Shown here: positions 1 through 64,000 of the stretch, in pieces
Layout: every line of letters begins with the position of its first letter
Position numbering within the stretch: position 1 is the first letter of the stretch
Translations under genes and position numbers: made by a program
NCBI GenBank assembly: GCA_963774265.1
Contig: CAVZDU010000001.1
Location: forward strand, 1,442,021-1,506,020
Reading direction: 5' to 3'
Length of the DNA: 64,000 nt
Source: an uncultured Chloroflexia bacterium
Lineage (GTDB): Bacteria > Chloroflexota > Anaerolineae > CG2-30-64-16
The notes under the pieces: model-generated
Database searches by the model: none
What the model saw: only the letters and a program-made list of their open reading frames with translations
What the model was told of the DNA's origin: nothing

Positions 1-111
1 TTCTCGGCATTGCGTGCACACCCCAAGATGTGACGTCAACTGCGCCAGCTCGGCGGGCAACAACTCACCATCCAGGTAGGCACGCAAGCGCCCCATATCG
101 TGTTGGTTCAT
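1..111 (-). CDS. Zinc-binding (zf-HC2) anti-sigma factor, N-terminus (runs off window)
   Basis: Manual translation MNQHDMGRLRAYLDGELLPAELAQLTSHLGVCTQCRE with YLDGEL and HxxxCxxC; ATG overlaps the sigma factor stop (ATGA). Confidence 0.85.
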   Translation of the reverse strand, partial: MNQHDMGRLRAYLDGELLPAELAQLTSHLGVCTQCRE

Positions 112-767
112 GCTCCCTCACCGCCCCGATTCACGGGATTACTTTGGTTGTCCACAGGAATGCTTCGCGAGTAGGCCTTTTCGAAGGCGGCCTCTGCCCG
201 CGCAAGCAGCGTGCCCACTGATCCGGGCGCCACATTCAGCGCCTCGGCCAACTCCTTGTACGAGAGACCTGCATAGCGCAGCAGCAGTAGTTGCACCTGG
301 CGCTCCGGCAGCGCTTTCAATGCCTGACGCACAGCCAGACGCGTCTCTGCCCGTTCGGCTAAATCGACGGGATCTGCCTCACCTGTCACGCTGATGACAG
401 TGTTTTCTCGGCGCTGCCGGCGGCCATATCCTCGCACGGAGTTGTACGCCAGGTTGGTGACCACCCGATACAGCCACGCAGCCACGCGTCGGTCGTCTCC
501 AGGACTGCTTCGCTGGCCTACGGGACTGCTGTGCCGGTCCACAGAACTACTTCGCCGGTCCGCCTGATCCCGCCAGACATTGGGCGAGCGATGTAAGCGC
601 AGGAAGGCCTCCTGCGCCAGATCCTCCGCTTCCTCCCGCGTGCCGGTAATCCGATACGCCAGCCGAAACACGGACTGGTAGCGGGCCAGGAACAAGGCGT
701 CGAAATCAACCGACACAGTATGCTCTGGGGACGTTGGTCGCGCCAGCGATAAGGCAATGCTCCCCAT
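108..767 (-). CDS. ECF RNA polymerase sigma factor
   Basis: Region 2 (AEDLAQEAFLRL, WLYRVVTN) and region 4 (GLSYKELAEALNVAPGSVGTLLARA); coupled to anti-sigma gene. Confidence 0.9.
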   Translation of the reverse strand: MGSIALSLARPTSPEHTVSVDFDALFLARYQSVFRLAYRITGTREEAEDLAQEAFLRLHRSPNVWRDQADRRSSSVDRHSSPVGQRSSPGDDRRVAAWLYRVVTNLAYNSVRGYGRRQRRENTVISVTGEADPVDLAERAETRLAVRQALKALPERQVQLLLLRYAGLSYKELAEALNVAPGSVGTLLARAEAAFEKAYSRSIPVDNQSNPVNRGGEGA

Positions 768-855
768 CCTGCAGTGTCCTCATGTAAGCTTTGGTTCTAT
801 GATTAAGAACACCGCAAGATGGCGATTTGTGACAAGAGGGCGATGTTGTTCTTTG

Positions 856-1122
856 TCAGCTTTCAAACGGCTGCGTGTCCAGGCTCCCGTCCGGTCCCTG
901 GATCAGTTGCCGCACTCGCAACTCCGCGCGATCCAGCAGAGCGTTGCACTGTTGCGCCAGCGTTGTGCTGCGCTCGAAAAGGGACAGCGCATCGCTCAGT
1001 GACAGGTCGCCTCCCTCCAGCTTGCGCACGGTTTCTTCCAGCTCGGAATAGAGCTCCTCAAAGGCGCCCGGTGAGGGCGATGCACGTGTCGCCTCACCAT
1101 CGCTTGCGTGCTCTTCTGTCAT
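856..1122 (-). CDS. xseB: Exodeoxyribonuclease VII small subunit
   Basis: FEELYSELEETVRKLEGGDLSLSDALSLFE motif; follows xseA. Confidence 0.92.
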   Translation of the reverse strand: MTEEHASDGEATRASPSPGAFEELYSELEETVRKLEGGDLSLSDALSLFERSTTLAQQCNALLDRAELRVRQLIQGPDGSLDTQPFES

Positions 1123-2333
1123 TTCACTCCTCGAACTGTTGTCTCGAACGCGCCGTCGGCCACACGCACGGTGAGCGCGTCTCCCGCAGCCACTTGATGG
1201 ATGGAACTGACGATTTCTTTTTCGCGCGTGACGATGGCGTAGCCCCTTTCGAGCACGCGGCCGGGGTCTAGTGCCGCCAATTGCAGGCGTAAACCTTTCA
1301 GGCGGGCGCGGTCATTGCGAACGGTGTTCATGATCGCCAGGCTGGCGCGGCGCTGGAGATCGTCCACTCGCTGTCGGTCTGTGGCGAGGCGACGTTCAGG
1401 AGACACGCGCCGGGCACGACCGGCAAGGATCTCGACAGCAGACCGTGCTCTACTCAGGCGCTGGGTGATGGCGGCTTGCGCCGCAGTCCCCAGGTCGGCC
1501 AGCACCAGCAGCACCTGGCGCATATCCGGGGTGCAGGCCGCGGCCGCCCCCGTGGGTGTGGGGGCACGCAGATCTGCTGAGAAGTCAGCAATGGTGAAGT
1601 CAGTCTCATGACCCACACCAGTGACGACCGGTACAGCGGACGCAGCGATGGCACGCGCCACGCGCTCATCGTTGAATGCCCATAACTCCTCGATGGAGCC
1701 GCCCCCGCGCGCAACGATGATCGCGTCCAACGGCTCGCGCTCGGCCGACCAGCGGTTGAGCATCGCCAACGACGCGCAGATGCCGGGCGGCGCGTCCGCG
1801 CCCTGCACCGGGGTGGGAGCCAAAACAACACTGACCAGCGGATACCGGGCAGCCAGCGTGCGCAGGATATCGCGCAAAGCCGCTGCATTGGCTGAGGTGA
1901 CGATGCCCAGCCGCCTGGGCAGAGCCGGGATGGGGCGTTTTCGAGCGTCGTCGAACAACCCCTCGGCAGTGAGCCGCGCGCGCAGCCGCTCGAATTCCTG
2001 CCATAGTCGCCCAGCGCCAGCCGCCTCCAGGCGATCGATGTAAAACTGGTAGACACCCTGGCTTTCGTAGACCGATACATAGCCGTGTGCGACGACGGCG
2101 TCGCCGTCGCGCGGCAGGGACATGCGGACGGCGGCGGTGCGCCAGATTACCGACCGGATAGATGCGTCGCCATCCTTCAGCGTCAGATAGCAATGTCCTG
2201 ACGTCGCCAGCTTGAAGTTTGACACCTCGCCACTGATCCATACGTCAGACAGCAACTCGTCAGCAACGAAGAGCGACTTAATATAAGCCGTGGCCTGCGA
2301 GACCGACAGGACGTTGACGTTCTGCATGATCAC
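1119..2333 (-). CDS. xseA: Exodeoxyribonuclease VII large subunit
   Basis: GEVSNF, SGHCYLTLKD, RGGGSIEELWAFNDE, GHETDFTIADF motifs. Confidence 0.95.
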   Translation of the reverse strand: MIMQNVNVLSVSQATAYIKSLFVADELLSDVWISGEVSNFKLATSGHCYLTLKDGDASIRSVIWRTAAVRMSLPRDGDAVVAHGYVSVYESQGVYQFYIDRLEAAGAGRLWQEFERLRARLTAEGLFDDARKRPIPALPRRLGIVTSANAAALRDILRTLAARYPLVSVVLAPTPVQGADAPPGICASLAMLNRWSAEREPLDAIIVARGGGSIEELWAFNDERVARAIAASAVPVVTGVGHETDFTIADFSADLRAPTPTGAAAACTPDMRQVLLVLADLGTAAQAAITQRLSRARSAVEILAGRARRVSPERRLATDRQRVDDLQRRASLAIMNTVRNDRARLKGLRLQLAALDPGRVLERGYAIVTREKEIVSSIHQVAAGDALTVRVADGAFETTVRGVK

Positions 2334-2337
2334 CTGC

Positions 2338-3402
2338 TCAATGGAAGCTCGGCACGCGCAGGAAGAAAAATGCCAGCGCGAGGATCACGTAGAGCGCCAG
2401 CAACTGCACACCCTCAAGCCAGTGACTCTCACCGTCCTGCGCCACGAACGCCGCGACCAGGACGCCGGCGAAGAGGGCAATGATTTCGAATTGGTTGAAC
2501 ACCAGGGTCAAGGGGTTGCCCATCAGCAGGCTGACAAACACCAGGACCGGTGCAACGAACAGGGCAACCTGCAGGCTGGAGCCGAGCGAAACCGTCATGC
2601 TCAACTCCATCTTGTTCTTAAGCGCAGCTTGCACAGCCACAAGGTGCTCGGCAACGTTGCCAATGATGGGGACAACAATGATGCCAATGAAGAATTCGGA
2701 GACGCCCAGGGCAGCCACTGTCGGCTCCACTGACCCGACCAGCACTTCGCTCAACACGGCGATAAGCGCTGTAGAGCCCAACAGATAAGCTACCGCCTTA
2801 CGGATCGGCCATCCGCCGTGGTGCGCATTTTGGGTCGCGTGGCCTAACTCGGGTTCCGGGCTCGTGAAACGGAATGCGAAAACGAGCCCCAGAACATACA
2901 CGATCAGCATGGCGATGGCCGTACCGATGCTCAAGGATTCGACCGGCCCGGTCGTTTCGGTGTGGGCAAAGAAGAAGAGGGAGGGGATCATCAATGCCAA
3001 CACCGCGAGGATGAGTTGAATTGCGTTGGCGCCAGCTTGCGTCCGATCAAAACGCTGCACGCCGTTCTTGAGACCCCCGACAACGATCGCCAGCCCCATG
3101 ACCAGCAGGATATTTCCCAGGATCGAACCGGTGATAGACGCCTTGACCAACTCCAACAATCCGGCGCGAATGGCGAACAGGGTGATGATCAACTCCGCCG
3201 CATTGCCAAGGGTTGCATTGAGCAGCCCACCGACGCGCGGCCCCGTGTGAACGGCGAGTTCTTCGGTGGCTTGTCCCAGAATACCGGCGGTGGGGATGAC
3301 GGCCAGCGCTGAGGTGATGAAAACGAGAGTTGGCGACCAATCCAGGATGCGGCCCAGAATGGCGAGCGGGGCGAAGATCAGCAGGACATTGATGAATTTC
3401 AC
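2338..3402 (-). CDS. cax: Calcium/proton antiporter (CAX family)
   Basis: GNAAE and GNVAEH alpha-repeats; multiple TM helices. Confidence 0.9.
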   Translation of the reverse strand: MKFINVLLIFAPLAILGRILDWSPTLVFITSALAVIPTAGILGQATEELAVHTGPRVGGLLNATLGNAAELIITLFAIRAGLLELVKASITGSILGNILLVMGLAIVVGGLKNGVQRFDRTQAGANAIQLILAVLALMIPSLFFFAHTETTGPVESLSIGTAIAMLIVYVLGLVFAFRFTSPEPELGHATQNAHHGGWPIRKAVAYLLGSTALIAVLSEVLVGSVEPTVAALGVSEFFIGIIVVPIIGNVAEHLVAVQAALKNKMELSMTVSLGSSLQVALFVAPVLVFVSLLMGNPLTLVFNQFEIIALFAGVLVAAFVAQDGESHWLEGVQLLALYVILALAFFFLRVPSFH

Positions 3403-4454
3403 GGTAGGCTACTCCTTTCTTTGATAGCGGATTGCACGTCGCGGGCGGTACGCTGCATCCACTCCCACAGACCCTGTGGTGGTGGCGCCAACCCTTCGGG
3501 ATCCATAAAGAGATTGGCCGGGGCGCCCAGGGGCGCCAGGAGGTTGAGGGCCTTGGGCAGGATTTCGATGACGACGGGGGTCTCCCCTACGCAATCACCG
3601 TCCACATGAACAGGCAGACGACGACTGGTGCGGATTTCGACGCGTCGGGCGCGATAGATGTCGACCTCCGGATCGTCGATGTGACGGGCGACCAGCAGCT
3701 TCATGCCATGTCGGAAAGTGCGGAAGCCGCTGCTACCCAGAAAACCGTACACGTCGAGCCAACCATCGTCAATCTTCGCGTGCTGAGCCAGGCGCCAACT
3801 CAGTCCGTAGAGCTGGATGTTGCTGGCGGTCAGCATGACAATACGCCGGCTGATGCGATGGCCGTCGATTCGCAGCCTGGCGGACGTCCCACGCCAGTAG
3901 CGCAGCGTCATGAAGGTGGTGACAAAGTGGGCAAGTGGACTGCCCAGTCGCCGCTTTATGTCTTTGTCTGCTGCGACGTTCCGGTTCACTTCTGCATCGA
4001 AGCCCACGCCGCCCCAGCAAAGAAAATGGTGCACCGGGCCGCGCCCGCCGCGCAGTGTCATGCGTCCCACATCCACCCGACGGATCTGGCCGCCCAGCAG
4101 CAGTCGTGCGGATTCGACGATGGGTTTGGGATGGATGCCACCGGGGACGGGCAGGTTGAGCTGGTGGGCAAAGACATTGCCCGAGCCTCCGGGCAGCACC
4201 GCCAGTGCGGTATCGGAGCCCAGCAGCCCGTCAACGACTTGAGCGATGGTCCCGTCTCCGCCAAGCAGGAAGACCACATCTGTACTATTGGCAGCCGCCT
4301 GGCGGGCAAACGTTGTGGCATCGCCGGGACCCAGCGTGGTGTCCACCGACGAGACGGCAATCCCGCTCTCCTGCAGCAGGTTGACGATCTGGAGAATGTC
4401 ATCCGCGGGAGCGTGCTGACCTGCTTCGGGGTTGGCGATGATAGTCGCCTTCAT
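3399..4454 (-). CDS. Diacylglycerol/lipid kinase family (YegS/DgkB-like)
   Basis: NPEAG, GGDGT, LPGGSGNVFA, VDGD motifs. Confidence 0.88.
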   Translation of the reverse strand: MKATIIANPEAGQHAPADDILQIVNLLQESGIAVSSVDTTLGPGDATTFARQAAANSTDVVFLLGGDGTIAQVVDGLLGSDTALAVLPGGSGNVFAHQLNLPVPGGIHPKPIVESARLLLGGQIRRVDVGRMTLRGGRGPVHHFLCWGGVGFDAEVNRNVAADKDIKRRLGSPLAHFVTTFMTLRYWRGTSARLRIDGHRISRRIVMLTASNIQLYGLSWRLAQHAKIDDGWLDVYGFLGSSGFRTFRHGMKLLVARHIDDPEVDIYRARRVEIRTSRRLPVHVDGDCVGETPVVIEILPKALNLLAPLGAPANLFMDPEGLAPPPQGLWEWMQRTARDVQSAIKERSSLP

Positions 4455-4474
4455 AGCATTGCCTCAGCCGTGGT

Positions 4475-5560
4475 CTACAGGACTGCTTTGTGCTCACCGC
4501 ACTGCAGCGCAGCGCGCAGTGATGCAGTGCAGGTGTCGCGAAGAACCTGGTCCGCGGCGGTATACGGGTCGATTTCGCGTCGAGCGATCGCCACAGCAAG
4601 CCGCGTTACGAGTGTCGCGGCACTCATGCCGTCCGGCTGGCTTGCCATCAAGGCGGCCATAAGCCGCTCAGCCAGGATGGCGTTGAGCGCCGCGGTCGCG
4701 CGGATCACCTCCCGGCGACTGAGTTGGCCTGTCTCGCGGAGAAAACTGGCATGGCGCTCGATCCAATCCCGCAGCACATCCACGCCTTCGCTGCGAACTG
4801 CTACGGTCTTCGTGATCGGCGGGAGCCACGAGCCATCCGGCTGCGCGCCAGGTTCAGCATGGACGGCCGGATGCCTTGAACGGTCCCCACGGGATGGTTC
4901 CCCATGATGACTTGCCGCTAATGGCGCCAGTCCCTGCATCATTTGGAGCGCCATGATGGTGTGGTCAGCGCCCTCGCGATCGGCCTTATTCACAGCGAAC
5001 AGGTCCGCGATCTCGAGGATGCCCGCTTTGATGGCTTGCACCTCGTCGCCCAACCCTGGCGCCTCGACGACGATGGTCGTATGCGCAGCACTGGCGATGT
5101 CGATCTCTGCCTGCCCAACTCCAACCGTCTCGATCAGGATGCGGTCGAAGCCGGCTGCGTCAAGGACGGTCAATACATCCGAAGTCGCACGAGCAAGGCC
5201 CCCCAGGCTGCCGCGCGTCGCCATGCTGCGGATGAAGACGCCCGGATCACCTGACAGGTCGCGCATGCGGACACGGTCGCCCAAGAGCGCGCCGCCTGAA
5301 AAGGGGCTAGTCGGATCGACCGCCACAACGCCCACCGTGAGTCCCTGGGACCGATACGCGCGTGCAAGTGCATTGACCAGGGTGGACTTGCCTGTGCCCG
5401 GCGCACCGGTGATACCTATCAGGTGAGCGCGGCCGGTGTGCGGGTAAAGTGCAGCGAGGAGTTGCTGCGCATCGACAGCTTCATTCTCAACATGAGAGAT
5501 AGCCTTCGCCAGCGCACGCCGATTGCCGGCAAGAAGCGGTTCGACCAGATCCAGCCCCAT
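4475..5560 (-). CDS. meaB: Acyl-CoA mutase-associated GTPase chaperone
   Basis: GAPGTGKST, VDPTSPFSGGALLGDRVRM, ETVGVGQ, NKAD; next to mutase genes. Confidence 0.93.
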   Translation of the reverse strand: MGLDLVEPLLAGNRRALAKAISHVENEAVDAQQLLAALYPHTGRAHLIGITGAPGTGKSTLVNALARAYRSQGLTVGVVAVDPTSPFSGGALLGDRVRMRDLSGDPGVFIRSMATRGSLGGLARATSDVLTVLDAAGFDRILIETVGVGQAEIDIASAAHTTIVVEAPGLGDEVQAIKAGILEIADLFAVNKADREGADHTIMALQMMQGLAPLAASHHGEPSRGDRSRHPAVHAEPGAQPDGSWLPPITKTVAVRSEGVDVLRDWIERHASFLRETGQLSRREVIRATAALNAILAERLMAALMASQPDGMSAATLVTRLAVAIARREIDPYTAADQVLRDTCTASLRAALQCGEHKAVL

Positions 5561-5571
5561 CTGGGAAACCC

Positions 5572-6000
5572 TTATTGTCCCACAGGGACGGTCCCCAGTC
5601 TTTGGGTCTGCGTCTCGCGCCGGATAAAGTCGATAATGTCGTGCGTATTGGTTCCAGGACCGAAGACACCCTTCACCCCAAGTTGTTTGAGTGGCTCAAC
5701 ATCCTCATCCGGGATAATGCCGCCCAAGAGGACAATAACGTCATTCATCTCTTGTGCGCGCAACAACTCGACGATGCGCGGGCACAGCGCCATATGCGCA
5801 CCCGACAGGATCGACAGCCCCACGATATCCACATCTTCCTGCAGGGCGGCCTCGGCAATCATTTCCGGAGTCTGCCGAATCCCGGTATAAATGACCTCCA
5901 TGCCTGCGTCACGCAATGCACGCGCAACCACCTTGGCGCCTCGATCGTGCCCATCTAGTCCAGGCTTGGCCACCAATACACGAATCTTTCGCTCAGTCAT
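5572..6000 (-). CDS. Cobalamin-binding small subunit of acyl-CoA mutase
   Basis: [13 protein letters not shown] (DxHxxG), GLSILSG; RBS GGAGG. Confidence 0.93.
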
Positions 6001-6050
6001 GTAGCTCGCCCTCCGGTGCTATTGTACCGCCACACCGTGTTATTGTCACC

Positions 6051-7751
6051 CTAGAAGAACACCGGCTCCTGGTACTCCCCAAATACCTCTCGAAAGATGC
6101 CGGTGATCTCGCCCAGCGTAGCATACGCGGTTACGGCGTCCAGGATGGGATACATCAGATTATCCTTGCCCCGCGCCGCGTCCCGGAGCCGTCCAAGCAT
6201 GGCTTGCACCTGTCCATTGTCGCGGCCGGAACGCACCTGCTCAAGCCGAGCGATCTGTCGTTCGTACCCCTGCGGATCCATTTCTAAGATCGGAATGGAC
6301 ATCGGTTCATCGGCTACAAAATCGTTGACGCCAACGATGGTGCGCTGCCCTCGATCTATCTCTTGCTGGAATCGGAATGCTGCCTCTGAAATCTCGCGCT
6401 GCATGAAGCCGGCCTCCAGCGCGGGGATGACACCGCCAAGCGCTTCGATCCGTTTGAAATAGGCTTTGGCCTCGGCCTCCATACGATCCGTGAGCGCCTC
6501 CACGAAGAAGGAGCCGGCCAGCGGATCGGTGGTATCGGCGGCGCCGCTCTCTTCGGCGATCACCTGCTGAGTGCGCAGAGCGATTGTGACAGCCTTCTGC
6601 GAAGGCAGCGCCAGCGCCTCATCCATGCTGTTCGTGTGGAGGCTTTGTGTGCCGCCCAACACAGCGGCCAACGCTTGCAGCGCCACGCGCACGATATTGA
6701 CTTCGGGCTGCTGCGCAGTCAGGCTCACGCCGGAGGTTTGCGCATGGGTGCGCAGCATCCAGGAGCGAGGGTCCTTAGCCCCGTATTTTTCGCGCAGCGC
6801 ACGCGCCCAGATGCGCCGCGCCGCACGGAATTTGGCGATCTCCTCGAAGAACTCGCTGTGGGCGTTGAAGAAGAACGATAGGCGGGGTGCAAAGTCGTCA
6901 ATGTTCATCCCCCGTTCCAGAGCGGCCTCGACATATGCAAACCCGTCAGCGAGCGTGAACGCCAGCTCCTGGGCCGCCGTGGATCCTGCCTCTCGGATGT
7001 GATAGCCGGAGATGCTGATGGTGTTCCACTTCGGCATCTCCCTGGCGCCGAACTCGATCGTGTCGACGACCAGACGCATAGAGGGCGCGGGCGGGAAGAG
7101 GAATTCTTTCTGTGCAATGTATTCCTTGAGAATATCGTTTTGCGTGGTGCCGCCCAGCGCGGATCGAGGAATCCCCCGCTTCTCCGCCGCCGCTATATAC
7201 ATGGCCCATATGATGGCCGCCGGGCTGTTGATGGTCATGGAGGTGGTTACCTGGTCCAGTGGCAGGCCTGAAAGCAGAATTTCCATGTCGGCCAGCGAAG
7301 AAATGGCGACGCCACACTTACCGAACTCGCCGATGGCCTCCGGCGCGTCTGTGTCGTAGCCGTAGAGTGTGGGCATGTCGAAAGCAATGGAAAGGCCGGT
7401 CTGTCCCTGCTCCAACAGATAGCGGAAACGCGCGTTGGTCTCTTCGGCCGAACCGAAGCCAGCGAACATACGCATGGTCCACAGCTTGCCGCGGTAGCCG
7501 GTGGGATGCACCCCGCGTGTGAAAGGGTAGCGGCCCGGCAGGCCCAGGTCGCGATCGTAGTTGAGTTCTGCGGCATTGGCCGGCGTATACAGGCGTTCGA
7601 TGGGTGCACCCGACATGGTCGTGAAGGGGTTCTTGCGTTCCGGGATGCGTGCCAAGGCTTGCCGGACATCTGTCTCTTCCCATTGTTCGACGGACTCGCA
7701 GATTTGTTGGGTTGTGGCCTTGTCCCACAAGGATGGCTCCTGATCGACCAT
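6051..7751 (-). CDS. icmA: AdoCbl-dependent acyl-CoA mutase large subunit, isobutyryl-CoA mutase-type signature
   Basis: Mutase TIM-barrel motifs ([20 protein letters not shown]); WTMRMFAGF (Phe) and KEYIAQKE (Gln) at specificity positions; symbol inferred from these residues. Confidence 0.8.
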
Positions 7752-7766
7752 TTTGTGCCTCCGTCT

Positions 7767-9035
7767 CTAGCTCCGCCACTCTCCGGTCACCGCTGCATCG
7801 AGACACTGTTCTACATCTCCGAAGCGCATTTTGACTCCGCTGTGCATGGGCGCGTAACACGCCATCTTGCCTGCGTTGGTCGCCATCGTCCGGACATCCA
7901 GCATCCGCATGGGCGCGACAACCGCGCAAGTATCAGCGACGACCTCGCCGCCTGCGGCTTCGATAATTTGCACGTAACCCAATTCTGCCGCGCGTTCCCG
8001 GGTGATCTGTCCGGTGGTGACCCAAAGCCGGGTGGCCAGGCGTTTTCCTGACAGGATTTCGGCCACTTGTTGGATTTCGCTCAGACTTGCATGTGGGCAG
8101 CCGATAGTGACCAGGTCGATCTTGCGCAGATCCGGGTCCGCATCCATCACACGGTACGCGTCTGCCAGGCTGTCGACCACGAGTCGTTTCGCGTCGGACC
8201 GGATCAGCTCAACACCGGCGTCGCGCGCCTCGGGGGTATAGCCCGCGATGTGATAAACCGCGACCGCCCCATAGGCTGCCAGCCCCGCGCCTAACGTTTT
8301 CAGCCGGTCGCCTGCCGGCCCACCCAAGGTCAGATCCTCTGGCAGCGGCGGAAGCGTCTCAGCCAGGTCAGCAAACCAGGGGACGCCGTTGCCCACAGCC
8401 TTGCCGACCGTGTAGCTCAGCGCGCCGAAATCCGCCACGGATTTCAGCGGCGTCCGCACTTCGACCAGCCAATTCGCGCGCCGATTGTCGTCAAGGTGAT
8501 ACCCGTAACGCGCTGTGCGGCCGATGATAGCGGCTGCAATGGCGCTTGGACCGCCCTCCCGATTACTCCGTGCTCCGATCACCGAGTTGGCGAATGCCAC
8601 CGCGCTCGACTCCGCCCACGCGAGGGCATCGCCCCGTTGCGGCCTGAAGCTGGGAAACAGGTATGGCGTACAACTCATCGTCGGTGTCACACCCATGGTC
8701 TCAAACGCGTCGATCACGCTGAGCTGCGGCGTCGCGAAGCTCGATTGAATGCCCCAGGTCTGCCACTTGCCGCGCTCCATCCCCATTGGGTTGAGAGTGG
8801 TGGGCACCCGTACACGGGCACCATCGGCCGCCCAGCGGGACAGAAACTCAACGCCAGCATCGCCCAGATTCTTGTAGGAAACGCCCGCAATTTGAACATG
8901 CTTGATTGGGACAAGATCGGCTGCGCCATAGATGCGCGCCAGGGCCACAACGATCTCCATCGCCCGTTTAACGCCCGGGCCCTCGACGCCGGCCAACAGG
9001 CCCTCTTCTTCAGGGGTTAAGAGAAGTTTGTTCAT
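7767..9035 (-). CDS. Aconitase X catalytic (large) subunit, DUF521
   Basis: GVSYKNLGDAG, TTLNP, CTPY, AWAESSAV, NSVIGARSNREGG, GCPH, DTC; start placed at the ATG 7 nt after TGCTAGAAT. Confidence 0.88.
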   Translation of the reverse strand: MNKLLLTPEEEGLLAGVEGPGVKRAMEIVVALARIYGAADLVPIKHVQIAGVSYKNLGDAGVEFLSRWAADGARVRVPTTLNPMGMERGKWQTWGIQSSFATPQLSVIDAFETMGVTPTMSCTPYLFPSFRPQRGDALAWAESSAVAFANSVIGARSNREGGPSAIAAAIIGRTARYGYHLDDNRRANWLVEVRTPLKSVADFGALSYTVGKAVGNGVPWFADLAETLPPLPEDLTLGGPAGDRLKTLGAGLAAYGAVAVYHIAGYTPEARDAGVELIRSDAKRLVVDSLADAYRVMDADPDLRKIDLVTIGCPHASLSEIQQVAEILSGKRLATRLWVTTGQITRERAAELGYVQIIEAAGGEVVADTCAVVAPMRMLDVRTMATNAGKMACYAPMHSGVKMRFGDVEQCLDAAVTGEWRS

Positions 9036-9137
9036 GATCGTCATTCTAGCACGCCCCGGCGCTATGTAAAGGAAGCCAGCTTTCAAGCACCGAACTCGGC
9101 GCCGGGTTGGTAAATAGGAATAGAATTTCCCCGATGT

Positions 9138-9167
9138 TTGACAGCCAGTCTAGCCAAAGGCTATAAT
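9138..9167 (+). promoter_or_regulatory. Consensus sigma70-type promoter
   Basis: TTGACA (9138-9143) N18 TATAAT (9162-9167). Confidence 0.8.
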
Positions 9168-9197
9168 TGCGTGATACTAAGGTGTATGAGGACTAAA

Positions 9198-9314
9198 ATG
9201 GCGCGCAAGAAGTCGTCACGGCGCGATTGGCGCATGACCCTGTTTCTTATCGTATCGGTTCTGATTGTGCTTTCAATGGTGTTGGGTTCGGTTATCATCG
9301 CCATCCAAAACTAG
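9198..9314 (+). CDS. 38-aa single-TM microprotein (basic N-terminus, DUF4044-like architecture)
   Basis: MARKKSSRRDWRMTLFLIVSVLIVLSMVLGSVIIAIQN; GAGGA RBS; directly after consensus promoter; below the ORF-track cutoff. Confidence 0.7.
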   Translation: MARKKSSRRDWRMTLFLIVSVLIVLSMVLGSVIIAIQN

Positions 9315-9318
9315 GGCG

Positions 9319-10200
9319 ATGATCTCCGAGGAAATGGAAGCCAGACCGGCCACCAGTGCGCGCAGTGGAGTTTCGCTGGCGCTGGCGGCTGTCCTTGCGT
9401 TTTCGACGACTCCAGTGTTGGTCATATGGGCTGCACCTCTCAGTCCGTATGAGATCACATTCGGCCGCCTGGCCGTTGCGACGGCAGTCGTCGTCATCCT
9501 TGGCAGGCTGAGTCGCCAACCGTTCTTACCGGCGCGCACGGACCTGGGGCGTTTCGTCCTCTTCGGCCTGGTCACCGCGATCCACTTTCTCAGCTATATC
9601 GCCTCACTCAACTTCACAACCATCGCTCACACCTTAGCAATTGTGTACACTGCACCGGTCTTCGTCACGTCCTTCTCGTCATGGTTTTTGAAGGAGCCAG
9701 TGCAGCCCAGAAAGTGGATCGGAATTGTCGTTGCCGTGTTGGGTATCGCGGTGCTGGCTGGTTTCGAGCCGAGGTTGAATGCGCGGATGCTGATCGGCGA
9801 CGGGTTGGCGCTGATCTCGGCTGTCACGTTTGGGCTTTACACTGTTGCTGGCCGGTCGCAGCGGGACCGGTACAGCCTTTTTACTTATGCCGGAACCGTC
9901 TATGGTGCGGCGGCGTTGTGGACCCTGCCCGTCGCTGCGCTCAACCTGACGCCTGCCGGCTATAATACCCGTTCCTTGCTTGCCTTGTTTGGCGCGGGAC
10001 TGATCCCGCTGGCCACAGGACATACCCTGTACAACGCTGCATTGCGGCGTACACATGCCACCATCGTCAACCTGATCGCCACGCAGGAAGTCACTGGGGG
10101 CGTGCTGCTGGGGTTGCTCTTCCTGCAGCAGGTCCCGCAGGTCAACGAGATTGTTGGCGTCTTGATCACCCTGTTGGGGATTGCTTTGGTGTTGATTTAG
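9319..10200 (+). CDS. DMT/EamA family transporter
   Basis: About 10 TM helices in two EamA repeats (YTAPVFVT...LKEPV; GDGLAL). Confidence 0.88.
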   Translation: MISEEMEARPATSARSGVSLALAAVLAFSTTPVLVIWAAPLSPYEITFGRLAVATAVVVILGRLSRQPFLPARTDLGRFVLFGLVTAIHFLSYIASLNFTTIAHTLAIVYTAPVFVTSFSSWFLKEPVQPRKWIGIVVAVLGIAVLAGFEPRLNARMLIGDGLALISAVTFGLYTVAGRSQRDRYSLFTYAGTVYGAAALWTLPVAALNLTPAGYNTRSLLALFGAGLIPLATGHTLYNAALRRTHATIVNLIATQEVTGGVLLGLLFLQQVPQVNEIVGVLITLLGIALVLI

Positions 10201-10213
10201 AGGATGATCGCCT

Positions 10214-10522
10214 GTGTTGAAACCAGTTGATTGCCCTTATTTTTACGGGGATTACCACCGCGGCCGGGACGTTGAGAAGTGCCGGTTGATCGAGCGCAAC
10301 CGCGAGAACCGTCGCCCCTGGCGTCGTCCATTGTGCGACACATGTCCGGTGCCCGGCATCTTGCGCAACACAACCTGCAAGCATCTCGCCCTGGAAGCTT
10401 CGGTCGAGCGCAAGCTCCTCGTGCTTGATCGCGTTCAGGTCTATGCCATCTGCACCGAGCATGTGGTCGAGCTCAACGACCCAAACCATTGTCCGCAATG
10501 TGAGGCCGCAGGGGACCGGTAA
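10214..10522 (+). CDS. Small Cys-rich hypothetical protein, probably metal-binding
   Basis: DCPYFYGDYHRGR, CDTC, CKH, CTEH, HCPQC; AGGA RBS. Confidence 0.7.
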   Translation: MLKPVDCPYFYGDYHRGRDVEKCRLIERNRENRRPWRRPLCDTCPVPGILRNTTCKHLALEASVERKLLVLDRVQVYAICTEHVVELNDPNHCPQCEAAGDR

Positions 10523-10525
10523 CCA

Positions 10526-10553
10526 AAGGAAGAAGAAAGAAGGAAGAAGGAAA
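10526..10553 (+). repeat. Purine heptamer tandem repeat (AAGGAAG)x4
   Basis: AAGGAAG AAGAAAG AAGGAAG AAGGAAA. Confidence 0.7.
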
Positions 10554-10583
10554 ATGGGCGTTTGGGGTGTTGGTTCATACTCT

Positions 10584-11681
10584 TCACCCCGGCAGCGCCA
10601 GCAACGCGTCGCCCAGGCTCTTTCGGCCTAGACCGACCCGGAAGTGGCCAGGCATATCGAACATCTCTCCTGGCGCGACCATCACCCCACAAGTCCCGAG
10701 GCATTGCTGCGCATATTCCAGCGCGGTCACCGGCAGCCAGAGCCGTGGAAACGCTACCGGGCCTCCCATCGGCGGGAGCCATTCGAATGCCTCCGGACGC
10801 CCGATGAAGAACTGTCTGGCGAGATCAAGATTGCTCCGGATGATCTCGATATTGCGGTCCACGATCATACCTCGGGCGCGCAACGCGATGATACCCAGGA
10901 TTTCGCCCGGTGCGCTGTTGCAGATCGTCGTGTAGTCTTTGACTTGCCCTGCCCGCATAAGGAGGTCGCGATCCTGCGTTGCCAGCCAGCCGATGCGCAA
11001 GCCCGGCAGCCCGTACGACTTGGACAGACCCGAGAGCGTGACAGCTCGCTCGTAGCAGTCACACGCCGAGGGTAATCTGTCGCCCCCATCGTATTCGAGC
11101 CCACGGTACATCTCGTCCGAGAACAGGACCGCGCCCATCGCACTTACCGTGCCAACGATGGCATCCCATTCGGCGCGCGATGGCAAGTAGCCGGTAGGGT
11201 TGTGCGGGAAGTTGACCACGACCAGCCTGGTTCGAGGGGTGATCAGGCGAGACAGAGCTTCGACGTCGAGCTGCCAGGCCCCATCACGCGCCACCAAGGG
11301 CCACCGCACCACGGAGCAGCCGATCGCCGCTGCAACCTCAGCCAGCGACTGGTACGCAGGCCATGTGACGACGACCTCATCCCCGGGGCCCAGCAGACCA
11401 TTCATCAGGACAAAAATCCCCTCTTCGGGCGCAGCCACGAGCACATGCTGAGGGGTGATCTCCGTGTAGAGCCGGGCGATTTCACTCCGCAGCAGCGGAT
11501 GACCCTCTGATTCAGTGTAACCGAGCCATAAGTGTTCCCACAGCCCACGTGTTTGACCGTCGGACAGCGCCAGCAGGTCGGGAAGTGCCAGGCTTTCACA
11601 GTCCGACGCGCTGAGCAGATGCCGGACTTTGAATTCATACTCGGCGAAGTAGCGCTCCAGCTTGAACGGGGGTAGTCTCAT
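10584..11681 (-). CDS. PLP-dependent aminotransferase class I/II
   Basis: NFPHNPTG, SDEMY, SKSYGLPGLRIGW. Confidence 0.9.
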   Translation of the reverse strand: MRLPPFKLERYFAEYEFKVRHLLSASDCESLALPDLLALSDGQTRGLWEHLWLGYTESEGHPLLRSEIARLYTEITPQHVLVAAPEEGIFVLMNGLLGPGDEVVVTWPAYQSLAEVAAAIGCSVVRWPLVARDGAWQLDVEALSRLITPRTRLVVVNFPHNPTGYLPSRAEWDAIVGTVSAMGAVLFSDEMYRGLEYDGGDRLPSACDCYERAVTLSGLSKSYGLPGLRIGWLATQDRDLLMRAGQVKDYTTICNSAPGEILGIIALRARGMIVDRNIEIIRSNLDLARQFFIGRPEAFEWLPPMGGPVAFPRLWLPVTALEYAQQCLGTCGVMVAPGEMFDMPGHFRVGLGRKSLGDALLALPG

Positions 11682-11695
11682 TGCGCCTCAGAAAA

Positions 11696-11729
11696 TAGGA
11701 AAATGGAAAAAGGAAGAAGGAAAAGGAAG
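11696..11729 (+). repeat. Purine heptamer tandem repeat, same family as 10526
   Basis: TAGGAAA ATGGAAA AAGGAAG AAGGAAA AGGAAG. Confidence 0.65.
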
Positions 11730-11766
11730 CCCGCAAGTGTGGTGCGGAGACTCACCTGCGGGCTTC
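11726..11766 (-). terminator. Hairpin followed by pyrimidine tract on the minus strand, downstream of the DsbA-like gene
   Basis: GAAGCCCGCA...TGCGGGCTTC inverted repeat. Confidence 0.5.
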
Positions 11767-11791
11767 TCGGTCATCGGATGGCTGTCCGGCG

Positions 11792-13783
11792 TCAGGGCGC
11801 CAGCAGACCGTCGATCACCGGACTGAACTGGTCGTAGGGCAGCGCACCCGAGAGGGGTTTGGGATCGCCCACCGGCTGGCCGCCTACCATTTTGTACAGG
11901 AAGAACGCGGGCGTGCCGCGCACGCCCAGCGCCCCGCCGTCCTTCAGATCCTGATCGATGATCGCCTGCGTTTTCGCAGCGCTGACGCAAGCGTCATACT
12001 TGCCGCTGTCAACTCCGATGGCCAGCGCCTGCTTGCGGAACTGATCCGCGGCATCTTGCGCGTCCTGCCATGTGGCTTGATTAGCATAGAGCCAATCGTG
12101 CATATCCCAAAACAACTTCGCATCCTGTTCACCTGCGCAGATGGCGGCCTTCGCGGCCCCCGGCGCATTCGGATGAAAGTCAAGCGGGAAATTCCGGAAT
12201 ATCTGAACCGCCTTGCCGGTTTTCACGTACGCTTCATACAGAAGCGGCTCCGTCTGCATAGCATGACGGGCACAGTACGGTCACTGGAAGTCCGAGTAGT
12301 CCACCAACTTGACCGCTGCGTTCGGGTCACCTCGATAGAAGTTCCCCTCGGCGTCACGCCCCACAGGCAAACTCGCCAGCTCGGTCTTCGAGATGGACGG
12401 TGGCGGTGTGGGCGTGGGTGTCGGTGGCACCGAGATGTCCTTGATAGCTTGTTCGAACTGATCCAACGGCAGCGCGCCGGGGAAGCCCTTGGCATTCTCA
12501 ACCTGGCCCTGGGCGTCGAGTTTAAGCACCAGGAACGACGGTGCGGATGGCACACCGACTTCCTCCTGGGCAAAGGACAGCGCCTGCTGCACCTGGTTCT
12601 GAACCGTTTCATTGGTCAGGCAATCGCTGAAGGGCTTTTCGTCCAGCCCCAAGCTCTTGGCGAAGCCCTGCATCGCCGCATCGTCGCCTTCAGTCCACTC
12701 TGCCTGTTTCGTGTAGAGCAGTTCACGGAACTCCCAGAACTTGTCCTGCTGACCGGCGCACAACGCCGCAGCAGCGGCTCGGGGGGCCGTCACGGGGAAT
12801 AGCTGAACAGAGTAACGCACCTGTCCCTTGTCAAGGTAGTCCGACTTCAGTTTCGGTTCAACCGACTTCAGGTGCTCGGCTGATTCCGGGCTCTTGAAGT
12901 CTTCAAAAGCCAACACGACTACAGGCGCCGTGTCGGCGCCGAGGTAGTAACCGCCGCCAAAGTCGCGACCGGCTCGCTGAGGATCGGGCTGCCAGAACTC
13001 AACGCCTTGGGGCAGCGGGGTTGGGGTGGGCGGGGGCTTCTGCCCAGCCTTGGCCTTTTCGATTTTGTCCTTGAACTCATCGATTCCGACCGCGCCGCTG
13101 ATGAACCAATCGTTTACGAAGAACGCGGGTGTGCCTTGCACGCCCATCGCCATCCCATCCTGCACGTCCTTCTGGATTCGTGCGGTCGAGGCAGGGTCCT
13201 GGATGCACTTGTCGTAATCGGCCTCTTTGACGCCGAGCGCCAAAGCCTGCTTTTTGAACTGGTCTGCTCCATCGGTCGCCTCAGACCATCCATCCTGGTT
13301 CTTGAAAAGCCAATCGTGTAATCCCCAGAACAACTTCGGGTCCTGCTGACCGGCGCAGTAAGCCGCCAGCGAGGCAGGCATAGCATTCTGGTGAAAATCC
13401 AGCGGGAAGTGGCGGTAAACGTGTAGGACCTGACCGGTTGCTACGTACGCTTCATCCAGAAGCGGTCCCGTCTGTACAACATGACGGGCACAGTACGGTC
13501 ACTGAAAGTCCGACCATTCCACCAGCTTCACCGCGGCGTTCGGATTGCCCCGGTAGAAGTTGCCCTCCGCATCGACGCCGACCGGCACATCTGCCGCCAT
13601 AGCCGGGGCGGTCGTGGCGCCGGGCTGCTGCGTGGCTTGCTCGGCCGGCGCAGGTGTGCCAGCCTGAGGCGCCGGAGTGGGTACTGGCGCTGAGACACCG
13701 ACACAGCCGGCGACGAACAGCGCCAAAGCCAGCAGCAGCAGGCCGTACACAGCACGTCTGGTGCGAGACTGGGGTTCTCTCAT
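11792..13783 (-). CDS. Three-domain DsbA/thioredoxin-fold lipoprotein with two predicted selenocysteines (U95, U501), 663 aa
   Basis: ORFs 13499-13807, 12281-13381 and 11792-12259 share one frame, separated only by TGA codons in SDFQ-TGA-PYCARH; lipobox VAGC; RBS AGGGAGGA; GTPAFF cis-Pro loops. Confidence 0.9.
12250..12269 (-). promoter_or_regulatory. SECIS-like hairpin after second UGA (12281-12283)
   Basis: mRNA CCGUC-A-UGC-UAU-GCA-GACGG starting 11 nt after UGA. Confidence 0.75.
13467..13488 (-). promoter_or_regulatory. SECIS-like hairpin after first UGA (13499-13501)
   Basis: mRNA CCCGUC-A-UGU-UGU-ACA-GACGGG starting 10 nt after UGA. Confidence 0.75.
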
Positions 13784-13846
13784 GGAGTCCTCCCTCTGTA
13801 AGATCAAACCGCGGCGTGGGGCAGGCTGGCTGCCAGCCTACGCCGG

Positions 13847-15019
13847 TCAGTATACGAATTCTCGGATGTCATAACGCGACAGTTGTGGCCCGGCGGCGCC
13901 GGCTGACAAGCCCGCTCGCAAGGCCGCTTCCTGCCTGGCAATCTGATCGGATGAAAGCGGCGTAATGCCCGTCCTCGTGGCCAACTCTCCATATTCCGAG
14001 CCAGGCTGCTCAAAGAACGGCGAGAAATACACGAGATCGCCCTTACTCAACGGCATTGCATTGAGCGTTGCGATCGTGTGAGCGACATGGCCTTTGCCGT
14101 ACTGCGCTCCGCCGACGCCGGTCATGATGATGACGCTGACCGCTACGCCGGCGGCCTTTAGTGTGCGCACTGCGTCAACCGCATCGGCTGCTGTCCCCGG
14201 CTTGGCCAGGAACCGGAGCAGGGTGTCGTCCCCGCTCTCCATGCCGATGTACACCCGGCGCAGGCCTCGCCCGGCCAACTCTGCCCACTCGGTGACCGAC
14301 TTACGACCTACATCGAACGCATCGATGAAAGAGAAGATGCCCCCAGGGCGGCGCGGCCCGGCAGCATCGACCACGTCCAGCCACGCACGTACACGCGGCA
14401 TGGGCGCGACCAGGGCGTTTGCGTCGGCCAGGAAAAGCGACTTGCGCAGATGGAGGGCTGGCCCAAAAAACGCCTGCACCTCATGGACGTGCGCCTGCAG
14501 CTCTTCCGGACTTTTTATGCGGAACGGCCGATCCCGGTAGAAGTCGCAGAACGTACATCGATTGTACGAACAGCCTTCGGTTGCCTGGATCACCAGCGCC
14601 AGGTATTGGTCGGGCGGCAAGATGCTGACGGGAAGATAGATGCGATTGAACCACGCAACATCGGCTGCCAGGCGTTCCGCGGTCCACCCACGCAACACAT
14701 CGAGCCGGTGATCACCAAGGGTGTCCGCGACCTTTTGGGCTAACGCATGGGCCCGCACGGCAAAGGCATGGCTCTCGTCACCTGAGAGCCACTGTCGCCG
14801 GCGTCCGTCTGAACCGGGCCACTTGCGCAGCACGCGACCATCGAGCGCCCGCCGATAATTATAGCCATCCTCAAACGCGCCGATCAGCCTTCCCGCCAGA
14901 TCGAACGAGAAGCTCGGTTGCTCATCGTCGACAAGTATGTTGATCGCCACCGGTCGCACGCGCACCGCAATCGGTCCGACGCCTAGTAAGGTGCAATTGA
15001 GAATCTCAGTCGCCATCAT
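13847..15019 (-). CDS. Radical SAM protein
   Basis: GCSYNRCTFC cluster motif, FLADANAL, YIGMESGDD. Confidence 0.85.
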   Translation of the reverse strand: MMATEILNCTLLGVGPIAVRVRPVAINILVDDEQPSFSFDLAGRLIGAFEDGYNYRRALDGRVLRKWPGSDGRRRQWLSGDESHAFAVRAHALAQKVADTLGDHRLDVLRGWTAERLAADVAWFNRIYLPVSILPPDQYLALVIQATEGCSYNRCTFCDFYRDRPFRIKSPEELQAHVHEVQAFFGPALHLRKSLFLADANALVAPMPRVRAWLDVVDAAGPRRPGGIFSFIDAFDVGRKSVTEWAELAGRGLRRVYIGMESGDDTLLRFLAKPGTAADAVDAVRTLKAAGVAVSVIIMTGVGGAQYGKGHVAHTIATLNAMPLSKGDLVYFSPFFEQPGSEYGELATRTGITPLSSDQIARQEAALRAGLSAGAAGPQLSRYDIREFVY

Positions 15020-15126
15020 CCAACCGAATCGTAAACAGTCAGATTATTATAAACGAAGGCCAGCCAGCGCGCTAACAATGCACTGCGCGATGGACGCTAT
15101 GCTATTCGTGATCGATTTAGTCCCCG

Positions 15127-15135
15127 TGGTATAAT
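15127..15135 (+). promoter_or_regulatory. Extended -10 promoter
   Basis: TGGTATAAT 26 nt upstream of the ABC-F start. Confidence 0.6.
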
Positions 15136-15161
15136 GTGGGCTTGTTGGAGTATCGTTAGGC

Positions 15162-17075
15162 ATGTCTCTCTTAGTTGCAACCGGCCTGGCCAAGGCCTTC
15201 GGCGCGCTGGATGTCTTTGCGGGTGTCGACCTAAGGGTCGAGGCGGGCGACCGGATCGGTTTCGTTGGCGCGAACGGGGCTGGCAAAACAACCGTCCTGC
15301 GCATTCTTGCTGGTGCAGAAGAGCAGACCAGCGGTGATGTTGCGCGCAAGCGGGGTCTGACGGTGGGCTACCTGCCCCAGGATCCGCCACCTGGGCGCGA
15401 TCTCACCCTCCATGCCGCCATGCTCGAGGTCTTTGCACCCGTGCTGGAGCAAGCGGCGACGCTGCGGGAGATGGAACATCGTCTTGCCGGAGCTGCCGCC
15501 GAAGCCTCGGATGACTACGACGCGTTGCTAGAAGAATATGGTCATGCGCAAGCCCAGTTTGAAGTGGCTGGCGGCTATGATTACGAGACCCGCATCCGCC
15601 AGGTGTTGGGCGGTCTCGGCTTCAACGAAGATGAGCACGAAAAACGCCTTGCTCATCTCAGCGGCGGCGAGCGCACGCGCGCGCTCCTGGCCCAGCTTCT
15701 GCTGCAGGAGCCGGACCTGCTACTGCTCGACGAGCCAACCAATCATCTGGACCTCGAGGCTGTGGAGTGGCTGGAGGAGCTGCTGCTGCGCTGGGAGGGC
15801 GGGCTCGTTGTCGTCGCGCACGATCGCTACTTCCTTGACAAGGTCGCCAATCGCATTTGGGACATGAACTTTGGCCGGCTTGAGTCATACCGGGGCAATT
15901 ACTCGGCTTTCCGCCTGCAGAAAGAGATGCGCCTGGACCGCCAGCGGCAGGAATGGGAGTCTCAACAGGAGTTTGTCGAGAAGACAGAGGATTTCATCCG
16001 CCGCAACCTGGCCGGTCAGCGAACCAAGGAGGCCCAGGGGCGACGCACGCGGCTGGAACGGTTCTTACGCGATGAAGCGTTGGATCGACCGCAAGATCAA
16101 CAGCAAATCCGCCTGGGGTTGACGACGCAAATCCGTTCGGGCGACCTGGTGTTGGCCACGAAGGATCTCGCGGTCGGTTACGACCGGCCGCTCTTCTACG
16201 CGGAGAATGCCGAGATTCGCCGTGGTGACCGCGTGGCCCTGATCGGCCCGAATGGAGCCGGCAAGACGACGCTGCTGAAGACGATCCTGGGCGACCTGCC
16301 ACCTTTGCAGGGTCGGGTGCGCTTCGGTGCGAGTGTAGAGCCGGGCTACCTCGCCCAGGCACAGGCCGGGCTGGATCCGGACGAAACAGTGCTCGATGCA
16401 ATTCTGGACGTGCGCAATCTGCCCCTGGCGCAGGCGCGCAACTTCCTGGGCCAGTTTCTGTTCCGCGGGGATGATGTCTTCCGTACGATTGGCACTTTGA
16501 GCGGCGGGCAGCGCAGCCGGGTGGCGCTCGCGCGGCTTACCCTGAAAGGCGCGAACTTTCTCCTGTTGGATGAGCCGACAAACCATCTTGACCTCGATAC
16601 GCAAGAGATTTTGGAGCAGGTGCTAAAGCAGTTTCCTGGCACAGTGCTGCTGGTCACTCATGACCGATGGCTGGTGCAGGCACTCGTTACGCAGGTTTGG
16701 CGGGTCGATGGTGATGAGATGCGCGCATATAAGGGTAATTACGAGGAATACCTGAAGTTGCGCGGTCTTGAGATGGAGGGTCCGGGGAAGCCCAACGGGG
16801 ATGATTTGGAGCGCCAGGCGCAACTTGAGGCGGATCGAGCGCGCGCCAGGGAGGAACGCCGCCAACGCAAGGCCGCCGAGAAGCGTGTCGAGGCTGCCGC
16901 GGCTATGGAAGGGCAGATTCACAACCTGGAAGCACGGTTGGCCGGGTTGAGCACCCAACTCGAGGCTGCCAGCCTCGCAGGTGATGTGGCAAGGGTGCAG
17001 CGGTTGGGGATCGAGTATCAGCAAACCGATGCGGAATTGCACCGGATCATGGCCGAGTGGGCGGAGCTGGCATGA
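15162..17075 (+). CDS. ABC-F family ribosome-associated ATPase
   Basis: Two NBDs (GANGAGKTT/LSGGE/LLLDEPTNHLD; GPNGAGKTT/LSGGQ), no TM segments, C-terminal coiled coil. Confidence 0.93.
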   Translation: MSLLVATGLAKAFGALDVFAGVDLRVEAGDRIGFVGANGAGKTTVLRILAGAEEQTSGDVARKRGLTVGYLPQDPPPGRDLTLHAAMLEVFAPVLEQAATLREMEHRLAGAAAEASDDYDALLEEYGHAQAQFEVAGGYDYETRIRQVLGGLGFNEDEHEKRLAHLSGGERTRALLAQLLLQEPDLLLLDEPTNHLDLEAVEWLEELLLRWEGGLVVVAHDRYFLDKVANRIWDMNFGRLESYRGNYSAFRLQKEMRLDRQRQEWESQQEFVEKTEDFIRRNLAGQRTKEAQGRRTRLERFLRDEALDRPQDQQQIRLGLTTQIRSGDLVLATKDLAVGYDRPLFYAENAEIRRGDRVALIGPNGAGKTTLLKTILGDLPPLQGRVRFGASVEPGYLAQAQAGLDPDETVLDAILDVRNLPLAQARNFLGQFLFRGDDVFRTIGTLSGGQRSRVALARLTLKGANFLLLDEPTNHLDLDTQEILEQVLKQFPGTVLLVTHDRWLVQALVTQVWRVDGDEMRAYKGNYEEYLKLRGLEMEGPGKPNGDDLERQAQLEADRARAREERRQRKAAEKRVEAAAAMEGQIHNLEARLAGLSTQLEAASLAGDVARVQRLGIEYQQTDAELHRIMAEWAELA

Positions 17076-17863
17076 GACCGCCGGTCCACAGGACTGCTCC
17101 GCTAGTCATCGGCATCACAGGGGGCATCGGCTGTGGCAAGAGCCACGTGCGCGAGACATTGGTCGAGTTGGGTGCGGACGGAATCGACGCAGACACGGTT
17201 GCGCACGAGGTCATGGCCCCAGGCGGCCCGGCCTACGAACCACTGATCGCTGCCTTCGGACGGGAAGTGCTGCTGCCCGATGGGGTCGTAGATCGTGCTA
17301 AGCTCGGCGCGCTGGTCTTTACAGACCCTGACGCGCTCGCACGGCTGGAGGCGATCGTCCATCCGGCGGTGTACCAGGTGTCAAAAGCGCGTGTCGCAGG
17401 CAGCACGGCTCCTGCCGTCGCCGTCGAGGCCATCAAGCTGCTCAAAGCCGGGTTGGGCGTCAGCCTGTGCGACCAGGTGTGGGTGGTGACCTGTAGCGAG
17501 GAAGATCAACTGGAGCGCCTTGCTCGCACGCGGGGCATGTCTGCTGCTGAGATGCGTCGTCGCCGGGCCAATCAGATGCCGCACGAGCAGATGGCCAAGG
17601 CGGCCGATCGGGTCATTCACACGGATGGTGCTCTGGTCGAGACCGAGCGTCGTGTGTTGCGTGCCTGGCTGGAGCTTGGCCTGCCGTTGCCGGGTGCGCG
17701 GGTTGCCGGCAGCCGGCGAGACTACCTCCTGATCGCGGTTCGTATGGATGCGCCCGAGTCACGTGCTTTTTATGAGCGACTTGGCTTCACCGAATGTGGG
17801 CGCCTGACGGAGGAGATCGCCGGTCGCTACGTCGACCAGATCATGGTCGAGTTCCCGCTTTAA
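17072..17863 (+). CDS. coaE: Dephospho-CoA kinase with short GNAT-like C-terminal tail
   Basis: IGITGGIGCGKS, IDAD, DRAKLG, LEAIVHP; ATGA overlap with ABC-F stop. Confidence 0.9.
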   Translation: MRPPVHRTAPLVIGITGGIGCGKSHVRETLVELGADGIDADTVAHEVMAPGGPAYEPLIAAFGREVLLPDGVVDRAKLGALVFTDPDALARLEAIVHPAVYQVSKARVAGSTAPAVAVEAIKLLKAGLGVSLCDQVWVVTCSEEDQLERLARTRGMSAAEMRRRRANQMPHEQMAKAADRVIHTDGALVETERRVLRAWLELGLPLPGARVAGSRRDYLLIAVRMDAPESRAFYERLGFTECGRLTEEIAGRYVDQIMVEFPL

Positions 17864-17905
17864 TGCCGCCCGGCTTACCGCACGGTGCGGGGATGGGGTG
17901 TACAA

Positions 17906-18142
17906 ATGCGTAAATTGTGGAACGAACATCCGAACCTGGTTTCGTGGATTGCGCTGGCCATCGGCATGGTGGTCATCGTTATCTTTGCGGCTCGCAACGT
18001 CGGTTTTCAACCTGGACAGTGGGCGGCCGTGATCGCCGCGACGATCGCTTTGGCAGGGTTGTGTGTTTGGATCATCAGTTGGGAGGATTCGCCCAACGAG
18101 GACTCATTGTCGGGTAAGGAGCAGGACGCTGCATCGAAATAA
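17906..18142 (+). CDS. Small two-TM membrane protein
   Basis: Two hydrophobic segments and acidic tail; in operon position. Confidence 0.65.
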   Translation: MRKLWNEHPNLVSWIALAIGMVVIVIFAARNVGFQPGQWAAVIAATIALAGLCVWIISWEDSPNEDSLSGKEQDAASK

Positions 18143-18158
18143 GGCGCAGCGATAACTT

Positions 18159-19301
18159 ATGAGCAAGCGCGATTATTACGAAGTATTGGGCGTGCCGCGC
18201 GATGCGGACGATAACGCCATCAAGGGCGCCTACCGGCGTCTGGCGCGCCAGTATCACCCGGACGTAAACAAAGCCTCCGATGCCGAGGAACGCTTCAAGG
18301 AAATCAACGAGGCGTACGAAATCCTCAGCGATGCCGACCGTCGCGCCGCGTATGACCGCTACGGCCACGCGGGGACCCAGGGCTTTCCCGGAGGCGCCGG
18401 CGGATACGGCGGGGCCGGCTTCCCGGGTTTCAACGACATCTTCGAGGAGTTCTTTGGCGGCTTCACCGGTATGCGAGGCGGCGCCGCACAGCGGGGTCCG
18501 GCCCGGGGCGCAGATTTGCGCTACGACCTGGAAATCACTTTTCAAGAGGCCGTTTTCGGCACGGAGAAGGAGATCGAGGTCACGCGGCAGGAACTCTGTC
18601 CGACCTGCAATGGTTCAGGTGCGGAGCCGGGCACCAAGCCCATCAGGTGTCCGCAGTGTAATGGCTCCGGCGAGGTCCGGCGCGCACAGCAGACTATCCT
18701 GGGCCAGTTCGTCAGCGTGACTACGTGCCCGCGCTGCAACGGCGAGCGCGAGATCGCCACAACGCCATGCGCCGAGTGCCGCGGGCAAAAGCGCGTGCGC
18801 GTCACCCGCAAGTTGATGGTCAGCATCCCAGCGGGCGTCGATGACGGCATGCGCATCCGGCTCGCGAACGAAGGCGAGCCGGGCGAGCGCGGTGGCCCGA
18901 CCGGGAGCCTGTTTGTCGTCCTGGCCGTCAAGCCGCACCCAATGTTCCAGCGCCAAGAGAACGATATCATTTTGGAGCTGCCCGTCAATATCGTGCAGGC
19001 AGCCCTGGGCGCGGAAATCGAAGTGCCGACCGTAGACGGTACCGAACGGATCAATGTCAAGTCGGGCACTCAGCACGGGGAGGTGCTCCGTCTCAAGGGC
19101 AAGGGTGTGCCGATCCTGCGCACCAGCCGCAGGGGCGACCAACTCATTGTCGTCAAGGTTGTTGTGCCCGAGAAGCTCAACGACAAGCAGCGGAAGCTTC
19201 TGCACGAGTTGGGCGATTCGCTGGGGCTGGAGTCGTTAGGCAAGGACAACCGGAGCCTGTTTGAGAAGCTCATCGACTCGGTTGGCAACGCGTTGGGGTA
19301 A
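18159..19301 (+). CDS. dnaJ: Chaperone DnaJ
   Basis: J domain with HPD, G/F region, four CxxCxG zinc repeats. Confidence 0.97.
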   Translation: MSKRDYYEVLGVPRDADDNAIKGAYRRLARQYHPDVNKASDAEERFKEINEAYEILSDADRRAAYDRYGHAGTQGFPGGAGGYGGAGFPGFNDIFEEFFGGFTGMRGGAAQRGPARGADLRYDLEITFQEAVFGTEKEIEVTRQELCPTCNGSGAEPGTKPIRCPQCNGSGEVRRAQQTILGQFVSVTTCPRCNGEREIATTPCAECRGQKRVRVTRKLMVSIPAGVDDGMRIRLANEGEPGERGGPTGSLFVVLAVKPHPMFQRQENDIILELPVNIVQAALGAEIEVPTVDGTERINVKSGTQHGEVLRLKGKGVPILRTSRRGDQLIVVKVVVPEKLNDKQRKLLHELGDSLGLESLGKDNRSLFEKLIDSVGNALG

Positions 19302-19303
19302 GC

Positions 19304-20233
19304 ATGGACTGGATTGAGATCAGCGTGACGGCTGACGGCGAGGCGGCTGAGGCGGTCAGCGAGTTATTCAACCGATTGAACGCCCGGCCTGACGGTCAGG
19401 GCGGCGCGGTGACGGAAGTGGGCGGTTTTGACCCGGTGGGAGAGGATCATCACCCAACGGTCGTCGTCAAAACCTACTTGCCCTCAGATGATCCGGCAGC
19501 CGGCGAGACGCAGCGCCAGATCGAGGAAGGGCTCTGGTTCTTGGGCCGCCTGTATCCGTTGGGCGAACCCCACGTTCGCCCGCTGAAGGACGAGGATTGG
19601 GCCAACGCGTGGAAGGCAAGCTACAAGCCACTACGCGTGGGCCGGTTCCTTATCATCCCCTCCTGGGAACGCGACGAAGTGACCCCGTCCGACGATGATC
19701 TGCCCATTATCCTGGACCCCGGTATGGCCTTCGGCACCGGCCTGCACCCGAGCACGCAGCTCTGTCTCTTGGGTATGGACGGCGTTATCGGGCCGGGGCA
19801 ACGCGTGCTCGACGCCGGGTGCGGTTCGGGCATCCTGAGCATTGCGGCTGCGCGCCTTGGCGCCACTCAGATTGACGGCTTTGACATAGATCCCATCGCC
19901 ATGCGCGCGACGGACGAAAACACCGCCCTTAACGACCTTCCCACAACCATTAACGTCGTGACGAGCGCTGGGCCGGATGAGAACTCCCCCTTCTGGACGC
20001 CAGGCGGCGCGCGCCGTATGTGGGATGTCATCCTGGTCAACATCCTTCCGCACATCATCACGGCCCTGCTCGACCAGGGCCTGGCGAATCATCTGGCCCC
20101 TGGCGGCCGGTTGATCCTGGCCGGCATTATTGAAGCGCGCGAGGCCGATCTGCGCAGCTATTTGTCCGGTCGCGGGCTGTCTGTGACGCGCCGCCTGGCC
20201 CAGGGTGATTGGGTGTCCTTGACGGTCCGGTAG
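19304..20233 (+). CDS. prmA: Ribosomal protein L11 methyltransferase
   Basis: DPGMAFGTGLHPST, LDAGCGSGILSI; dnaJ-prmA-rsmE synteny. Confidence 0.95.
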   Translation: MDWIEISVTADGEAAEAVSELFNRLNARPDGQGGAVTEVGGFDPVGEDHHPTVVVKTYLPSDDPAAGETQRQIEEGLWFLGRLYPLGEPHVRPLKDEDWANAWKASYKPLRVGRFLIIPSWERDEVTPSDDDLPIILDPGMAFGTGLHPSTQLCLLGMDGVIGPGQRVLDAGCGSGILSIAAARLGATQIDGFDIDPIAMRATDENTALNDLPTTINVVTSAGPDENSPFWTPGGARRMWDVILVNILPHIITALLDQGLANHLAPGGRLILAGIIEAREADLRSYLSGRGLSVTRRLAQGDWVSLTVR

Positions 20234-20241
20234 CGCGATCT

Positions 20242-20985
20242 ATGCACCGATTCTTCGTGTCACCCAACATCCTTGCCGTTTCACCGGTTACCCTGACCGG
20301 CGACCAGGCGCATCAAATCCGCCGCGTGCTGCGGCTGCAGCCCGGAGACCGGGTCATACTGCTGGACGGAGAGGGTTGGGCTTATGAGGCCCAGCTGATC
20401 GCGGTCTCCTCCAGGGACGTGCGACTCACAGTCGTAAGCCGCGCGAAGGCCTGCGGCGAGCCGCCAGTGCACATAACCCTGTACCAGGCAGTGTTGAAGG
20501 GCGAGCGCTTCTCCTGGGCGCTTCAGAAGGGAACTGAGGTCGGCGTCAGTGCGTTTGTGCCGCTGGTGTGTGAACGCAGCGTCATAGATGACTTGCAGGT
20601 TGTCGAGGGCAAGCGGGATCGTTGGCAGCGTATCATCCAGGAAGCCGCGGAACAGTGCGGACGGGGATACGTGCCGGACCTTCTACCGGCGCAGTTGCTG
20701 CGCCAGGCGGTGAAGGCGCCTGCGCAAGAGGGCGCCTTGCGTCTCATCCCCTGGGAGGGCGAGCGTGTCACGCCCCTGCGCGAGGCGTTGAGCGGGTGTA
20801 ACCTTAACGATGGCTTGCACATCGAACTCTTTGTTGGCCCGGAAGGTGGCTTCACGGATGTCGAGGTCGATTGGGCGCGGCGCCACGGGGTGCAACCGGT
20901 GACGTTGGGCCCGCGGATCTTGAGGGCAGAGACGGCCGGCCTGGTTGCAACTGCAGCCATCCTTTATCAGGCAGGCGAATTCTAG
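20242..20985 (+). CDS. rsmE: 16S rRNA m3U1498 methyltransferase
   Basis: HQIRRVLRL, EAAEQC, GPEGGF, LGPRILRAETA. Confidence 0.95.
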   Translation: MHRFFVSPNILAVSPVTLTGDQAHQIRRVLRLQPGDRVILLDGEGWAYEAQLIAVSSRDVRLTVVSRAKACGEPPVHITLYQAVLKGERFSWALQKGTEVGVSAFVPLVCERSVIDDLQVVEGKRDRWQRIIQEAAEQCGRGYVPDLLPAQLLRQAVKAPAQEGALRLIPWEGERVTPLREALSGCNLNDGLHIELFVGPEGGFTDVEVDWARRHGVQPVTLGPRILRAETAGLVATAAILYQAGEF

Positions 20986-21029
20986 GTTTTTGGGAGCGGC
21001 TTCAGCCGCCGCGTGGAGGATAGGACGAG

Positions 21030-22091
21030 ATGTTGGACGGATTGAACTTCAACCTGAACATGGGTGGCGCAACGGAATCTCAGACGGAACCAGCGGAGCT
21101 TGAAAAGGCCCCGCGCCCCGAGATCGAAAACGTCATCATCATCGGTAGCGGCCCTGCGGGGTGGTCAGCGGCCATCTACACCGCGCGCGCCGACCTGAGA
21201 CCGCTGCTGATTACCGGGAATGAGCTGGGCGGCCAGATCGCGCTTACTACTGAGGTGGAGAACTTCCCAGGCTTCGACCAAATTCAGGGGCCCGAGTTGG
21301 TCGAGCGGATGCAGCGGCAGGCTGAACGTTTCGGGGCCGAGGTGCTCATCGACTATGTGACCGAGATCGACGTGAACGGACCGCCGTTCACTGTGCGCAC
21401 CGCCTCGGGCAAGGAATTCACAACCAAGGGAATCGTTGTCGCCACGGGCGCGTCGCCTCGTCGTCTGGGCGTACCCGGCGAAGATCGACTGATCGGCCGC
21501 GGTGTCAGCTTCTGCAGTACCTGCGATGGTTTCTTTTTCCGCAACAAGGATGTTGTGGTGGTCGGCGGCGGCGACAGTGCACTGCAGGAGGCCTTGTTCC
21601 TCACGAAGTTCGCTGCCAGGGTGCGCGTCGTTCACCGCCGCGATCAGTTGCGCGCTAGCGCGGTGCTGCAGCGGCGGGCCAGGGAGAACCCGAAGATTGA
21701 GTTCGTGTGGAACAGCGTGGTGGAGAACGTCAACGGGCAAGACAAAGTGGAGACTCTGACGCTGCGCAACGTCCAGACGGGCGAAACCAGCGAGACGAAG
21801 ACGGACGGCGTGTTTGTCTACGTCGGTCACCTGCCGAACAACGCGCTGTTTATCGATAAGGTGGCTGTGGACGGAGAGGGCTATCTGATTACTGACAAGC
21901 TAATGCGGACGAGCGTGCCGGGCATCTTCGCCGCGGGTGAGATCCAGGATCACCGCTTCAAGCAGGCGGCGACCTCCGCGGGCCAGGGTGTGGCCGCCGC
22001 GATGGAGATGGATAAATACCTCGCGGACCTTGAGGATCGGACGTATCCGGGACGCGAAGAGACCTATAAGGAAGTGGAAATGGCGGCGTAG
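21030..22091 (+). CDS. trxB: Thioredoxin-disulfide reductase
   Basis: GSGPAG, VENFPG, CSTCDG, GGGDSA, HRRD. Confidence 0.95.
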   Translation: MLDGLNFNLNMGGATESQTEPAELEKAPRPEIENVIIIGSGPAGWSAAIYTARADLRPLLITGNELGGQIALTTEVENFPGFDQIQGPELVERMQRQAERFGAEVLIDYVTEIDVNGPPFTVRTASGKEFTTKGIVVATGASPRRLGVPGEDRLIGRGVSFCSTCDGFFFRNKDVVVVGGGDSALQEALFLTKFAARVRVVHRRDQLRASAVLQRRARENPKIEFVWNSVVENVNGQDKVETLTLRNVQTGETSETKTDGVFVYVGHLPNNALFIDKVAVDGEGYLITDKLMRTSVPGIFAAGEIQDHRFKQAATSAGQGVAAAMEMDKYLADLEDRTYPGREETYKEVEMAA

Positions 22092-22121
22092 ACGTCACTC
22101 ACCTCCAGGCGAGAGCAACCC

Positions 22122-22160
22122 AAGCCAGGTTTCTAGCGGCAGGTTAGGAATCTGGCTTTT
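22122..22160 (+). terminator. Intrinsic terminator between convergent genes
   Basis: AAGCCAGGTTTCTAGC...GTTAGGAATCTGGCTTTT stem with U-tract. Confidence 0.65.
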
Positions 22161-22166
22161 CTATTC

Positions 22167-23189
22167 CTACGGCGCGCGCCATTCATGCGGAATGCCCTTC
22201 GCGTCCAGCGCTGCTTCGTACTCTTTTAGATTGGCTGCAGTCACCACGTCTACGCCGGTGTCAATCACGCCATTCACTGCACTCATCTCCGACAGTGCAG
22301 CCGTCGCACCTTTCTCGGCCATCAGCTTGATAAGCTGGACTGATTTGTAGCCCATGTTGTATTCGCGCTGGGCAATCGTGGCCGCGATGATGCCCATCTG
22401 GACACCGTGGATGATATCTGTCGTGGCATCGAATGTAATCAGCTTGATCTCACCTGCTGCGTCTGCATCTTGGATCGCTGTGACCCATGCTGGTCCGGTA
22501 GCGGCGTAAACCGCAAAGGCGCCGGCGAGGTCCGGATTGGCGGAGATGGTGGAACTGGCCAACTCCAGAGCGGTCGAGGGGTCCTCGCGATCGTTATAGG
22601 CCGCCAAAGCGACGATGCCTGATCCCGCGATGGCCGACAGAAATCCCTCTGTTCGTTGTAGTGCGTTTCGGGCCGTGTCGGAGCCGCGGCCGATGCCCAC
22701 CTTGCCACCCCGTGGCAGCAGATCGACCATCTTCTTTCCGGCGATCTTTCCGGCGTTGACATTGTCGGTGCCGATATAGGCGAGAGATGCGCTTCCGTCC
22801 ACGGGGGGCGTGTCCAAGGTGATGACGAGGATGCCCACCTCACTTGCTTTTCGGATAAAGGGCTCCAGTGCCAGAGGATCCGACGGCGCAATTGCAATTC
22901 CGGTGACCCGTTGGGCAATATAGGTCTCTAGGGTCTGGATTTGAGCAGCCACGTCTTCTTTAGGCGGGACAAAGAAGGCTGTCTGGACGCCCAACTCCGT
23001 TCCGGCAGCTTTCACACCGGCCTCAACGTTTGACCAATACGGGTGCACGGATTTGCCGATTACCACAATCTTCAGCGCCTCGGTTTTTCTCGCTGGGGCA
23101 CACGCAGCAACACAGCCACCGGCCAACAGCACGCACAGCATGAGTGTCATTAGTTTGGACAGGCGCTTCGGCATCGTCTTGTTCTCCAT
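22167..23189 (-). CDS. Monosaccharide ABC substrate-binding lipoprotein (glucose/xylose-binding type)
   Basis: Signal peptide with Cys; [28 protein letters not shown] recall the Thermotoga glucose/xylose-binding protein. Confidence 0.88.
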
Positions 23190-23195
23190 CGCGCG

Positions 23196-23328
23196 ATCAT
23201 ACTACTGCCATTGCTTGCATACAAACCGGTGAATGCCCCTGAGGGGATTTCCCCTAACACAATATCGGGTTTTTGCCCCAAGCGCCGTCCACGTTGTCGT
23301 TTGCCTGGCGCGCCTGAGATGCTATAAT
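23196..23328. promoter_or_regulatory. Divergent promoter region with central palindrome AGGGG-ATTT-CCCCT (23242-23255)
   Basis: Minus strand TTGTAT-N17-TATGAT; plus strand TGCTATAAT (23320-23328); each -10 lies 6 nt before an ATG. Confidence 0.7.
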
Positions 23329-23334
23329 CTGGCC

Positions 23335-24393
23335 ATGAATGGGACCACCATAGGCAATGTGCGTGTTGTGCTGGCGGATGACCATGCTGTGGTACACGCG
23401 GGCATCGGAAACGCGCTGCGTGAACTCCAGAGTCTCGAGATCGTGGGCGAAGCGGATGATGGGCCCTCCCTCTTCGTCGCGTTGGATACGCTACGTCCCG
23501 ATCTCCTACTCATTGACGTCACGATGCCCGACTTTGAGCCAGTATCCGCGATTCGCTCGATTCGCGGTCGTTATCCCCTTATGAAGATCCTTGTCGTGAG
23601 TGCATATGACGATGATGCATACGTGCAGGGGTTGCTCGGTGCCGGAGTAAATGGATATCACTTGAAAGACCGTTCGCTGAACGAGCTCAAGCTGGCAGTG
23701 CAGCGGGTCCTCGACGGCGATCGGTGGATTTCCAGCAATCTCATTGACAAGTTGCTCAGCTACAACGAGGTCTACCCCTCCGCCTCGATGCTCACGTCGC
23801 GCCAGCAGGAACTCCTGCGGTTGTTGTTGCAGGGCCTGGATAACCAGAACCTAGCGCGTGAGACTGGCTTGAGCGTGAAAACTATCGAGAACCACCTCAC
23901 CCGCATCTATCGACAACTCAACGTTCAGAGCCGGTTGGAAGCAGTCCACTATGTTAGGGAGCACCCGGAAGTGCTCGCTGCCTCGGTAACTCCTGCCGCA
24001 GCCACAGCCGAGTTGCTTCCCCAGAACCGGCTCACGGTAATGCTGGTAGATGACAACGCGCGATATCGCGGACAACTGCGGCGAGTGATCAGCCGGCTCT
24101 ACCCGCATGCAATCATGTGCGAGGCGGGCGCCACCCAAGAGGCCTTGAAACTGGGTGAACAGATTCGCCCACAACTCGCGCTGGTGGATGTCATCCTCGG
24201 TGACGAGGATGGCATCCGTTGTGCGCGGCGGCTCAAAGGGCTGCTGCCTCAGCTGCGAGTGGTGCTGATTACTGCCTATCCGGACCGTGAGTTCCGGCGT
24301 TTGGGCATGGAGGCCGGCGCGGTTGCGTTGCTTGACAAGAAAGACCTGGACGTCTCCACAATGCGCCAGATGATTGATGATGTACTCGCATAG
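23335..24393 (+). CDS. NarL/LuxR-family response regulator, REC-HTH-REC
   Basis: REC1 (ADDH, IDVTMP), LuxR HTH (LTSRQ...SVKTIENHLTRIY), REC2 (VDDN, VDVIL, ITAY). Confidence 0.9.
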   Translation: MNGTTIGNVRVVLADDHAVVHAGIGNALRELQSLEIVGEADDGPSLFVALDTLRPDLLLIDVTMPDFEPVSAIRSIRGRYPLMKILVVSAYDDDAYVQGLLGAGVNGYHLKDRSLNELKLAVQRVLDGDRWISSNLIDKLLSYNEVYPSASMLTSRQQELLRLLLQGLDNQNLARETGLSVKTIENHLTRIYRQLNVQSRLEAVHYVREHPEVLAASVTPAAATAELLPQNRLTVMLVDDNARYRGQLRRVISRLYPHAIMCEAGATQEALKLGEQIRPQLALVDVILGDEDGIRCARRLKGLLPQLRVVLITAYPDREFRRLGMEAGAVALLDKKDLDVSTMRQMIDDVLA

Positions 24394-24425
24394 CTGTGCA
24401 CGACTTCGAGACCCCGTGCGGAGGG

Positions 24426-25475
24426 ATGCCGGTGACTGACGCCCCAACGGCTGCGCCCCCCGAATCGTTCTCAACGCCTGCGCGCCGCTTCTTACTCGAT
24501 CGCTTTTGGCAGGGCAATGCTGGCCGCCAGATTTTCGTCGCAGCATTTCTGTTTCTCCTTATTGTGACCTTATTCAGCCTCAGTTCGGATGCTTTCCTGC
24601 GCTCAAAGAATCTGGCGAATCTTTCTCGAAGTTTCTCGTGGCTGGCCATTGTCGCGATCGGCCAGAGCATGGTTATCATCATGGGCGGGATAGACCTGTC
24701 CGTCGGTGCGACGATGGCCCTGGCAGGACTGGTGGCTGGTCGTTGCATGCAACTTGGTTTTCCGATAACCCTGGCCATCCTGCTGGGGCTACTGGTCGGC
24801 GTCGTTATTGGCTGGTTCAATGGTGTCCTGGTCGCCCGTTTTCACCTGCCTGCATTCGTAGTCACCCTGGGGACGATGGGTATTCAGCGCGGTTTTGCAT
24901 TCGGCCTAACCGGCGGCTGGTCGGTCACCAACATGCCCGAAGCGTTCCTGCAGTTGGGTCAGTCGGATATTGTGCTTGGTCCGTGGATTGTGCCGGTTCC
25001 GCTGCTGATCACCCTGACGGTGGCCCTTTTGCTCAGCCTGTTCTTGCGGCGAACTGTCATGGGCGGCGACATCTATGCGATGAGCAGCGGCGAGCGAGCG
25101 CTGCTTGTGTCCGGCGTTAACGTGATGCGCCTCAAGGTCTTCGTTTACACTTTGTGTGGCTTGCTGGCGGCTGCCGGCGGATTGCTCCTGGCAGCACGCC
25201 TCGGCGTGGCGGCCCCTGCCGCTGCCGTTGGCACTGAGGTCGATGTGGTGGCGGCGGCCGTCATCGGCGGGGCCAGCCTGTTTGGGGGCGTCGGCAGCAT
25301 CCTGGGGGTACTCCTTGGCGCGGCCATCACCCAGATGCTGAACAACGGCCTCATCCTGCTTGGTTACCCTTCCTACTGGCAGACAGCGGCGATCTGCGCG
25401 CTGATGCTGGTAACGGTCCTTCTCGATTACTGGCGGCGGCAACGCCAGGTGGCAGCGCACGGAACCTCTCCTTAA
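24426..25475 (+). CDS. RbsC-like sugar ABC permease with degenerate EAA loop
   Basis: GGIDLSVG, PAFVVTLG, IGGASLFGGVGS; coupling loop reads IYAMSSGERALLVSGVNV. Confidence 0.88.
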   Translation: MPVTDAPTAAPPESFSTPARRFLLDRFWQGNAGRQIFVAAFLFLLIVTLFSLSSDAFLRSKNLANLSRSFSWLAIVAIGQSMVIIMGGIDLSVGATMALAGLVAGRCMQLGFPITLAILLGLLVGVVIGWFNGVLVARFHLPAFVVTLGTMGIQRGFAFGLTGGWSVTNMPEAFLQLGQSDIVLGPWIVPVPLLITLTVALLLSLFLRRTVMGGDIYAMSSGERALLVSGVNVMRLKVFVYTLCGLLAAAGGLLLAARLGVAAPAAAVGTEVDVVAAAVIGGASLFGGVGSILGVLLGAAITQMLNNGLILLGYPSYWQTAAICALMLVTVLLDYWRRQRQVAAHGTSP

Positions 25476-27060
25476 AGCCCGCAATCTGTCGCTGAGCATC
25501 GGCACGCTGCCGCTGATTCACGAGGTGAGCCTCGAAATCTTACCCGGCGAGGTGTTGGGCGTCGCGGGTCAGAGTGGGGCAGGGAAGTCGGTGCTGGCGA
25601 TGCTGCTTGCCGGTGTCCAGACACCCGATGCTGGTGAGCTTGTGTTTGCCGGACGACGGCTAGACTGGCCTTTCCGTGCTCGCAATCTTGGAATCGAAGT
25701 CGTTCACCAGCAACCGGAGATGGTTGAAGGGTTAGACATAACGGGCAACGTGTTCCTGGGAAACGAGTTGGGCTGGTCGCCGTGGGGCCGCTGGCTGCGC
25801 GTGCCCGACCGTCGACGCATGGACGTCGAAGCCGCGCGCATCCTTGCTGATCTGGGGATGCGGTATCATTCCCTGCGTGAACGGGTGTCTAACCTGACGG
25901 GCGAGCAGCGGCAACTTATCGCCATTGCACGCGCAATGACGCATCCCGCCCGGCTCATCATTATTGACGACCCAGGTCTTTTGTTGAGCTATCCCTACCA
26001 ACAGAAGTTGCTTTCGTTGATCCAGGCGTGGCGTAGCCAGGGCGCCGCCGTGCTCTACGGCAGCGACAATGTCGATCATCTCATGGCCGTCACCGATCGT
26101 ATCCTGGTCCTCCGCCACGGCCGCTGCATCGCACAGCGCGTCACCGAGGAGACGGATCGCGAGCAGATCTTGGCCGCCTCGGTTGGTGCAGCGGACCAGC
26201 AGGAGTTGACGCCGATCATCTGGGCCCTGGACAGCTATTATCGGGCCAGGGAGCAGGCGGAGAAGCTCAGCAGCCGGCAGAAGGTGTTGGAGCGCGATCT
26301 TGGCGCACCGGAGTTGAACCGGCAGATCATCGACCAGTTGGCCGATCAGGTTAACGTGCTTGACCGGGCGAACGCGGCCCTACAGGAGGCACAACGCCGG
26401 CTGTTATCCGAGCTCGAGCTGGAGCGCAAGCGACTCGCCCGCGAGATCCACGACCAGGTCATCCAGGATCTGCTGGCGGTGGGCTATCAGCTGGAAGAGC
26501 TCGAGTCGGGCCCTGCCGTGACGCCCAGGCTCGAGGAAGAGCTGCAGAGCGTGCGGGCTGATGTGCGCAACGCGGTGAGCGACCTGCGCAACATCTGCGG
26601 CGAGTTGCGCCCGCCGACCATCGACAGCCTGGGGCTAGGACCGGCGCTGCAGTCCTTTGTGCACGAGTGGAGCAAGCGTACCGGCATTGCAGTCAGCATG
26701 GTGCTCGACCCTAATCTGGGACGCCTGCCGGAGTCGACTGAGTTGTCGATCTTCCGCATCGTGCAGGAAGGGCTCAACAACGTGCGCAAGCACGCCGCCG
26801 CGCAGCAGGTCGACATTCAGCTCAAGCATACCTCTCCTCGACGCCTCCTGCTCACCATCGCCGACGACGGCCGGGGCCTGGCTCCGGACTTTGATCCTTC
26901 GCAGCTGTCGGCCGAAGGACACTATGGGCTATCCAGTATCAGCGAGCGTGTGGCTCTCCTGGGCGGGCGTTGGAAGCTCCAGAACCGGCCCGAGGGGGGC
27001 GCACTCATCCAGGCCGAAATCCCACATCCGCGCATTGAGCCAACCTCCCCGGATAGCTGA
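25459..27060 (+). CDS. Degenerate ABC nucleotide-binding domain fused to HisKA_3/HATPase histidine kinase
   Basis: Walker A GQSGAGKS, LTGEQ, IIIDDPG; H-box RLAREIHDQ, EGLNNVRKH, DDGRG, GHYGL; no TM segments. Start uncertain: ACG at 25459 vs GTG at 25525. Confidence 0.88.
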   Translation, partial: TEPLLKARNLSLSIGTLPLIHEVSLEILPGEVLGVAGQSGAGKSVLAMLLAGVQTPDAGELVFAGRRLDWPFRARNLGIEVVHQQPEMVEGLDITGNVFLGNELGWSPWGRWLRVPDRRRMDVEAARILADLGMRYHSLRERVSNLTGEQRQLIAIARAMTHPARLIIIDDPGLLLSYPYQQKLLSLIQAWRSQGAAVLYGSDNVDHLMAVTDRILVLRHGRCIAQRVTEETDREQILAASVGAADQQELTPIIWALDSYYRAREQAEKLSSRQKVLERDLGAPELNRQIIDQLADQVNVLDRANAALQEAQRRLLSELELERKRLAREIHDQVIQDLLAVGYQLEELESGPAVTPRLEEELQSVRADVRNAVSDLRNICGELRPPTIDSLGLGPALQSFVHEWSKRTGIAVSMVLDPNLGRLPESTELSIFRIVQEGLNNVRKHAAAQQVDIQLKHTSPRRLLLTIADDGRGLAPDFDPSQLSAEGHYGLSSISERVALLGGRWKLQNRPEGGALIQAEIPHPRIEPTSPDS

Positions 27061-27105
27061 GCTCACTGGACGGCGAGCGCGGCGTGCAGGCGCGGCGCCT
27101 GAGAT

Positions 27106-27192
27106 AGGGGTTCCCCCCATTTCGGTTGAGGCAAGTCCGACACAGCCAATCCAATTTTTGGACTGCACGCGTTTTGGTAATCGTGTTATAAT
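27106..27192 (+). promoter_or_regulatory. Promoter of first sugar ABC operon with upstream palindrome
   Basis: AGGGG-TTCC-CCCCA (27106-27119); TGTTATAAT (27184-27192). Confidence 0.7.
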
Positions 27193-27280
27193 ACACTCTG
27201 TGGGTCATCCGCCACCGGATGTTGGCGGACAACTCTGTGGCCCACGCGCAAACCCCATATATTCAATAGGAGGATTGTCG

Positions 27281-28414
27281 ATGAAGTCCAAGTTCATGTT
27301 GATCGTCTCGCTGATTTTGATCGTGACCACGCTGTTTGGCTGCGGTGGTGCCGCGACGCCGGCGGCCGCCCCTGCCGCGCAGCAACCGGCCGCCGGTGGC
27401 GGAGGAGCAACCAAAGGGTCGGTCGGCGTCATCCTGCCGACCAAGGATGAGCCGCGCTGGCTGCAAGACCAGGCCGTCTTCCTCAAGGCCGGCTGGACCC
27501 CCCTGTTCAGCCAGGGTGACTCGGCCAAGGAAAAGGCCAACGTCGAGGCCTTGATCAGCCAGGGCATCAAAGTCCTGATCATTTGCCCGCAGGATGCTGT
27601 CGCCGCAGCCGCGGCCGCATCGGCTGCCAAGGCCGCCGGCATCAAGGTCATTTCCTATGACCGCCTGATCCGCGACACCGATGCCGTCGATTACTATGTG
27701 ACGTTCGACAGCATGGCGGTGGGTGCGGCCTGGAGCGAGTACCTGATCAAGCAGGCCGGCGACACCAAGGGCAATCCGCTCTATCTGTATGCGGGTGCAT
27801 CCACCGACAACAACGCCTTCATCTTCTTCGAAGGCGCCTGGGAGAAGATCCAGCCCAAGATCGCCGATGGCACCTTCGTCATCAAGAACTCCAGCGAGGC
27901 CGTCGCTCTCCAGGCCAAGCCCACGCTGACCCGCGATGAAGAGGCCAAGATCATCGGTCAGGTCACCACCAACTGGGACTTCAATACCGCTAAGGGCCTC
28001 ACCGAGGCTAACCTGACCAAGGCTACCGCTGCCGACAAGGGCACCGTCTACATCCTCGGCCCCAACGATGGCACCTCTCGCGCCATCGCTGACGCCTTCG
28101 CCTCGGACAAGGAGGTCAAGAAGTACTTCGTCACCGGTCAGGACGCCGAGAAGGCCTCCGTCCAGTACATCATCGACGGCAAGCAGTCGATGACCGTCTT
28201 CAAGGACGTCCGCACCCTGGCGGCCGACGCCGTCGCCGCGGCCAATGCCTTCCTCGCCGGTAAGACCCCGGAGAAGACAACGACCTACAACAACGGTAAG
28301 ATCGATGTTCCGGCGAAGCCGTCTGCGATCGTCACCGTCACCAAGGACAACGTCAAGGCAGCCTTGATCGACTCCGGCTATTACCAGGCCGGCGACTTCA
28401 CGGGCTTGCAGTAA
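27281..28414 (+). CDS. ChvE/XylF-like monosaccharide-binding lipoprotein
   Basis: AGGAGG RBS, lipobox LFGC, LPTKDEPRW, SYDRLI, DNNA, GQDA, TVFKD. Confidence 0.92.
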   Translation: MKSKFMLIVSLILIVTTLFGCGGAATPAAAPAAQQPAAGGGGATKGSVGVILPTKDEPRWLQDQAVFLKAGWTPLFSQGDSAKEKANVEALISQGIKVLIICPQDAVAAAAAASAAKAAGIKVISYDRLIRDTDAVDYYVTFDSMAVGAAWSEYLIKQAGDTKGNPLYLYAGASTDNNAFIFFEGAWEKIQPKIADGTFVIKNSSEAVALQAKPTLTRDEEAKIIGQVTTNWDFNTAKGLTEANLTKATAADKGTVYILGPNDGTSRAIADAFASDKEVKKYFVTGQDAEKASVQYIIDGKQSMTVFKDVRTLAADAVAAANAFLAGKTPEKTTTYNNGKIDVPAKPSAIVTVTKDNVKAALIDSGYYQAGDFTGLQ

Positions 28415-28423
28415 CAGATCGTC

Positions 28424-28541
28424 CTTCCCCCTCTCCCGCAACCCTGAGCGAAGCGAAGGGCCGGGAGAGGGGGAGGCAGCCCTACCGAGGCAGGGTTATT
28501 GCGAACGCACTCTGCGGCTGATTTGCGCAAGTCAGCCGCAG
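28424..28541 (+). repeat. Two intergenic hairpins (REP-like or mRNA-stabilising) after the binding-protein gene
   Basis: CCCCCTCTCCCG...CGGGAGAGGGGG (28424-28476); CTGCGGCTGA...TCAGCCGCAG (28512-28541). Confidence 0.7.
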
Positions 28542-28595
28542 TAGAACAGGGACAGAACTGGACCCTCATGTTTCACTTCGTCAGGAGTTAGCGCC

Positions 28596-39652: not shown

Positions 39653-40423
39653 TTGGCGTCTACCCAGGACCTTCAGGAATACCTGAGAAATGCAGCCGCG
39701 CGTAGCCATGAGGTCTATGCGTGTCCTCCGTTCCATCTCTACCTTCATGAGACGGACGATTTTCGGTTCTTCAACTATGCGATCCCGGATCATCCCCTGG
39801 AAGCGCTGACCGCGGAACAACTCGGCGCCTTGCGCAGCGCCTTCGCGGCTCACGAGCGCACTCTGCGGTTCGAATTTCTCCACGAATATGCCCCGCTGCT
39901 GGGAGCGGCGCTGGACGCATTCGATGTGCCGTTGGAGGGGGAGAACCCCTTGCTGGTTTGTACGGCGGAGACGTGGGCCGCCATGGCGCCACCTGCGGGG
40001 CTGCTGTGTTTGCGCCTTGGGCCGGACTCAGCAGAGCGTGATCTGACAGACTACATTGAGACCCAGAGCCGTGGTTTTGGCGATGAGGGGCGGGGTGCAA
40101 CACCCGCGCGCATCGAGGACCTGCGCACGCGGCTCAGGCTTGGCAACGGCGCCTTTTTAGCCCGGTTGGGTGCGGAGGCAGTCGCTGCCGGCGCATACGC
40201 CGTCCCCCTTGACGGCTTCACCGAGTTGGTCGGCATCGCCACTTTGCCCGAGCACCGCCGGCGGGGTATCGCCGGCGCGCTGACCGCAGTCCTCGCAGAC
40301 GATGCGTTTGCACGCGGCGTGCACACCGCCTTCCTGACTGCCGCGGACGAAGACGCCAGCCGGGTGTACCAACGGTCGGGATTCCGTCGGGTTGGGACCG
40401 GGCTGGCGTATGGGGATCCCTAA
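39653..40423 (+). CDS. GNAT family N-acetyltransferase
   Basis: IATLPEHRRRGIA, VYQRSGF; start uncertain (TTG). Confidence 0.82.
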   Translation: MASTQDLQEYLRNAAARSHEVYACPPFHLYLHETDDFRFFNYAIPDHPLEALTAEQLGALRSAFAAHERTLRFEFLHEYAPLLGAALDAFDVPLEGENPLLVCTAETWAAMAPPAGLLCLRLGPDSAERDLTDYIETQSRGFGDEGRGATPARIEDLRTRLRLGNGAFLARLGAEAVAAGAYAVPLDGFTELVGIATLPEHRRRGIAGALTAVLADDAFARGVHTAFLTAADEDASRVYQRSGFRRVGTGLAYGDP

Positions 40424-40427
40424 CTGT

Positions 40428-41285
40428 CTACGTGAACAGCGGCGTCATCTCGCGTTCCTGCACCAACTTCTGCATCTCGTCGTCGGATGGACGGCGAACG
40501 AAACGGCTCGCCGCATCCAACACCTTTGGAAGCAGGTCCACGTCCCCCGCGGTGTTGAGGAATACCCCTTCCTGCCCCAACACGAACCACACCGCCCGGT
40601 CGAGATCGGCCTGATCCTCCAGCGTCTCATACCAGGTCGCGCGCGTCTTGGGCTTCTCCCCCCAGGGGCCGACAGCCGCGGACTTGATGATCTGCACCGC
40701 GACGTTCCGCTTCAGGCACAGGCGGCGCAGCGCGTCGAAGTTGCGGCGATACGCCTCGTTTTGGTGTAACAAGTAGTTGTAGGGCAGTAGGACCGCGTCG
40801 AAGTCGTGCTTTTCGAGGCTGCGCAGGTGCATGCGCGGCGCGGCCAGCTCGTGCCCCGTCACGCCGACAAAGCGGGTCAACCCTTGAGCCTGGGCTTCCA
40901 AGACCGCCTCCAGGGCGCCATCCGGCCCCATCGCCGTCTGCCACTCGCCCTCATCGATCAGGAAATGCAACTGCAACAGGTCGACGTGGTCGGTCTGCAA
41001 GCGGTCCAGCGAGCGGCGAAACTCGTCCCACGCCTTCGCTTTGGTGCGCTCACCGGTCTTCGTCGCAAGGAAGAAGTGACTTCGGTGTTCCCGCATCCAC
41101 GGTCCGATGCGGTCCTCCGCCTGCCCGTAGGAGGCCGCCGTGTCGATGTGGTTTACGCCGTACTGCAACAGCACGTCCAGGGTGCGGTCCGCTGTGTCCT
41201 GCGACACCCGCCCCAGGGCGGCTGCGCCAAAGAGCGCGCGCGAGCTCATGTGCCCCGTGCGCCCAAATGCTGCCCTCGCGATCAT
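40428..41285 (-). CDS. Aldo/keto reductase
   Basis: [25 protein letters not shown]. Confidence 0.9.
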
Positions 41286-41348
41286 GCTACTCTCTCCTGA
41301 TGCGTGTTTCCGTCGTTCTGCCTTTACTGGATTGCTTGCCTTCTGTGG

Positions 41349-42206
41349 TTATGTCTTTCCGTAGTCGTAGAACCCCCTGCCGCTTTTACGACCCAGCCAC
41401 CCTGCGCTAACCATGCGGCGGAGCAGGGGCGGCGCGGCGAACCGGGGGTCCTTTGTCTCATCGAACACCGCGTCCGCGATGAACAGGGTCGTGTCCAGCC
41501 CGACGAAATCCAGCAGCGTGAAAGGACCCATCGGATGGTTGAGCCCCAGGCGGATGGCTGTGTCGAAGTCCTCCTTCGTCGCCACACCCTTTTCGAGCTC
41601 GGCAATGGCCTGAAGCAAGTAGGGGATAAGGAGCAGGTTGACAATGAAGCCCGGCGTGTCCTTGCTTACAACGATGGTCTTGCCCAGGCTTTCGCCGAAG
41701 GCTCTGGCCGCCCCGAATGTCTCGTCGCTGGTCAGGACCGTGCGCACCATCTCGAGCAGGGGCATGACCGGCACGGGCTGCATGAAATGGAGCCCCAACA
41801 CCCTGTCCGGCCGCTTGGTGGCGGCGGCCATATCCGTGATGGCCAGGGAAGAGGTATTGGAGGCGAGGATCGTGTGAGGCGGAGCGCATGCGTCAAGTTC
41901 GGCGAACACTTTGCGTTTAAGGTCCAGCTTCTCGGTGATGGCCTCGATCACCAGGTCGCATTCGCGCATGTCATCGAGCCGGGTTACGCCCATGATGCGG
42001 GCCTGCGCTGCATCCCGGTCCTCAGCAGACAGTTTGCCCTTGCTCACTGCCCGATCCATCGATCCGTTGATGCGCTTCATACCGGCCTGCAGCAGATCGC
42101 CGTTGACTTCCTGGACGACGACTGTATACCCTGATTTGGAGCACACCTCGGCAATGCCAGCGCCCATCAGGCCGCATCCTACAATACCCACGCGTTCGAT
42201 CGACAT
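41349..42206 (-). CDS. hbd: 3-hydroxybutyryl-CoA dehydrogenase
   Basis: GCGLMGAGIA, EAITE, SNTSS, GLHF, PGFIVN, HPMGP. Confidence 0.9.
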   Translation of the reverse strand: MSIERVGIVGCGLMGAGIAEVCSKSGYTVVVQEVNGDLLQAGMKRINGSMDRAVSKGKLSAEDRDAAQARIMGVTRLDDMRECDLVIEAITEKLDLKRKVFAELDACAPPHTILASNTSSLAITDMAAATKRPDRVLGLHFMQPVPVMPLLEMVRTVLTSDETFGAARAFGESLGKTIVVSKDTPGFIVNLLLIPYLLQAIAELEKGVATKEDFDTAIRLGLNHPMGPFTLLDFVGLDTTLFIADAVFDETKDPRFAAPPLLRRMVSAGWLGRKSGRGFYDYGKT

Positions 42207-42420
42207 GATTGGCCCTCCTTGGCTCGTCAAGTGGCGAACGATGACAGCACCAGTATAGCGGTTTGCCGGGAGCGTGACAAGCTCGCGCGTACTGCATCAA
42301 GGCCTCCGGCAACTCAGCTAATTAAACGAAATAGTTGATCTGCACGCCCGCTTACTGACGTATGCTCGCCGGGATGCGATGTTAGTGCTCCTGAGTGAGA
42401 TTCTTAAGAAGGAGAGAGTC

Positions 42421-42999
42421 ATGAATCGGGCAAATAGCAGGGCCGGTTTCCTGCGCCGGCTAACCGTGTTGACGATAGTTGTGAGCGCCGCGGTGATCAT
42501 CTCCGCCTGCGCAGCTCCTACAGCCGCGCCCAGTGCGCAGACCGCGGCCACGCAGGCGCCAGCAGCCTCCCAGGCTCCCGCGCCGACTGACGCACCGATG
42601 GCGACCGAAGCCCCCACGAATGCTCCCGCGGCGACGGATGCACCAGTCGCAACGGAAGCGCCGACCGAGGCGCCTACAGAAGCCGCCAACCAGGTCCCTG
42701 CCGCGAGCTCGGGCGGCGCAGTCAGCTTCAGCAAGGATGTTGTGCCGATTATTGAGCAGACATGCATCAAGTGCCACGGTGGCTCGGATGGCATTAAGGG
42801 TGATTTGAGTATGAAAACCCATGCCGACCTCATGAAGGGCGGTCAGGACGGGGTGGTCGTCGTTCCTGGTGACGCAGCCAACAGCATGATGGTCAAGCTG
42901 ATCACCGAGGGTAAGATGCCCAAGCGCGGGCCCAAACTGCCGCAGGAGCAGATCGACCTGATCGCACAGTGGGTGAATGAGGGCGCGCCGAACAATTAG
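42421..42999 (+). CDS. Lipoprotein monoheme c-type cytochrome with Ala/Pro/Thr linker
   Basis: Lipobox ISAC, TEAP repeats, CIKCH, distal KMP, WVNEGA. Confidence 0.85.
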   Translation: MNRANSRAGFLRRLTVLTIVVSAAVIISACAAPTAAPSAQTAATQAPAASQAPAPTDAPMATEAPTNAPAATDAPVATEAPTEAPTEAANQVPAASSGGAVSFSKDVVPIIEQTCIKCHGGSDGIKGDLSMKTHADLMKGGQDGVVVVPGDAANSMMVKLITEGKMPKRGPKLPQEQIDLIAQWVNEGAPNN

Positions 43000-43010
43000 G
43001 TGACAATTAT

Positions 43011-43038
43011 CGGAGCACGAAGGCTCCTTCGTGCTCCG
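43011..43038 (+). terminator. Hairpin downstream of cytochrome gene
   Basis: CGGAGCACGAAG-GCTC-CTTCGTGCTCCG. Confidence 0.6.
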
Positions 43039-43207
43039 AACATCTGGTCCCTCTCGATTGCCCAATCCCCCCGCTCTGTTGTACAATCACTTTCAACCGG
43101 CCGCCACAACTCACTTTGCCCTGCGCCGGTTCAAAAAGAGTGCGCCTGCCTGGGACGAATCCCCGACGCGACTTCACTCATTGACGGCGGTTAATTCAGC
43201 TAGGCTT

Positions 43208-44169
43208 ATGCAAATTACACTGGCCACGCGTATGCTCTTGCGGCGTTCCCTGATGCTTCAAGCGACGGGGGCCGCCCTTGCGGTAGGCGGCGCCGCCTAC
43301 TACTTCACCCACCCTCAGACCGCGTTGCATCCGAGCTGCCGGAAGACTTGAAACAGGACGCTCAAAGCGTCACGCTCACCGCCACTGATGGCGCACGGTT
43401 GCACGGCACGTGGATTCCGGGCCGTGGGGTGAACGGCTTGCCGTTCGATCGCACCATCGTCCATCACCACGGCTACAATAGTTGTGGCGGCGTGCTGCTT
43501 GCCAGGCGTGCCTTTTTCCAGCGGACTGCCGTCCCTCTGCCGTGGACCGAGCAGCAGGAGTCGCTGTGTGCCTGGCCCGTGGTATACGAAGGCTTGCAAA
43601 GGGGTTACAACTTTCTGCTGATCGATGCACGCGCACACGGCGAGTCCGGCGGCGCATGGGACCCTACGGGCGTGCAGGCAGTGTCCGACGCGGCCAAGTG
43701 GGCGTGCTGGCTGCGCGAGACGCATACCCAACTCTGGGCGGGGCTGTGGGGCAATTCCTTTGGAGCAGCGGTCGGGCTCGGGCTCGCCTTGCGGCCATCC
43801 GGCGGCGGGTACGATGCCATGGTGCTGGATAGCCCGGTAGTCACCTCCGAGGGCGTCTATTCTGGTGTGGTGGCCGCGCCGTTGTATGCCGCCATCCAGC
43901 CGGTGCTTCAGCGGGTGGGCAACCACACACTTTATCCATCACTCCAGGCGCATCGGCCCTGGATGCCCATCCTGTTGATTCATGGCGTCGAGGACGGGCA
44001 TGTGCCCGTCTGGCAGAGCGAGCTTGCCTACGAATCGATCCAGGATCCAGATGATCCGGATCGGGCCGGCCTATGGCTGGTGCCCGGCGCCAAGCACTTG
44101 CAGTCGTTGGAGGTTGCGCCGGAAGAATACGTCAAGCGCACCCTGGATTGGTTCGACAAGTGGATGTAG
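43208..44169 (+). CDS. Alpha/beta hydrolase with N-terminal anchor (frameshift near 43333)
   Basis: HHGY, DARAHGES, GNSFG nucleophile elbow, HGVEDGHV, GAKH; hydrophobic N-terminus lies in the adjacent frame. Confidence 0.8.
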
Positions 44170-44182
44170 TTGGAGGCATTTT

Positions 44183-44875
44183 TTGAATAAGTCCCTCGTC
44201 GGCATCTTGCGCTGGCTTATTGCGTTAGCCATGCCGGTCTTTATCGTCTTGATGTGGCTGCGGATCGTTTGGAACCCGTGGTTTGTGCAGTGGGAATACG
44301 GCAAGCCGGACTTCCCGCCCGATACTTACGGATTTGCGAACGAGCAGAGGATCGGGTACGTCCTGCAGTGGGTGGATTACTACAACAGCAGCACATCGCC
44401 CGAGGCCGGCGCGCAGGCCTTCGCGGCGCTGCGCATGCCGGGTACGGACCAGCCGCTTTACTCCCCCTACGAAGTCAGCCACATGGTGGACGTGCGGCTC
44501 CTGACTGACACACTCTGGCGGCTCCTGCCCGTGGCAGGCGTCATCGTCGTCGGTGGGTTGCTCCTGCTGCTCATCCGCGGGCGCACGCGGCGCGACGGCT
44601 ACGCGGCGCTCTACGTAGGCGGGCTGATCAGCACGGTGCTGCTTCTGGCGGTCATCTTGTTTGTTCTGCTGTCCTGGCGGACCTTCTTCGTTACCTTGCA
44701 CGATGTCTTCTTCCCGCCCGGCACCTGGCAGTTTGACTGGACCAGCACGCTGATCCGTATCTTCCCGGACCGCTTCTGGTTCGATGCTGGCGTGTTGCTG
44801 GTGGGTGGTGCGTTGGTTGTCAGCGTGATGGTGACATTGGCGGGCTATCTATTGGGCCGGCGCACAAGGGTCTAA
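44183..44875 (+). CDS. DUF1461/TIGR01906 membrane protein (Lit-like lipoprotein transacylase family)
   Basis: Four TM segments; EVSHMVDV and FVTLHDVFF histidines; WQFD...LIRIFP; GGAGG RBS before TTG. Confidence 0.75.
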   Translation: MNKSLVGILRWLIALAMPVFIVLMWLRIVWNPWFVQWEYGKPDFPPDTYGFANEQRIGYVLQWVDYYNSSTSPEAGAQAFAALRMPGTDQPLYSPYEVSHMVDVRLLTDTLWRLLPVAGVIVVGGLLLLLIRGRTRRDGYAALYVGGLISTVLLLAVILFVLLSWRTFFVTLHDVFFPPGTWQFDWTSTLIRIFPDRFWFDAGVLLVGGALVVSVMVTLAGYLLGRRTRV

Positions 44876-44883
44876 GGAGATTC

Positions 44884-46445
44884 ATGGCACATCAAGCGAA
44901 GATTACTCGCCTGCGTGATCTCAAGTATTCTTCGGGCCTGGGTGGGGGTGAAGAGCGCATTAAGGCGCAGCACGCCAAGGGTAAGTTGACGGCCCGCGAG
45001 CGAGTTGATCTGCTGCTCGACAAAGGTTCCTTCACTGAGCTTGATCGCTTCGTCGTTCAGCGCGGGGGGAGACGAGCGATTTCGGAAAAGCGGGCCAGCC
45101 GATGGGTGACGGCGTGGTGACCGGCTACGGCACCATCGACCGCCGGCTGGTCTACGTCTATTCGCAGGATTTCACGGTGATTCGGCGGCTCGCTGGGTGA
45201 GGCCCATGCAGAAAAGATCTGCAAGGTCATGGACCTGGCGATGAAGAACGGCGCGCCGGTGATCGGCCTGAACGATTCCGGCGGCGCGCGCATCCAGGAG
45301 GGCGTCTTCTCGCCTGGGCGGGTATGCCGACATCTTTCTGCGCAACACGCTGGCGTCGGGCGTCGTCCCGCAGATCAGCATGATCATGGGACCCTCTGCC
45401 GGCGGTGCGGTCTACTCGCCGGCCATCACCGACTTCATCGTCATGGTCAAGGACACCAGCTATATGTTCGTGACCGGGCCGGATGTGGTGAAGACGGTGA
45501 CACACGAGCAGGTGTCAGTTCGAGGAGTTGGGCGGCGCGCTGACCCACGCGTCCACTCAGCGGCGTGGCTCATTTCGCGGCCGATGGCGAGGAGGACGCC
45601 GTCTTCCTGGTCCAGAAGCTGCTGAGCTACCTGCCCTCCAACAACATGGAGGACCCGCCCATCATGCGCTCGGACGACGACCCTCTGCGCACCGATGAGG
45701 CGTTGGAGAGTGTGATCCCCGAGGAGCCGAACAAGCCCTACGACATGCACGAGGTCATCAGCAAGGTCGTGGACAACGGCGAGTTCCTGGAGATCATGCA
45801 GAACTGGGCGGGCAACATCCTCATCGGCTACGCGCGGCTCGACGGTCGCACGGTGGGCATCGTCGCGAACCAGCCAGCCGTGCTGGCCGGCGTGCTCGAC
45901 ATCAACGCCAGCATCAAGGCGGCGCGCTTCGTCCGTTTCTGCGACTGCGTTCAACATCCCTATCGTCACGTTCGTGGACGTGCCCGGCTTCTTGCCCGGC
46001 ACTGTGCAGGAACACGGCGGGATCATCCGCCACGGCGCCAAGCTGATCTACGCCTATGCCGAGGCGACCGTGCCGAAGCTGACCGTGGTCACGCGCAAGG
46101 CCTACGGCGGCGCCTATTGCGTTATGATCGTCCAAGCACATGCGCGGCGACATCAACCTGGCCTGGCCCATCGGCCGAGATCGCGGTCATGGGACCGGAT
46201 GGCGCGGTGAATATCGTCTTCCGCGCGAAATCGCCTCCTCGTCCGACCCCGAGGAAACGCGGGCGCAACTGGTGGCCGAGTATCGGGAGAAGTTCGCCAA
46301 TCCCTACGTGGCTGCATCGCGCGGCTATCTCGATGCAGTGATCGAGCCGAACGAGACTCGCCCGCGGCTGATCAACGCGCTGGAGATGCTGCAGAACAAG
46401 CGGGACACGAACCCGCCCAAGAAGCACGGGAATATTCCGTTGTGA
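44884..46445 (+). CDS. pccB: Acyl-CoA (propionyl-CoA) carboxylase carboxyltransferase subunit, many frameshifts
   Basis: [49 protein letters not shown] across fragments. Confidence 0.85.
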
Positions 46446-46452
46446 TTTGCCG

Positions 46453-48008
46453 ATGTTCAAGAAGATTCTGATCGCCAATCGCGGCGAAATCGCCGTCCGC
46501 GTCATCCGGGCGTGCCAGGAGCGCGGGCTCACGACCGTGGCCGTCTATTCCGATGCCGATCGGGCCGCGCTGCACGTGCGCTATCGCCGACGAAGCGTAC
46601 CGCATCGGCCCGCCGCCGGCGCGCGAGAGCTACCTGAACATCCCGGCGATCATCGCGGCGGCGCAGACGGTCGGGCGCGGAGGCCATCCATCCCGGCTAC
46701 GGCTTCCTCTCGGAGAACGAGGAGTTCGCGCAGGCCGTGCTGGACGCCGGCCTCGCGTGGGTTGGCCCGTCGCCGGCGGCCATCCGGGCGATGGGCGACA
46801 AGGTGGCAAGGCGCGCCGCACGATGATCGCGGCCGGCGTGCCGGTGGTGCCGGGCAGCGATCCCGCGGGATGTGACGCGTCCACCGGGCTGAGCGACGGC
46901 GAGGCTGTCCGCGGCCGCGGAGGAGATCGGCTACCCGGTGCTGGTCAAGGCGTCGGCCGGCGGGCGGCGGCAAGGGGATGCGCGTGGTCAGCGAGCCGGC
47001 CGAGCTGCTCGCGGCCTTGGCGGCCGCCCGCCGCGAGGCGCTCAGAGTGCGTTCGGCGACGACACCGTCTACCTCGAGAAACTGATCACCCGCGCACGGC
47101 ACGTCGAAATCCAGGTGCTGGCCGACAGCTACGGCAACTGCGTCCACCTGGGCGAGCGCGAATGCTCGATCCAGCGCCGGCACCAGAAGCTGATCGAGGA
47201 GTCGCCGTCGGTGGCCGTGACGCCCGAGCTGCGCGCGCGAGATGGGCGCGGTCGCGGTGCGCGCCGCCCAGGCGGTCGGCTACAGCAACGCCGGCACCGT
47301 CGAGTTCCTCCTGGACCGGTCCGGCAACTTCTACTTCCTCGAGATGAACACCCGGCTTCAGGTCGAGCACCCGGTCACCGAGCTGGTGACCGGCATCGAC
47401 ATCGTCAAGGAGCAGTTCGCCATCGCCGTCGGGACGCAAGCTGCGCTGGACGCAGGATGAGATCACGTTCAAGGGCCATGCCATCGAATGTCGCATCAGC
47501 GCCGAAAATCCGTATAATAACTTTCTGCCGGAGGCCGGGCGGATCACCAGCCTGATCGAGCCGACCGGGCCGGGCGTGCGGCTGGAGAGCGGCATCTATG
47601 CCGGCTGGGAAGTCAGCCTGTATCTACGATCCGCTGCTGGCGAAGCTGAGTCGTCTGGGGCGAGACCCGGCCCGAGGCGATCCTGCGGATGCGCCGCGCG
47701 CTGGACGAGTATCGCATCGGCGGCATCCACACGACGATTCCGTTCCACCAGCAGGTGATGGACAGCATCGGCTTCCAGTGGGGCCAGTTCGACACGCAGT
47801 TCGTCGATGGGCCGGACGGCTTCCGCATGTCCGCTGCGCCCAGCCGTGACCTGGCGCAGGTGGCCGCGGTGGCCGCGGCGCTGGTCGAGCACGAACAGGA
47901 GCCAGCAGGCCGTCATCCTGGGCACGCCGTGCGACGGGGAGGGCGTCCGTGTGTCGCCGTGGAAGCAGATCGCGGCGCCGGCCAGCGGTCCGGCACAGGA
48001 CGACATGA
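46453..48008 (+). CDS. accC: Biotin carboxylase subunit, many frameshifts
   Basis: [49 protein letters not shown] across fragments; end approximate. Confidence 0.85.
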
Positions 48009-48514
48009 AGTATTTCGCCACGGTCAACGACCAGACTTACGAAATCGACATCGACCACCACGGCCGGGTGACGGTGGATGGCATGGAGCTGGCCGCCGAC
48101 ATGCAGGCTGGTGGGCGGAACCAACCTCTACTCGCTGCTGCTGAATAACATCTCTCACGAGGTCGTGCTCGATCCCGACAACGACAAACAGGGCACCTAT
48201 GGCGTGATGGACGGGCGGTCTGCGCTACGTGGTGAAGGTGCAGGACGAGCGTTCGCGGCGGCTCGCGCTGGTCGATCGCAGCCTTGCGACCGCCAGACGG
48301 CGAGTTGTCGATCAAGGCGCCCATCCCGGGACTGGTGGTCAAGGTGGCCGTTGAGCCCGGTCAGGAGGTGGCCGAGGGCGATACGTTGATCATTCTGGAA
48401 GCCATGAAGATGGAGAATGAGCTGCGCGCACCCCGTGCAGGGGTCGTGCTCGAAGTCAAAGTTGATCCCGGCGCCCAGGTCGCGTTGGGGCAGGCAATGG
48501 TCTCGTTGAGATAG
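48005..48514 (+). CDS. Biotin carboxyl carrier protein, frameshifted
   Basis: MKYFATVND start; APIPG and EAMKMENE biotinylation motif. Confidence 0.85.
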
Positions 48515-48531
48515 CATGGGGAGAGTCACCT

Positions 48532-49179
48532 ATGAAGCATACCGCAAATACACTTGAGATCAACCACAGCGACGTCCCGATCCGGTTATTCGAATCGGAC
48601 CTCCTGGAATTCTTCACACATATCACCCCACTCGCCATCACAATTATCTGGGCGCCGGTGATCATCTTTTTCTTGGCGCGCTCAATTGTGAAATTGGGTC
48701 CCGGCCAAAGTTGGGCCCCTATCCCGCTCGGATTGCTCATCGGCCTGTTCCTGTGGACGTTCGCCGAGTATACTCTCCACCGCTTCGTCTTTCATTTTGA
48801 CCCGAAGTCGGAGCGCGTGGCCAAGATCTGGTTTATGTTTCACGGCGTCCACCATGCTCAGCCACAACTCAAAACGCGGCTCGTCATGCCGCCTGCGTTG
48901 AGCATTCCCCTGGCGATTCTGTTCTACTTCATCTTTGACCTGGTGTTTGGTCGCTTGCTTGGCGGACCGCAGTGGGTTGATTCGCTCTTCGCCGGGTTTA
49001 TGATTGGCTACCTCGTGTACGATCTGATTCACTATGCGACGCATCATTGGCCCATACGCGGGGGCTATCTGAAGTATCTCAAGCGCTATCATATGATGCA
49101 TCATTTCAAGACCCCCAGCGCCCGCTATGGCGTGAGCTCACCCGTATGGGATATGGTGTTTGGGACAAAGCCGCAGTAG
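48532..49179 (+). CDS. Fatty acid hydroxylase/sterol desaturase family
   Basis: His boxes EYTLHRFVFH, HGVHH, HYATHH, HMMHH. Confidence 0.9.
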   Translation: MKHTANTLEINHSDVPIRLFESDLLEFFTHITPLAITIIWAPVIIFFLARSIVKLGPGQSWAPIPLGLLIGLFLWTFAEYTLHRFVFHFDPKSERVAKIWFMFHGVHHAQPQLKTRLVMPPALSIPLAILFYFIFDLVFGRLLGGPQWVDSLFAGFMIGYLVYDLIHYATHHWPIRGGYLKYLKRYHMMHHFKTPSARYGVSSPVWDMVFGTKPQ

Positions 49180-49193
49180 CCTGACTTGCATCA

Positions 49194-50705
49194 CGTGTCA
49201 AGCCAAATGATAATGTTACCGAGAGGTAGTCGTTGGGCCAAGTGATAATGTTACCCGGCCAGCTCCTTTCGTTAGGGTTTCCATCAGGATCGTCGTAGCA
49301 GGGGCTGTGGGTATGTGGGCAACTCGCAGCGCAGCGGAGAGTTGTCCACATACCCACAGCCCACGGTTAGGCGGCCAGCCGGAGAGCTGACTGATAGTCA
49401 GCCGGTAGTCCGGTCGGCTGTGCGAGAATCGTGGCCGCCGCGCGCACATCGACCGGACCCGCCGCTAACGGCAGTGCGGCGATCGCGTCGATGAGTTGGT
49501 AAATCTCCTGGCGTAGCCGGCGCGGATTCGTCTGTTGCCGCAGTTGCGCCAGCTGCGCTTGCCGTTCTGGGGCGATCCTCTGGGCGGCACAGACCCGCTC
49601 GAAGGGCGTTTGGGCCACATCATAGCGCCGCGTGAGATGGGGGCGCTGACCTTCCGCCGCCACGCGCATCTTGGCGACGATGTGTAGGACCGGCTGGAAG
49701 AAGTTGTAGTACAGCCACATTTTGTCGTAGAGCTGATTCACGAGCGCCACCTGGGCTAAGCTGTCGAGCCGGTCGAAGCCCAGGTAGGCTCGCACCAACG
49801 AGTGGTTCTTCTGCTCGACAAAGCGGTTGTCGTTTTTCTGCCAGGGTCGGCTGCGCGAGAGATGCAGGCCCGGCACCTGGTCCTTGAAGAAGCGCCAGAC
49901 ATGGTGGTTGAGGAACTCCGACCCGTTGTCAGGATGCAATTCCAGCAAGGTGAAGGGCAGGCGCGTCAGGATGCGCCGGAAGCCGGCCTCCATGATCAGC
50001 CCGCTGCGGCCCAGCACGGCGACGCGTTCGCTCCAGCCGGTGGCCACGTCGACCATCTGCAAGGTGTGCAGGTAGTCGCCGGAGGCACTCGGCCCGCAGT
50101 GATGGACCAGGTCGACCTCGCAGTGCCCCGGCTCGCCGATATCCCAGGGGATGCGCTGGGCCGGGATCTGGCGCAGGATTTGCAGGGCGCGTTCTGGGCC
50201 GCGCCGGGGCAGCCGGTGTTCGTCTTGGCGCATGCGTTTGAGGATGCGTTTGACCGTGCGCACGCTGATCTGGCCTAGTTGCGCCAGCACTGGCTCTGAA
50301 ACGACCAGCTCACCATGCGTCATCAGCAGCCGCGCCGTCGGCAGCAAGCTGGGCGTCAGTCGTTCCGCACAAATGTAATCCAGGCTCTCGGCAATGACGC
50401 GGATCGCATCGTCTACCGCGTGGCTGTAGGTGCGCCCACGTTGGCGGTGCCGTGCGCGGCGCACCGGCTCCGCTTTCATGAGCCGAATCAGGCTCTTGCG
50501 GTGCAACTCGGTCACGTGGACCATCTCATCCAGCAACCGGCTGCGCTCGCTACGGTGCGCCTGCACATAACGCAGACGCATGCGCAGCAGATACTTGCGG
50601 CGTTCGTTGATTGTCATTTTGTCTTCAGCAGGCATAGGCCCTCGGTAACATTTTCATTTGGCCTAACTATACCTGCTTCGGTAACATTTTAGCTGGCCTA
50701 ACGCG
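49194..50705 (-). mobile_element. Complete insertion sequence (rve-type DDE transposase; IS481/IS1202-like, family uncertain)
   Basis: Imperfect terminal IRs (CGTGTCAAGCCAAATGATAATGTTACC vs revcomp CGCGTTAGGCCAGCTAAAATGTTACC), each end with two repeat copies; CATCA direct repeat at 49189-49193 and 50706-50710. Confidence 0.9.
49367..50635 (-). CDS. DDE transposase (integrase core)
   Basis: EVDLVHH, HPDNGSEF, NDNRFVEQKN catalytic D-D-E motifs. Confidence 0.92.
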   Translation of the reverse strand: MPAEDKMTINERRKYLLRMRLRYVQAHRSERSRLLDEMVHVTELHRKSLIRLMKAEPVRRARHRQRGRTYSHAVDDAIRVIAESLDYICAERLTPSLLPTARLLMTHGELVVSEPVLAQLGQISVRTVKRILKRMRQDEHRLPRRGPERALQILRQIPAQRIPWDIGEPGHCEVDLVHHCGPSASGDYLHTLQMVDVATGWSERVAVLGRSGLIMEAGFRRILTRLPFTLLELHPDNGSEFLNHHVWRFFKDQVPGLHLSRSRPWQKNDNRFVEQKNHSLVRAYLGFDRLDSLAQVALVNQLYDKMWLYYNFFQPVLHIVAKMRVAAEGQRPHLTRRYDVAQTPFERVCAAQRIAPERQAQLAQLRQQTNPRRLRQEIYQLIDAIAALPLAAGPVDVRAAATILAQPTGLPADYQSALRLAA

Positions 50706-50710
50706 CATCA

Positions 50711-50739
50711 TTGACGCCAGCCTACAAATCATTTATCCT
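50711..50739 (+). promoter_or_regulatory. Promoter immediately adjacent to the IS target site
   Basis: TTGACG-N17-TATCCT. Confidence 0.55.
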
Positions 50740-50840
50740 TGCCACGATGACCGGCGCGTTGGGAACCATCCCTTCAAGGGACTCGGCGCCGGTCGTTTAA
50801 TTGGGTCCCATCCCCTTCGGGGGACGCGCAGGAGTGAACC

Positions 50841-51556
50841 GTGAACATACTAGGTGACCTACCATTCCAAATCGACGTTCCCGCTCTGCTTACAGACATG
50901 CGCGTGCGGCCCGGCAGCCGTCACGAGAGCGAGATTCTGACGCTGGTCGACGAGGCCCAGGGGATCGCCCGACCCAAGGCGGGCTTCAAGCTAGTATTCA
51001 TTGAGTCCAAAGGCATCGACACTATCGCGGCCGAGGGCGTCCAGTTCAAGAGCCGCGTGCTGCGGGTTCATCTGGACACGCTGGAGCGCTTTTTCCCTTA
51101 CGTGTGCACCTCGGGTGTGGAGCTCCAGGCATGGGCCGACAGCTATCTCAACGACCTGTTGCTTGGCTTCTATGCCGATGCGATCAACCAGGTCGTATTG
51201 AAGAGCGCGTTTGGCGGCTTCATGGCCCACCTGGCCACCGCCTACGGCCTGGCCAACCCTTCTGTCATGAACCCAGGTTCGCTGGGCGATTGGCCGATTC
51301 AGGAGCAGTGGCCTTTATTCAGACTCCTCGGCGATGTGGAAGGCGATCTGGGCGTGCACCTGAAGGAGTCTTGCCTCATGGTCCCGACCAAATCGATCTC
51401 CGGCATCCTGTTCCCCACAGAAGAGACTTTCGCAAGTTGCCAGCTGTGCCCGCGGAGAACTGCCCGAACCGTCGCGCACCGTATGACCCTGGATTGTTCG
51501 ACCGCAAGTTCAAGGCGCCGGTCGTTCAGGCAGAGACCGATCTGCCATTATGCTAA
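50841..51556 (+). CDS. Stand-alone B12-dependent methionine synthase activation-domain-like protein (frameshift near 51452)
   Basis: [25 protein letters not shown], then [15 protein letters not shown] completed in another frame ending at 51556. Confidence 0.75.
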
Positions 51557-51569
51557 TGTGGGAGAACGC

Positions 51570-53245
51570 ATGACGACACTTGCAGATCGTAGAGCCGCTT
51601 GGGAGCACAAGAGCGTTGCCAAGGTGCTGGCGAAGGCGCCCGAACGTTCGCCTGAGTTCGAGACCTCGTCGGGCATCCCTGTCGAGCGCGTCTACACACC
51701 CGACCACGGGGCCGAGCTCTGCCCGGCGATCGGCGACGAGTATCTGGAGAAGCTGGGCCTGCCGGGCGATTATCCGTTCACGCGCGGTGTTCAGCCCACC
51801 ATGTACCGGGGACGGTTCTGGACTATGCGCCAGTACGCCGGGTTTGGGACTGCCGCGGAAAGCAACCAGCGCTACCGCTATCTGCTCGGCCAGGGGCAGA
51901 CGGGGCTAAGCGTGGCGTTCGACCTGCCTACACAGATCGGTTACGATGCGGATGATGCGCTGGCGCTGGGCGAGGTTGGCAAGGTTGGCGTGGCTATTTC
52001 GTCCCTGGACGACATGGAGACCTTGCTCGATCAGATCCCGCTGGACAAGGTTTCCATCTCCATGACCATCAACGCGCCGGCGAGTATCCTGCTGGCGATG
52101 GTGATTGCGGTGGCGCACAAGCAGGGCGTGGCGGAGAAGGCGCTGCGGGGCACCGTGCAGAATGACATCCTCAAGGAATACATCGCGCGCGGCACCTACA
52201 TCTTCCCGCCGACTCCTTCCATGCGGCTGATCACCGACCTGTTCAGTTATTGTGCAACTAATGTGCCACACTGGAACACCATTAGCATTTCTGGTTATCA
52301 CATCCGAGAGGCGGGAAGCACGGCGGCGCAGGAGATCGCTTTTACTCTGGCCAACGCCATCGAGTATGTGAAAGCGGCGATCGAAGCGGGGCTGAAGGTG
52401 GATGATTTCGGGCCGCAGCTCGCGTTCTTCTTCAACAGCCACAACAACTTTCTGGAAGAGGTCGCCAAGTTCCGCGCGGCGCGGCGTTTGTGGGCCAGGA
52501 TCATGCGCGATCGGTTCGCGGCGCAGGATCCCAAGAGCTGGCAGCTGCGCTTCCACACCCAGACCGCGGGTTCCACGCTCACGGCTCAGCAACCGGAGAA
52601 CAACGTGGTGCGCGTGACGTTGCAGGCATTGGCCGCGGTGCTCGGCGGAACGCAGTCGCTGCACACGAACTCGCGCGATGAGGCTTTGGCGCTGCCAAGC
52701 CAGGGCGCGGTCGAGGTCGCGCTCCGCACGCAGCAGATCATCGCGTACGAGTCGGGTGTGGCCGACACGATCGACCCGCTGGCAGGCTCGTACTACCTGG
52801 AGTCGCTGACGGATGAGTTGGAGAAGCGGGCGACGGCGTACATCGAGCGGATCGATAGCATGGGTGGCGCAGCCAAGGCCATCGAGGCCGGTTATATCCA
52901 GAACGAAATTCAGGACGCCGCATACGCCGCGCTGCGGAGCATCGAGAGCAGCGAGCAGGTCGTGGTCGGCGTCAACAAGTTCCAGCGCGGCCATGACGCG
53001 CTCCCATCGGATCTGCTGAGGATCGACGAGAAGGTGCAGGCCGAGCAAGTCGCGCGGTTTGCAGCAAGTGCGCGCGGGGCGTGACAATGCGGCGGTGGAC
53101 GGTTGTCCTTGCTCGTATCAAGGCGGCGGCTCAGGATCCTGCCGCGCCGCTGATGCCGTTGTTCGTTGAGGCGGTCAGTGCGTACGCGACGCTGGGCGAG
53201 ATCTGCAACACCCTCCGCAGCGTGTTTGGTGAGTACAGGCCATAG
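51570..53245 (+). CDS. Methylmalonyl-CoA mutase large subunit (frameshifts near 53060 and 53107)
   Basis: WTMRQYAGF (Tyr) and KEYIARGT (Arg); C-terminus [17 protein letters not shown] in shifted frame; own GGAG RBS. Confidence 0.88.
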
Positions 53246-53250
53246 CAAGA

Positions 53251-53736
53251 ATGAACAAACAACCGACGAGTCGTATGTGCTTCGTCTGCGGGGAGCGGAA
53301 CCCGGCGGGCATGCACGTGCATTTTTATGAGCAGGAAGATGGATCGCTGCTGGCGAAGTTCGCCGGGGCGGACCATCACCAGAGTTACCCCGGCCGGATG
53401 CACGGCGGAGCGATCACGGCCATCCTGGACGAGACGATCGGCCGTGCGATCATGATGCGCTACGGCGAAGATATCTGGGGTGTGACCGTCGAGCTGAATG
53501 TGCGCTTTCTCAAGCCTGTGCCGCTTGAGACACCGCTGTCCGCGGTGGGCCGCATCACGGTCGACAAGTCGCGCATGTTCGAGGGAACCGGGGAATTGTT
53601 CCTCCCCGATGGCACAGTTGCAGTTCAGTGTGCGGGCAAATATCTCAAGATGGATATTACTAAGATCGCCGACTTCGACAAAGAACGCGAGGAATGGTAC
53701 GTCCGGCCGGACCCCCAATCAGAGGAAGCCCAATGA
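53251..53736 (+). CDS. PaaI-family hotdog thioesterase
   Basis: CFVCGERNP, HGGAITAILDE. Confidence 0.88.
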   Translation: MNKQPTSRMCFVCGERNPAGMHVHFYEQEDGSLLAKFAGADHHQSYPGRMHGGAITAILDETIGRAIMMRYGEDIWGVTVELNVRFLKPVPLETPLSAVGRITVDKSRMFEGTGELFLPDGTVAVQCAGKYLKMDITKIADFDKEREEWYVRPDPQSEEAQ

Positions 53737-54134
53737 CCATCAAGAAAATCGATCATATCGCCATCGTCGTTGAGAATCTGGAAAACGCGCTACTGGTCTA
53801 CCGGGATGCTCTCGGCATGACCGTGACCGATGTGCGTGAGATGCCCGAGCAGGACGTCAAGATGGCGTTTCTGCCCACGGGCGACAGCGAGATTGAGCTA
53901 CTGGAACCGATGCACGCGGATTCCGGCATCGGCAAGTACCTGGCTAAGCGCGGCGAAGGGCTGCACCACGTGTGCCTCGAAGTGGACGACATCGAGGCGA
54001 CGCTGGCCGACCTGAAGGCAAAGGGTGCTCAGCTTATCGACGAAGCGCCCAAGCAGGGCGCCTATGGTCGCATTGCGTTCATCCATCCGAAGGGTGCACA
54101 CGGTGTGCTCGTCGAGCTGGTGCAACGCGACTGA
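53733..54134 (+). CDS. mce: Methylmalonyl-CoA epimerase
   Basis: IDHIAIVV, EIELLEP, GEGLHHVCLEV, FIHPKGAHGVLVELV. Confidence 0.93.
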   Translation: MTIKKIDHIAIVVENLENALLVYRDALGMTVTDVREMPEQDVKMAFLPTGDSEIELLEPMHADSGIGKYLAKRGEGLHHVCLEVDDIEATLADLKAKGAQLIDEAPKQGAYGRIAFIHPKGAHGVLVELVQRD

Positions 54135-54155
54135 AAGGAAACGTCGGCAACGCAA

Positions 54156-55436
54156 GTGAAGAGTGTCTTTCGCCGGCTGAGCCCCGCCAATCTCCTGGCG
54201 CTTCACCGGCCCCCAGACCAGGCGTTGACGCCGGCCCAGTTGGATGCCAACATCCATCACCTGGTGGGCGACATCGCCTGGTTCGGCATTCTGTGGGGCT
54301 CGCTCGTCGCATTCCTGCAAGTCTACATTGTCCGGTTGGGGGCATCCAGCTTCCTGGTTAGCGCCATTACCTACGGCCCGGCGCTGATCGCCATCTTTCT
54401 GCAAATCCCTGCGGGCAAGCTGATCCAGCGCACCGGCCACCGGATGCGGTGGGTGATTGCCAGCGGCCTGGCTTACCGGGCGTTCTTCCTGGCTGTCGCG
54501 TTGATCCCATTCCTCCTCATACGGGGCCGCGCCGAAGCCACAGCGCTCGTGTGGGTTCTGTCGGCCTGGGGCTCGAGCTTCAGCAACATCGCCTTTCTGT
54601 CGATGATGGCGGATGCGGTGACCGAGGATGACAGGCCGAGGATGATCAGTATGCGGTTCGCCGCGTTCGGGCTGATGAACACCATCACGACTCTGGCTGC
54701 GGGACTGCTGCTGCAGCTGCTGCTCTTCCCACTCAACTACCAGATCTTGTTCCTGATTGGTTTCGCCGGCTCCATGGTGAGTTGGTGGCACGTCCGGCAG
54801 ATTCACGTGCCGGACCTGCCGCCAGTTGCTAAGCAACCAGGGTCATTCTGGCGCAGCATGGGCGGCGTGCTCCGGTTTCCCGGCTACCTGCGGTTCGTAG
54901 TGGCTGTCTTCTTCCTGCAGTTGGCGCTCGGCATGACTGCGCCGTTGTTGCCCCTCTACTGGGTGCGCGGCCTCAATGCGAGCGACTCGCAGGTTAGCGT
55001 GGTGTTGAGCACAGCGACCGGCGCCATGGTGGTGGGCTCATTGCTCATGCGTAGGACAGTGGAACGGATCGGCCGCGAGCGCGCGCTGGCCATCGGCGGC
55101 GCGGGGTATATGTTGTACCCGTTGTTGACGTCGTTTACAGCTTCGATGTGGTGGCTGATCCCGTGGGCCGCGCTGTCCGGCCTGTTCACCGCGGCGATCA
55201 ATGTGAATCTATTCGATAACCTGGTGTCCGTGACGCCGACAGCCGACCGGATGAACCACATGGCCATTTACAGCACCTTCCAGAATGGGGCGTTGTTATT
55301 AGGGCCGATCCTTGCGAGCGTGGTGGCCGATGGCGGTGGCGGGCCCGTGCTGGGGCTGCGTGTGGCTGCGGGCGTGGGACTGGTCGCGGGCGTGCTGCTT
55401 GCGCTTCGACGTCCGGCCGGGGAGATGCCGGTTTAA
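54156..55436 (+). CDS. MFS transporter
   Basis: About 12 hydrophobic segments in two halves. Confidence 0.82.
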   Translation: MKSVFRRLSPANLLALHRPPDQALTPAQLDANIHHLVGDIAWFGILWGSLVAFLQVYIVRLGASSFLVSAITYGPALIAIFLQIPAGKLIQRTGHRMRWVIASGLAYRAFFLAVALIPFLLIRGRAEATALVWVLSAWGSSFSNIAFLSMMADAVTEDDRPRMISMRFAAFGLMNTITTLAAGLLLQLLLFPLNYQILFLIGFAGSMVSWWHVRQIHVPDLPPVAKQPGSFWRSMGGVLRFPGYLRFVVAVFFLQLALGMTAPLLPLYWVRGLNASDSQVSVVLSTATGAMVVGSLLMRRTVERIGRERALAIGGAGYMLYPLLTSFTASMWWLIPWAALSGLFTAAINVNLFDNLVSVTPTADRMNHMAIYSTFQNGALLLGPILASVVADGGGGPVLGLRVAAGVGLVAGVLLALRRPAGEMPV

Positions 55437-55630
55437 CCCGTGCCGGGTATTGGGAACCATCCTTGCAGACGCGAAGCTTACCTTAAAAATATACTATATT
55501 CGTAGATTTGCCTGTACTTCAACGAATAATAGCGTATCTTTTTGTAGCCGCGCTACGTCATCGATTGTGTATAGGCGCATTGCGCCAGACATATTCGAGC
55601 AAAACACACCCTGTGTGTAGGAGACGTTGC

Positions 55631-56093
55631 ATGGCACTGTATTCTCGATCGCTCAAGGCTGATGAGAAGCCGAAGCTGGAAGAACTGGCAAGGGGCATGG
55701 ATGAGGAACTGGCACGACGTGCACAGATCGTTCTGCTCTCCGCCCAGCGCACGGGCGTATACGAAATCGGTTCGACCGTCGGCCTTCATCCGATCAATGT
55801 TCGCAAATGGATCCACCGTTTCAATCGGTTGGGCCTTAAGGGGCTTTCCTCGCGCCGATCACCTGGGCGACCGCGGCTGTTCAGCCGGCAGCAACGTGAG
55901 GCAATCGTGGGTTTGGCGACCACCGATCCGCGCGGCGTTGGGACTGGAATTTGACGCCTGGTCGCTGCAGCGACTGCGCTCCCAGTTGATCGAGCGCGGC
56001 GTGATGGACGAAGTCAGTGCGGAAACGATCCGGCAGCAACTGCTGCAGAGTGGCCTGGCTTTTGACGAGCGGCGCTGGGTTTCCGCGCCGTAA
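55631..56093 (+). CDS. IS630-like HTH domain protein lacking DDE domain (frameshift near 55935)
   Basis: RRAQIVLLS, VRKWIHRFN..GL, PGRPR, WSLQRL, VSAETIR; AGGAG RBS; stop at 56093. Confidence 0.7.
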
Positions 56094-56468
56094 TCTACGG
56101 ATTAAGGACCTCTGGCAGCGCCTGCCCGACCCCGACGGCCGGGCAGGCGCTTGAGCGAGTAGTCTTCGTATTCCCCCGTAAGATGATTCTGACGACGCTG
56201 GTCTGAACCGGCCTTCATCTGCCGGTATTGTCCTTCGAAGCCTTCCTGCCTCCCAAAACAGGTGCAGCCGGCCAAACTGCATAACACTCTCCGACCTGGC
56301 CGCGCATCCCGGATCTCGATCATGTAACCAGGCGCGACACCCGACTCGGGTCGGGTCCAAGTCAGGTCCACAGCCCCGTGCCCTCCGCCAGGATCAGCAG
56401 TATGCTAGCGGCAGTGAGATGAGGCTCGACCTCACTCGAAGGTGGAACCACCCAGCAGGAGGAAGACA

Positions 56469-57386
56469 ATGAACGGCGATGTAGTACTAGCAACTTATGA
56501 CCTTAAGAAGCACTTCGGCTCGGTAGCAGCCGTCAACGGGATCAGCCTCGAAGTGCGCCGGGGCGAGGTGTTTGGTTTCCTCGGGCCCAACGGCGCGGGG
56601 AAGAGCACCACCATTGGCATGCTGCTCGGCCTTCTGCATCCGACCGCCGGCGGGGTTGAGATCTTCGGCGAGCCGGTGACACCGCGCCACACCCGTGCCC
56701 TGCGCCGCACCGGCGCCCTGCTCGGCAGCCCGGGGCTCTACCCCTACCTGTCTGGCCGGGACAACCTGGCGCTGCTGGCACGGCTGAGCCCGAAGGTCAG
56801 CCGAGGGCGCGTCGACGAGGTCCTGGCCCAGGTTGCGCTGACCGAAGCGGCCGGGCGCAAGATGAGCAGCTACTCGACGGGCATGAAGCAGCGACTGGGA
56901 TTGGCCGCCGCCCTCCTGGCAGGGCCCGAGCTGCTGATCCTCGACGAGCCGACCAACGGCCTGGACCCCTCCGGCATGCGCGACATGCGCGAGCTCGTGC
57001 GAAGCCTGGCCGGCGAAGGCATGACGGTGTTCCTGAGCAGCCACCTGCTGCACGAGGTCGAACAGGTCTGCGACCGGGTGGCCGTACTGAACAGCGGCCG
57101 TGTCGTGGCGCAGGGCCCGGTCGGAGAATTGCTCGGCGGCCAGATCATCGTGCGGGTGGCGGTGCCCGCCCCTCAGGAGGCAGCGGCCCTGCTGCGAACC
57201 CTGCCGGGCGTGCAGGAGATCAAGGTCAACGGACGGGGGCTCGAGGTGAGCGGCCTGTCCAGCCAAGCGGTCGTCGCGCACCTGACGGCCAATGGGCTGG
57301 TGCCCAGCGAAGTAACGGCCGGATGCGAGGACCTGGAGAGCGTCTTCCTGACACTGACGGAGAGCCAGGCCGAAGACCACAAATAG
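56469..57386 (+). CDS. ABC-2 type exporter ATP-binding protein (BcrA-like)
   Basis: GPNGAGKST, YSTGMKQR, LILDEPTNGLDP, SSH. Confidence 0.92.
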   Translation: MNGDVVLATYDLKKHFGSVAAVNGISLEVRRGEVFGFLGPNGAGKSTTIGMLLGLLHPTAGGVEIFGEPVTPRHTRALRRTGALLGSPGLYPYLSGRDNLALLARLSPKVSRGRVDEVLAQVALTEAAGRKMSSYSTGMKQRLGLAAALLAGPELLILDEPTNGLDPSGMRDMRELVRSLAGEGMTVFLSSHLLHEVEQVCDRVAVLNSGRVVAQGPVGELLGGQIIVRVAVPAPQEAAALLRTLPGVQEIKVNGRGLEVSGLSSQAVVAHLTANGLVPSEVTAGCEDLESVFLTLTESQAEDHK

Positions 57387-57416
57387 ACTGCTATGGTAGA
57401 GTCAGAGGAGGCTAAA

Positions 57417-58289
57417 ATGTTTGGGAATCTGATCCGAGTCGAGGACTACAAGCTGCTCCGGCGGCGGATGTTGTGGATTATGATCGCTCTGGCGGTGCTG
57501 CTCACGCTCGCCAGCCTGATCATGCAGTACGTCAACGCCATGGGCGCGGGCAACCCGTTGATCACCTCTGAGGCCCGGCAGGCCATGCAGAGCCAGGCGC
57601 AGGCTGACATCACCTGGCCCACCGCGCCGGCAGCCGTGGTGAGGAGCGCGGGCGCACTTAGCTGGCTGCTGATGATCGTGCTGATCGGCGCCGCTACGGC
57701 CCAGGAGTATTCGTGGCACACCCTGCATCTCTGGCTCGGCCGCGGGGTTCCACGGCTGACCATCCTCATTGCGAAGACGGCAGCCCTGGCCCTGCCGGCG
57801 CTGCTGGTCGTCTTGCTGCCGCTCGTTGGCGGCTTGCTCCTGACCGCAGCCATGACCATCGTTCGGACCGGCAGCCTTGACCTGGCGCAGGTCAACTTCG
57901 GCTGGCTTGTTCTGAGCACCGTGCTCACCGCCTACGCGGCGCTGCCCTACGCGGCCTTCGCCTTTCTGCTGGCCGTCGCCACTCGTACTCAAGCGGCGCC
58001 TCTCGGCGGTGGCATGGCCCTCTGGGTCCTGAGCCTGGTCCTGGTCAGCAGCAAGAGTCCGGCGGGCCCGTTCACGCCGATCGGCCTGGCCGGGGCCCTG
58101 GAGACCGTCTACGCCGGCATCGCCCGCTCGGCCTCGGCTGTCCCGGCTGCCGACCTTGTCGCTGCCTTCGGGTTTGCCCCCAGCGGCCTCCTGGGTCCCG
58201 GCGCCGCGATCCTCGGCATTGCCGCCTGGGTCGTGGTGTGCGTAGGGATGGCTGAGCTGATCTTCCGCCGCCAGGACCTGACGGACTGA
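57417..58289 (+). CDS. ABC-2 type exporter permease
   Basis: Six TM segments, QEYSWHT motif, FRRQDL C-terminus. Confidence 0.85.
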   Translation: MFGNLIRVEDYKLLRRRMLWIMIALAVLLTLASLIMQYVNAMGAGNPLITSEARQAMQSQAQADITWPTAPAAVVRSAGALSWLLMIVLIGAATAQEYSWHTLHLWLGRGVPRLTILIAKTAALALPALLVVLLPLVGGLLLTAAMTIVRTGSLDLAQVNFGWLVLSTVLTAYAALPYAAFAFLLAVATRTQAAPLGGGMALWVLSLVLVSSKSPAGPFTPIGLAGALETVYAGIARSASAVPAADLVAAFGFAPSGLLGPGAAILGIAAWVVVCVGMAELIFRRQDLTD

Positions 58290-58425
58290 GGCGGCCGCCT
58301 CAGTCCGGGGCGCTGGCCCCCCGCCGCACCCGGCTTCTCTCAAGCGAGGAAAGCCGGGTGCGGACGCGAGGCCTCCGGGAAACTCACCGGCGCGCGCAAG
58401 GCCGATCGGTGATAGAATAATCAGC

Positions 58426-59985
58426 ATGAAGCCCAGGTTTGCATCGTTGCGACGCCTCCGTTGGAAGCTCACCTTCAGTTATGCCCTCGTCACCGCCGCC
58501 GCGCTGCTGGCGGTCGAGCTGGCGATTCTCGCTTATGCGTTCGCGGCCCTGGTGCCACTGCTGCGCTCGCCCGACGCCGGTCTTGTGGGCTCTGTCGTCA
58601 ACGCTTTCTCTACCACCACTGCCTGGCAGGTCCAGCCGTATCTGGATCGGGAGACGCCTGATATCGATGGCCTGCGGGCGGCGCTCGCTAAAGTCGGCGA
58701 GCAGCTGAGGCCTGGGCTGAGGCCTGGGCCGTCGCCTGCGGGGGCGCCGCAGAGCGTTGCGCGGGCCGAGGACCTTGCCGGTCTGGACCTGGCTGTGATG
58801 GTGTTTGATACCCGCTATCGCCTGTTGGGCTCGATCCCGGCTCTGCCTGCCGGCGAGATCGAGCCGACTTTTTCGCTATCCCTGGTCCCCGGCCTGGAGA
58901 CGGGGCTGGCGGCGGTGCTGAGCGCAGGGCAAGAGGGGATATTTCTGCCACCCAAGCCCGGCGCCACGCACCATCTGCACGTGTCGGCGGTGAAGGGCAG
59001 CGACGGCCGGGTCCTGGCGGCGGTGGTCGCGTTCGCGACGCCGGGCGTTATCTCCGCGATGGTACCCGCCATCATCACCAGCAGCCTCGCCTTAGTCGGC
59101 GGCAGCTTGATCGCATTTCTCGTCCTCGCCAGCGTGGCCGGCACCGTCTTTGGTTTCTTCACCGCGCGCGGGCTCAGCCGGCGCCTCGACCGCCTCGAAC
59201 GCGCGGCCGGGGCCTGGAGCCAGGGCGACTTCTCAGCTTTCGTGGAGGACCGCTCAGGCGATGAGTTGGGCAGGCTGGCGCGAACGCTCAATAGCATGGC
59301 GCAGCAATTGCAGAACCTGCTGCATGTGCGCCAGGAGCTGGCGGGGCTGCGCGAACGCGAGCGGCTGGCCCGGGAGCTGCACGACAGCGTCAAGCAGCAG
59401 ATCTTCGCGGCGGCGATGCAACTGGGCGCAGCGGAGGCCTCCCTCGACCGCGACCCGGCGACCGCCCGGCTGCGCCTGCAACAGGCGCGCGAGTCGACGT
59501 CGCAGGCGCAGCATGACCTGGCGTCCTTGATCCAGCAGATGCACTCCGCCGGGGCGGTGGAGGGCGGGCTGGCGCCGGCTCTCCGGAAATACCTGGCCGC
59601 GTGGTCAAGCCAGACCGGCGTGGCAGTGGTAAGCGCACTGCCCGACGAGCCGGCGCTGGCGGGCAGCACCGTCGAGCAGGCCTTGTACCGGGTGGTGCAA
59701 GAAGCGCTTGCGAACGTGGCCCGGCATAGTGGCGCCGGTCACGTGTGGGTTGATTTGGCCTGCAAGGCGGAAGAACTGGTGCTGCACATCAGGGACGACG
59801 GGCACGGTTTCGACGTGGCTGCGGCTCTCGGCCAGGGAATCGGCCTGAGTTCGATGCGCGAGCGAGTCGAGGCGCTGGGCGGCACGCTCGAGATCCGCAG
59901 CGCAAGCGGGCAGGGCACCGAGGTGGTGGCGCGCTGCCCGCTCGTGGGCAACCAGCGTCCCATGGGCAGAGAGGAGCCGGCATGA
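58426..59985 (+). CDS. Membrane sensor histidine kinase (HAMP, HisKA_3; LiaS-like)
   Basis: Two TM segments, HAMP, RLARELHDSVKQ, EALANVARH, DDGHG, GIGL. Confidence 0.92.
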   Translation: MKPRFASLRRLRWKLTFSYALVTAAALLAVELAILAYAFAALVPLLRSPDAGLVGSVVNAFSTTTAWQVQPYLDRETPDIDGLRAALAKVGEQLRPGLRPGPSPAGAPQSVARAEDLAGLDLAVMVFDTRYRLLGSIPALPAGEIEPTFSLSLVPGLETGLAAVLSAGQEGIFLPPKPGATHHLHVSAVKGSDGRVLAAVVAFATPGVISAMVPAIITSSLALVGGSLIAFLVLASVAGTVFGFFTARGLSRRLDRLERAAGAWSQGDFSAFVEDRSGDELGRLARTLNSMAQQLQNLLHVRQELAGLRERERLARELHDSVKQQIFAAAMQLGAAEASLDRDPATARLRLQQARESTSQAQHDLASLIQQMHSAGAVEGGLAPALRKYLAAWSSQTGVAVVSALPDEPALAGSTVEQALYRVVQEALANVARHSGAGHVWVDLACKAEELVLHIRDDGHGFDVAAALGQGIGLSSMRERVEALGGTLEIRSASGQGTEVVARCPLVGNQRPMGREEPA

Positions 59986-60638
59986 GTGAGCCGATCACCG
60001 TCCTGATCGTGGACGACCATCCATTGGTGCGGCAGGGGATCCGTGCCTACATGGAGACGCAGCCGGACCTGGCAGTGGTGGGCGATGCCGGCTCCGGCCA
60101 GCAGGCGGTCGTACTGGCCGGCCAGTGCGTGCCTGACGTGGTGGTGATGGACCTGGCTATGCCGGGCATGGACGGCGTAGAAGCGATTCGCCAGGTCAAG
60201 CGGATCAGCCCGCGCACCCAGGTTGTAGTCCTCACGTCATTTCATGACGACCGGTACGTCTTCCCTGCCGTGCGGGCGGGCGCGCTTTCCTATCTGCTGA
60301 AGGATGCCGGTCCGGAGGAACTGGCTGACGCCGTGCGCCGGGCCATGGCCGGCGAGGCTGTGATCCATCCCCGGGTGGCCGCCCGCCTGATCCACGAAGT
60401 CAGTGGCGCGCATGGCGACGCTCTTAATCCCTTCACCGAGCTGACCGAGCGCGAGATGGAAGTGCTGCGGCTCATTGCGGCCGGCATGGCTAACCACGAA
60501 ATCGCCGAGCGCCTGGTAGTGAGCGAGAAGACGGTGAAGGGCCACGTAAGCAACATTCTCAGCAAGCTGCACCTGTCCGACCGTACTCAGGCAGCTGTCC
60601 TTGCCTGGCGGGAAGGCGTCGTTCGCGGCCAGGGCTAG
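59982..60638 (+). CDS. NarL/LiaR-family response regulator
   Basis: VDDH, MDLAMP, LTEREMEVL, TVKGHVSNILSKL. Confidence 0.93.
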   Translation: MSEPITVLIVDDHPLVRQGIRAYMETQPDLAVVGDAGSGQQAVVLAGQCVPDVVVMDLAMPGMDGVEAIRQVKRISPRTQVVVLTSFHDDRYVFPAVRAGALSYLLKDAGPEELADAVRRAMAGEAVIHPRVAARLIHEVSGAHGDALNPFTELTEREMEVLRLIAAGMANHEIAERLVVSEKTVKGHVSNILSKLHLSDRTQAAVLAWREGVVRGQG

Positions 60639-60869
60639 GGTATGCCTTTCTGGTGTTCGAATGACCCACGTCACAAGCCGGCCGCCTGATCCGTCTGGCT
60701 TAGGGGGCCAGTGGCTTCAGCGCCCGATTCTGCCCACGACCTCGTTACAGTAAAGGGCAAACGGAACCCAACACTACCTGCCACCAGGTCCGGTTTCAGC
60801 GTCCGGGCGGCCGTGACACGATGGCACACGATGACGCAGACCGGGTGAGTCAAGAAGGAGAGAAGGCCG

Positions 60870-62000
60870 ATGAAGCGCCTGATTGCCGGCCTATGCCTCC
60901 GGCCTCTGTTATGTGCCTGCTGTCTGTTCCTGGCCGGGTGCGGGGGCATGCAGTCCGCGCGCACGCCAACGCCTGTGCCGCTCGGGACACCCACGCAACT
61001 TCCCGTGCGCGGCGGCGTGCGCGGCGACTACTGGCCCACGGACGGCTGGCGCACGGCCACCCCCGCCGAACAAGGCATGGACGCGGGGAAGCTGGCACAA
61101 ATGCTGGACGCGGTCCGTGTGCAGGAGCTCCGCTTGTTCAGCCTCCTGGTGATCCGCCACGGCTACATTGTCAGCGAGACCTATTTCGGATCCTCCGACC
61201 AGCAGACCGCTCGCGAGCTGTATTCTTGTACCAAGAGCTTCGTCGGCACGCTGGTCGGCATCGCCGTCGACCGGGGAGAAATCGAGTCGGTCGGGCAACC
61301 GGTGGCACGGCTCCTTCCCGGCCGTGTTTTCCGGAACGGGAGCCCGGAGAAGGATGCGCTGACGCTGGAAAACCTGCTGACAATGACCTCCGGCCTGGCT
61401 TGGGACGAGGAGGATACCACGTACGCGGAGATGTACCGGAGCGCTGACTGGGTTCAGTACGTGCTCGACAAGCCGCTGGTGGACCGGCCGGGGACCCGAT
61501 TCAACTACTGCTCCGGCTGCTCGCATGTGTTGTCGGCTATCGTCCAGGCGAATACTGGGGCGATGCGAGCATCGATGAACACCCGCGATTTCGCCCAGCA
61601 GGTGCTGTTCGACCCCCTGGGCATCAAAGACCCGGCGTGGAGCACCGACGCGTCAGGCATTCCCATCGGCGGCTGGGGGCTCCGGCTTGCCCCGCGCGAC
61701 ATGGCCAAGCTGGGCTTCCTCTATCTGCACAACGGGCGCTGGGACGGCCGGCAGGTCGTCTCGGAGGCGTGGGTGAAAGCTGCCACGCAGAAACACGTGG
61801 AGACTGACGGCAGGCTGGGTTACGGCTACCAGTGGTGGACCTATCCGCGCTGGGGAGCCTACACGGCGTTGGGCCGCTACGGGCAGACGATCTTCGTGAT
61901 CCCCAGCCTGGACCTGGTCGTGGTCACGACCGGGCAGCTCGAGAACCACGAACCGATCTACCAATTGATCGAGCAGTACGTGGTGCCTGCGGTGGTTTGA
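60870..62000 (+). CDS. Serine hydrolase (beta-lactamase/class C-like) lipoprotein
   Basis: Lipobox LAGC, SCTK (SxxK), LLTMTSG, FNYCS, YGYQWW. Confidence 0.88.
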   Translation: MKRLIAGLCLRPLLCACCLFLAGCGGMQSARTPTPVPLGTPTQLPVRGGVRGDYWPTDGWRTATPAEQGMDAGKLAQMLDAVRVQELRLFSLLVIRHGYIVSETYFGSSDQQTARELYSCTKSFVGTLVGIAVDRGEIESVGQPVARLLPGRVFRNGSPEKDALTLENLLTMTSGLAWDEEDTTYAEMYRSADWVQYVLDKPLVDRPGTRFNYCSGCSHVLSAIVQANTGAMRASMNTRDFAQQVLFDPLGIKDPAWSTDASGIPIGGWGLRLAPRDMAKLGFLYLHNGRWDGRQVVSEAWVKAATQKHVETDGRLGYGYQWWTYPRWGAYTALGRYGQTIFVIPSLDLVVVTTGQLENHEPIYQLIEQYVVPAVV

Positions 62001-62190
62001 AGGTCCGGGCCCAGTCTTGATATACAGCTTGCTTTTCACTCTCCCAGAACGCTGCCCGGGTCTCCTTTGAGCGTGGGCAACAGTTTGAGTGGACCCTGCT
62101 GGTCAGGGTGGCGGCGAATCCGGTTGCGGGGCTGAATTCCATGAGCTGCTGCGCCGCCACGGCGAGGAGACATAAAGGAGGACATTCACC

Positions 62191-63502
62191 ATGGCTGAGA
62201 AGCTGATCCTCTCTGCTGGTCAAGCCGATGAGACCGTGAGCCGGACACTGCGCATTCTAGAGAGTTTGTTCGACGCCGACGCAAAGCGGCACGTGGGCGT
62301 GCGTCTGTGGGATGGCACGCCTTGGCCCGATGATGCACCCCGACCCGCCACGCTCGTTCTCAAGCATCCCGGCGCGCTGCGCGCCATGTTTCTGCCCGGT
62401 AACGAGTTGGCTCTGGCCGAGGCTTACCTGTACGACGACTTCGACATCGTCGGCGATATCGAGGCGGTTTTCGGCCTGGCCGACGCGCTGGCCGCGGCGA
62501 CCTCCGGCTGGCGCAAGAGGCTGACTGCCGCGCGTGACCTGGCGCGGCTGCCGGCCGGCTCCGGCCACCCACAGCGGCCAGCGTGGCCCGGCTCGCCTGG
62601 CCGGCAGGCGTCACTCGGTCGAACGCGACCGCCAGGCCGTCACCTATCACTACGATGTGTCCAACGACTTCTACGCACTCTGGCTCGACCGGCGTATGGT
62701 CTACTCGTCCGCCTATTTCCAGGCGGCCGGGGAAGACCTGGACACGGCGCAAGCGCGCAAGCTCGACTACATTTGTCGCAAGTTGCGCTTGCAGCCCGGC
62801 CAACGCCTGCTCGACATCGGCTGCGGATGGGGCGGGCTGGTGTTGCACGCCGCCCAGCACTACGGCGTGGATGCCACCGGCATCACGCTCAGCCAGCCGC
62901 AGGTCGAGCTGGCGAACGAGCGCATCGCCGCGGCCGGCCTCTCTGGGCAATGCCGTGTCGAGGCGCGTGATTATCGCGAACTGGATGAGCCGGAAGGCTA
63001 CGATGTCCTGGTCAGCGTGGGGATGTTCGAGCACGTGGGCGCGGCGCTGCTGCCGACCTACTTCGACCAGTCCTGGCGCCTGCTCAAGCCTGGCGGCGTC
63101 TTCCTCAATCACGGCATCGCCTCGCGCGCCAACGAAGTGCTTCCGGACGGCCCCAACTTCAGCGACGCCTATGTCTTCCCGGACGGGGAACTGACGCCGA
63201 TCAGCGCCACTCTGCGGGCCGCGGAAGAAGCCGGCTTCGAGGTGCGCGACGTGGAAAGCCTGCGCGAGCACTACGCGTTGACGCTGCGTCACTGGGTGCG
63301 CCGCCTGGAAACACAGCACGACGCAGCGCTCAGGTTCGTGGACGAGCCGACCTATCGCGTCTGGCGGCTGTTCATGTCCTCCAATGCGCACGGTTTCCGA
63401 ACGGGAGCGCTGAACGTCTACCAGGCGCTGTTGGTGAAGCCGGACGCGCATGGCCGCAGCGACCTGCCACTGACGCGCGCGGACTGGTATGTCGCAGTCT
63501 GA
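62191..63502 (+). CDS. cfa: Cyclopropane-fatty-acyl-phospholipid synthase (frameshift near 62570)
   Basis: HYDVSNDFY, LLDIGCGWGG, SVGMFEHVG, YVFPDGEL, EHYALTL. Confidence 0.9.
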
Positions 63503-63504
63503 GT

Positions 63505-64000
63505 TCAGATCGAACGGCACGCGATCTTCAGATGCAATGAAGATGATGGCGTTATTTCTGTAAGAATATTATTTTTTATTGCGGATGTAATTTGATTTAC
63601 CTCTCGTTCGTCAGCGCGAGAACGTAGCGAGAAGAAATTGATGATATGACTCCCACTCCTCATGTGATTTCAACCTAAAAGGGGTAAATGATAGCGCTCT
63701 GATCAGCTGGGAGCTGATAGTAACCTCGTCCCTGCAATTCGAATTGATCACCACCATCGCGATGGAAGTTTAAGCGAAATGGACTTGATTTGGACTTCTC
63801 GACCGCCACTATTCGTTATGACAAGATGAAGTGCTGCATTTGGTTCACCCAGATTGTGCGACATATGTATACGCTCGATATGCCTCAACATCTAGCTGCG
63901 CTGGTCGAAGTAACATATACAGGGGTGGGAGTTGCGATAGCACTAGGGCTAGAAGTGCTACTACAGCAGTCCAGAATGTCCAATCAAGGTAAAACGGGGT
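63505..64000 (-). pseudogene. Low-GC, multiply frameshifted protein-coding fragment with N-terminal TM helix, entering from beyond the window
   Basis: Manual translation TPFYLDWTFWTAVVALLALVLSQLPPLY...; after shifts IHMSHNLGEPNAALHLVITNSGGREVQIKSISL; abrupt AT enrichment right after the cfa stop. Confidence 0.5.

Follow-up and report, generated by a model that had tools for sequence, protein, structure and literature searches.

Two in-frame UGA codons, each followed by a two-hairpin element, in a gene for a probable three-domain DsbA-like selenolipoprotein

In the 64-kb window (the whole stretch of DNA analysed), standard gene calling split one locus into three ORFs of 102, 366 and 155 aa. 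This raised the question of whether the locus holds three short genes or one gene in which TGA is decoded as selenocysteine (Sec). Read directly, the sequence contained a single frame from ATG to stop (13783..11792, minus strand, as are all features below), interrupted by just two in-frame TGA codons at 13501–13499 (codon 95) and 12283–12281 (codon 501), as a preliminary description had proposed. Both lay in the identical context SDFQ-TGA-PYCARH, at the first-Cys position of a CxxC motif, and were followed by 39 and 7 stop-free codons up to the next callable ATG (13381 and 12259, respectively); the motif and the two codon counts had been given correctly before. The three frame pieces contained no extra stops or frameshifts, and read-through gives a product of 663 aa, encoded by 663 codons and a stop TGA at 11794–11792. 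Based on the sequence and on matches to NCBIfam NF041057 and Pfam Thioredoxin_4, we consider it very probable that 11792..13783 is a single selenoprotein gene with two UGA-Sec codons and a separate downstream element for each of them, and that it encodes a 663-aa three-domain disulfide-exchange lipoprotein.

The start at ATG 13783 was preceded, at a distance of 4 nt (CTCC), by a Shine-Dalgarno-like sequence (GAGGGAGGA, 13788..13796), and the closest relative (locus L001) begins at the equivalent Met. The first 27 residues (13703..13783) resembled a lipoprotein signal peptide. By inspection, the N-terminus MREPQSRTRRAVYGLLLLALALFVAG-C27 comprised a positively charged n-region, a hydrophobic core and the lipobox L-F-V-A-G-C27 (Cys codon 13705–13703; VAG-C27 at its end), so that the lipobox claimed previously could be located; its Cys was kept in the N-terminally complete homologues of alignment A2. 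The sequence T-R-R-A-V-Y suggested a Tat signal, a candidate that was dropped since the twin arginine was not kept in these homologues. Residues 1–63 were disordered in the structure model. Past the other end of the gene, about 45 nt beyond the true stop, a terminator-like hairpin with a T-rich tail was present (11730..11748), which is weak evidence alone, with four terminator-like sites in the region against 2.9 expected.

The mature part of the protein was predicted to consist of three domains joined by two Pro/Thr linkers. Domain 1 (approximately residues 66–247, 13043..13588; best Pfam stretch 73–242) contained U95-P-Y-C98, the cis-Pro loop G-T218-P219 and the conserved Cys pair C143/C193, as judged from Pfam, the model and invariant columns, with a pLDDT of about 90–97 and a helix (96–114) beginning directly after U95. 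Linker 1 (residues 248–258, 13010..13042), the KPPPTPTPLP region, had a pLDDT below 50 at 252–255, and its PxPTPTPLP was invariant in alignment A4. Domain 2 (approximately residues 262–447, 12443..13000), recognised by its 31% identity with domain 1 and by the model (pLDDT about 85–96), has S298-P-E-S301 (12892–12881) in place of CxxC and is thus redox-dead, while its Cys pair C342/C388 was retained. Linker 2 (VPPTPTPTPPPS, approximately residues 449–460, 12404..12439) again had a pLDDT below 50, at 454–457. Domain 3 (approximately residues 470–663, 11795..12376), defined by identity (57% with domain 1), the model and invariant columns, contained U501-P-Y-C504, the cis-Pro T624-P625 and the Cys pair C549/C599, with a helix (502–520) beginning directly after U501. 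Both T218-P219 and T624-P625 were invariant among the aligned relatives. The PTPTP linkers and the middle-domain motif EDFKSPES of the preliminary description were both readily found in the sequence, the two Ser of the motif being S298 and S301.

A DsbA/Thioredoxin_4 fold is predicted for all three domains. Thioredoxin_4 (PF13462, E 7.3e-84) and PF01323 (E 7.5e-32) each matched in three stretches. The AlphaFold2 model had a mean pLDDT of 84.4, with the three domains at about 85–97; its pTM was 0.40, so the model says nothing on the mutual placement of the domains. The DSSP pattern of the model was that of a thioredoxin fold with a helical insertion. The best Foldseek matches were of the DsbA type, such as Wolbachia alpha-DsbA1 (3f4r) and BdbD (3eu3), with target TM scores of 0.81–0.86; C. 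diphtheriae DsbA (4pwo) scored 0.62. Matches by sequence included 7uno, 3eu3 and 4pwp among the 20 sequences listed.

The read-through product matched NCBIfam NF041057 ('Rcas_1661 family thioredoxin-like (seleno)lipoprotein') in three stretches, scoring 440 bits where the cutoff is 190 (E 2.3e-132). Both U95-PYC and U501-PYC carried the motif of this family, each directly before the active-site helix. A 2026 review tabulates NF041057 as 'DsbG-like protein', UxxC, with one Sec, and attributes the 'DsbG-like' selenoprotein family to Kryukov and Gladyshev 2004 (PMC13188914). Like the family, the window protein has a UxxC/CxxC site and a lipoprotein signal peptide, and Sec and Cys interchange in it. 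In contrast to the family model, which is a single domain of 247 positions with one Sec, it has three fused domains and two Sec, one domain being without redox residues. This makes it a multi-domain variant of NF041057, distinct from the form described. Curators already treat the family as one of selenoproteins, and what is new here is the tandem arrangement of three domains with two Sec. The literature searched on Rcas_1661/NF041057, on Sec in DsbA-type proteins, tandem thioredoxins, lipoproteins and two-Sec proteins, and on Sec in Anaerolineae gave no description of a multi-domain member with two Sec. The multi-Sec proteins in the review table resemble the window gene in having more than one UGA-Sec per polypeptide. 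In the multi-Sec rows considered here, Prx-like and FmdB, both Sec belong to one motif, UxxU (PMC13188914), whereas in the window gene each of two duplicated domains has its own UxxC and its own SECIS-like element.

Aligned homologues had been suggested as a place to look for Cys/TGA pairs, and such pairs were found at both positions. The comparison covered 21 loci of the three-domain type, taken from GTDB species representatives. The codon homologous to codon 95 (13499..13501) was TGC/TGT in 11 of them, TGA in nine and masked in one; the codon homologous to codon 501 (12281..12283) was TGA in 18 and TGC/TGT in three. Domains 1 and 3 both had TGA in 8/21 loci. Domain 2 had TGA in none of the 21, its motif being [S/N]xx[S/A/T] in 15 and CxxC in six. 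These patterns point to both UGA codons being read as Sec. Among predicted proteins in alignment A2, the full-length three-domain homologues P0005, P0007 and P0008 had CP[YF]C at both sites, and the others stopped exactly at ...SDFQ or began just past a site. Altogether, 47 TGA sites were found at the catalytic codon, all in Anaerolineae/Chloroflexota loci (L001–L052 and the window); all relatives were uncultured MAGs, and among the related loci listed, which did not include the window's own genome, L001 (80%) came closest. A quick domain tree of 61 rows implied at least 11 Sec/Cys changes, six of them forced by well-supported branches; as the tree contained several long branches (L052, L019_10181, L007_11393), it gives a minimum number of changes and not their direction or order. 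The two-Sec three-domain form is probably also present in many database fragments. The multi-Sec architecture had previously been called unusual, which holds against the literature but not within the clade, since the form recurs in 8/21 loci and probably in the fragments.

Each UGA was followed, inside the coding sequence and at a fixed register, by an element of two hairpins. Element 1 (13448..13489) consisted of H1 (13489–13466) and H2 (13464–13448, loop UGGAU) and folded with −22.5 kcal/mol (z −2.42). Element 2 (12230..12271) consisted of H1 (12271–12248) and H2 (12246–12230, loop UGUAU), folded with −23.2 kcal/mol (z −3.12) and differed from element 1 by one compensatory change (U-A to C-G). 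H2 begins 37 nt after the UGA, behind the 24-nt hairpin H1, and its loop lies 43–47 nt after the UGA. The 17-nt H2 motif had exactly two matches in the 64-kb window, each 37 nt past one of the two TGA codons, against 0.06 expected, and 0/100 shuffles reached two matches. The arrangement of TGA and hairpin recurred across dozens of independent assemblies and is far beyond chance. After the gene's own stop TGA no SECIS-like fold was found (−11.7 kcal/mol, z +0.94).

Both elements were supported by covariation. At the 41 main-type TGA sites, which gave 38 distinct rows, pairing held in 90.3% of the cells, and 10/16 pairs showed changes on both sides, a result matched by 0/500 shuffles; slid registers gave at most two. 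H2 was fully paired at 41/41 Sec sites versus 0/25 homologous Cys sites (Fisher p about 1e-18), and the H1 core at 39/41 versus 2/25; both hairpins together occurred at none of the 25 comparable Cys sites. At every one of the 41 Sec sites, H2 encoded PLLDEA, PLLYEA, PLLEEA or PSLYEM. At the PSLYEM sites (L011, L012) the amino acids were altered and all H2 pairs preserved. The SECIS-like element visibly dictates protein sequence, PLL(D/Y)EA being retained at Sec sites only, save for PLLYEA at 1/25 Cys sites. In sister subtypes, a pentaloop hairpin of this kind stood at 25 or 14 nt. The pentaloop-hairpin pattern had two other matches in 787,558 bases (both strands); since it was built from the sites it then recovered, only this low background is informative.

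In E. coli fdhF, the SECIS is an intragenic stem-loop that follows the UGA directly on its 3' side. In a published search model for bacterial SECIS, the loop lies 16–37 nt after the UGA, a range that the H2 loop here (43–47 nt) exceeds, which is a point against the Sec reading. The window elements resemble the fdhF type in being intragenic and directly 3' of the UGA, in starting about 11–13 nt after it and in having a G/U-containing apical loop. They differ from it, and from the Rfam SECIS, in consisting of two hairpins, with a strictly conserved pentaloop hairpin 37 nt after the UGA. This signal hairpin behind a spacer hairpin is a new feature. No Rfam SECIS family matched in the window at the gathering score, or over the gene at E values up to 10. 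Eight weak Rfam matches (E 0.74 to 9.9) were to miRNA, snoRNA or sRNA models and were discarded as chance.

The most conventional alternative is that the TGA codons are true stops, separating three short genes or marking a pseudogene with two nonsense mutations, so that only fragments are made. The three called ORFs agree with it, as does the 366-aa middle piece, which stands as a protein of its own (P0006) in the public set. It would also be consistent with the lack of Sec machinery in the window: neither selA, selB, selD nor tRNA-Sec was found in the 64 kb (a tRNA search, with NCBIfam on 58 ORFs and Pfam on 21 more), which contained no tRNA of any kind; loci L001–L052 had 12 tRNAs, all Leu or Met, and no tRNA-Sec. 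However, both breaks fall on the catalytic codon, the same codon that is hit at all 47 TGA sites, homologues have Cys there, and the covarying hairpin pair is retained after TGA only. Moreover, pieces 2 and 3 have no signal peptide, and piece 1 (94 aa) has no fold at all. We regard fragments as highly improbable. Even less credible is a genome-wide reassignment of TGA (tables 4 or 25), or leaky decoding, with Trp, Gly or another residue inserted. The frame is indeed open when TGA is sense, but TGA ended about half of the ORF calls in the window (31 of 61 greedy calls, two of these ends being the Sec codons themselves), including this gene, and at neither position did an aligned homologue have Trp or Gly, the residue being Cys. 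Under a global reassignment there would be no need for the specific structure that follows the TGA sites; the GC content here was 61.7%, and the known TGA-reassigned lineages are AT-rich.

Two further alternatives accept that the gene is a Sec gene. The organism might have lost Sec decoding and retain a relic from which only truncated products are made. Such a loss would fit the frequency with which Sec has switched to Cys in this family (at least 11 changes on the domain tree), but both elements of the window gene are fully intact (H1 5/5 and H2 6/6 at each site), and the frame pieces have remained open. At seemingly recent Cys sites the elements have already decayed (L010 5938, H2 5/6; L003 10088, 4 and 5; L004 11312, 3 and 5), and we consider a relic very unlikely. 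Alternatively, the full-length protein might be accompanied by isoforms that are used by the cell, a 94-aa lipopeptide or a 500-aa two-domain form, arising from termination at the first or second UGA depending on selenium supply. A recoding efficiency of 30–40% is given for an E. coli UGA-SECIS site (PMC4513850), and with a similar efficiency two sites in series should leave many truncated chains. The 500-aa product would keep one active and one dead domain. Against a role of these chains, the sequence gives no sign of function for truncated forms, and relatives freely swap either Sec for Cys, which abolishes such isoforms. Used isoforms are thus unlikely, though less so than a relic.

The single selenoprotein gene remains the reading that we favour, and its exported three-domain product with Sec in domains 1 and 3 around a dead domain, as envisaged from the outset, is supported by the Cys/TGA pairs, the covarying RNA element, the NCBIfam match and the confidently predicted fold. 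SelB with Sec-tRNA(Sec) would bind each element, presumably through the second hairpin H2, and insert Sec at codons 95 and 501, and the terminal UGA, being without an element, would end translation. The pre-lipoprotein would be exported, lipidated at Cys27 and held on the outer face of the cytoplasmic membrane by the disordered Pro/Ala/Thr stretch, with the PTPTP linkers allowing flexibility between the three DsbA-fold domains. Domains 1 and 3 may carry out thiol-disulfide exchange on exported proteins, as an oxidase or as an isomerase/reductase, through a selenenylsulfide (Se–S) intermediate with the selenolate as the attacking nucleophile. The middle domain might serve as a spacer or as a substrate-binding module.

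The window protein resembles DsbA-type proteins (B. subtilis BdbD 3eu3; C. diphtheriae DsbA/TsdA/MdbA 4pwo, 7unn and 5c00; Wolbachia alpha-DsbA1 3f4r) in its thioredoxin fold with helical insertion, its CxxC-position site at a helix N-terminus and its cis-Pro loop. Its helical part contains a second conserved Cys pair (C143/C193 and equivalents); alpha-DsbA1 and M. tuberculosis DsbA also carry a second pair. The BdbD, C. diphtheriae and Wolbachia proteins each have one domain, use Cys and have a DsbB/VKOR partner, known or presumed, whereas the window protein has Sec at the position of the nucleophilic Cys, tandem domains and no nearby partner gene, as no DsbB, BdbC, VKOR, CcdA or DsbD gene was found among the 58 and 21 window ORFs. 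Eukaryotic PDI has an a-b-b'-a' layout, in which two redox-active thioredoxin-fold domains surround inactive ones that retain the fold, with flexible connections. The window protein might act like such an active-inactive-active enzyme, a likeness of layout only, on paper: there is no specific homology, and it has the DsbA helical insert, a lipid anchor and selenium. Eukaryotic PDI was absent from the structural matches listed (31 rows to rank 48) and from the 20 sequence matches; the matches listed were of the DsbA, ScsC and BdbD types, except for one UGGT chain (5mu1, rank 47) and vaguely named entries.

These features led us to a broader, speculative proposal, which we think could be correct but would not expect to be: that Anaerolineae have a SECIS of their own design. 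The target of SelB would be a 6-bp stem capped by a YG(G/U)R(U/A) pentaloop. The stem could begin 14, 25 or 37 nt past the UGA, positions about one helical turn apart, and the excess would be folded into the spacer hairpin H1. Such an element could be compact and efficient and allow two Sec codons per mRNA. The surface-anchored enzyme, with its dead domain between two Sec domains, would then be a PDI-like selenium catalyst that might cycle without a DsbB/VKOR-type partner. As a selenoenzyme that is extracytoplasmic, lipid-anchored and built with its dead domain between two active ones, the protein is a candidate for PDI-like catalysis, and the gene, in which both UGA-Sec codons have an intragenic SECIS of their own, would offer a natural test of bacterial recoding efficiency.

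A crude window-wide screen for in-frame TGA codons with coding-like flanks gave 53 candidates, in which a redox-motif context was seen at the 12281 site only; the 13499 site, with 39 codons following, falls below the screen's threshold of 40 codons. No further selenoprotein gene was recognised in the window in that screen. In databases, gene callers split this family systematically. Among the 120 best database homologues, 64 ended at an SDFQ-like motif, exactly one codon before the active site, and 35 of those 64 also began just past a site; none of the 120 carried a selenoprotein name. The earlier statement that UxxC DsbA-like selenoproteins are known and commonly split agrees with these counts and with the curation of NF041057. 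As a consequence of the splitting, an abundant surface redox enzyme is under-reported in the proteomes of Anaerolineae MAGs, where non-functional fragments take its place. The host bacteria are common in anaerobic digesters and sediments.

On the minus strand, a single reading frame ran from the ATG at 13783, directly preceded by GAGGGAGGA, to the TGA stop at 11794–11792. It was interrupted only by TGA codons at 13501–13499 and 12283–12281, both in the identical context SDFQ-TGA-PYCARH. Standard ORF calling split the gene into pieces of 102, 366 and 155 aa; the read-through product had 663 aa. A terminator-like hairpin lay downstream of the stop. The product began with a signal peptide, with the lipobox LFVAG-C27 at its end, and a tether rich in Pro, Ala and Thr. 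Three domains followed in the read-through sequence: domain 1 with U95-PYC (U, selenocysteine, Sec), domain 2 with S298-PES at the redox-motif position and domain 3 with U501-PYC, separated by the linkers KPPPTPTPLP and VPPTPTPTPPPS. The frame, TGA codons, motifs, domains and linkers listed in the preliminary description were all correct when re-derived. This is a single gene with two Sec-type UGA codons, each followed by an RNA element, and it encodes a lipoprotein signal peptide and three DsbA folds, of which the middle one lacks redox residues.

Sec and Cys were exchanged at both sites in homologues, at the protein and DNA level. Among 8000 scored candidates from a large protein collection, 1823 were relatives at E ≤ 0.001. 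In an alignment of 17 of these proteins (A2), P0005, P0007 and P0008 were full-length, had all three domains and carried CP[YF]C at each of the two sites. P0004, P0010, P0017, P0023 and P0029 stopped exactly at ...SDFQ ahead of the domain-3 site, P0003 and P0013 started directly after the domain-1 site, and P0012, P0014 and P0015 did both. An SDFQ-like motif formed the C-terminal end in 64 of the 120 best protein homologues, 35 of which also started just after a site. The DNA comparison covered 68 loci from GTDB species representatives, with L001–L052 being Anaerolineae or Chloroflexota metagenome-assembled genomes. In the 21 loci where a three-domain gene was covered at each of its three sites, the domain-1 site was TGA in 9, a Cys codon in 11 and masked by N in one (L001), while the domain-3 site was TGA in 18 and a Cys codon in 3. 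Both sites were TGA in eight loci (L006, L011, L012, L015, L018, L019, L023, L024) and Cys in two (L003, L010). The middle-domain motif was [S/N]xx[S/A/T] in 15 loci and CxxC in 6, and never contained TGA. In L001, the closest locus (80% identity), the run of N at about 5500–5530 lay exactly over the redox codon, and the residues after it (PYCARHVIQTGPLLDEA) were of the Sec-site type. A domain tree was built from 61 rows for domains 1 and 3 (39 Sec, 22 Cys) after removal of the active site and SECIS-encoded columns; rows near contig ends, with N or shorter than 120 aa were dropped. This quick tree required at least 11 Sec/Cys changes, six of them forced by well-supported branches, a minimum count only given its long branches.

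Starting at each window TGA, 62 nt folded to −22.5 and −23.2 kcal/mol (z −2.42 and −3.12), and the stretch after the true stop folded poorly (−11.7 kcal/mol, z +0.94). The 68 loci and the window yielded 113 redox-motif sites (47 TGA, 66 Cys codons), with all TGA sites in L001–L052 or the window. These loci and the window held 88 sites, 66 of which passed a domain-1/3-type filter (41 Sec, 25 Cys); the 22 failing sites were middle-domain CxxC sites and other subtypes, including six TGA sites. The 41 Sec sites aligned without gaps (A3) and had two hairpins in common. Counted from the T of TGA, H1 occupied columns 13–36 (GCCCGUC...GACGGGC, with an inner 3-bp stem) and H2 columns 38–54 (CGCUUC-UG(G/U)AU-GAAGCG). 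In this structure 90.3% of cells were paired. Both sides had changed in 10 of 16 pairs (17 such cells), a value reached in none of 500 shuffles, and sliding the pairing by 1–3 columns left at most two such pairs. H1 read GCUCGUC/GACGAGC in L009 and L026, and C-G replaced the U-A of other Sec sites in L029 and L031. L025 kept the H1 register despite quite different encoded residues (GCGYFAQQVA), and L011 and L012 kept all six H2 pairs as CAUCUC/GAGAUG, the protein becoming PSLYEM.

H2 was fully paired (6 of 6) in 41/41 Sec and 0/25 Cys sites (Fisher p about 1e-18), and the H1 core (5 of 5) in 39/41 and 2/25 (p about 2e-13). Some Cys sites look, from their sequences, like recent switches with a decaying element: site 5938 of L010 retained five of five H1 and five of six H2 pairs, and site 10088 of L003 four and five. 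The H2-loop Leu codon was CUG in all 41 Sec sites, and the next codon ended in U in 40 of them, although genome GC3 is about 0.7. Within the 64-kb window, the H2 motif occurred only at the two Sec TGAs (0.06 occurrences expected). We scanned both strands of 787,558 bases for 6-bp stems capped by a YG(G/U)R(U/A) pentaloop 9–45 nt after an open in-frame TGA. Of 47 matches, 45 fell within the selenoprotein family, at exactly 37 nt (40), 25 nt (3) or 14 nt (2) from the TGA; as the pattern was derived from sites that it later matched, only the low background (two matches elsewhere) counts as evidence. The pentaloop hairpin H2 would be the SelB contact, and H1 may act as a spacer that folds away extra distance. 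This arrangement, with the pentaloop hairpin behind a putative spacer hairpin, matched no Rfam model.

The six TGA sites of other subtypes also had hairpins of their own. An extra DsbA-like gene immediately downstream of the main gene (L019, 11883–12764; L032, 11090–11842) carried TGA in YSDFL-U-GAC, with a hairpin from 14 nt after the TGA that differed between the two loci by one compensatory change (A-U to G-C). Another first-domain type with TGA, ISDFQ-U-P[FY]CG.[WFY]ATGAGRQI (L018 10175, L025 10145, L028 10058), had the hairpin CUGGCG-CGGGU-CGCCAG from 25 nt after the TGA.

Other readings of the TGA codons were considered. A global reassignment of TGA can in practice be excluded, since in the window TGA terminated 31 of 61 greedy ORF calls (two being the Sec codons) as well as the gene itself, and Cys occupied both positions in homologues. 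A codon that recurs in dozens of independent assemblies, with the structure kept only there, cannot be put down to nonsense mutations or sequencing errors. The source organism might instead have lost Sec decoding: neither sel genes nor a tRNA were present in the 64-kb window, and the related loci scanned (the best, L001, at 80%; the window's genome is not among them) contained no tRNA-Sec. However, both window elements were perfectly intact, and we regard such a loss as very improbable. Sec/Cys pairs, the RNA element and the fold support the preliminary reading of one double-Sec, three-domain DsbA-like lipoprotein.

Three stretches of the product matched Thioredoxin_4 (E 7.3e-84) and DSBA (E 7.5e-32) in Pfam. 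Domain 1 was 57% identical to domain 3 and 31% to domain 2. AlphaFold2, with a 20-row alignment, gave a mean pLDDT of 84.4, the domains reaching about 85–97; residues 1–63 and both linkers were disordered. With a pTM of 0.40, no fixed inter-domain arrangement was predicted. In the model, U95, S298 and U501 each lay at the N-terminal end of a long helix, where thioredoxin-fold enzymes canonically carry their nucleophilic residue. Foldseek and sequence searches of the PDB returned DsbA-type proteins: Wolbachia alpha-DsbA1, C. diphtheriae DsbA, TsdA and MdbA, B. subtilis BdbD and ScsC proteins. The invariant residues of a further alignment (A4) included the cis-Pro pairs T218-P219 and T624-P625 and a second Cys pair per domain (C143/C193, C342/C388, C549/C599). 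Comparison with alpha-DsbA1 and M. tuberculosis DsbA makes it likely that these Cys pairs are structural disulfides.

We propose that Sec is inserted at both UGAs in a SelB-dependent manner and that the product is exported and lipidated at Cys27. Domains 1 and 3 would perform thiol-disulfide exchange on exported proteins via a Se-S intermediate, and the dead middle domain may hold substrate or act as a spacer. The active-dead-active order resembles the a-b-b'-a' layout of PDI. E. coli DsbG has the same XPYC dipeptide, and synthetic Sec variants of thioredoxin-fold proteins are faster and more reducing. Together with the 'DsbG-like' family name, this makes us lean towards an isomerase or reductase-like role, although the nearest solved relatives are oxidases. 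No partner gene for a redox role was found within the 64-kb window. A recoding efficiency of 30–40% is reported for E. coli (PMC4513850). At that rate per site, only about one ribosome in ten to one in six would reach the end of the protein; either recoding would be more efficient here or truncated chains would be tolerated.

The product matched NCBIfam NF041057, 'Rcas_1661 family thioredoxin-like (seleno)lipoprotein' (440 bits, cutoff 190). A 2026 review of the prokaryotic selenoproteome (PMC13188914) lists it as 'DsbG-like protein, UxxC, 1 Sec', crediting Kryukov and Gladyshev 2004; most of its 119 selenoprotein families contain one Sec, and 'a small subset contains 2-3'. DsbA-like and DsbG-like selenoproteins appear in the tables of Zhang et al. 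2006 (PMC1794560), which counted three selenoproteins in Chloroflexi as of then, and the SAO system provides known examples of exported lipoproteins that contain selenium (bioRxiv 10.1101/2022.07.06.499078). The finding is real. Rather than a new kind of system, the gene is, in contrast to the single-Sec entry, a variant with several domains and two Sec within a curated selenoprotein family. In the literature searched, supplements and the original 2004 paper aside, no account of a member with three tandem domains and two Sec was found. Among Anaerolineae the variant is common, and gene callers systematically cut it into pieces.

A radical-SAM gene with the unusual cluster motif CSYNRCTFC (Cx5Cx2C) lay 63 nt upstream on the same minus strand (13847–15019), and a GntC/VioD-like gene of the PLP-dependent aminotransferase fold on the other flank (10584–11681). 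They adjoined the selenoprotein gene in 21 and 18 related loci, respectively. Since the shared gene order reached ABC-F, coaE, dnaJ, prmA, rsmE and trxB, the neighbourhood looks like inherited chromosomal synteny rather than a functional cluster.

Elsewhere in the window, an ORF at 43982–44875 matched the lipoprotein intramolecular transacylase Lit family (PF07314, 73 bits; TIGR01906, 72.9 bits, just below the cutoff of 74.8), which hints at lyso-form lipoprotein modification in the source organism. The sugar ABC-transporter region (25525–38882) appeared scrambled. In an 853-aa ORF (28596–31157), a ChvE-like binding-protein segment lay between the two halves of a GguA-like ATPase; in a 511-aa ORF, half of an ABC ATPase was joined to a histidine kinase. 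xylG was in two pieces (35199–35789 and 36294–36806), xylB ended at about half length (276 aa), and diverged repeats (about 70% identity) connected 27766/29540 and 30861/36504. A near-perfect tandem duplication at 33033–34646 (period 1047–1048 nt, 97–100% identity) inside a xylF-like sugar-binding protein gene yielded a 618-aa ORF (33265–35121) with two XylF stretches; it could be real or an assembly artefact. At 45229–53084, fragments of mmdA (methylmalonyl-CoA decarboxylase alpha) and accC (biotin carboxylase) adjoined an IS481-like transposase ORF (49367–50635), and a second methylmalonyl-CoA mutase copy (50841–53084) had an N-terminal extension of about 250 aa.

Follow-up and report, generated by a model that had tools for sequence, protein, structure and literature searches.

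Gene content of the module

Domain search of the window, the whole 64,000-nucleotide stretch of DNA analysed, located four genes at 22167–27060, encoding a sugar-binding lipoprotein, a REC-GerE-REC response regulator, an RbsC-like permease and a soluble fusion of an ABC nucleotide-binding domain (NBD) to a histidine kinase. All genes and domains of the module described in the first-pass annotation were thus found. The binding-protein gene (22167–23189) lies on the minus strand, divergent from the regulator, permease and fusion genes on the plus strand. Its product, a probable lipoprotein by its N-terminus, matches Peripla_BP_4 (E 3.7e-54). The top NCBIfam matches are rhizopine, allose and ribose binding proteins, all far under their cut-offs (102 bits vs 420), and orthologues with 60–68% identity adjoin the regulator gene in window-like loci.

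The regulator open reading frame (23233–24393) matches Response_reg in two stretches, with a GerE (LuxR HTH) domain. Both REC domains retain the acidic pair, the phospho-acceptor Asp, the Ser/Thr and the Lys (alignment, n = 47). Judged from sequence, the start is most likely Met35 (ATG 23335; gene 23335–24393), as alignments with homologues begin at about residue 35–44 and this ATG stands right after a promoter-like, TG-extended TTGCCT-16-TATAAT (23301–23328, plus strand, 10/12 matches). The promoter-like site ends 7 nt before the ATG, which implies a leaderless or near-leaderless regulator mRNA. The RbsC/GguB-like permease (24396–25475) matches BPD_transp_2 (132.8 bits, E 1.7e-38), with all NCBIfam equivalogs under cut-off (for example, GguB 197 vs 450). 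The fusion gene, as called (25525–27060), matches ABC_tran (78.5 bits), HisKA_3 (52.9 bits) and HATPase_c (40 bits). NCBIfam matches to the fused kinase and the regulator include UhpB and UhpA.

Start codon of the fusion gene

The called GTG start at 25525 drops the first 22 residues, which are present in all 10 fetched homologues (beginning M[EA]PLL). The frame is open upstream of 25525, reading ..RTEPLLKARNLSLS.., and together these observations place the homologous start codon at ACG 25459–25461. A Shine-Dalgarno-like AGGTGG (25447–25452) with a 6-nt spacer precedes this ACG, where homologues start with ATG or GTG (25447–25461, plus strand), and the start overlaps the permease end (TAA 25473–25475). 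Neither ATG, GTG nor TTG occurs from the upstream stop to 25525. The copy therefore has no standard start codon; the ACG may be real or a sequence error, and a search for reads or contigs covering 25410–25511 found none. The copy may be poorly expressed, or truncated if it starts at GTG 25525, which counts against reading the module as a receptor.

The window copy could accordingly be non-functional, its start mutated from ATG or GTG to ACG and the gene silent or yielding an N-terminally truncated, misfolded NBD; alternatively, the ACG could be an assembly error. Other genes in the assembly are also broken (xylulokinase, ATPase and XylF), and the source genome is 84% complete in 10 contigs, with a single copy of the fusion. 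We nevertheless consider this explanation unlikely. Apart from its start, the 533-codon frame is undamaged and 87–89% identical to the closest homologues, a good Shine-Dalgarno-like sequence has been retained, and ACG, as a near-cognate codon, can initiate some translation, though little.

Structure and motifs of the fused protein

The fusion itself is real: among the 120 best database clusters, all but one combine PF00005, PF07730 and PF02518, and the window's own protein is one of these 119. Relatives are encoded by 199 species genomes, from which 80 loci were kept, all from Chloroflexota, and the fusion occurs in 23/301 sampled genomes of the phylum, the window's genome counted.

The NBD spans residues 1–243, counted from 25459 (25459–26187, plus strand), as delimited by domain match, motifs, AF2 and Foldseek. 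AF2 pLDDT is about 90 across residues 1–242, and the best Foldseek matches are ABC ATPases (E 1.5e-17 and weaker). Walker A is intact (GQSGAGKS) and the Q-loop Gln is present. The signature reads LTGEQ, Walker B (IIIDD; IIIDDPG in translation) lacks the catalytic Glu, the H-loop (GSDN; YGSDNVDH in translation) lacks its His, and Ile replaces the aromatic residue of the A-loop. The four motifs first quoted for this domain, GQSGAGKS, LTGEQ, DDPG and GSDN, can all be read in the translation.

Across the family these changes are not equally general. Loss of the H-loop His is family-wide (80/81 sequences, with His present in one), position 4 of the signature is Glu in 81/81, and the Walker A Lys is kept in 78/80. 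The Q-loop Gln is mostly kept, in a region conserved as HQxP. Loss of the catalytic Glu holds for the window copy but fails as a family trait: the position is Asp in 49, Glu in 26, Asn in 5 and Ser in 1 of 81 members. This state switches 7–8 times on the family tree, as would be expected if hydrolysis were dispensable. The 26 members with Glu may include some that hydrolyse ATP, a point against the receptor reading. So is the signature Glu, at what we take to be the position of CFTR G551, since the G551D substitution in CFTR blocks ATP-driven NBD closure. We infer that the NBD binds ATP without turning it over.

By sequence, the NBD is nearest to single-NBD sugar ATPases (mean 133–158 bits, vs 102–123 for the N halves and 65–82 for the C halves of tandem ATPases). 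Single-NBD ATPases presumably act as homodimers, in line with a kinase that dimerises symmetrically. One metagenomic protein, P0153, joins an NBD of this lineage (LSAEQRQ, no His, WALESYH) to a MalT-type TPR and LuxR HTH, in keeping with an NBD that serves as an input module.

A helical linker (26188–26421, plus strand; alignment and AF2) opens with the almost invariant motif TPIIWALDSYYR and continues into the DHp helix. Its columns W255 and A256–R262 are invariant or near-invariant in a 60-sequence alignment, and the AF2 monomer places helices at 244–280 and 285–349, with low confidence. The HisKA_3 dimerisation/phospho-acceptor domain and the HATPase_c catalytic domain follow (26422–27060, plus strand, domain match), with the phospho-acceptor His331 at 26449–26451. 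H331, D332, E437, N441, H445, D469, G471, G473 and G490 are invariant in the 60 sequences. As first described, the kinase has no transmembrane-like window (top 19-residue Kyte-Doolittle mean 1.33, while the permease has seven windows of at least 1.6), and domain search, hydropathy and the AF2 model revealed no sensor domain besides the NBD. With its NBD joined to a kinase and deprived of key catalytic residues, the importer set most likely serves as a receptor.

A distinct cytoplasmic loop in the permease

The cytoplasmic loop between TM6 and TM7 of the window permease reads YAMSSGERALLVSG, where the canonical YAxGGNxEAAxxSG stands; the same loop in the permease at 31280 reads YAIGGNPEAAQLSG. 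The first-pass annotation had called this loop degenerate, a view that we reject, as the loop follows its own conserved consensus. The 37 permeases associated with fusion genes have a SERAL-type loop, Y[AT]L[GSA]x[SG]ERALLVSG (Glu 36/37, Arg 28/37, Ala 36/37, Leu 37/37), and the 42 permeases having an ATPase gene have YA[VI]GGNxEAAxxSG. In the AF2 model of the permease (pLDDT 83.4), the loop forms short helices (221–229 and 233–238) between TM helices 201–219 and 243–269. The best structural matches, which are weak, come from the membrane domains of type II importers, BtuC among them, and a sequence search of the PDB found no solved homologue. The loop may be the coupling helix; this identity rests on the model and on general knowledge of such permeases, which we count against the receptor reading.

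A palindrome upstream of the regulator and the uptake operons

A TAGGGG-N2-5-CCCC(TA) palindrome is conserved upstream of the regulator genes, a new finding of this analysis. It occurs within 260 nt upstream of 42/55 regulator genes in related loci; 44 of its 56 sites across 932 kb of loci fall in these 260-nt windows, a density of 3.08 per kb compared to 0.013 per kb elsewhere. The stretch studied here has the palindrome at three promoter regions, one ahead of the regulator and one ahead of each of the two uptake operons that follow downstream, each time about 75 nt upstream of a −10-like hexamer. Palindrome 1, AGGGGATTTCCCCTA (23242–23256), sits in the intergenic promoter region from which the binding-protein and regulator genes diverge, its centre about 75 nt upstream of TATAAT, and is proposed as a candidate operator of the regulator. 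Palindrome 2, TAGGGGTTCCCCCC (27105–27118), follows the kinase stop by 45 nt and is centred about 75 nt upstream of TATAAT 27187–27192, ahead of a ChvE-like binding-protein gene. This promoter region shares GCGCCTGAGAT with 23310–23320 (four matches at no more than one mismatch, not above chance alone). Palindrome 3, TAGGGGGTTTTCCCCTA (32703–32719), lies ahead of a XylF-like binding-protein gene (ATG 32883), its centre about 76 nt upstream of TATTAT 32787–32792.

Both putative target operons are on the plus strand. The first (27281–32506) encodes a ChvE-like binding protein (27281–28414; NCBIfam ChvE, 238 bits), a GguA-like ATPase (28596–31157; GguA, 750 bits) and a GguB-like permease (31280–32506; GguB, 418 bits), all under the equivalog cut-offs. 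The second (32883–39594) contains one or more XylF-type binding proteins (xylF match 538.5 bits, over the cut-off of 389.55), ATPase pieces, a GguB-like permease (36827–38029; Pfam/NCBIfam) and a split xylulokinase (38052–38882 and 38776–39594; XylB N-terminal part, 301 bits). In the assembly the xylulokinase is divided between two ORFs, the ATPase gene is fragmented and the XylF gene does not stay in one frame. That the adjacent uptake operons are targets of the module, as had been suggested, gains partial support from the palindrome common to both and to the regulator gene.

Gene order and possible partners of the fused protein

Gene order was counted in the 71 loci with enough upstream DNA. 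A same-strand permease gene precedes the fused gene in 43, immediately in 31 and followed by a binding-protein gene in 12. The permease stop overlaps the fused-gene start in the window and in several other loci, and in the loci examined no ATPase gene adjoins the permeases of these modules. The gene neighbourhood, whose conservation the first-pass annotation proposed to test, is conserved to this extent in 43/71 loci but not in 26/71, where the regulator gene lies directly upstream of the fused gene and there is no own permease. A dedicated permease is thus not obligatory, a further point against the receptor reading.

With binding protein, permease and NBD all present, the module could be a slow working importer whose kinase reports transport cycles rather than acting as a pure receptor. 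Such flux sensing is known for Bce-type modules. The retained Walker A Lys, Q-loop Gln and, in some members, catalytic Glu would suit turnover, and among members that follow a canonical-loop permease DEPT is kept in 5/6. In the ABC proteins that have been studied, however, changing the H-loop His or the signature Gly leaves almost no ATPase activity or NBD closure, and here the His is almost always missing and the Gly always replaced. In the window copy the catalytic Glu and the aromatic residue of the A-loop are gone as well, and complete canonical uptake transporters adjoin the module. We regard a working importer as quite unlikely.

The permease-less loci could point instead to an NBD-kinase that senses the occupancy of a neighbouring canonical transporter, either by docking on its permease or by pairing with its ATPase; on that view, the "dedicated" permease beside the fusion was added secondarily or does something else. 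At least 19 of the 26 adjoin a divergent, complete sugar ABC transporter operon with its own ATPase and have a palindrome-bearing intergenic region in common with it. Many of these transporters use fully canonical single-NBD ATPases, the type nearest the fused NBD. In addition, the canonical Glu after the Q-loop Gln is found in 17/26 members without their own permease vs 0/38 with a SERAL-type permease, a seemingly strong link between this residue and the permease type. On the tree, however, the permease-less class forms what is essentially a single clade, so that the difference reflects about one independent event, too few for a sign test to reach significance. For the same reason, that class may be a derived state. 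In the window clade the own permease is conserved at 60–70% identity, overlaps the fused gene and has a distinct loop consensus, which is hard to explain unless it is the partner of the NBD-kinase, and we hold docking on a neighbouring transporter to be decidedly unlikely. A cytoplasmic NBD that binds ATP or ADP and sets kinase activity without a membrane partner, as the soluble sequence, the conserved Walker A and the permease-less loci might allow, is extremely improbable given that all locus classes are tied to sugar ABC transporter genes, that the permease gene overlaps the fused gene and that the conserved HQxP belongs to the Q-loop region, which faces the membrane domain in ABC transporters.

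A proposed signalling path

We propose that the module is probably a transporter-derived sugar receptor coupled to a two-component system, in which the signal passes from binding protein to permease, pseudo-ATPase and kinase. The conserved fusion, the permease order, the absence of an adjoining ATPase gene, the H-loop loss, the distinct loop consensus and the palindrome favour this interpretation. The first-pass interpretation is supported in part; the non-degenerate loop, the patchy Glu loss, the permease-less loci and the missing standard start call for amending it. The ligand-loaded lipoprotein would dock onto a dimer of the dedicated permease, whose re-specified loop (..SERALLVSG) would move two hydrolysis-impaired, ATP-binding NBDs that the DHp dimer and the linker helices keep joined. 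Relative movement of the NBDs would pass through the WALDSYYR helix to His331, and the kinase would phosphorylate the REC-GerE-REC regulator. The regulator would then bind the palindromes about 75 nt upstream of the −10 boxes and switch on, besides its own operon and the gene for the sensor binding protein, the neighbouring Ggu-like and Xyl-like uptake operons. Every physical contact in this path is inferential, the ligand is presumably a monosaccharide, perhaps xylose, and activation is the presumed sign of regulation.

Comparison with known systems

In UhpABC, the transporter paralogue UhpC is the receptor for the HisKA_3 kinase UhpB, with UhpA as NarL-type regulator. The likeness lies in a transporter relative turned receptor for such a kinase; UhpC, however, is an MFS protein and UhpB a membrane protein, with no ABC parts and no fusion. 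MalK/MalT and PstSCAB-PhoU-PhoR have the state of an ABC importer NBD read by the transcription machinery, and MalK dimers are held by their C-terminal domains while the NBDs open and close, as the linker and DHp dimer would hold the NBDs here. Those are working transporters with catalytic NBDs and separate signalling partners. CFTR and SUR are regulatory ABC proteins with degenerate nucleotide sites that switch rather than pump, a similar use of an ABC chassis with non-consensus sites; unlike the window system, they are eukaryotic, have an exporter fold, gate or regulate channels and have no kinase output. In Bce modules, a membrane kinase encoded separately contacts an FtsX-type permease, BceA ATP hydrolysis drives signalling and there is no binding protein. 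By contrast, the window system joins kinase and NBD in one protein, pairs a BPD_transp_2-type permease with a binding protein, and has an NBD without the H-loop His and, in the window copy, without the catalytic Glu.

BceAB serves as the sensor for BceS, a kinase without a ligand-binding domain (PMC9169098; bioRxiv 10.1101/2020.02.28.969956). Both systems would thus have an ABC-derived sensor for a kinase and a two-component system controlling transporter genes. XylFII-LytS-YesN, ChvE-VirA, LuxP-LuxQ and CBP-ChiS are binding-protein-dependent kinases (PMC8050422). These systems resemble our proposal in having a sugar-binding protein as receptor and in inducing a neighbouring sugar ABC uptake operon. 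Their kinases span the membrane and are touched by the binding protein on the extracytoplasmic side; the window kinase is cytoplasmic, and permease and NBD would stand between it and the binding protein. CbrA (SSS domain) and the 5TMR-LYT or S-component-fold kinases carry a transporter part fused as kinase input (PMC11109136). There the fused part is a membrane domain, whereas the window system fuses the cytoplasmic ATP-binding cassette and leaves the membrane domain to a separate gene. Our literature search found no published description of an NBD-kinase receptor system. If the proposed reading is true, parts of an importer switch on neighbouring sugar-uptake genes in these bacteria, which would constitute a variant of transporter-coupled two-component sensing.

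Architecture of the module and its fused kinase

The module consists of four genes with domains assigned by Pfam: one for a Peripla_BP_4 binding protein, encoded on the minus strand (22167–23189), and, on the plus strand, a regulator with two receiver (REC) domains around a GerE/LuxR helix-turn-helix (ORF 23233–24393), a BPD_transp_2 permease (24396–25475), and an ABC_tran + HisKA_3 + HATPase_c protein (ORF as called, GTG 25525 to 27060). This last protein, the NBD-kinase, carries an ABC nucleotide-binding domain (NBD), a helical linker and the kinase domains, and its residues are numbered here from ACG 25459. The NBD matches PF00005 at 78.5 bits against a cut-off of 25 in the Pfam profile search, and its fold resembles ABC ATPases by Foldseek. 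The kinase part scores 52.9 bits for HisKA_3 and 40 bits for HATPase_c, with the phospho-acceptor His and the N and G boxes present; H331, N441, D469, G471, G473 and G490 are invariant in an alignment of 60 sequences of the family. The nearest NCBIfam models are MctS, LiaS, UhpB and NarX for the kinase part and the N-terminal halves of XylG, RbsA and AraG for the NBD, all far below the equivalog cut-offs.

The NBD and permease-loop motifs quoted in the first-pass annotation were all found in the translations. Its description of a kinase free of any transmembrane or other sensor domain also holds, as no hydrophobic window reaches transmembrane strength and the NBD is the sole N-terminal domain. 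The protein departs in this respect from HisKA_3 kinases of the NarX/UhpB/LiaS group, having no membrane-spanning or recognised sensor domain N-terminal to the DHp. An AlphaFold2 model built on 60 sequences is confident for the NBD (residues 1–242, pLDDT about 90), followed by two long helices (244–280 and 285–349), the second bearing the phospho-acceptor His331, then the second DHp helix and a confident catalytic domain. Among the PDB matches listed, solved chains cover only the NBD part.

The fusion is conserved within Chloroflexota

The fusion read in the first pass is supported by homologues. Among the best 120 clusters at 90% identity, which span identities of 65 to 89%, 119 carry all three Pfam domains, the window's own protein included; the exception is a fragment of 473 residues that carries two domains. 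Source annotations go no further than "ATP-binding cassette domain-containing protein", "histidine kinase" or "signal transduction histidine kinase". Relatives are encoded by 199 genomes of a library holding one genome per species, and the 80 loci kept from this set are all from Chloroflexota (Anaerolineae, Caldilineae, Ardenticatenaceae, Promineifilaceae, Roseiflexaceae, Thermoflexia and Limnocylindrales). When the phylum was sampled evenly, with the window's own genome among the 301 genomes, 23 were found to hold one full-length copy, and these copies cluster in a few families, for example 12 of 18 genomes in one. At 50% clustering, the full-length family reduces to a handful of representatives.

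An unusual codon at the homologous start of the window copy

Homologues extend about 22 residues further at the N-terminus, and all ten fetched start with M[EA]PLL. The window frame stays open upstream of GTG 25525, reading RTEPLLKARNLSLS, and the M[EA]PLL of the homologues aligns at ACG 25459, which we therefore take as the homologous start. AGGTGG lies six bases 5′ of this ACG, and the ACG itself lies within the permease gene, 17 bases from its end. In the 80 related loci the start position is mostly Met and sometimes Val from GTG. A true mutation, a weak start and an error of assembly would each account for the ACG. The window assembly is 84% complete in 10 contigs and contains other broken genes. 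Among public contigs from four runs (85% likeness), none spans 25410–25511, which covers the ACG and the permease/kinase junction. Thirteen sequencing runs contained sampled words of the window, at shares of at most 0.12, with no RNA run listed among them. That the window copy is silent or truncated owing to the ACG, a matter independent of how the system works, is unlikely in our estimate; the rest of its frame is intact and the ribosome-binding-like AGGTGG is kept. A triple fusion of permease, NBD and kinase through a frameshift was rejected, the homologues in the length classes covered being separate genes of 519–552 residues that start with M[EA]PLL.

The NBD retains nucleotide-binding motifs and has lost the switch histidine

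Motifs were counted over the window copy and the 80 loci (81 sequences; 80 for Walker A). The window NBD has Walker A GQSGAGKS and Q-loop HQQPE, with Ile at the A-loop aromatic position. The Walker A Lys is conserved in 78 of the 80 family members counted, and the Q-loop Gln is mostly retained in a family-specific HQxP context. The signature LSGGQ is replaced by LTGEQ in the window, and its fourth position is Glu in all 81 sequences (LSxE[QK]RQ). The H-loop reads GSDN, and the loss of the H-switch claimed in the first pass extends across the family, with His in only 1 of 81 (Asn in 34, Asp in 14, Gln in 13, others in the remainder). The accompanying claim that the catalytic Glu is lost fits the window copy, which reads IIIDDPG, and fails as a family trait: this position is Asp in 49, Glu in 26, Asn in 5 and Ser in 1, and its Glu state changes 7–8 times on a tree of the linker-plus-kinase part. 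The consistent hallmarks are therefore the missing switch His and the acidic signature residue, while loss of the catalytic Glu is common rather than universal. A slow working importer that signals flux would be compatible with the members retaining this Glu; set beside the two hallmarks, it is quite unlikely.

Hydrolysis in MalK, HisP and HlyB is almost lost when the H-loop is substituted, and the CFTR defect G551D places an acidic residue at the signature position in question. By analogy with both, we infer that the NBD binds nucleotide without cycling. The neighbouring canonical ATPases read GENGAGKS / LDEPT / ISH in their N halves and GxxGxGRT / LSGGNQQ / DDPT / ISS in their C halves, and have ISH or ITH as H-loop.

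Many sugar ABC operons adjoining the NBD-kinase contain single-NBD ATPases of about 250–300 residues, as opposed to the tandem type of about 510 residues (related loci L029:2500–3255, L062:4705–5406, L079:4641–5396 and 13 more). These are fully canonical (GDN[GA]AGKS / LSGGQRQ / DEPT / ISH), and a similarity comparison places the fused NBD nearest to this type. The likeness agrees with descent from a homodimer and with a symmetric complex of 2:2 stoichiometry, the kinase being homodimeric as well.

The partner permease has a re-specified cytoplasmic loop

The permease scores 132.8 bits for BPD_transp_2 against 26.8 and has a CUT2-type profile and a multi-helix membrane fold. Its nearest NCBIfam models, GguB (197.3 against 450), RbsC (195.8 against 398) and AraH, fall short of equivalog level. 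The module contains no ATPase gene, and the cognate ATPase of a CUT2 permease is thus missing.

The loop of the window permease reads YAMSSGERALLVSG, and the canonical YAxGGNxEAA is absent. This had been described as degeneration; the loop is instead re-specified, with its own conserved consensus in 37 permeases. These precede the fused gene, have no adjacent ATPase gene and share Y[AT]L[GSA]x[SG]ERALLVSG, here termed SERAL-type, in which Glu is conserved in 36, Arg in 28, Ala in 36 and Leu in 37 of the 37. The 42 permeases with an ATPase gene have YA[VI]GGNxEAAxxSG, with the successive positions Gly, Gly, Asn, Glu, Ala and Ala kept in 42, 40, 38, 37, 41 and 38. Six permeases adjoining the fused gene carry the canonical loop, and five of their six NBD-kinases have DEPT. 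Because the distinct loop is conserved in exactly those permeases without an ATPase gene, the pattern suggests that SERAL-type permeases have a distinct NBD partner, and it is the best indirect argument for one.

An AlphaFold2 model of the permease (pLDDT 83.4) folds this loop into two short helices, 221–229 and 233–238 (ERALLV), between transmembrane helices 201–219 and 243–269. The loop is placed on the cytoplasmic side in this model because the Arg-rich N- and C-termini are taken as cytoplasmic. Foldseek returned weak matches, the best to type II importer membrane domains (BtuC, E 4.6e-3, TM 0.47), with PsaC, HI1471 and HmuU also among them; a PDB search found no sequence homologue of the permease among solved structures. 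In type II importer membrane domains of the BtuC type, contact with the NBD is made by the TM6–TM7 loop.

The residue after the Q-loop Gln, which is Glu or Asp in canonical ATPases, is Glu in 0 of 38 NBD-kinases with a SERAL-type permease, 17 of 26 without their own permease and 3 of 6 with a canonical-loop permease. These raw counts are suggestive. The permease classes are clades, however, leaving one independent pair on supported branches and six on all (the same six changes with IQ-TREE), and a sign test is unable to reach significance; the covariation was therefore dropped as independent support.

Gene neighbourhoods tie the family to sugar transporters

Neighbourhoods were counted in the 71 of 80 loci with at least 1.3 kb upstream of the fused gene. 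A same-strand permease gene lies directly 5′ in 31 of these, and in 12 the fused gene is preceded by a permease and then a binding-protein gene. The commonest order is that of the window: binding protein, regulator, permease, NBD-kinase. A regulator gene lies directly 5′ in 26 loci, none with its own permease, and two loci have something else immediately upstream. At least 19 of the 26 regulator-first loci lie head-to-head with a sugar ABC operon that is complete, having binding protein(s), an ATPase and a permease, as confirmed by Pfam for one of them (L040). On the tree, this permease-less class is essentially one clade. All locus classes are thus tied to CUT2-type sugar transporter genes, and a private permease is not obligatory. 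The permease-less clade is where a role of the NBD-kinase as co-sensor of a neighbouring canonical transporter would be most plausible; as an account of the system, set beside the SERAL-type loci, such a role is improbable. A soluble nucleotide sensor, which the retained Walker A would allow, is highly improbable beside these transporter associations.

The regulator and its predicted operator

The regulator resembles the NarL/FixJ type, with a phospho-acceptor Asp in its REC and a GerE/LuxR helix-turn-helix; its extra C-terminal REC, with acidic residues intact, is atypical of that family. Both REC domains conserve the acidic pair, acceptor Asp, Ser/Thr and Lys in a 47-sequence alignment, and the second may serve as a phosphate sink, a second input or a dimerisation domain. 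The likely start, ATG 23335 (Met35 of the ORF), lies 7 nt past a TG-extended TATAAT with a TTGCCT −35 box (region 23301–23337, start codon included), which suggests a leaderless transcript.

The palindrome TAGGGG-N2–5-CCCC(TA) occurs between the binding-protein and regulator genes (23242–23256), in front of the ChvE-like gene at 45 nt past the kinase stop (27105–27118), and in front of the XylF-like gene (32703–32719). Each centre is about 75–76 nt 5′ of a TATAAT or TATTAT hexamer, and the first of the three promoters alone has a −35-like box. Within the window, the short pattern AGGGG-N1–4-CCCC gives 7 matches against 2.8 expected, which is not significant (6 of 100 shuffles as high), and GCGCCTGAGAT, common to two of the promoter regions, gives 4 matches at one mismatch or fewer against 2.5 expected, not significant alone. 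Support for the palindrome comes from its enrichment in related loci rather than from the window alone: among the 55 regulator genes for which 260 nt of sequence 5′ is available, 42 have it there, and 44 of 56 sites in 932 kb fall in the 260-nt regulator windows (3.08 against 0.013 per kb). Several of the remaining sites are just 3′ of the kinase gene, in front of the transporter operon that follows (loci L003, L004, L007, L010 and L059). The palindrome is the predicted operator of the regulator, in which case the system would be autoregulated and would control the flanking uptake operons. By NCBIfam, the window's putative targets are two transporters, one ChvE/GguAB-like and the other XylF-type with xylulokinase. 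The NBD-kinase system is a conserved one within a single phylum, with a predicted operator and regulon.

The flanking operons have features of their own. A GguA-like tandem ATPase (28596–31157, plus strand) is an 853-residue ORF with a ChvE-like binding-protein stretch between NBD1 and NBD2 (residues 263–522, profile positions 68–320, with no signal-peptide part). The same order occurs in an 875-residue ORF of an independent assembly (L002:7378–9918), and four representatives of 822–849 residues have two NBD matches. The inserted stretch may let this ABC ATPase sense sugar in the cytoplasm. In the xylose cluster, the XylF-like gene has its start, ATG 32883, in one frame (32883–33326) and its continuation, a 618-residue ORF with two binding-protein units, in another (33265–35121). 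The ATPase is in pieces (35199–35789 and 36294–36806), and the xylulokinase is divided between two overlapping ORFs, N-terminal (38052–38882) and C-terminal (38776–39594). These splits, together with the completeness and contig number of the assembly, suggest indel errors or recent decay.

Other signalling proteins with an ABC cassette

Three metagenomic proteins among the 50% representatives, each a singleton at 90% identity, join an NBD to other signalling domains. P0153 combines an NBD of the NBD-kinase lineage (LSAEQRQ, no His, WALESYH) with TPR_MalT and GerE, a one-component form sharing the degenerate NBD and the WAL[DE]SY motif. P0160 has a canonical NBD with PAS-HisKA_3-HATPase_c, and P0178 a canonical NBD with HisKA_3-HATPase_c. 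A search of the 301 genomes of the phylum did not find P0153, only NBD-kinase genes matching its residues 3 to about 313, and a metagenome scan for its locus gave one, L091, with only the TPR_MalT plus GerE part. The three proteins are leads for the cassette as a portable input domain.

A possible transporter-derived receptor

The interpretation of the module as an importer repurposed as a receptor stands in part: the four genes, their domains and the conserved fusion agree with it, whereas loop decay, family-wide loss of the catalytic Glu and an obligatory permease do not hold. A more far-reaching reading, to which we give somewhat less than an even chance, is that the parts of an ABC importer can be converted wholesale into a transmembrane receptor, with binding protein, permease dimer and hydrolysis-dead NBD dimer relaying a ligand signal and the NBD acting as a portable cytoplasmic input module. 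On the same reading, the NBD would be wired to a HisKA_3 kinase in the Chloroflexota lineage, and related or other NBDs to a MalT-TPR/LuxR factor or a PAS-kinase in single metagenomic proteins.

Past gene content and conservation, we infer every step of the mechanism. Ligand-bound binding protein would dock on the permease dimer, and the ERAL helices would then shift two nucleotide-bound, non-cycling NBDs. The two NBDs would be held by the invariant WALDSYYR helix, the coiled linker and the DHp dimer; a shift of one against the other could alter the kinase/phosphatase balance at His331, and the phosphorylated regulator would activate the palindrome-bearing promoters.

Two-component kinases borrow transporters as co-sensors, either as separate membrane proteins or by fusion of the transporter's membrane domain. 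The logic proposed here is like that of Bce-type modules, UhpABC, MalK–MalT, PstSCAB–PhoR and binding-protein-dependent kinases; unlike in these, cassette and kinase form one polypeptide, and the membrane is spanned by a separate permease paralogue. In Bce-type modules the permease is of the FtsX-domain kind and has a large extracellular domain, BceA is catalytic, and the intramembrane-sensing kinase is a protein of its own, whereas this module has a BPD_transp_2 permease, a soluble fused kinase and an NBD without catalytic Glu and His, and so falls outside that group. The kinases of XylFII–LytS, LuxPQ and ChvE–VirA receive the binding protein on an extracytoplasmic domain, while the NBD-kinase has no transmembrane segment or extracytoplasmic part. 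The transporter–kinase fusions described to date join the membrane domain (CbrA and S-component-fold kinases; PMC11109136). No description of the NBD-kinase architecture was found in full-text searches of papers outside subscription journals; both Pfam names co-occur there only in a Streptomyces genomics preprint, and a review on binding proteins in signalling (PMC8050422) contains neither "ATPase" nor "fused" in any passage. The system is probably a new form of transporter-coupled two-component sensing, with a kinase fused to the cassette and its own re-specified permease and binding protein.

If true, this wiring would be different, in that the signal would cross the membrane through the importer scaffold and not through the kinase. 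Kinase output would, if confirmed, be a direct, assayable read-out of the effect of binding-protein docking on NBD geometry, and thus a natural reporter for the long-debated step of docking-to-NBD communication in ABC importers. The ABC cassette would join the list of signalling input domains, and the receptor would be a bacterial counterpart of regulatory ABC proteins of the CFTR/SUR type. For uncultured Chloroflexota, common members of soil, sediment and wastewater communities, the palindromic putative operator ahead of Ggu-like and Xyl-like uptake operons provides a testable regulon.
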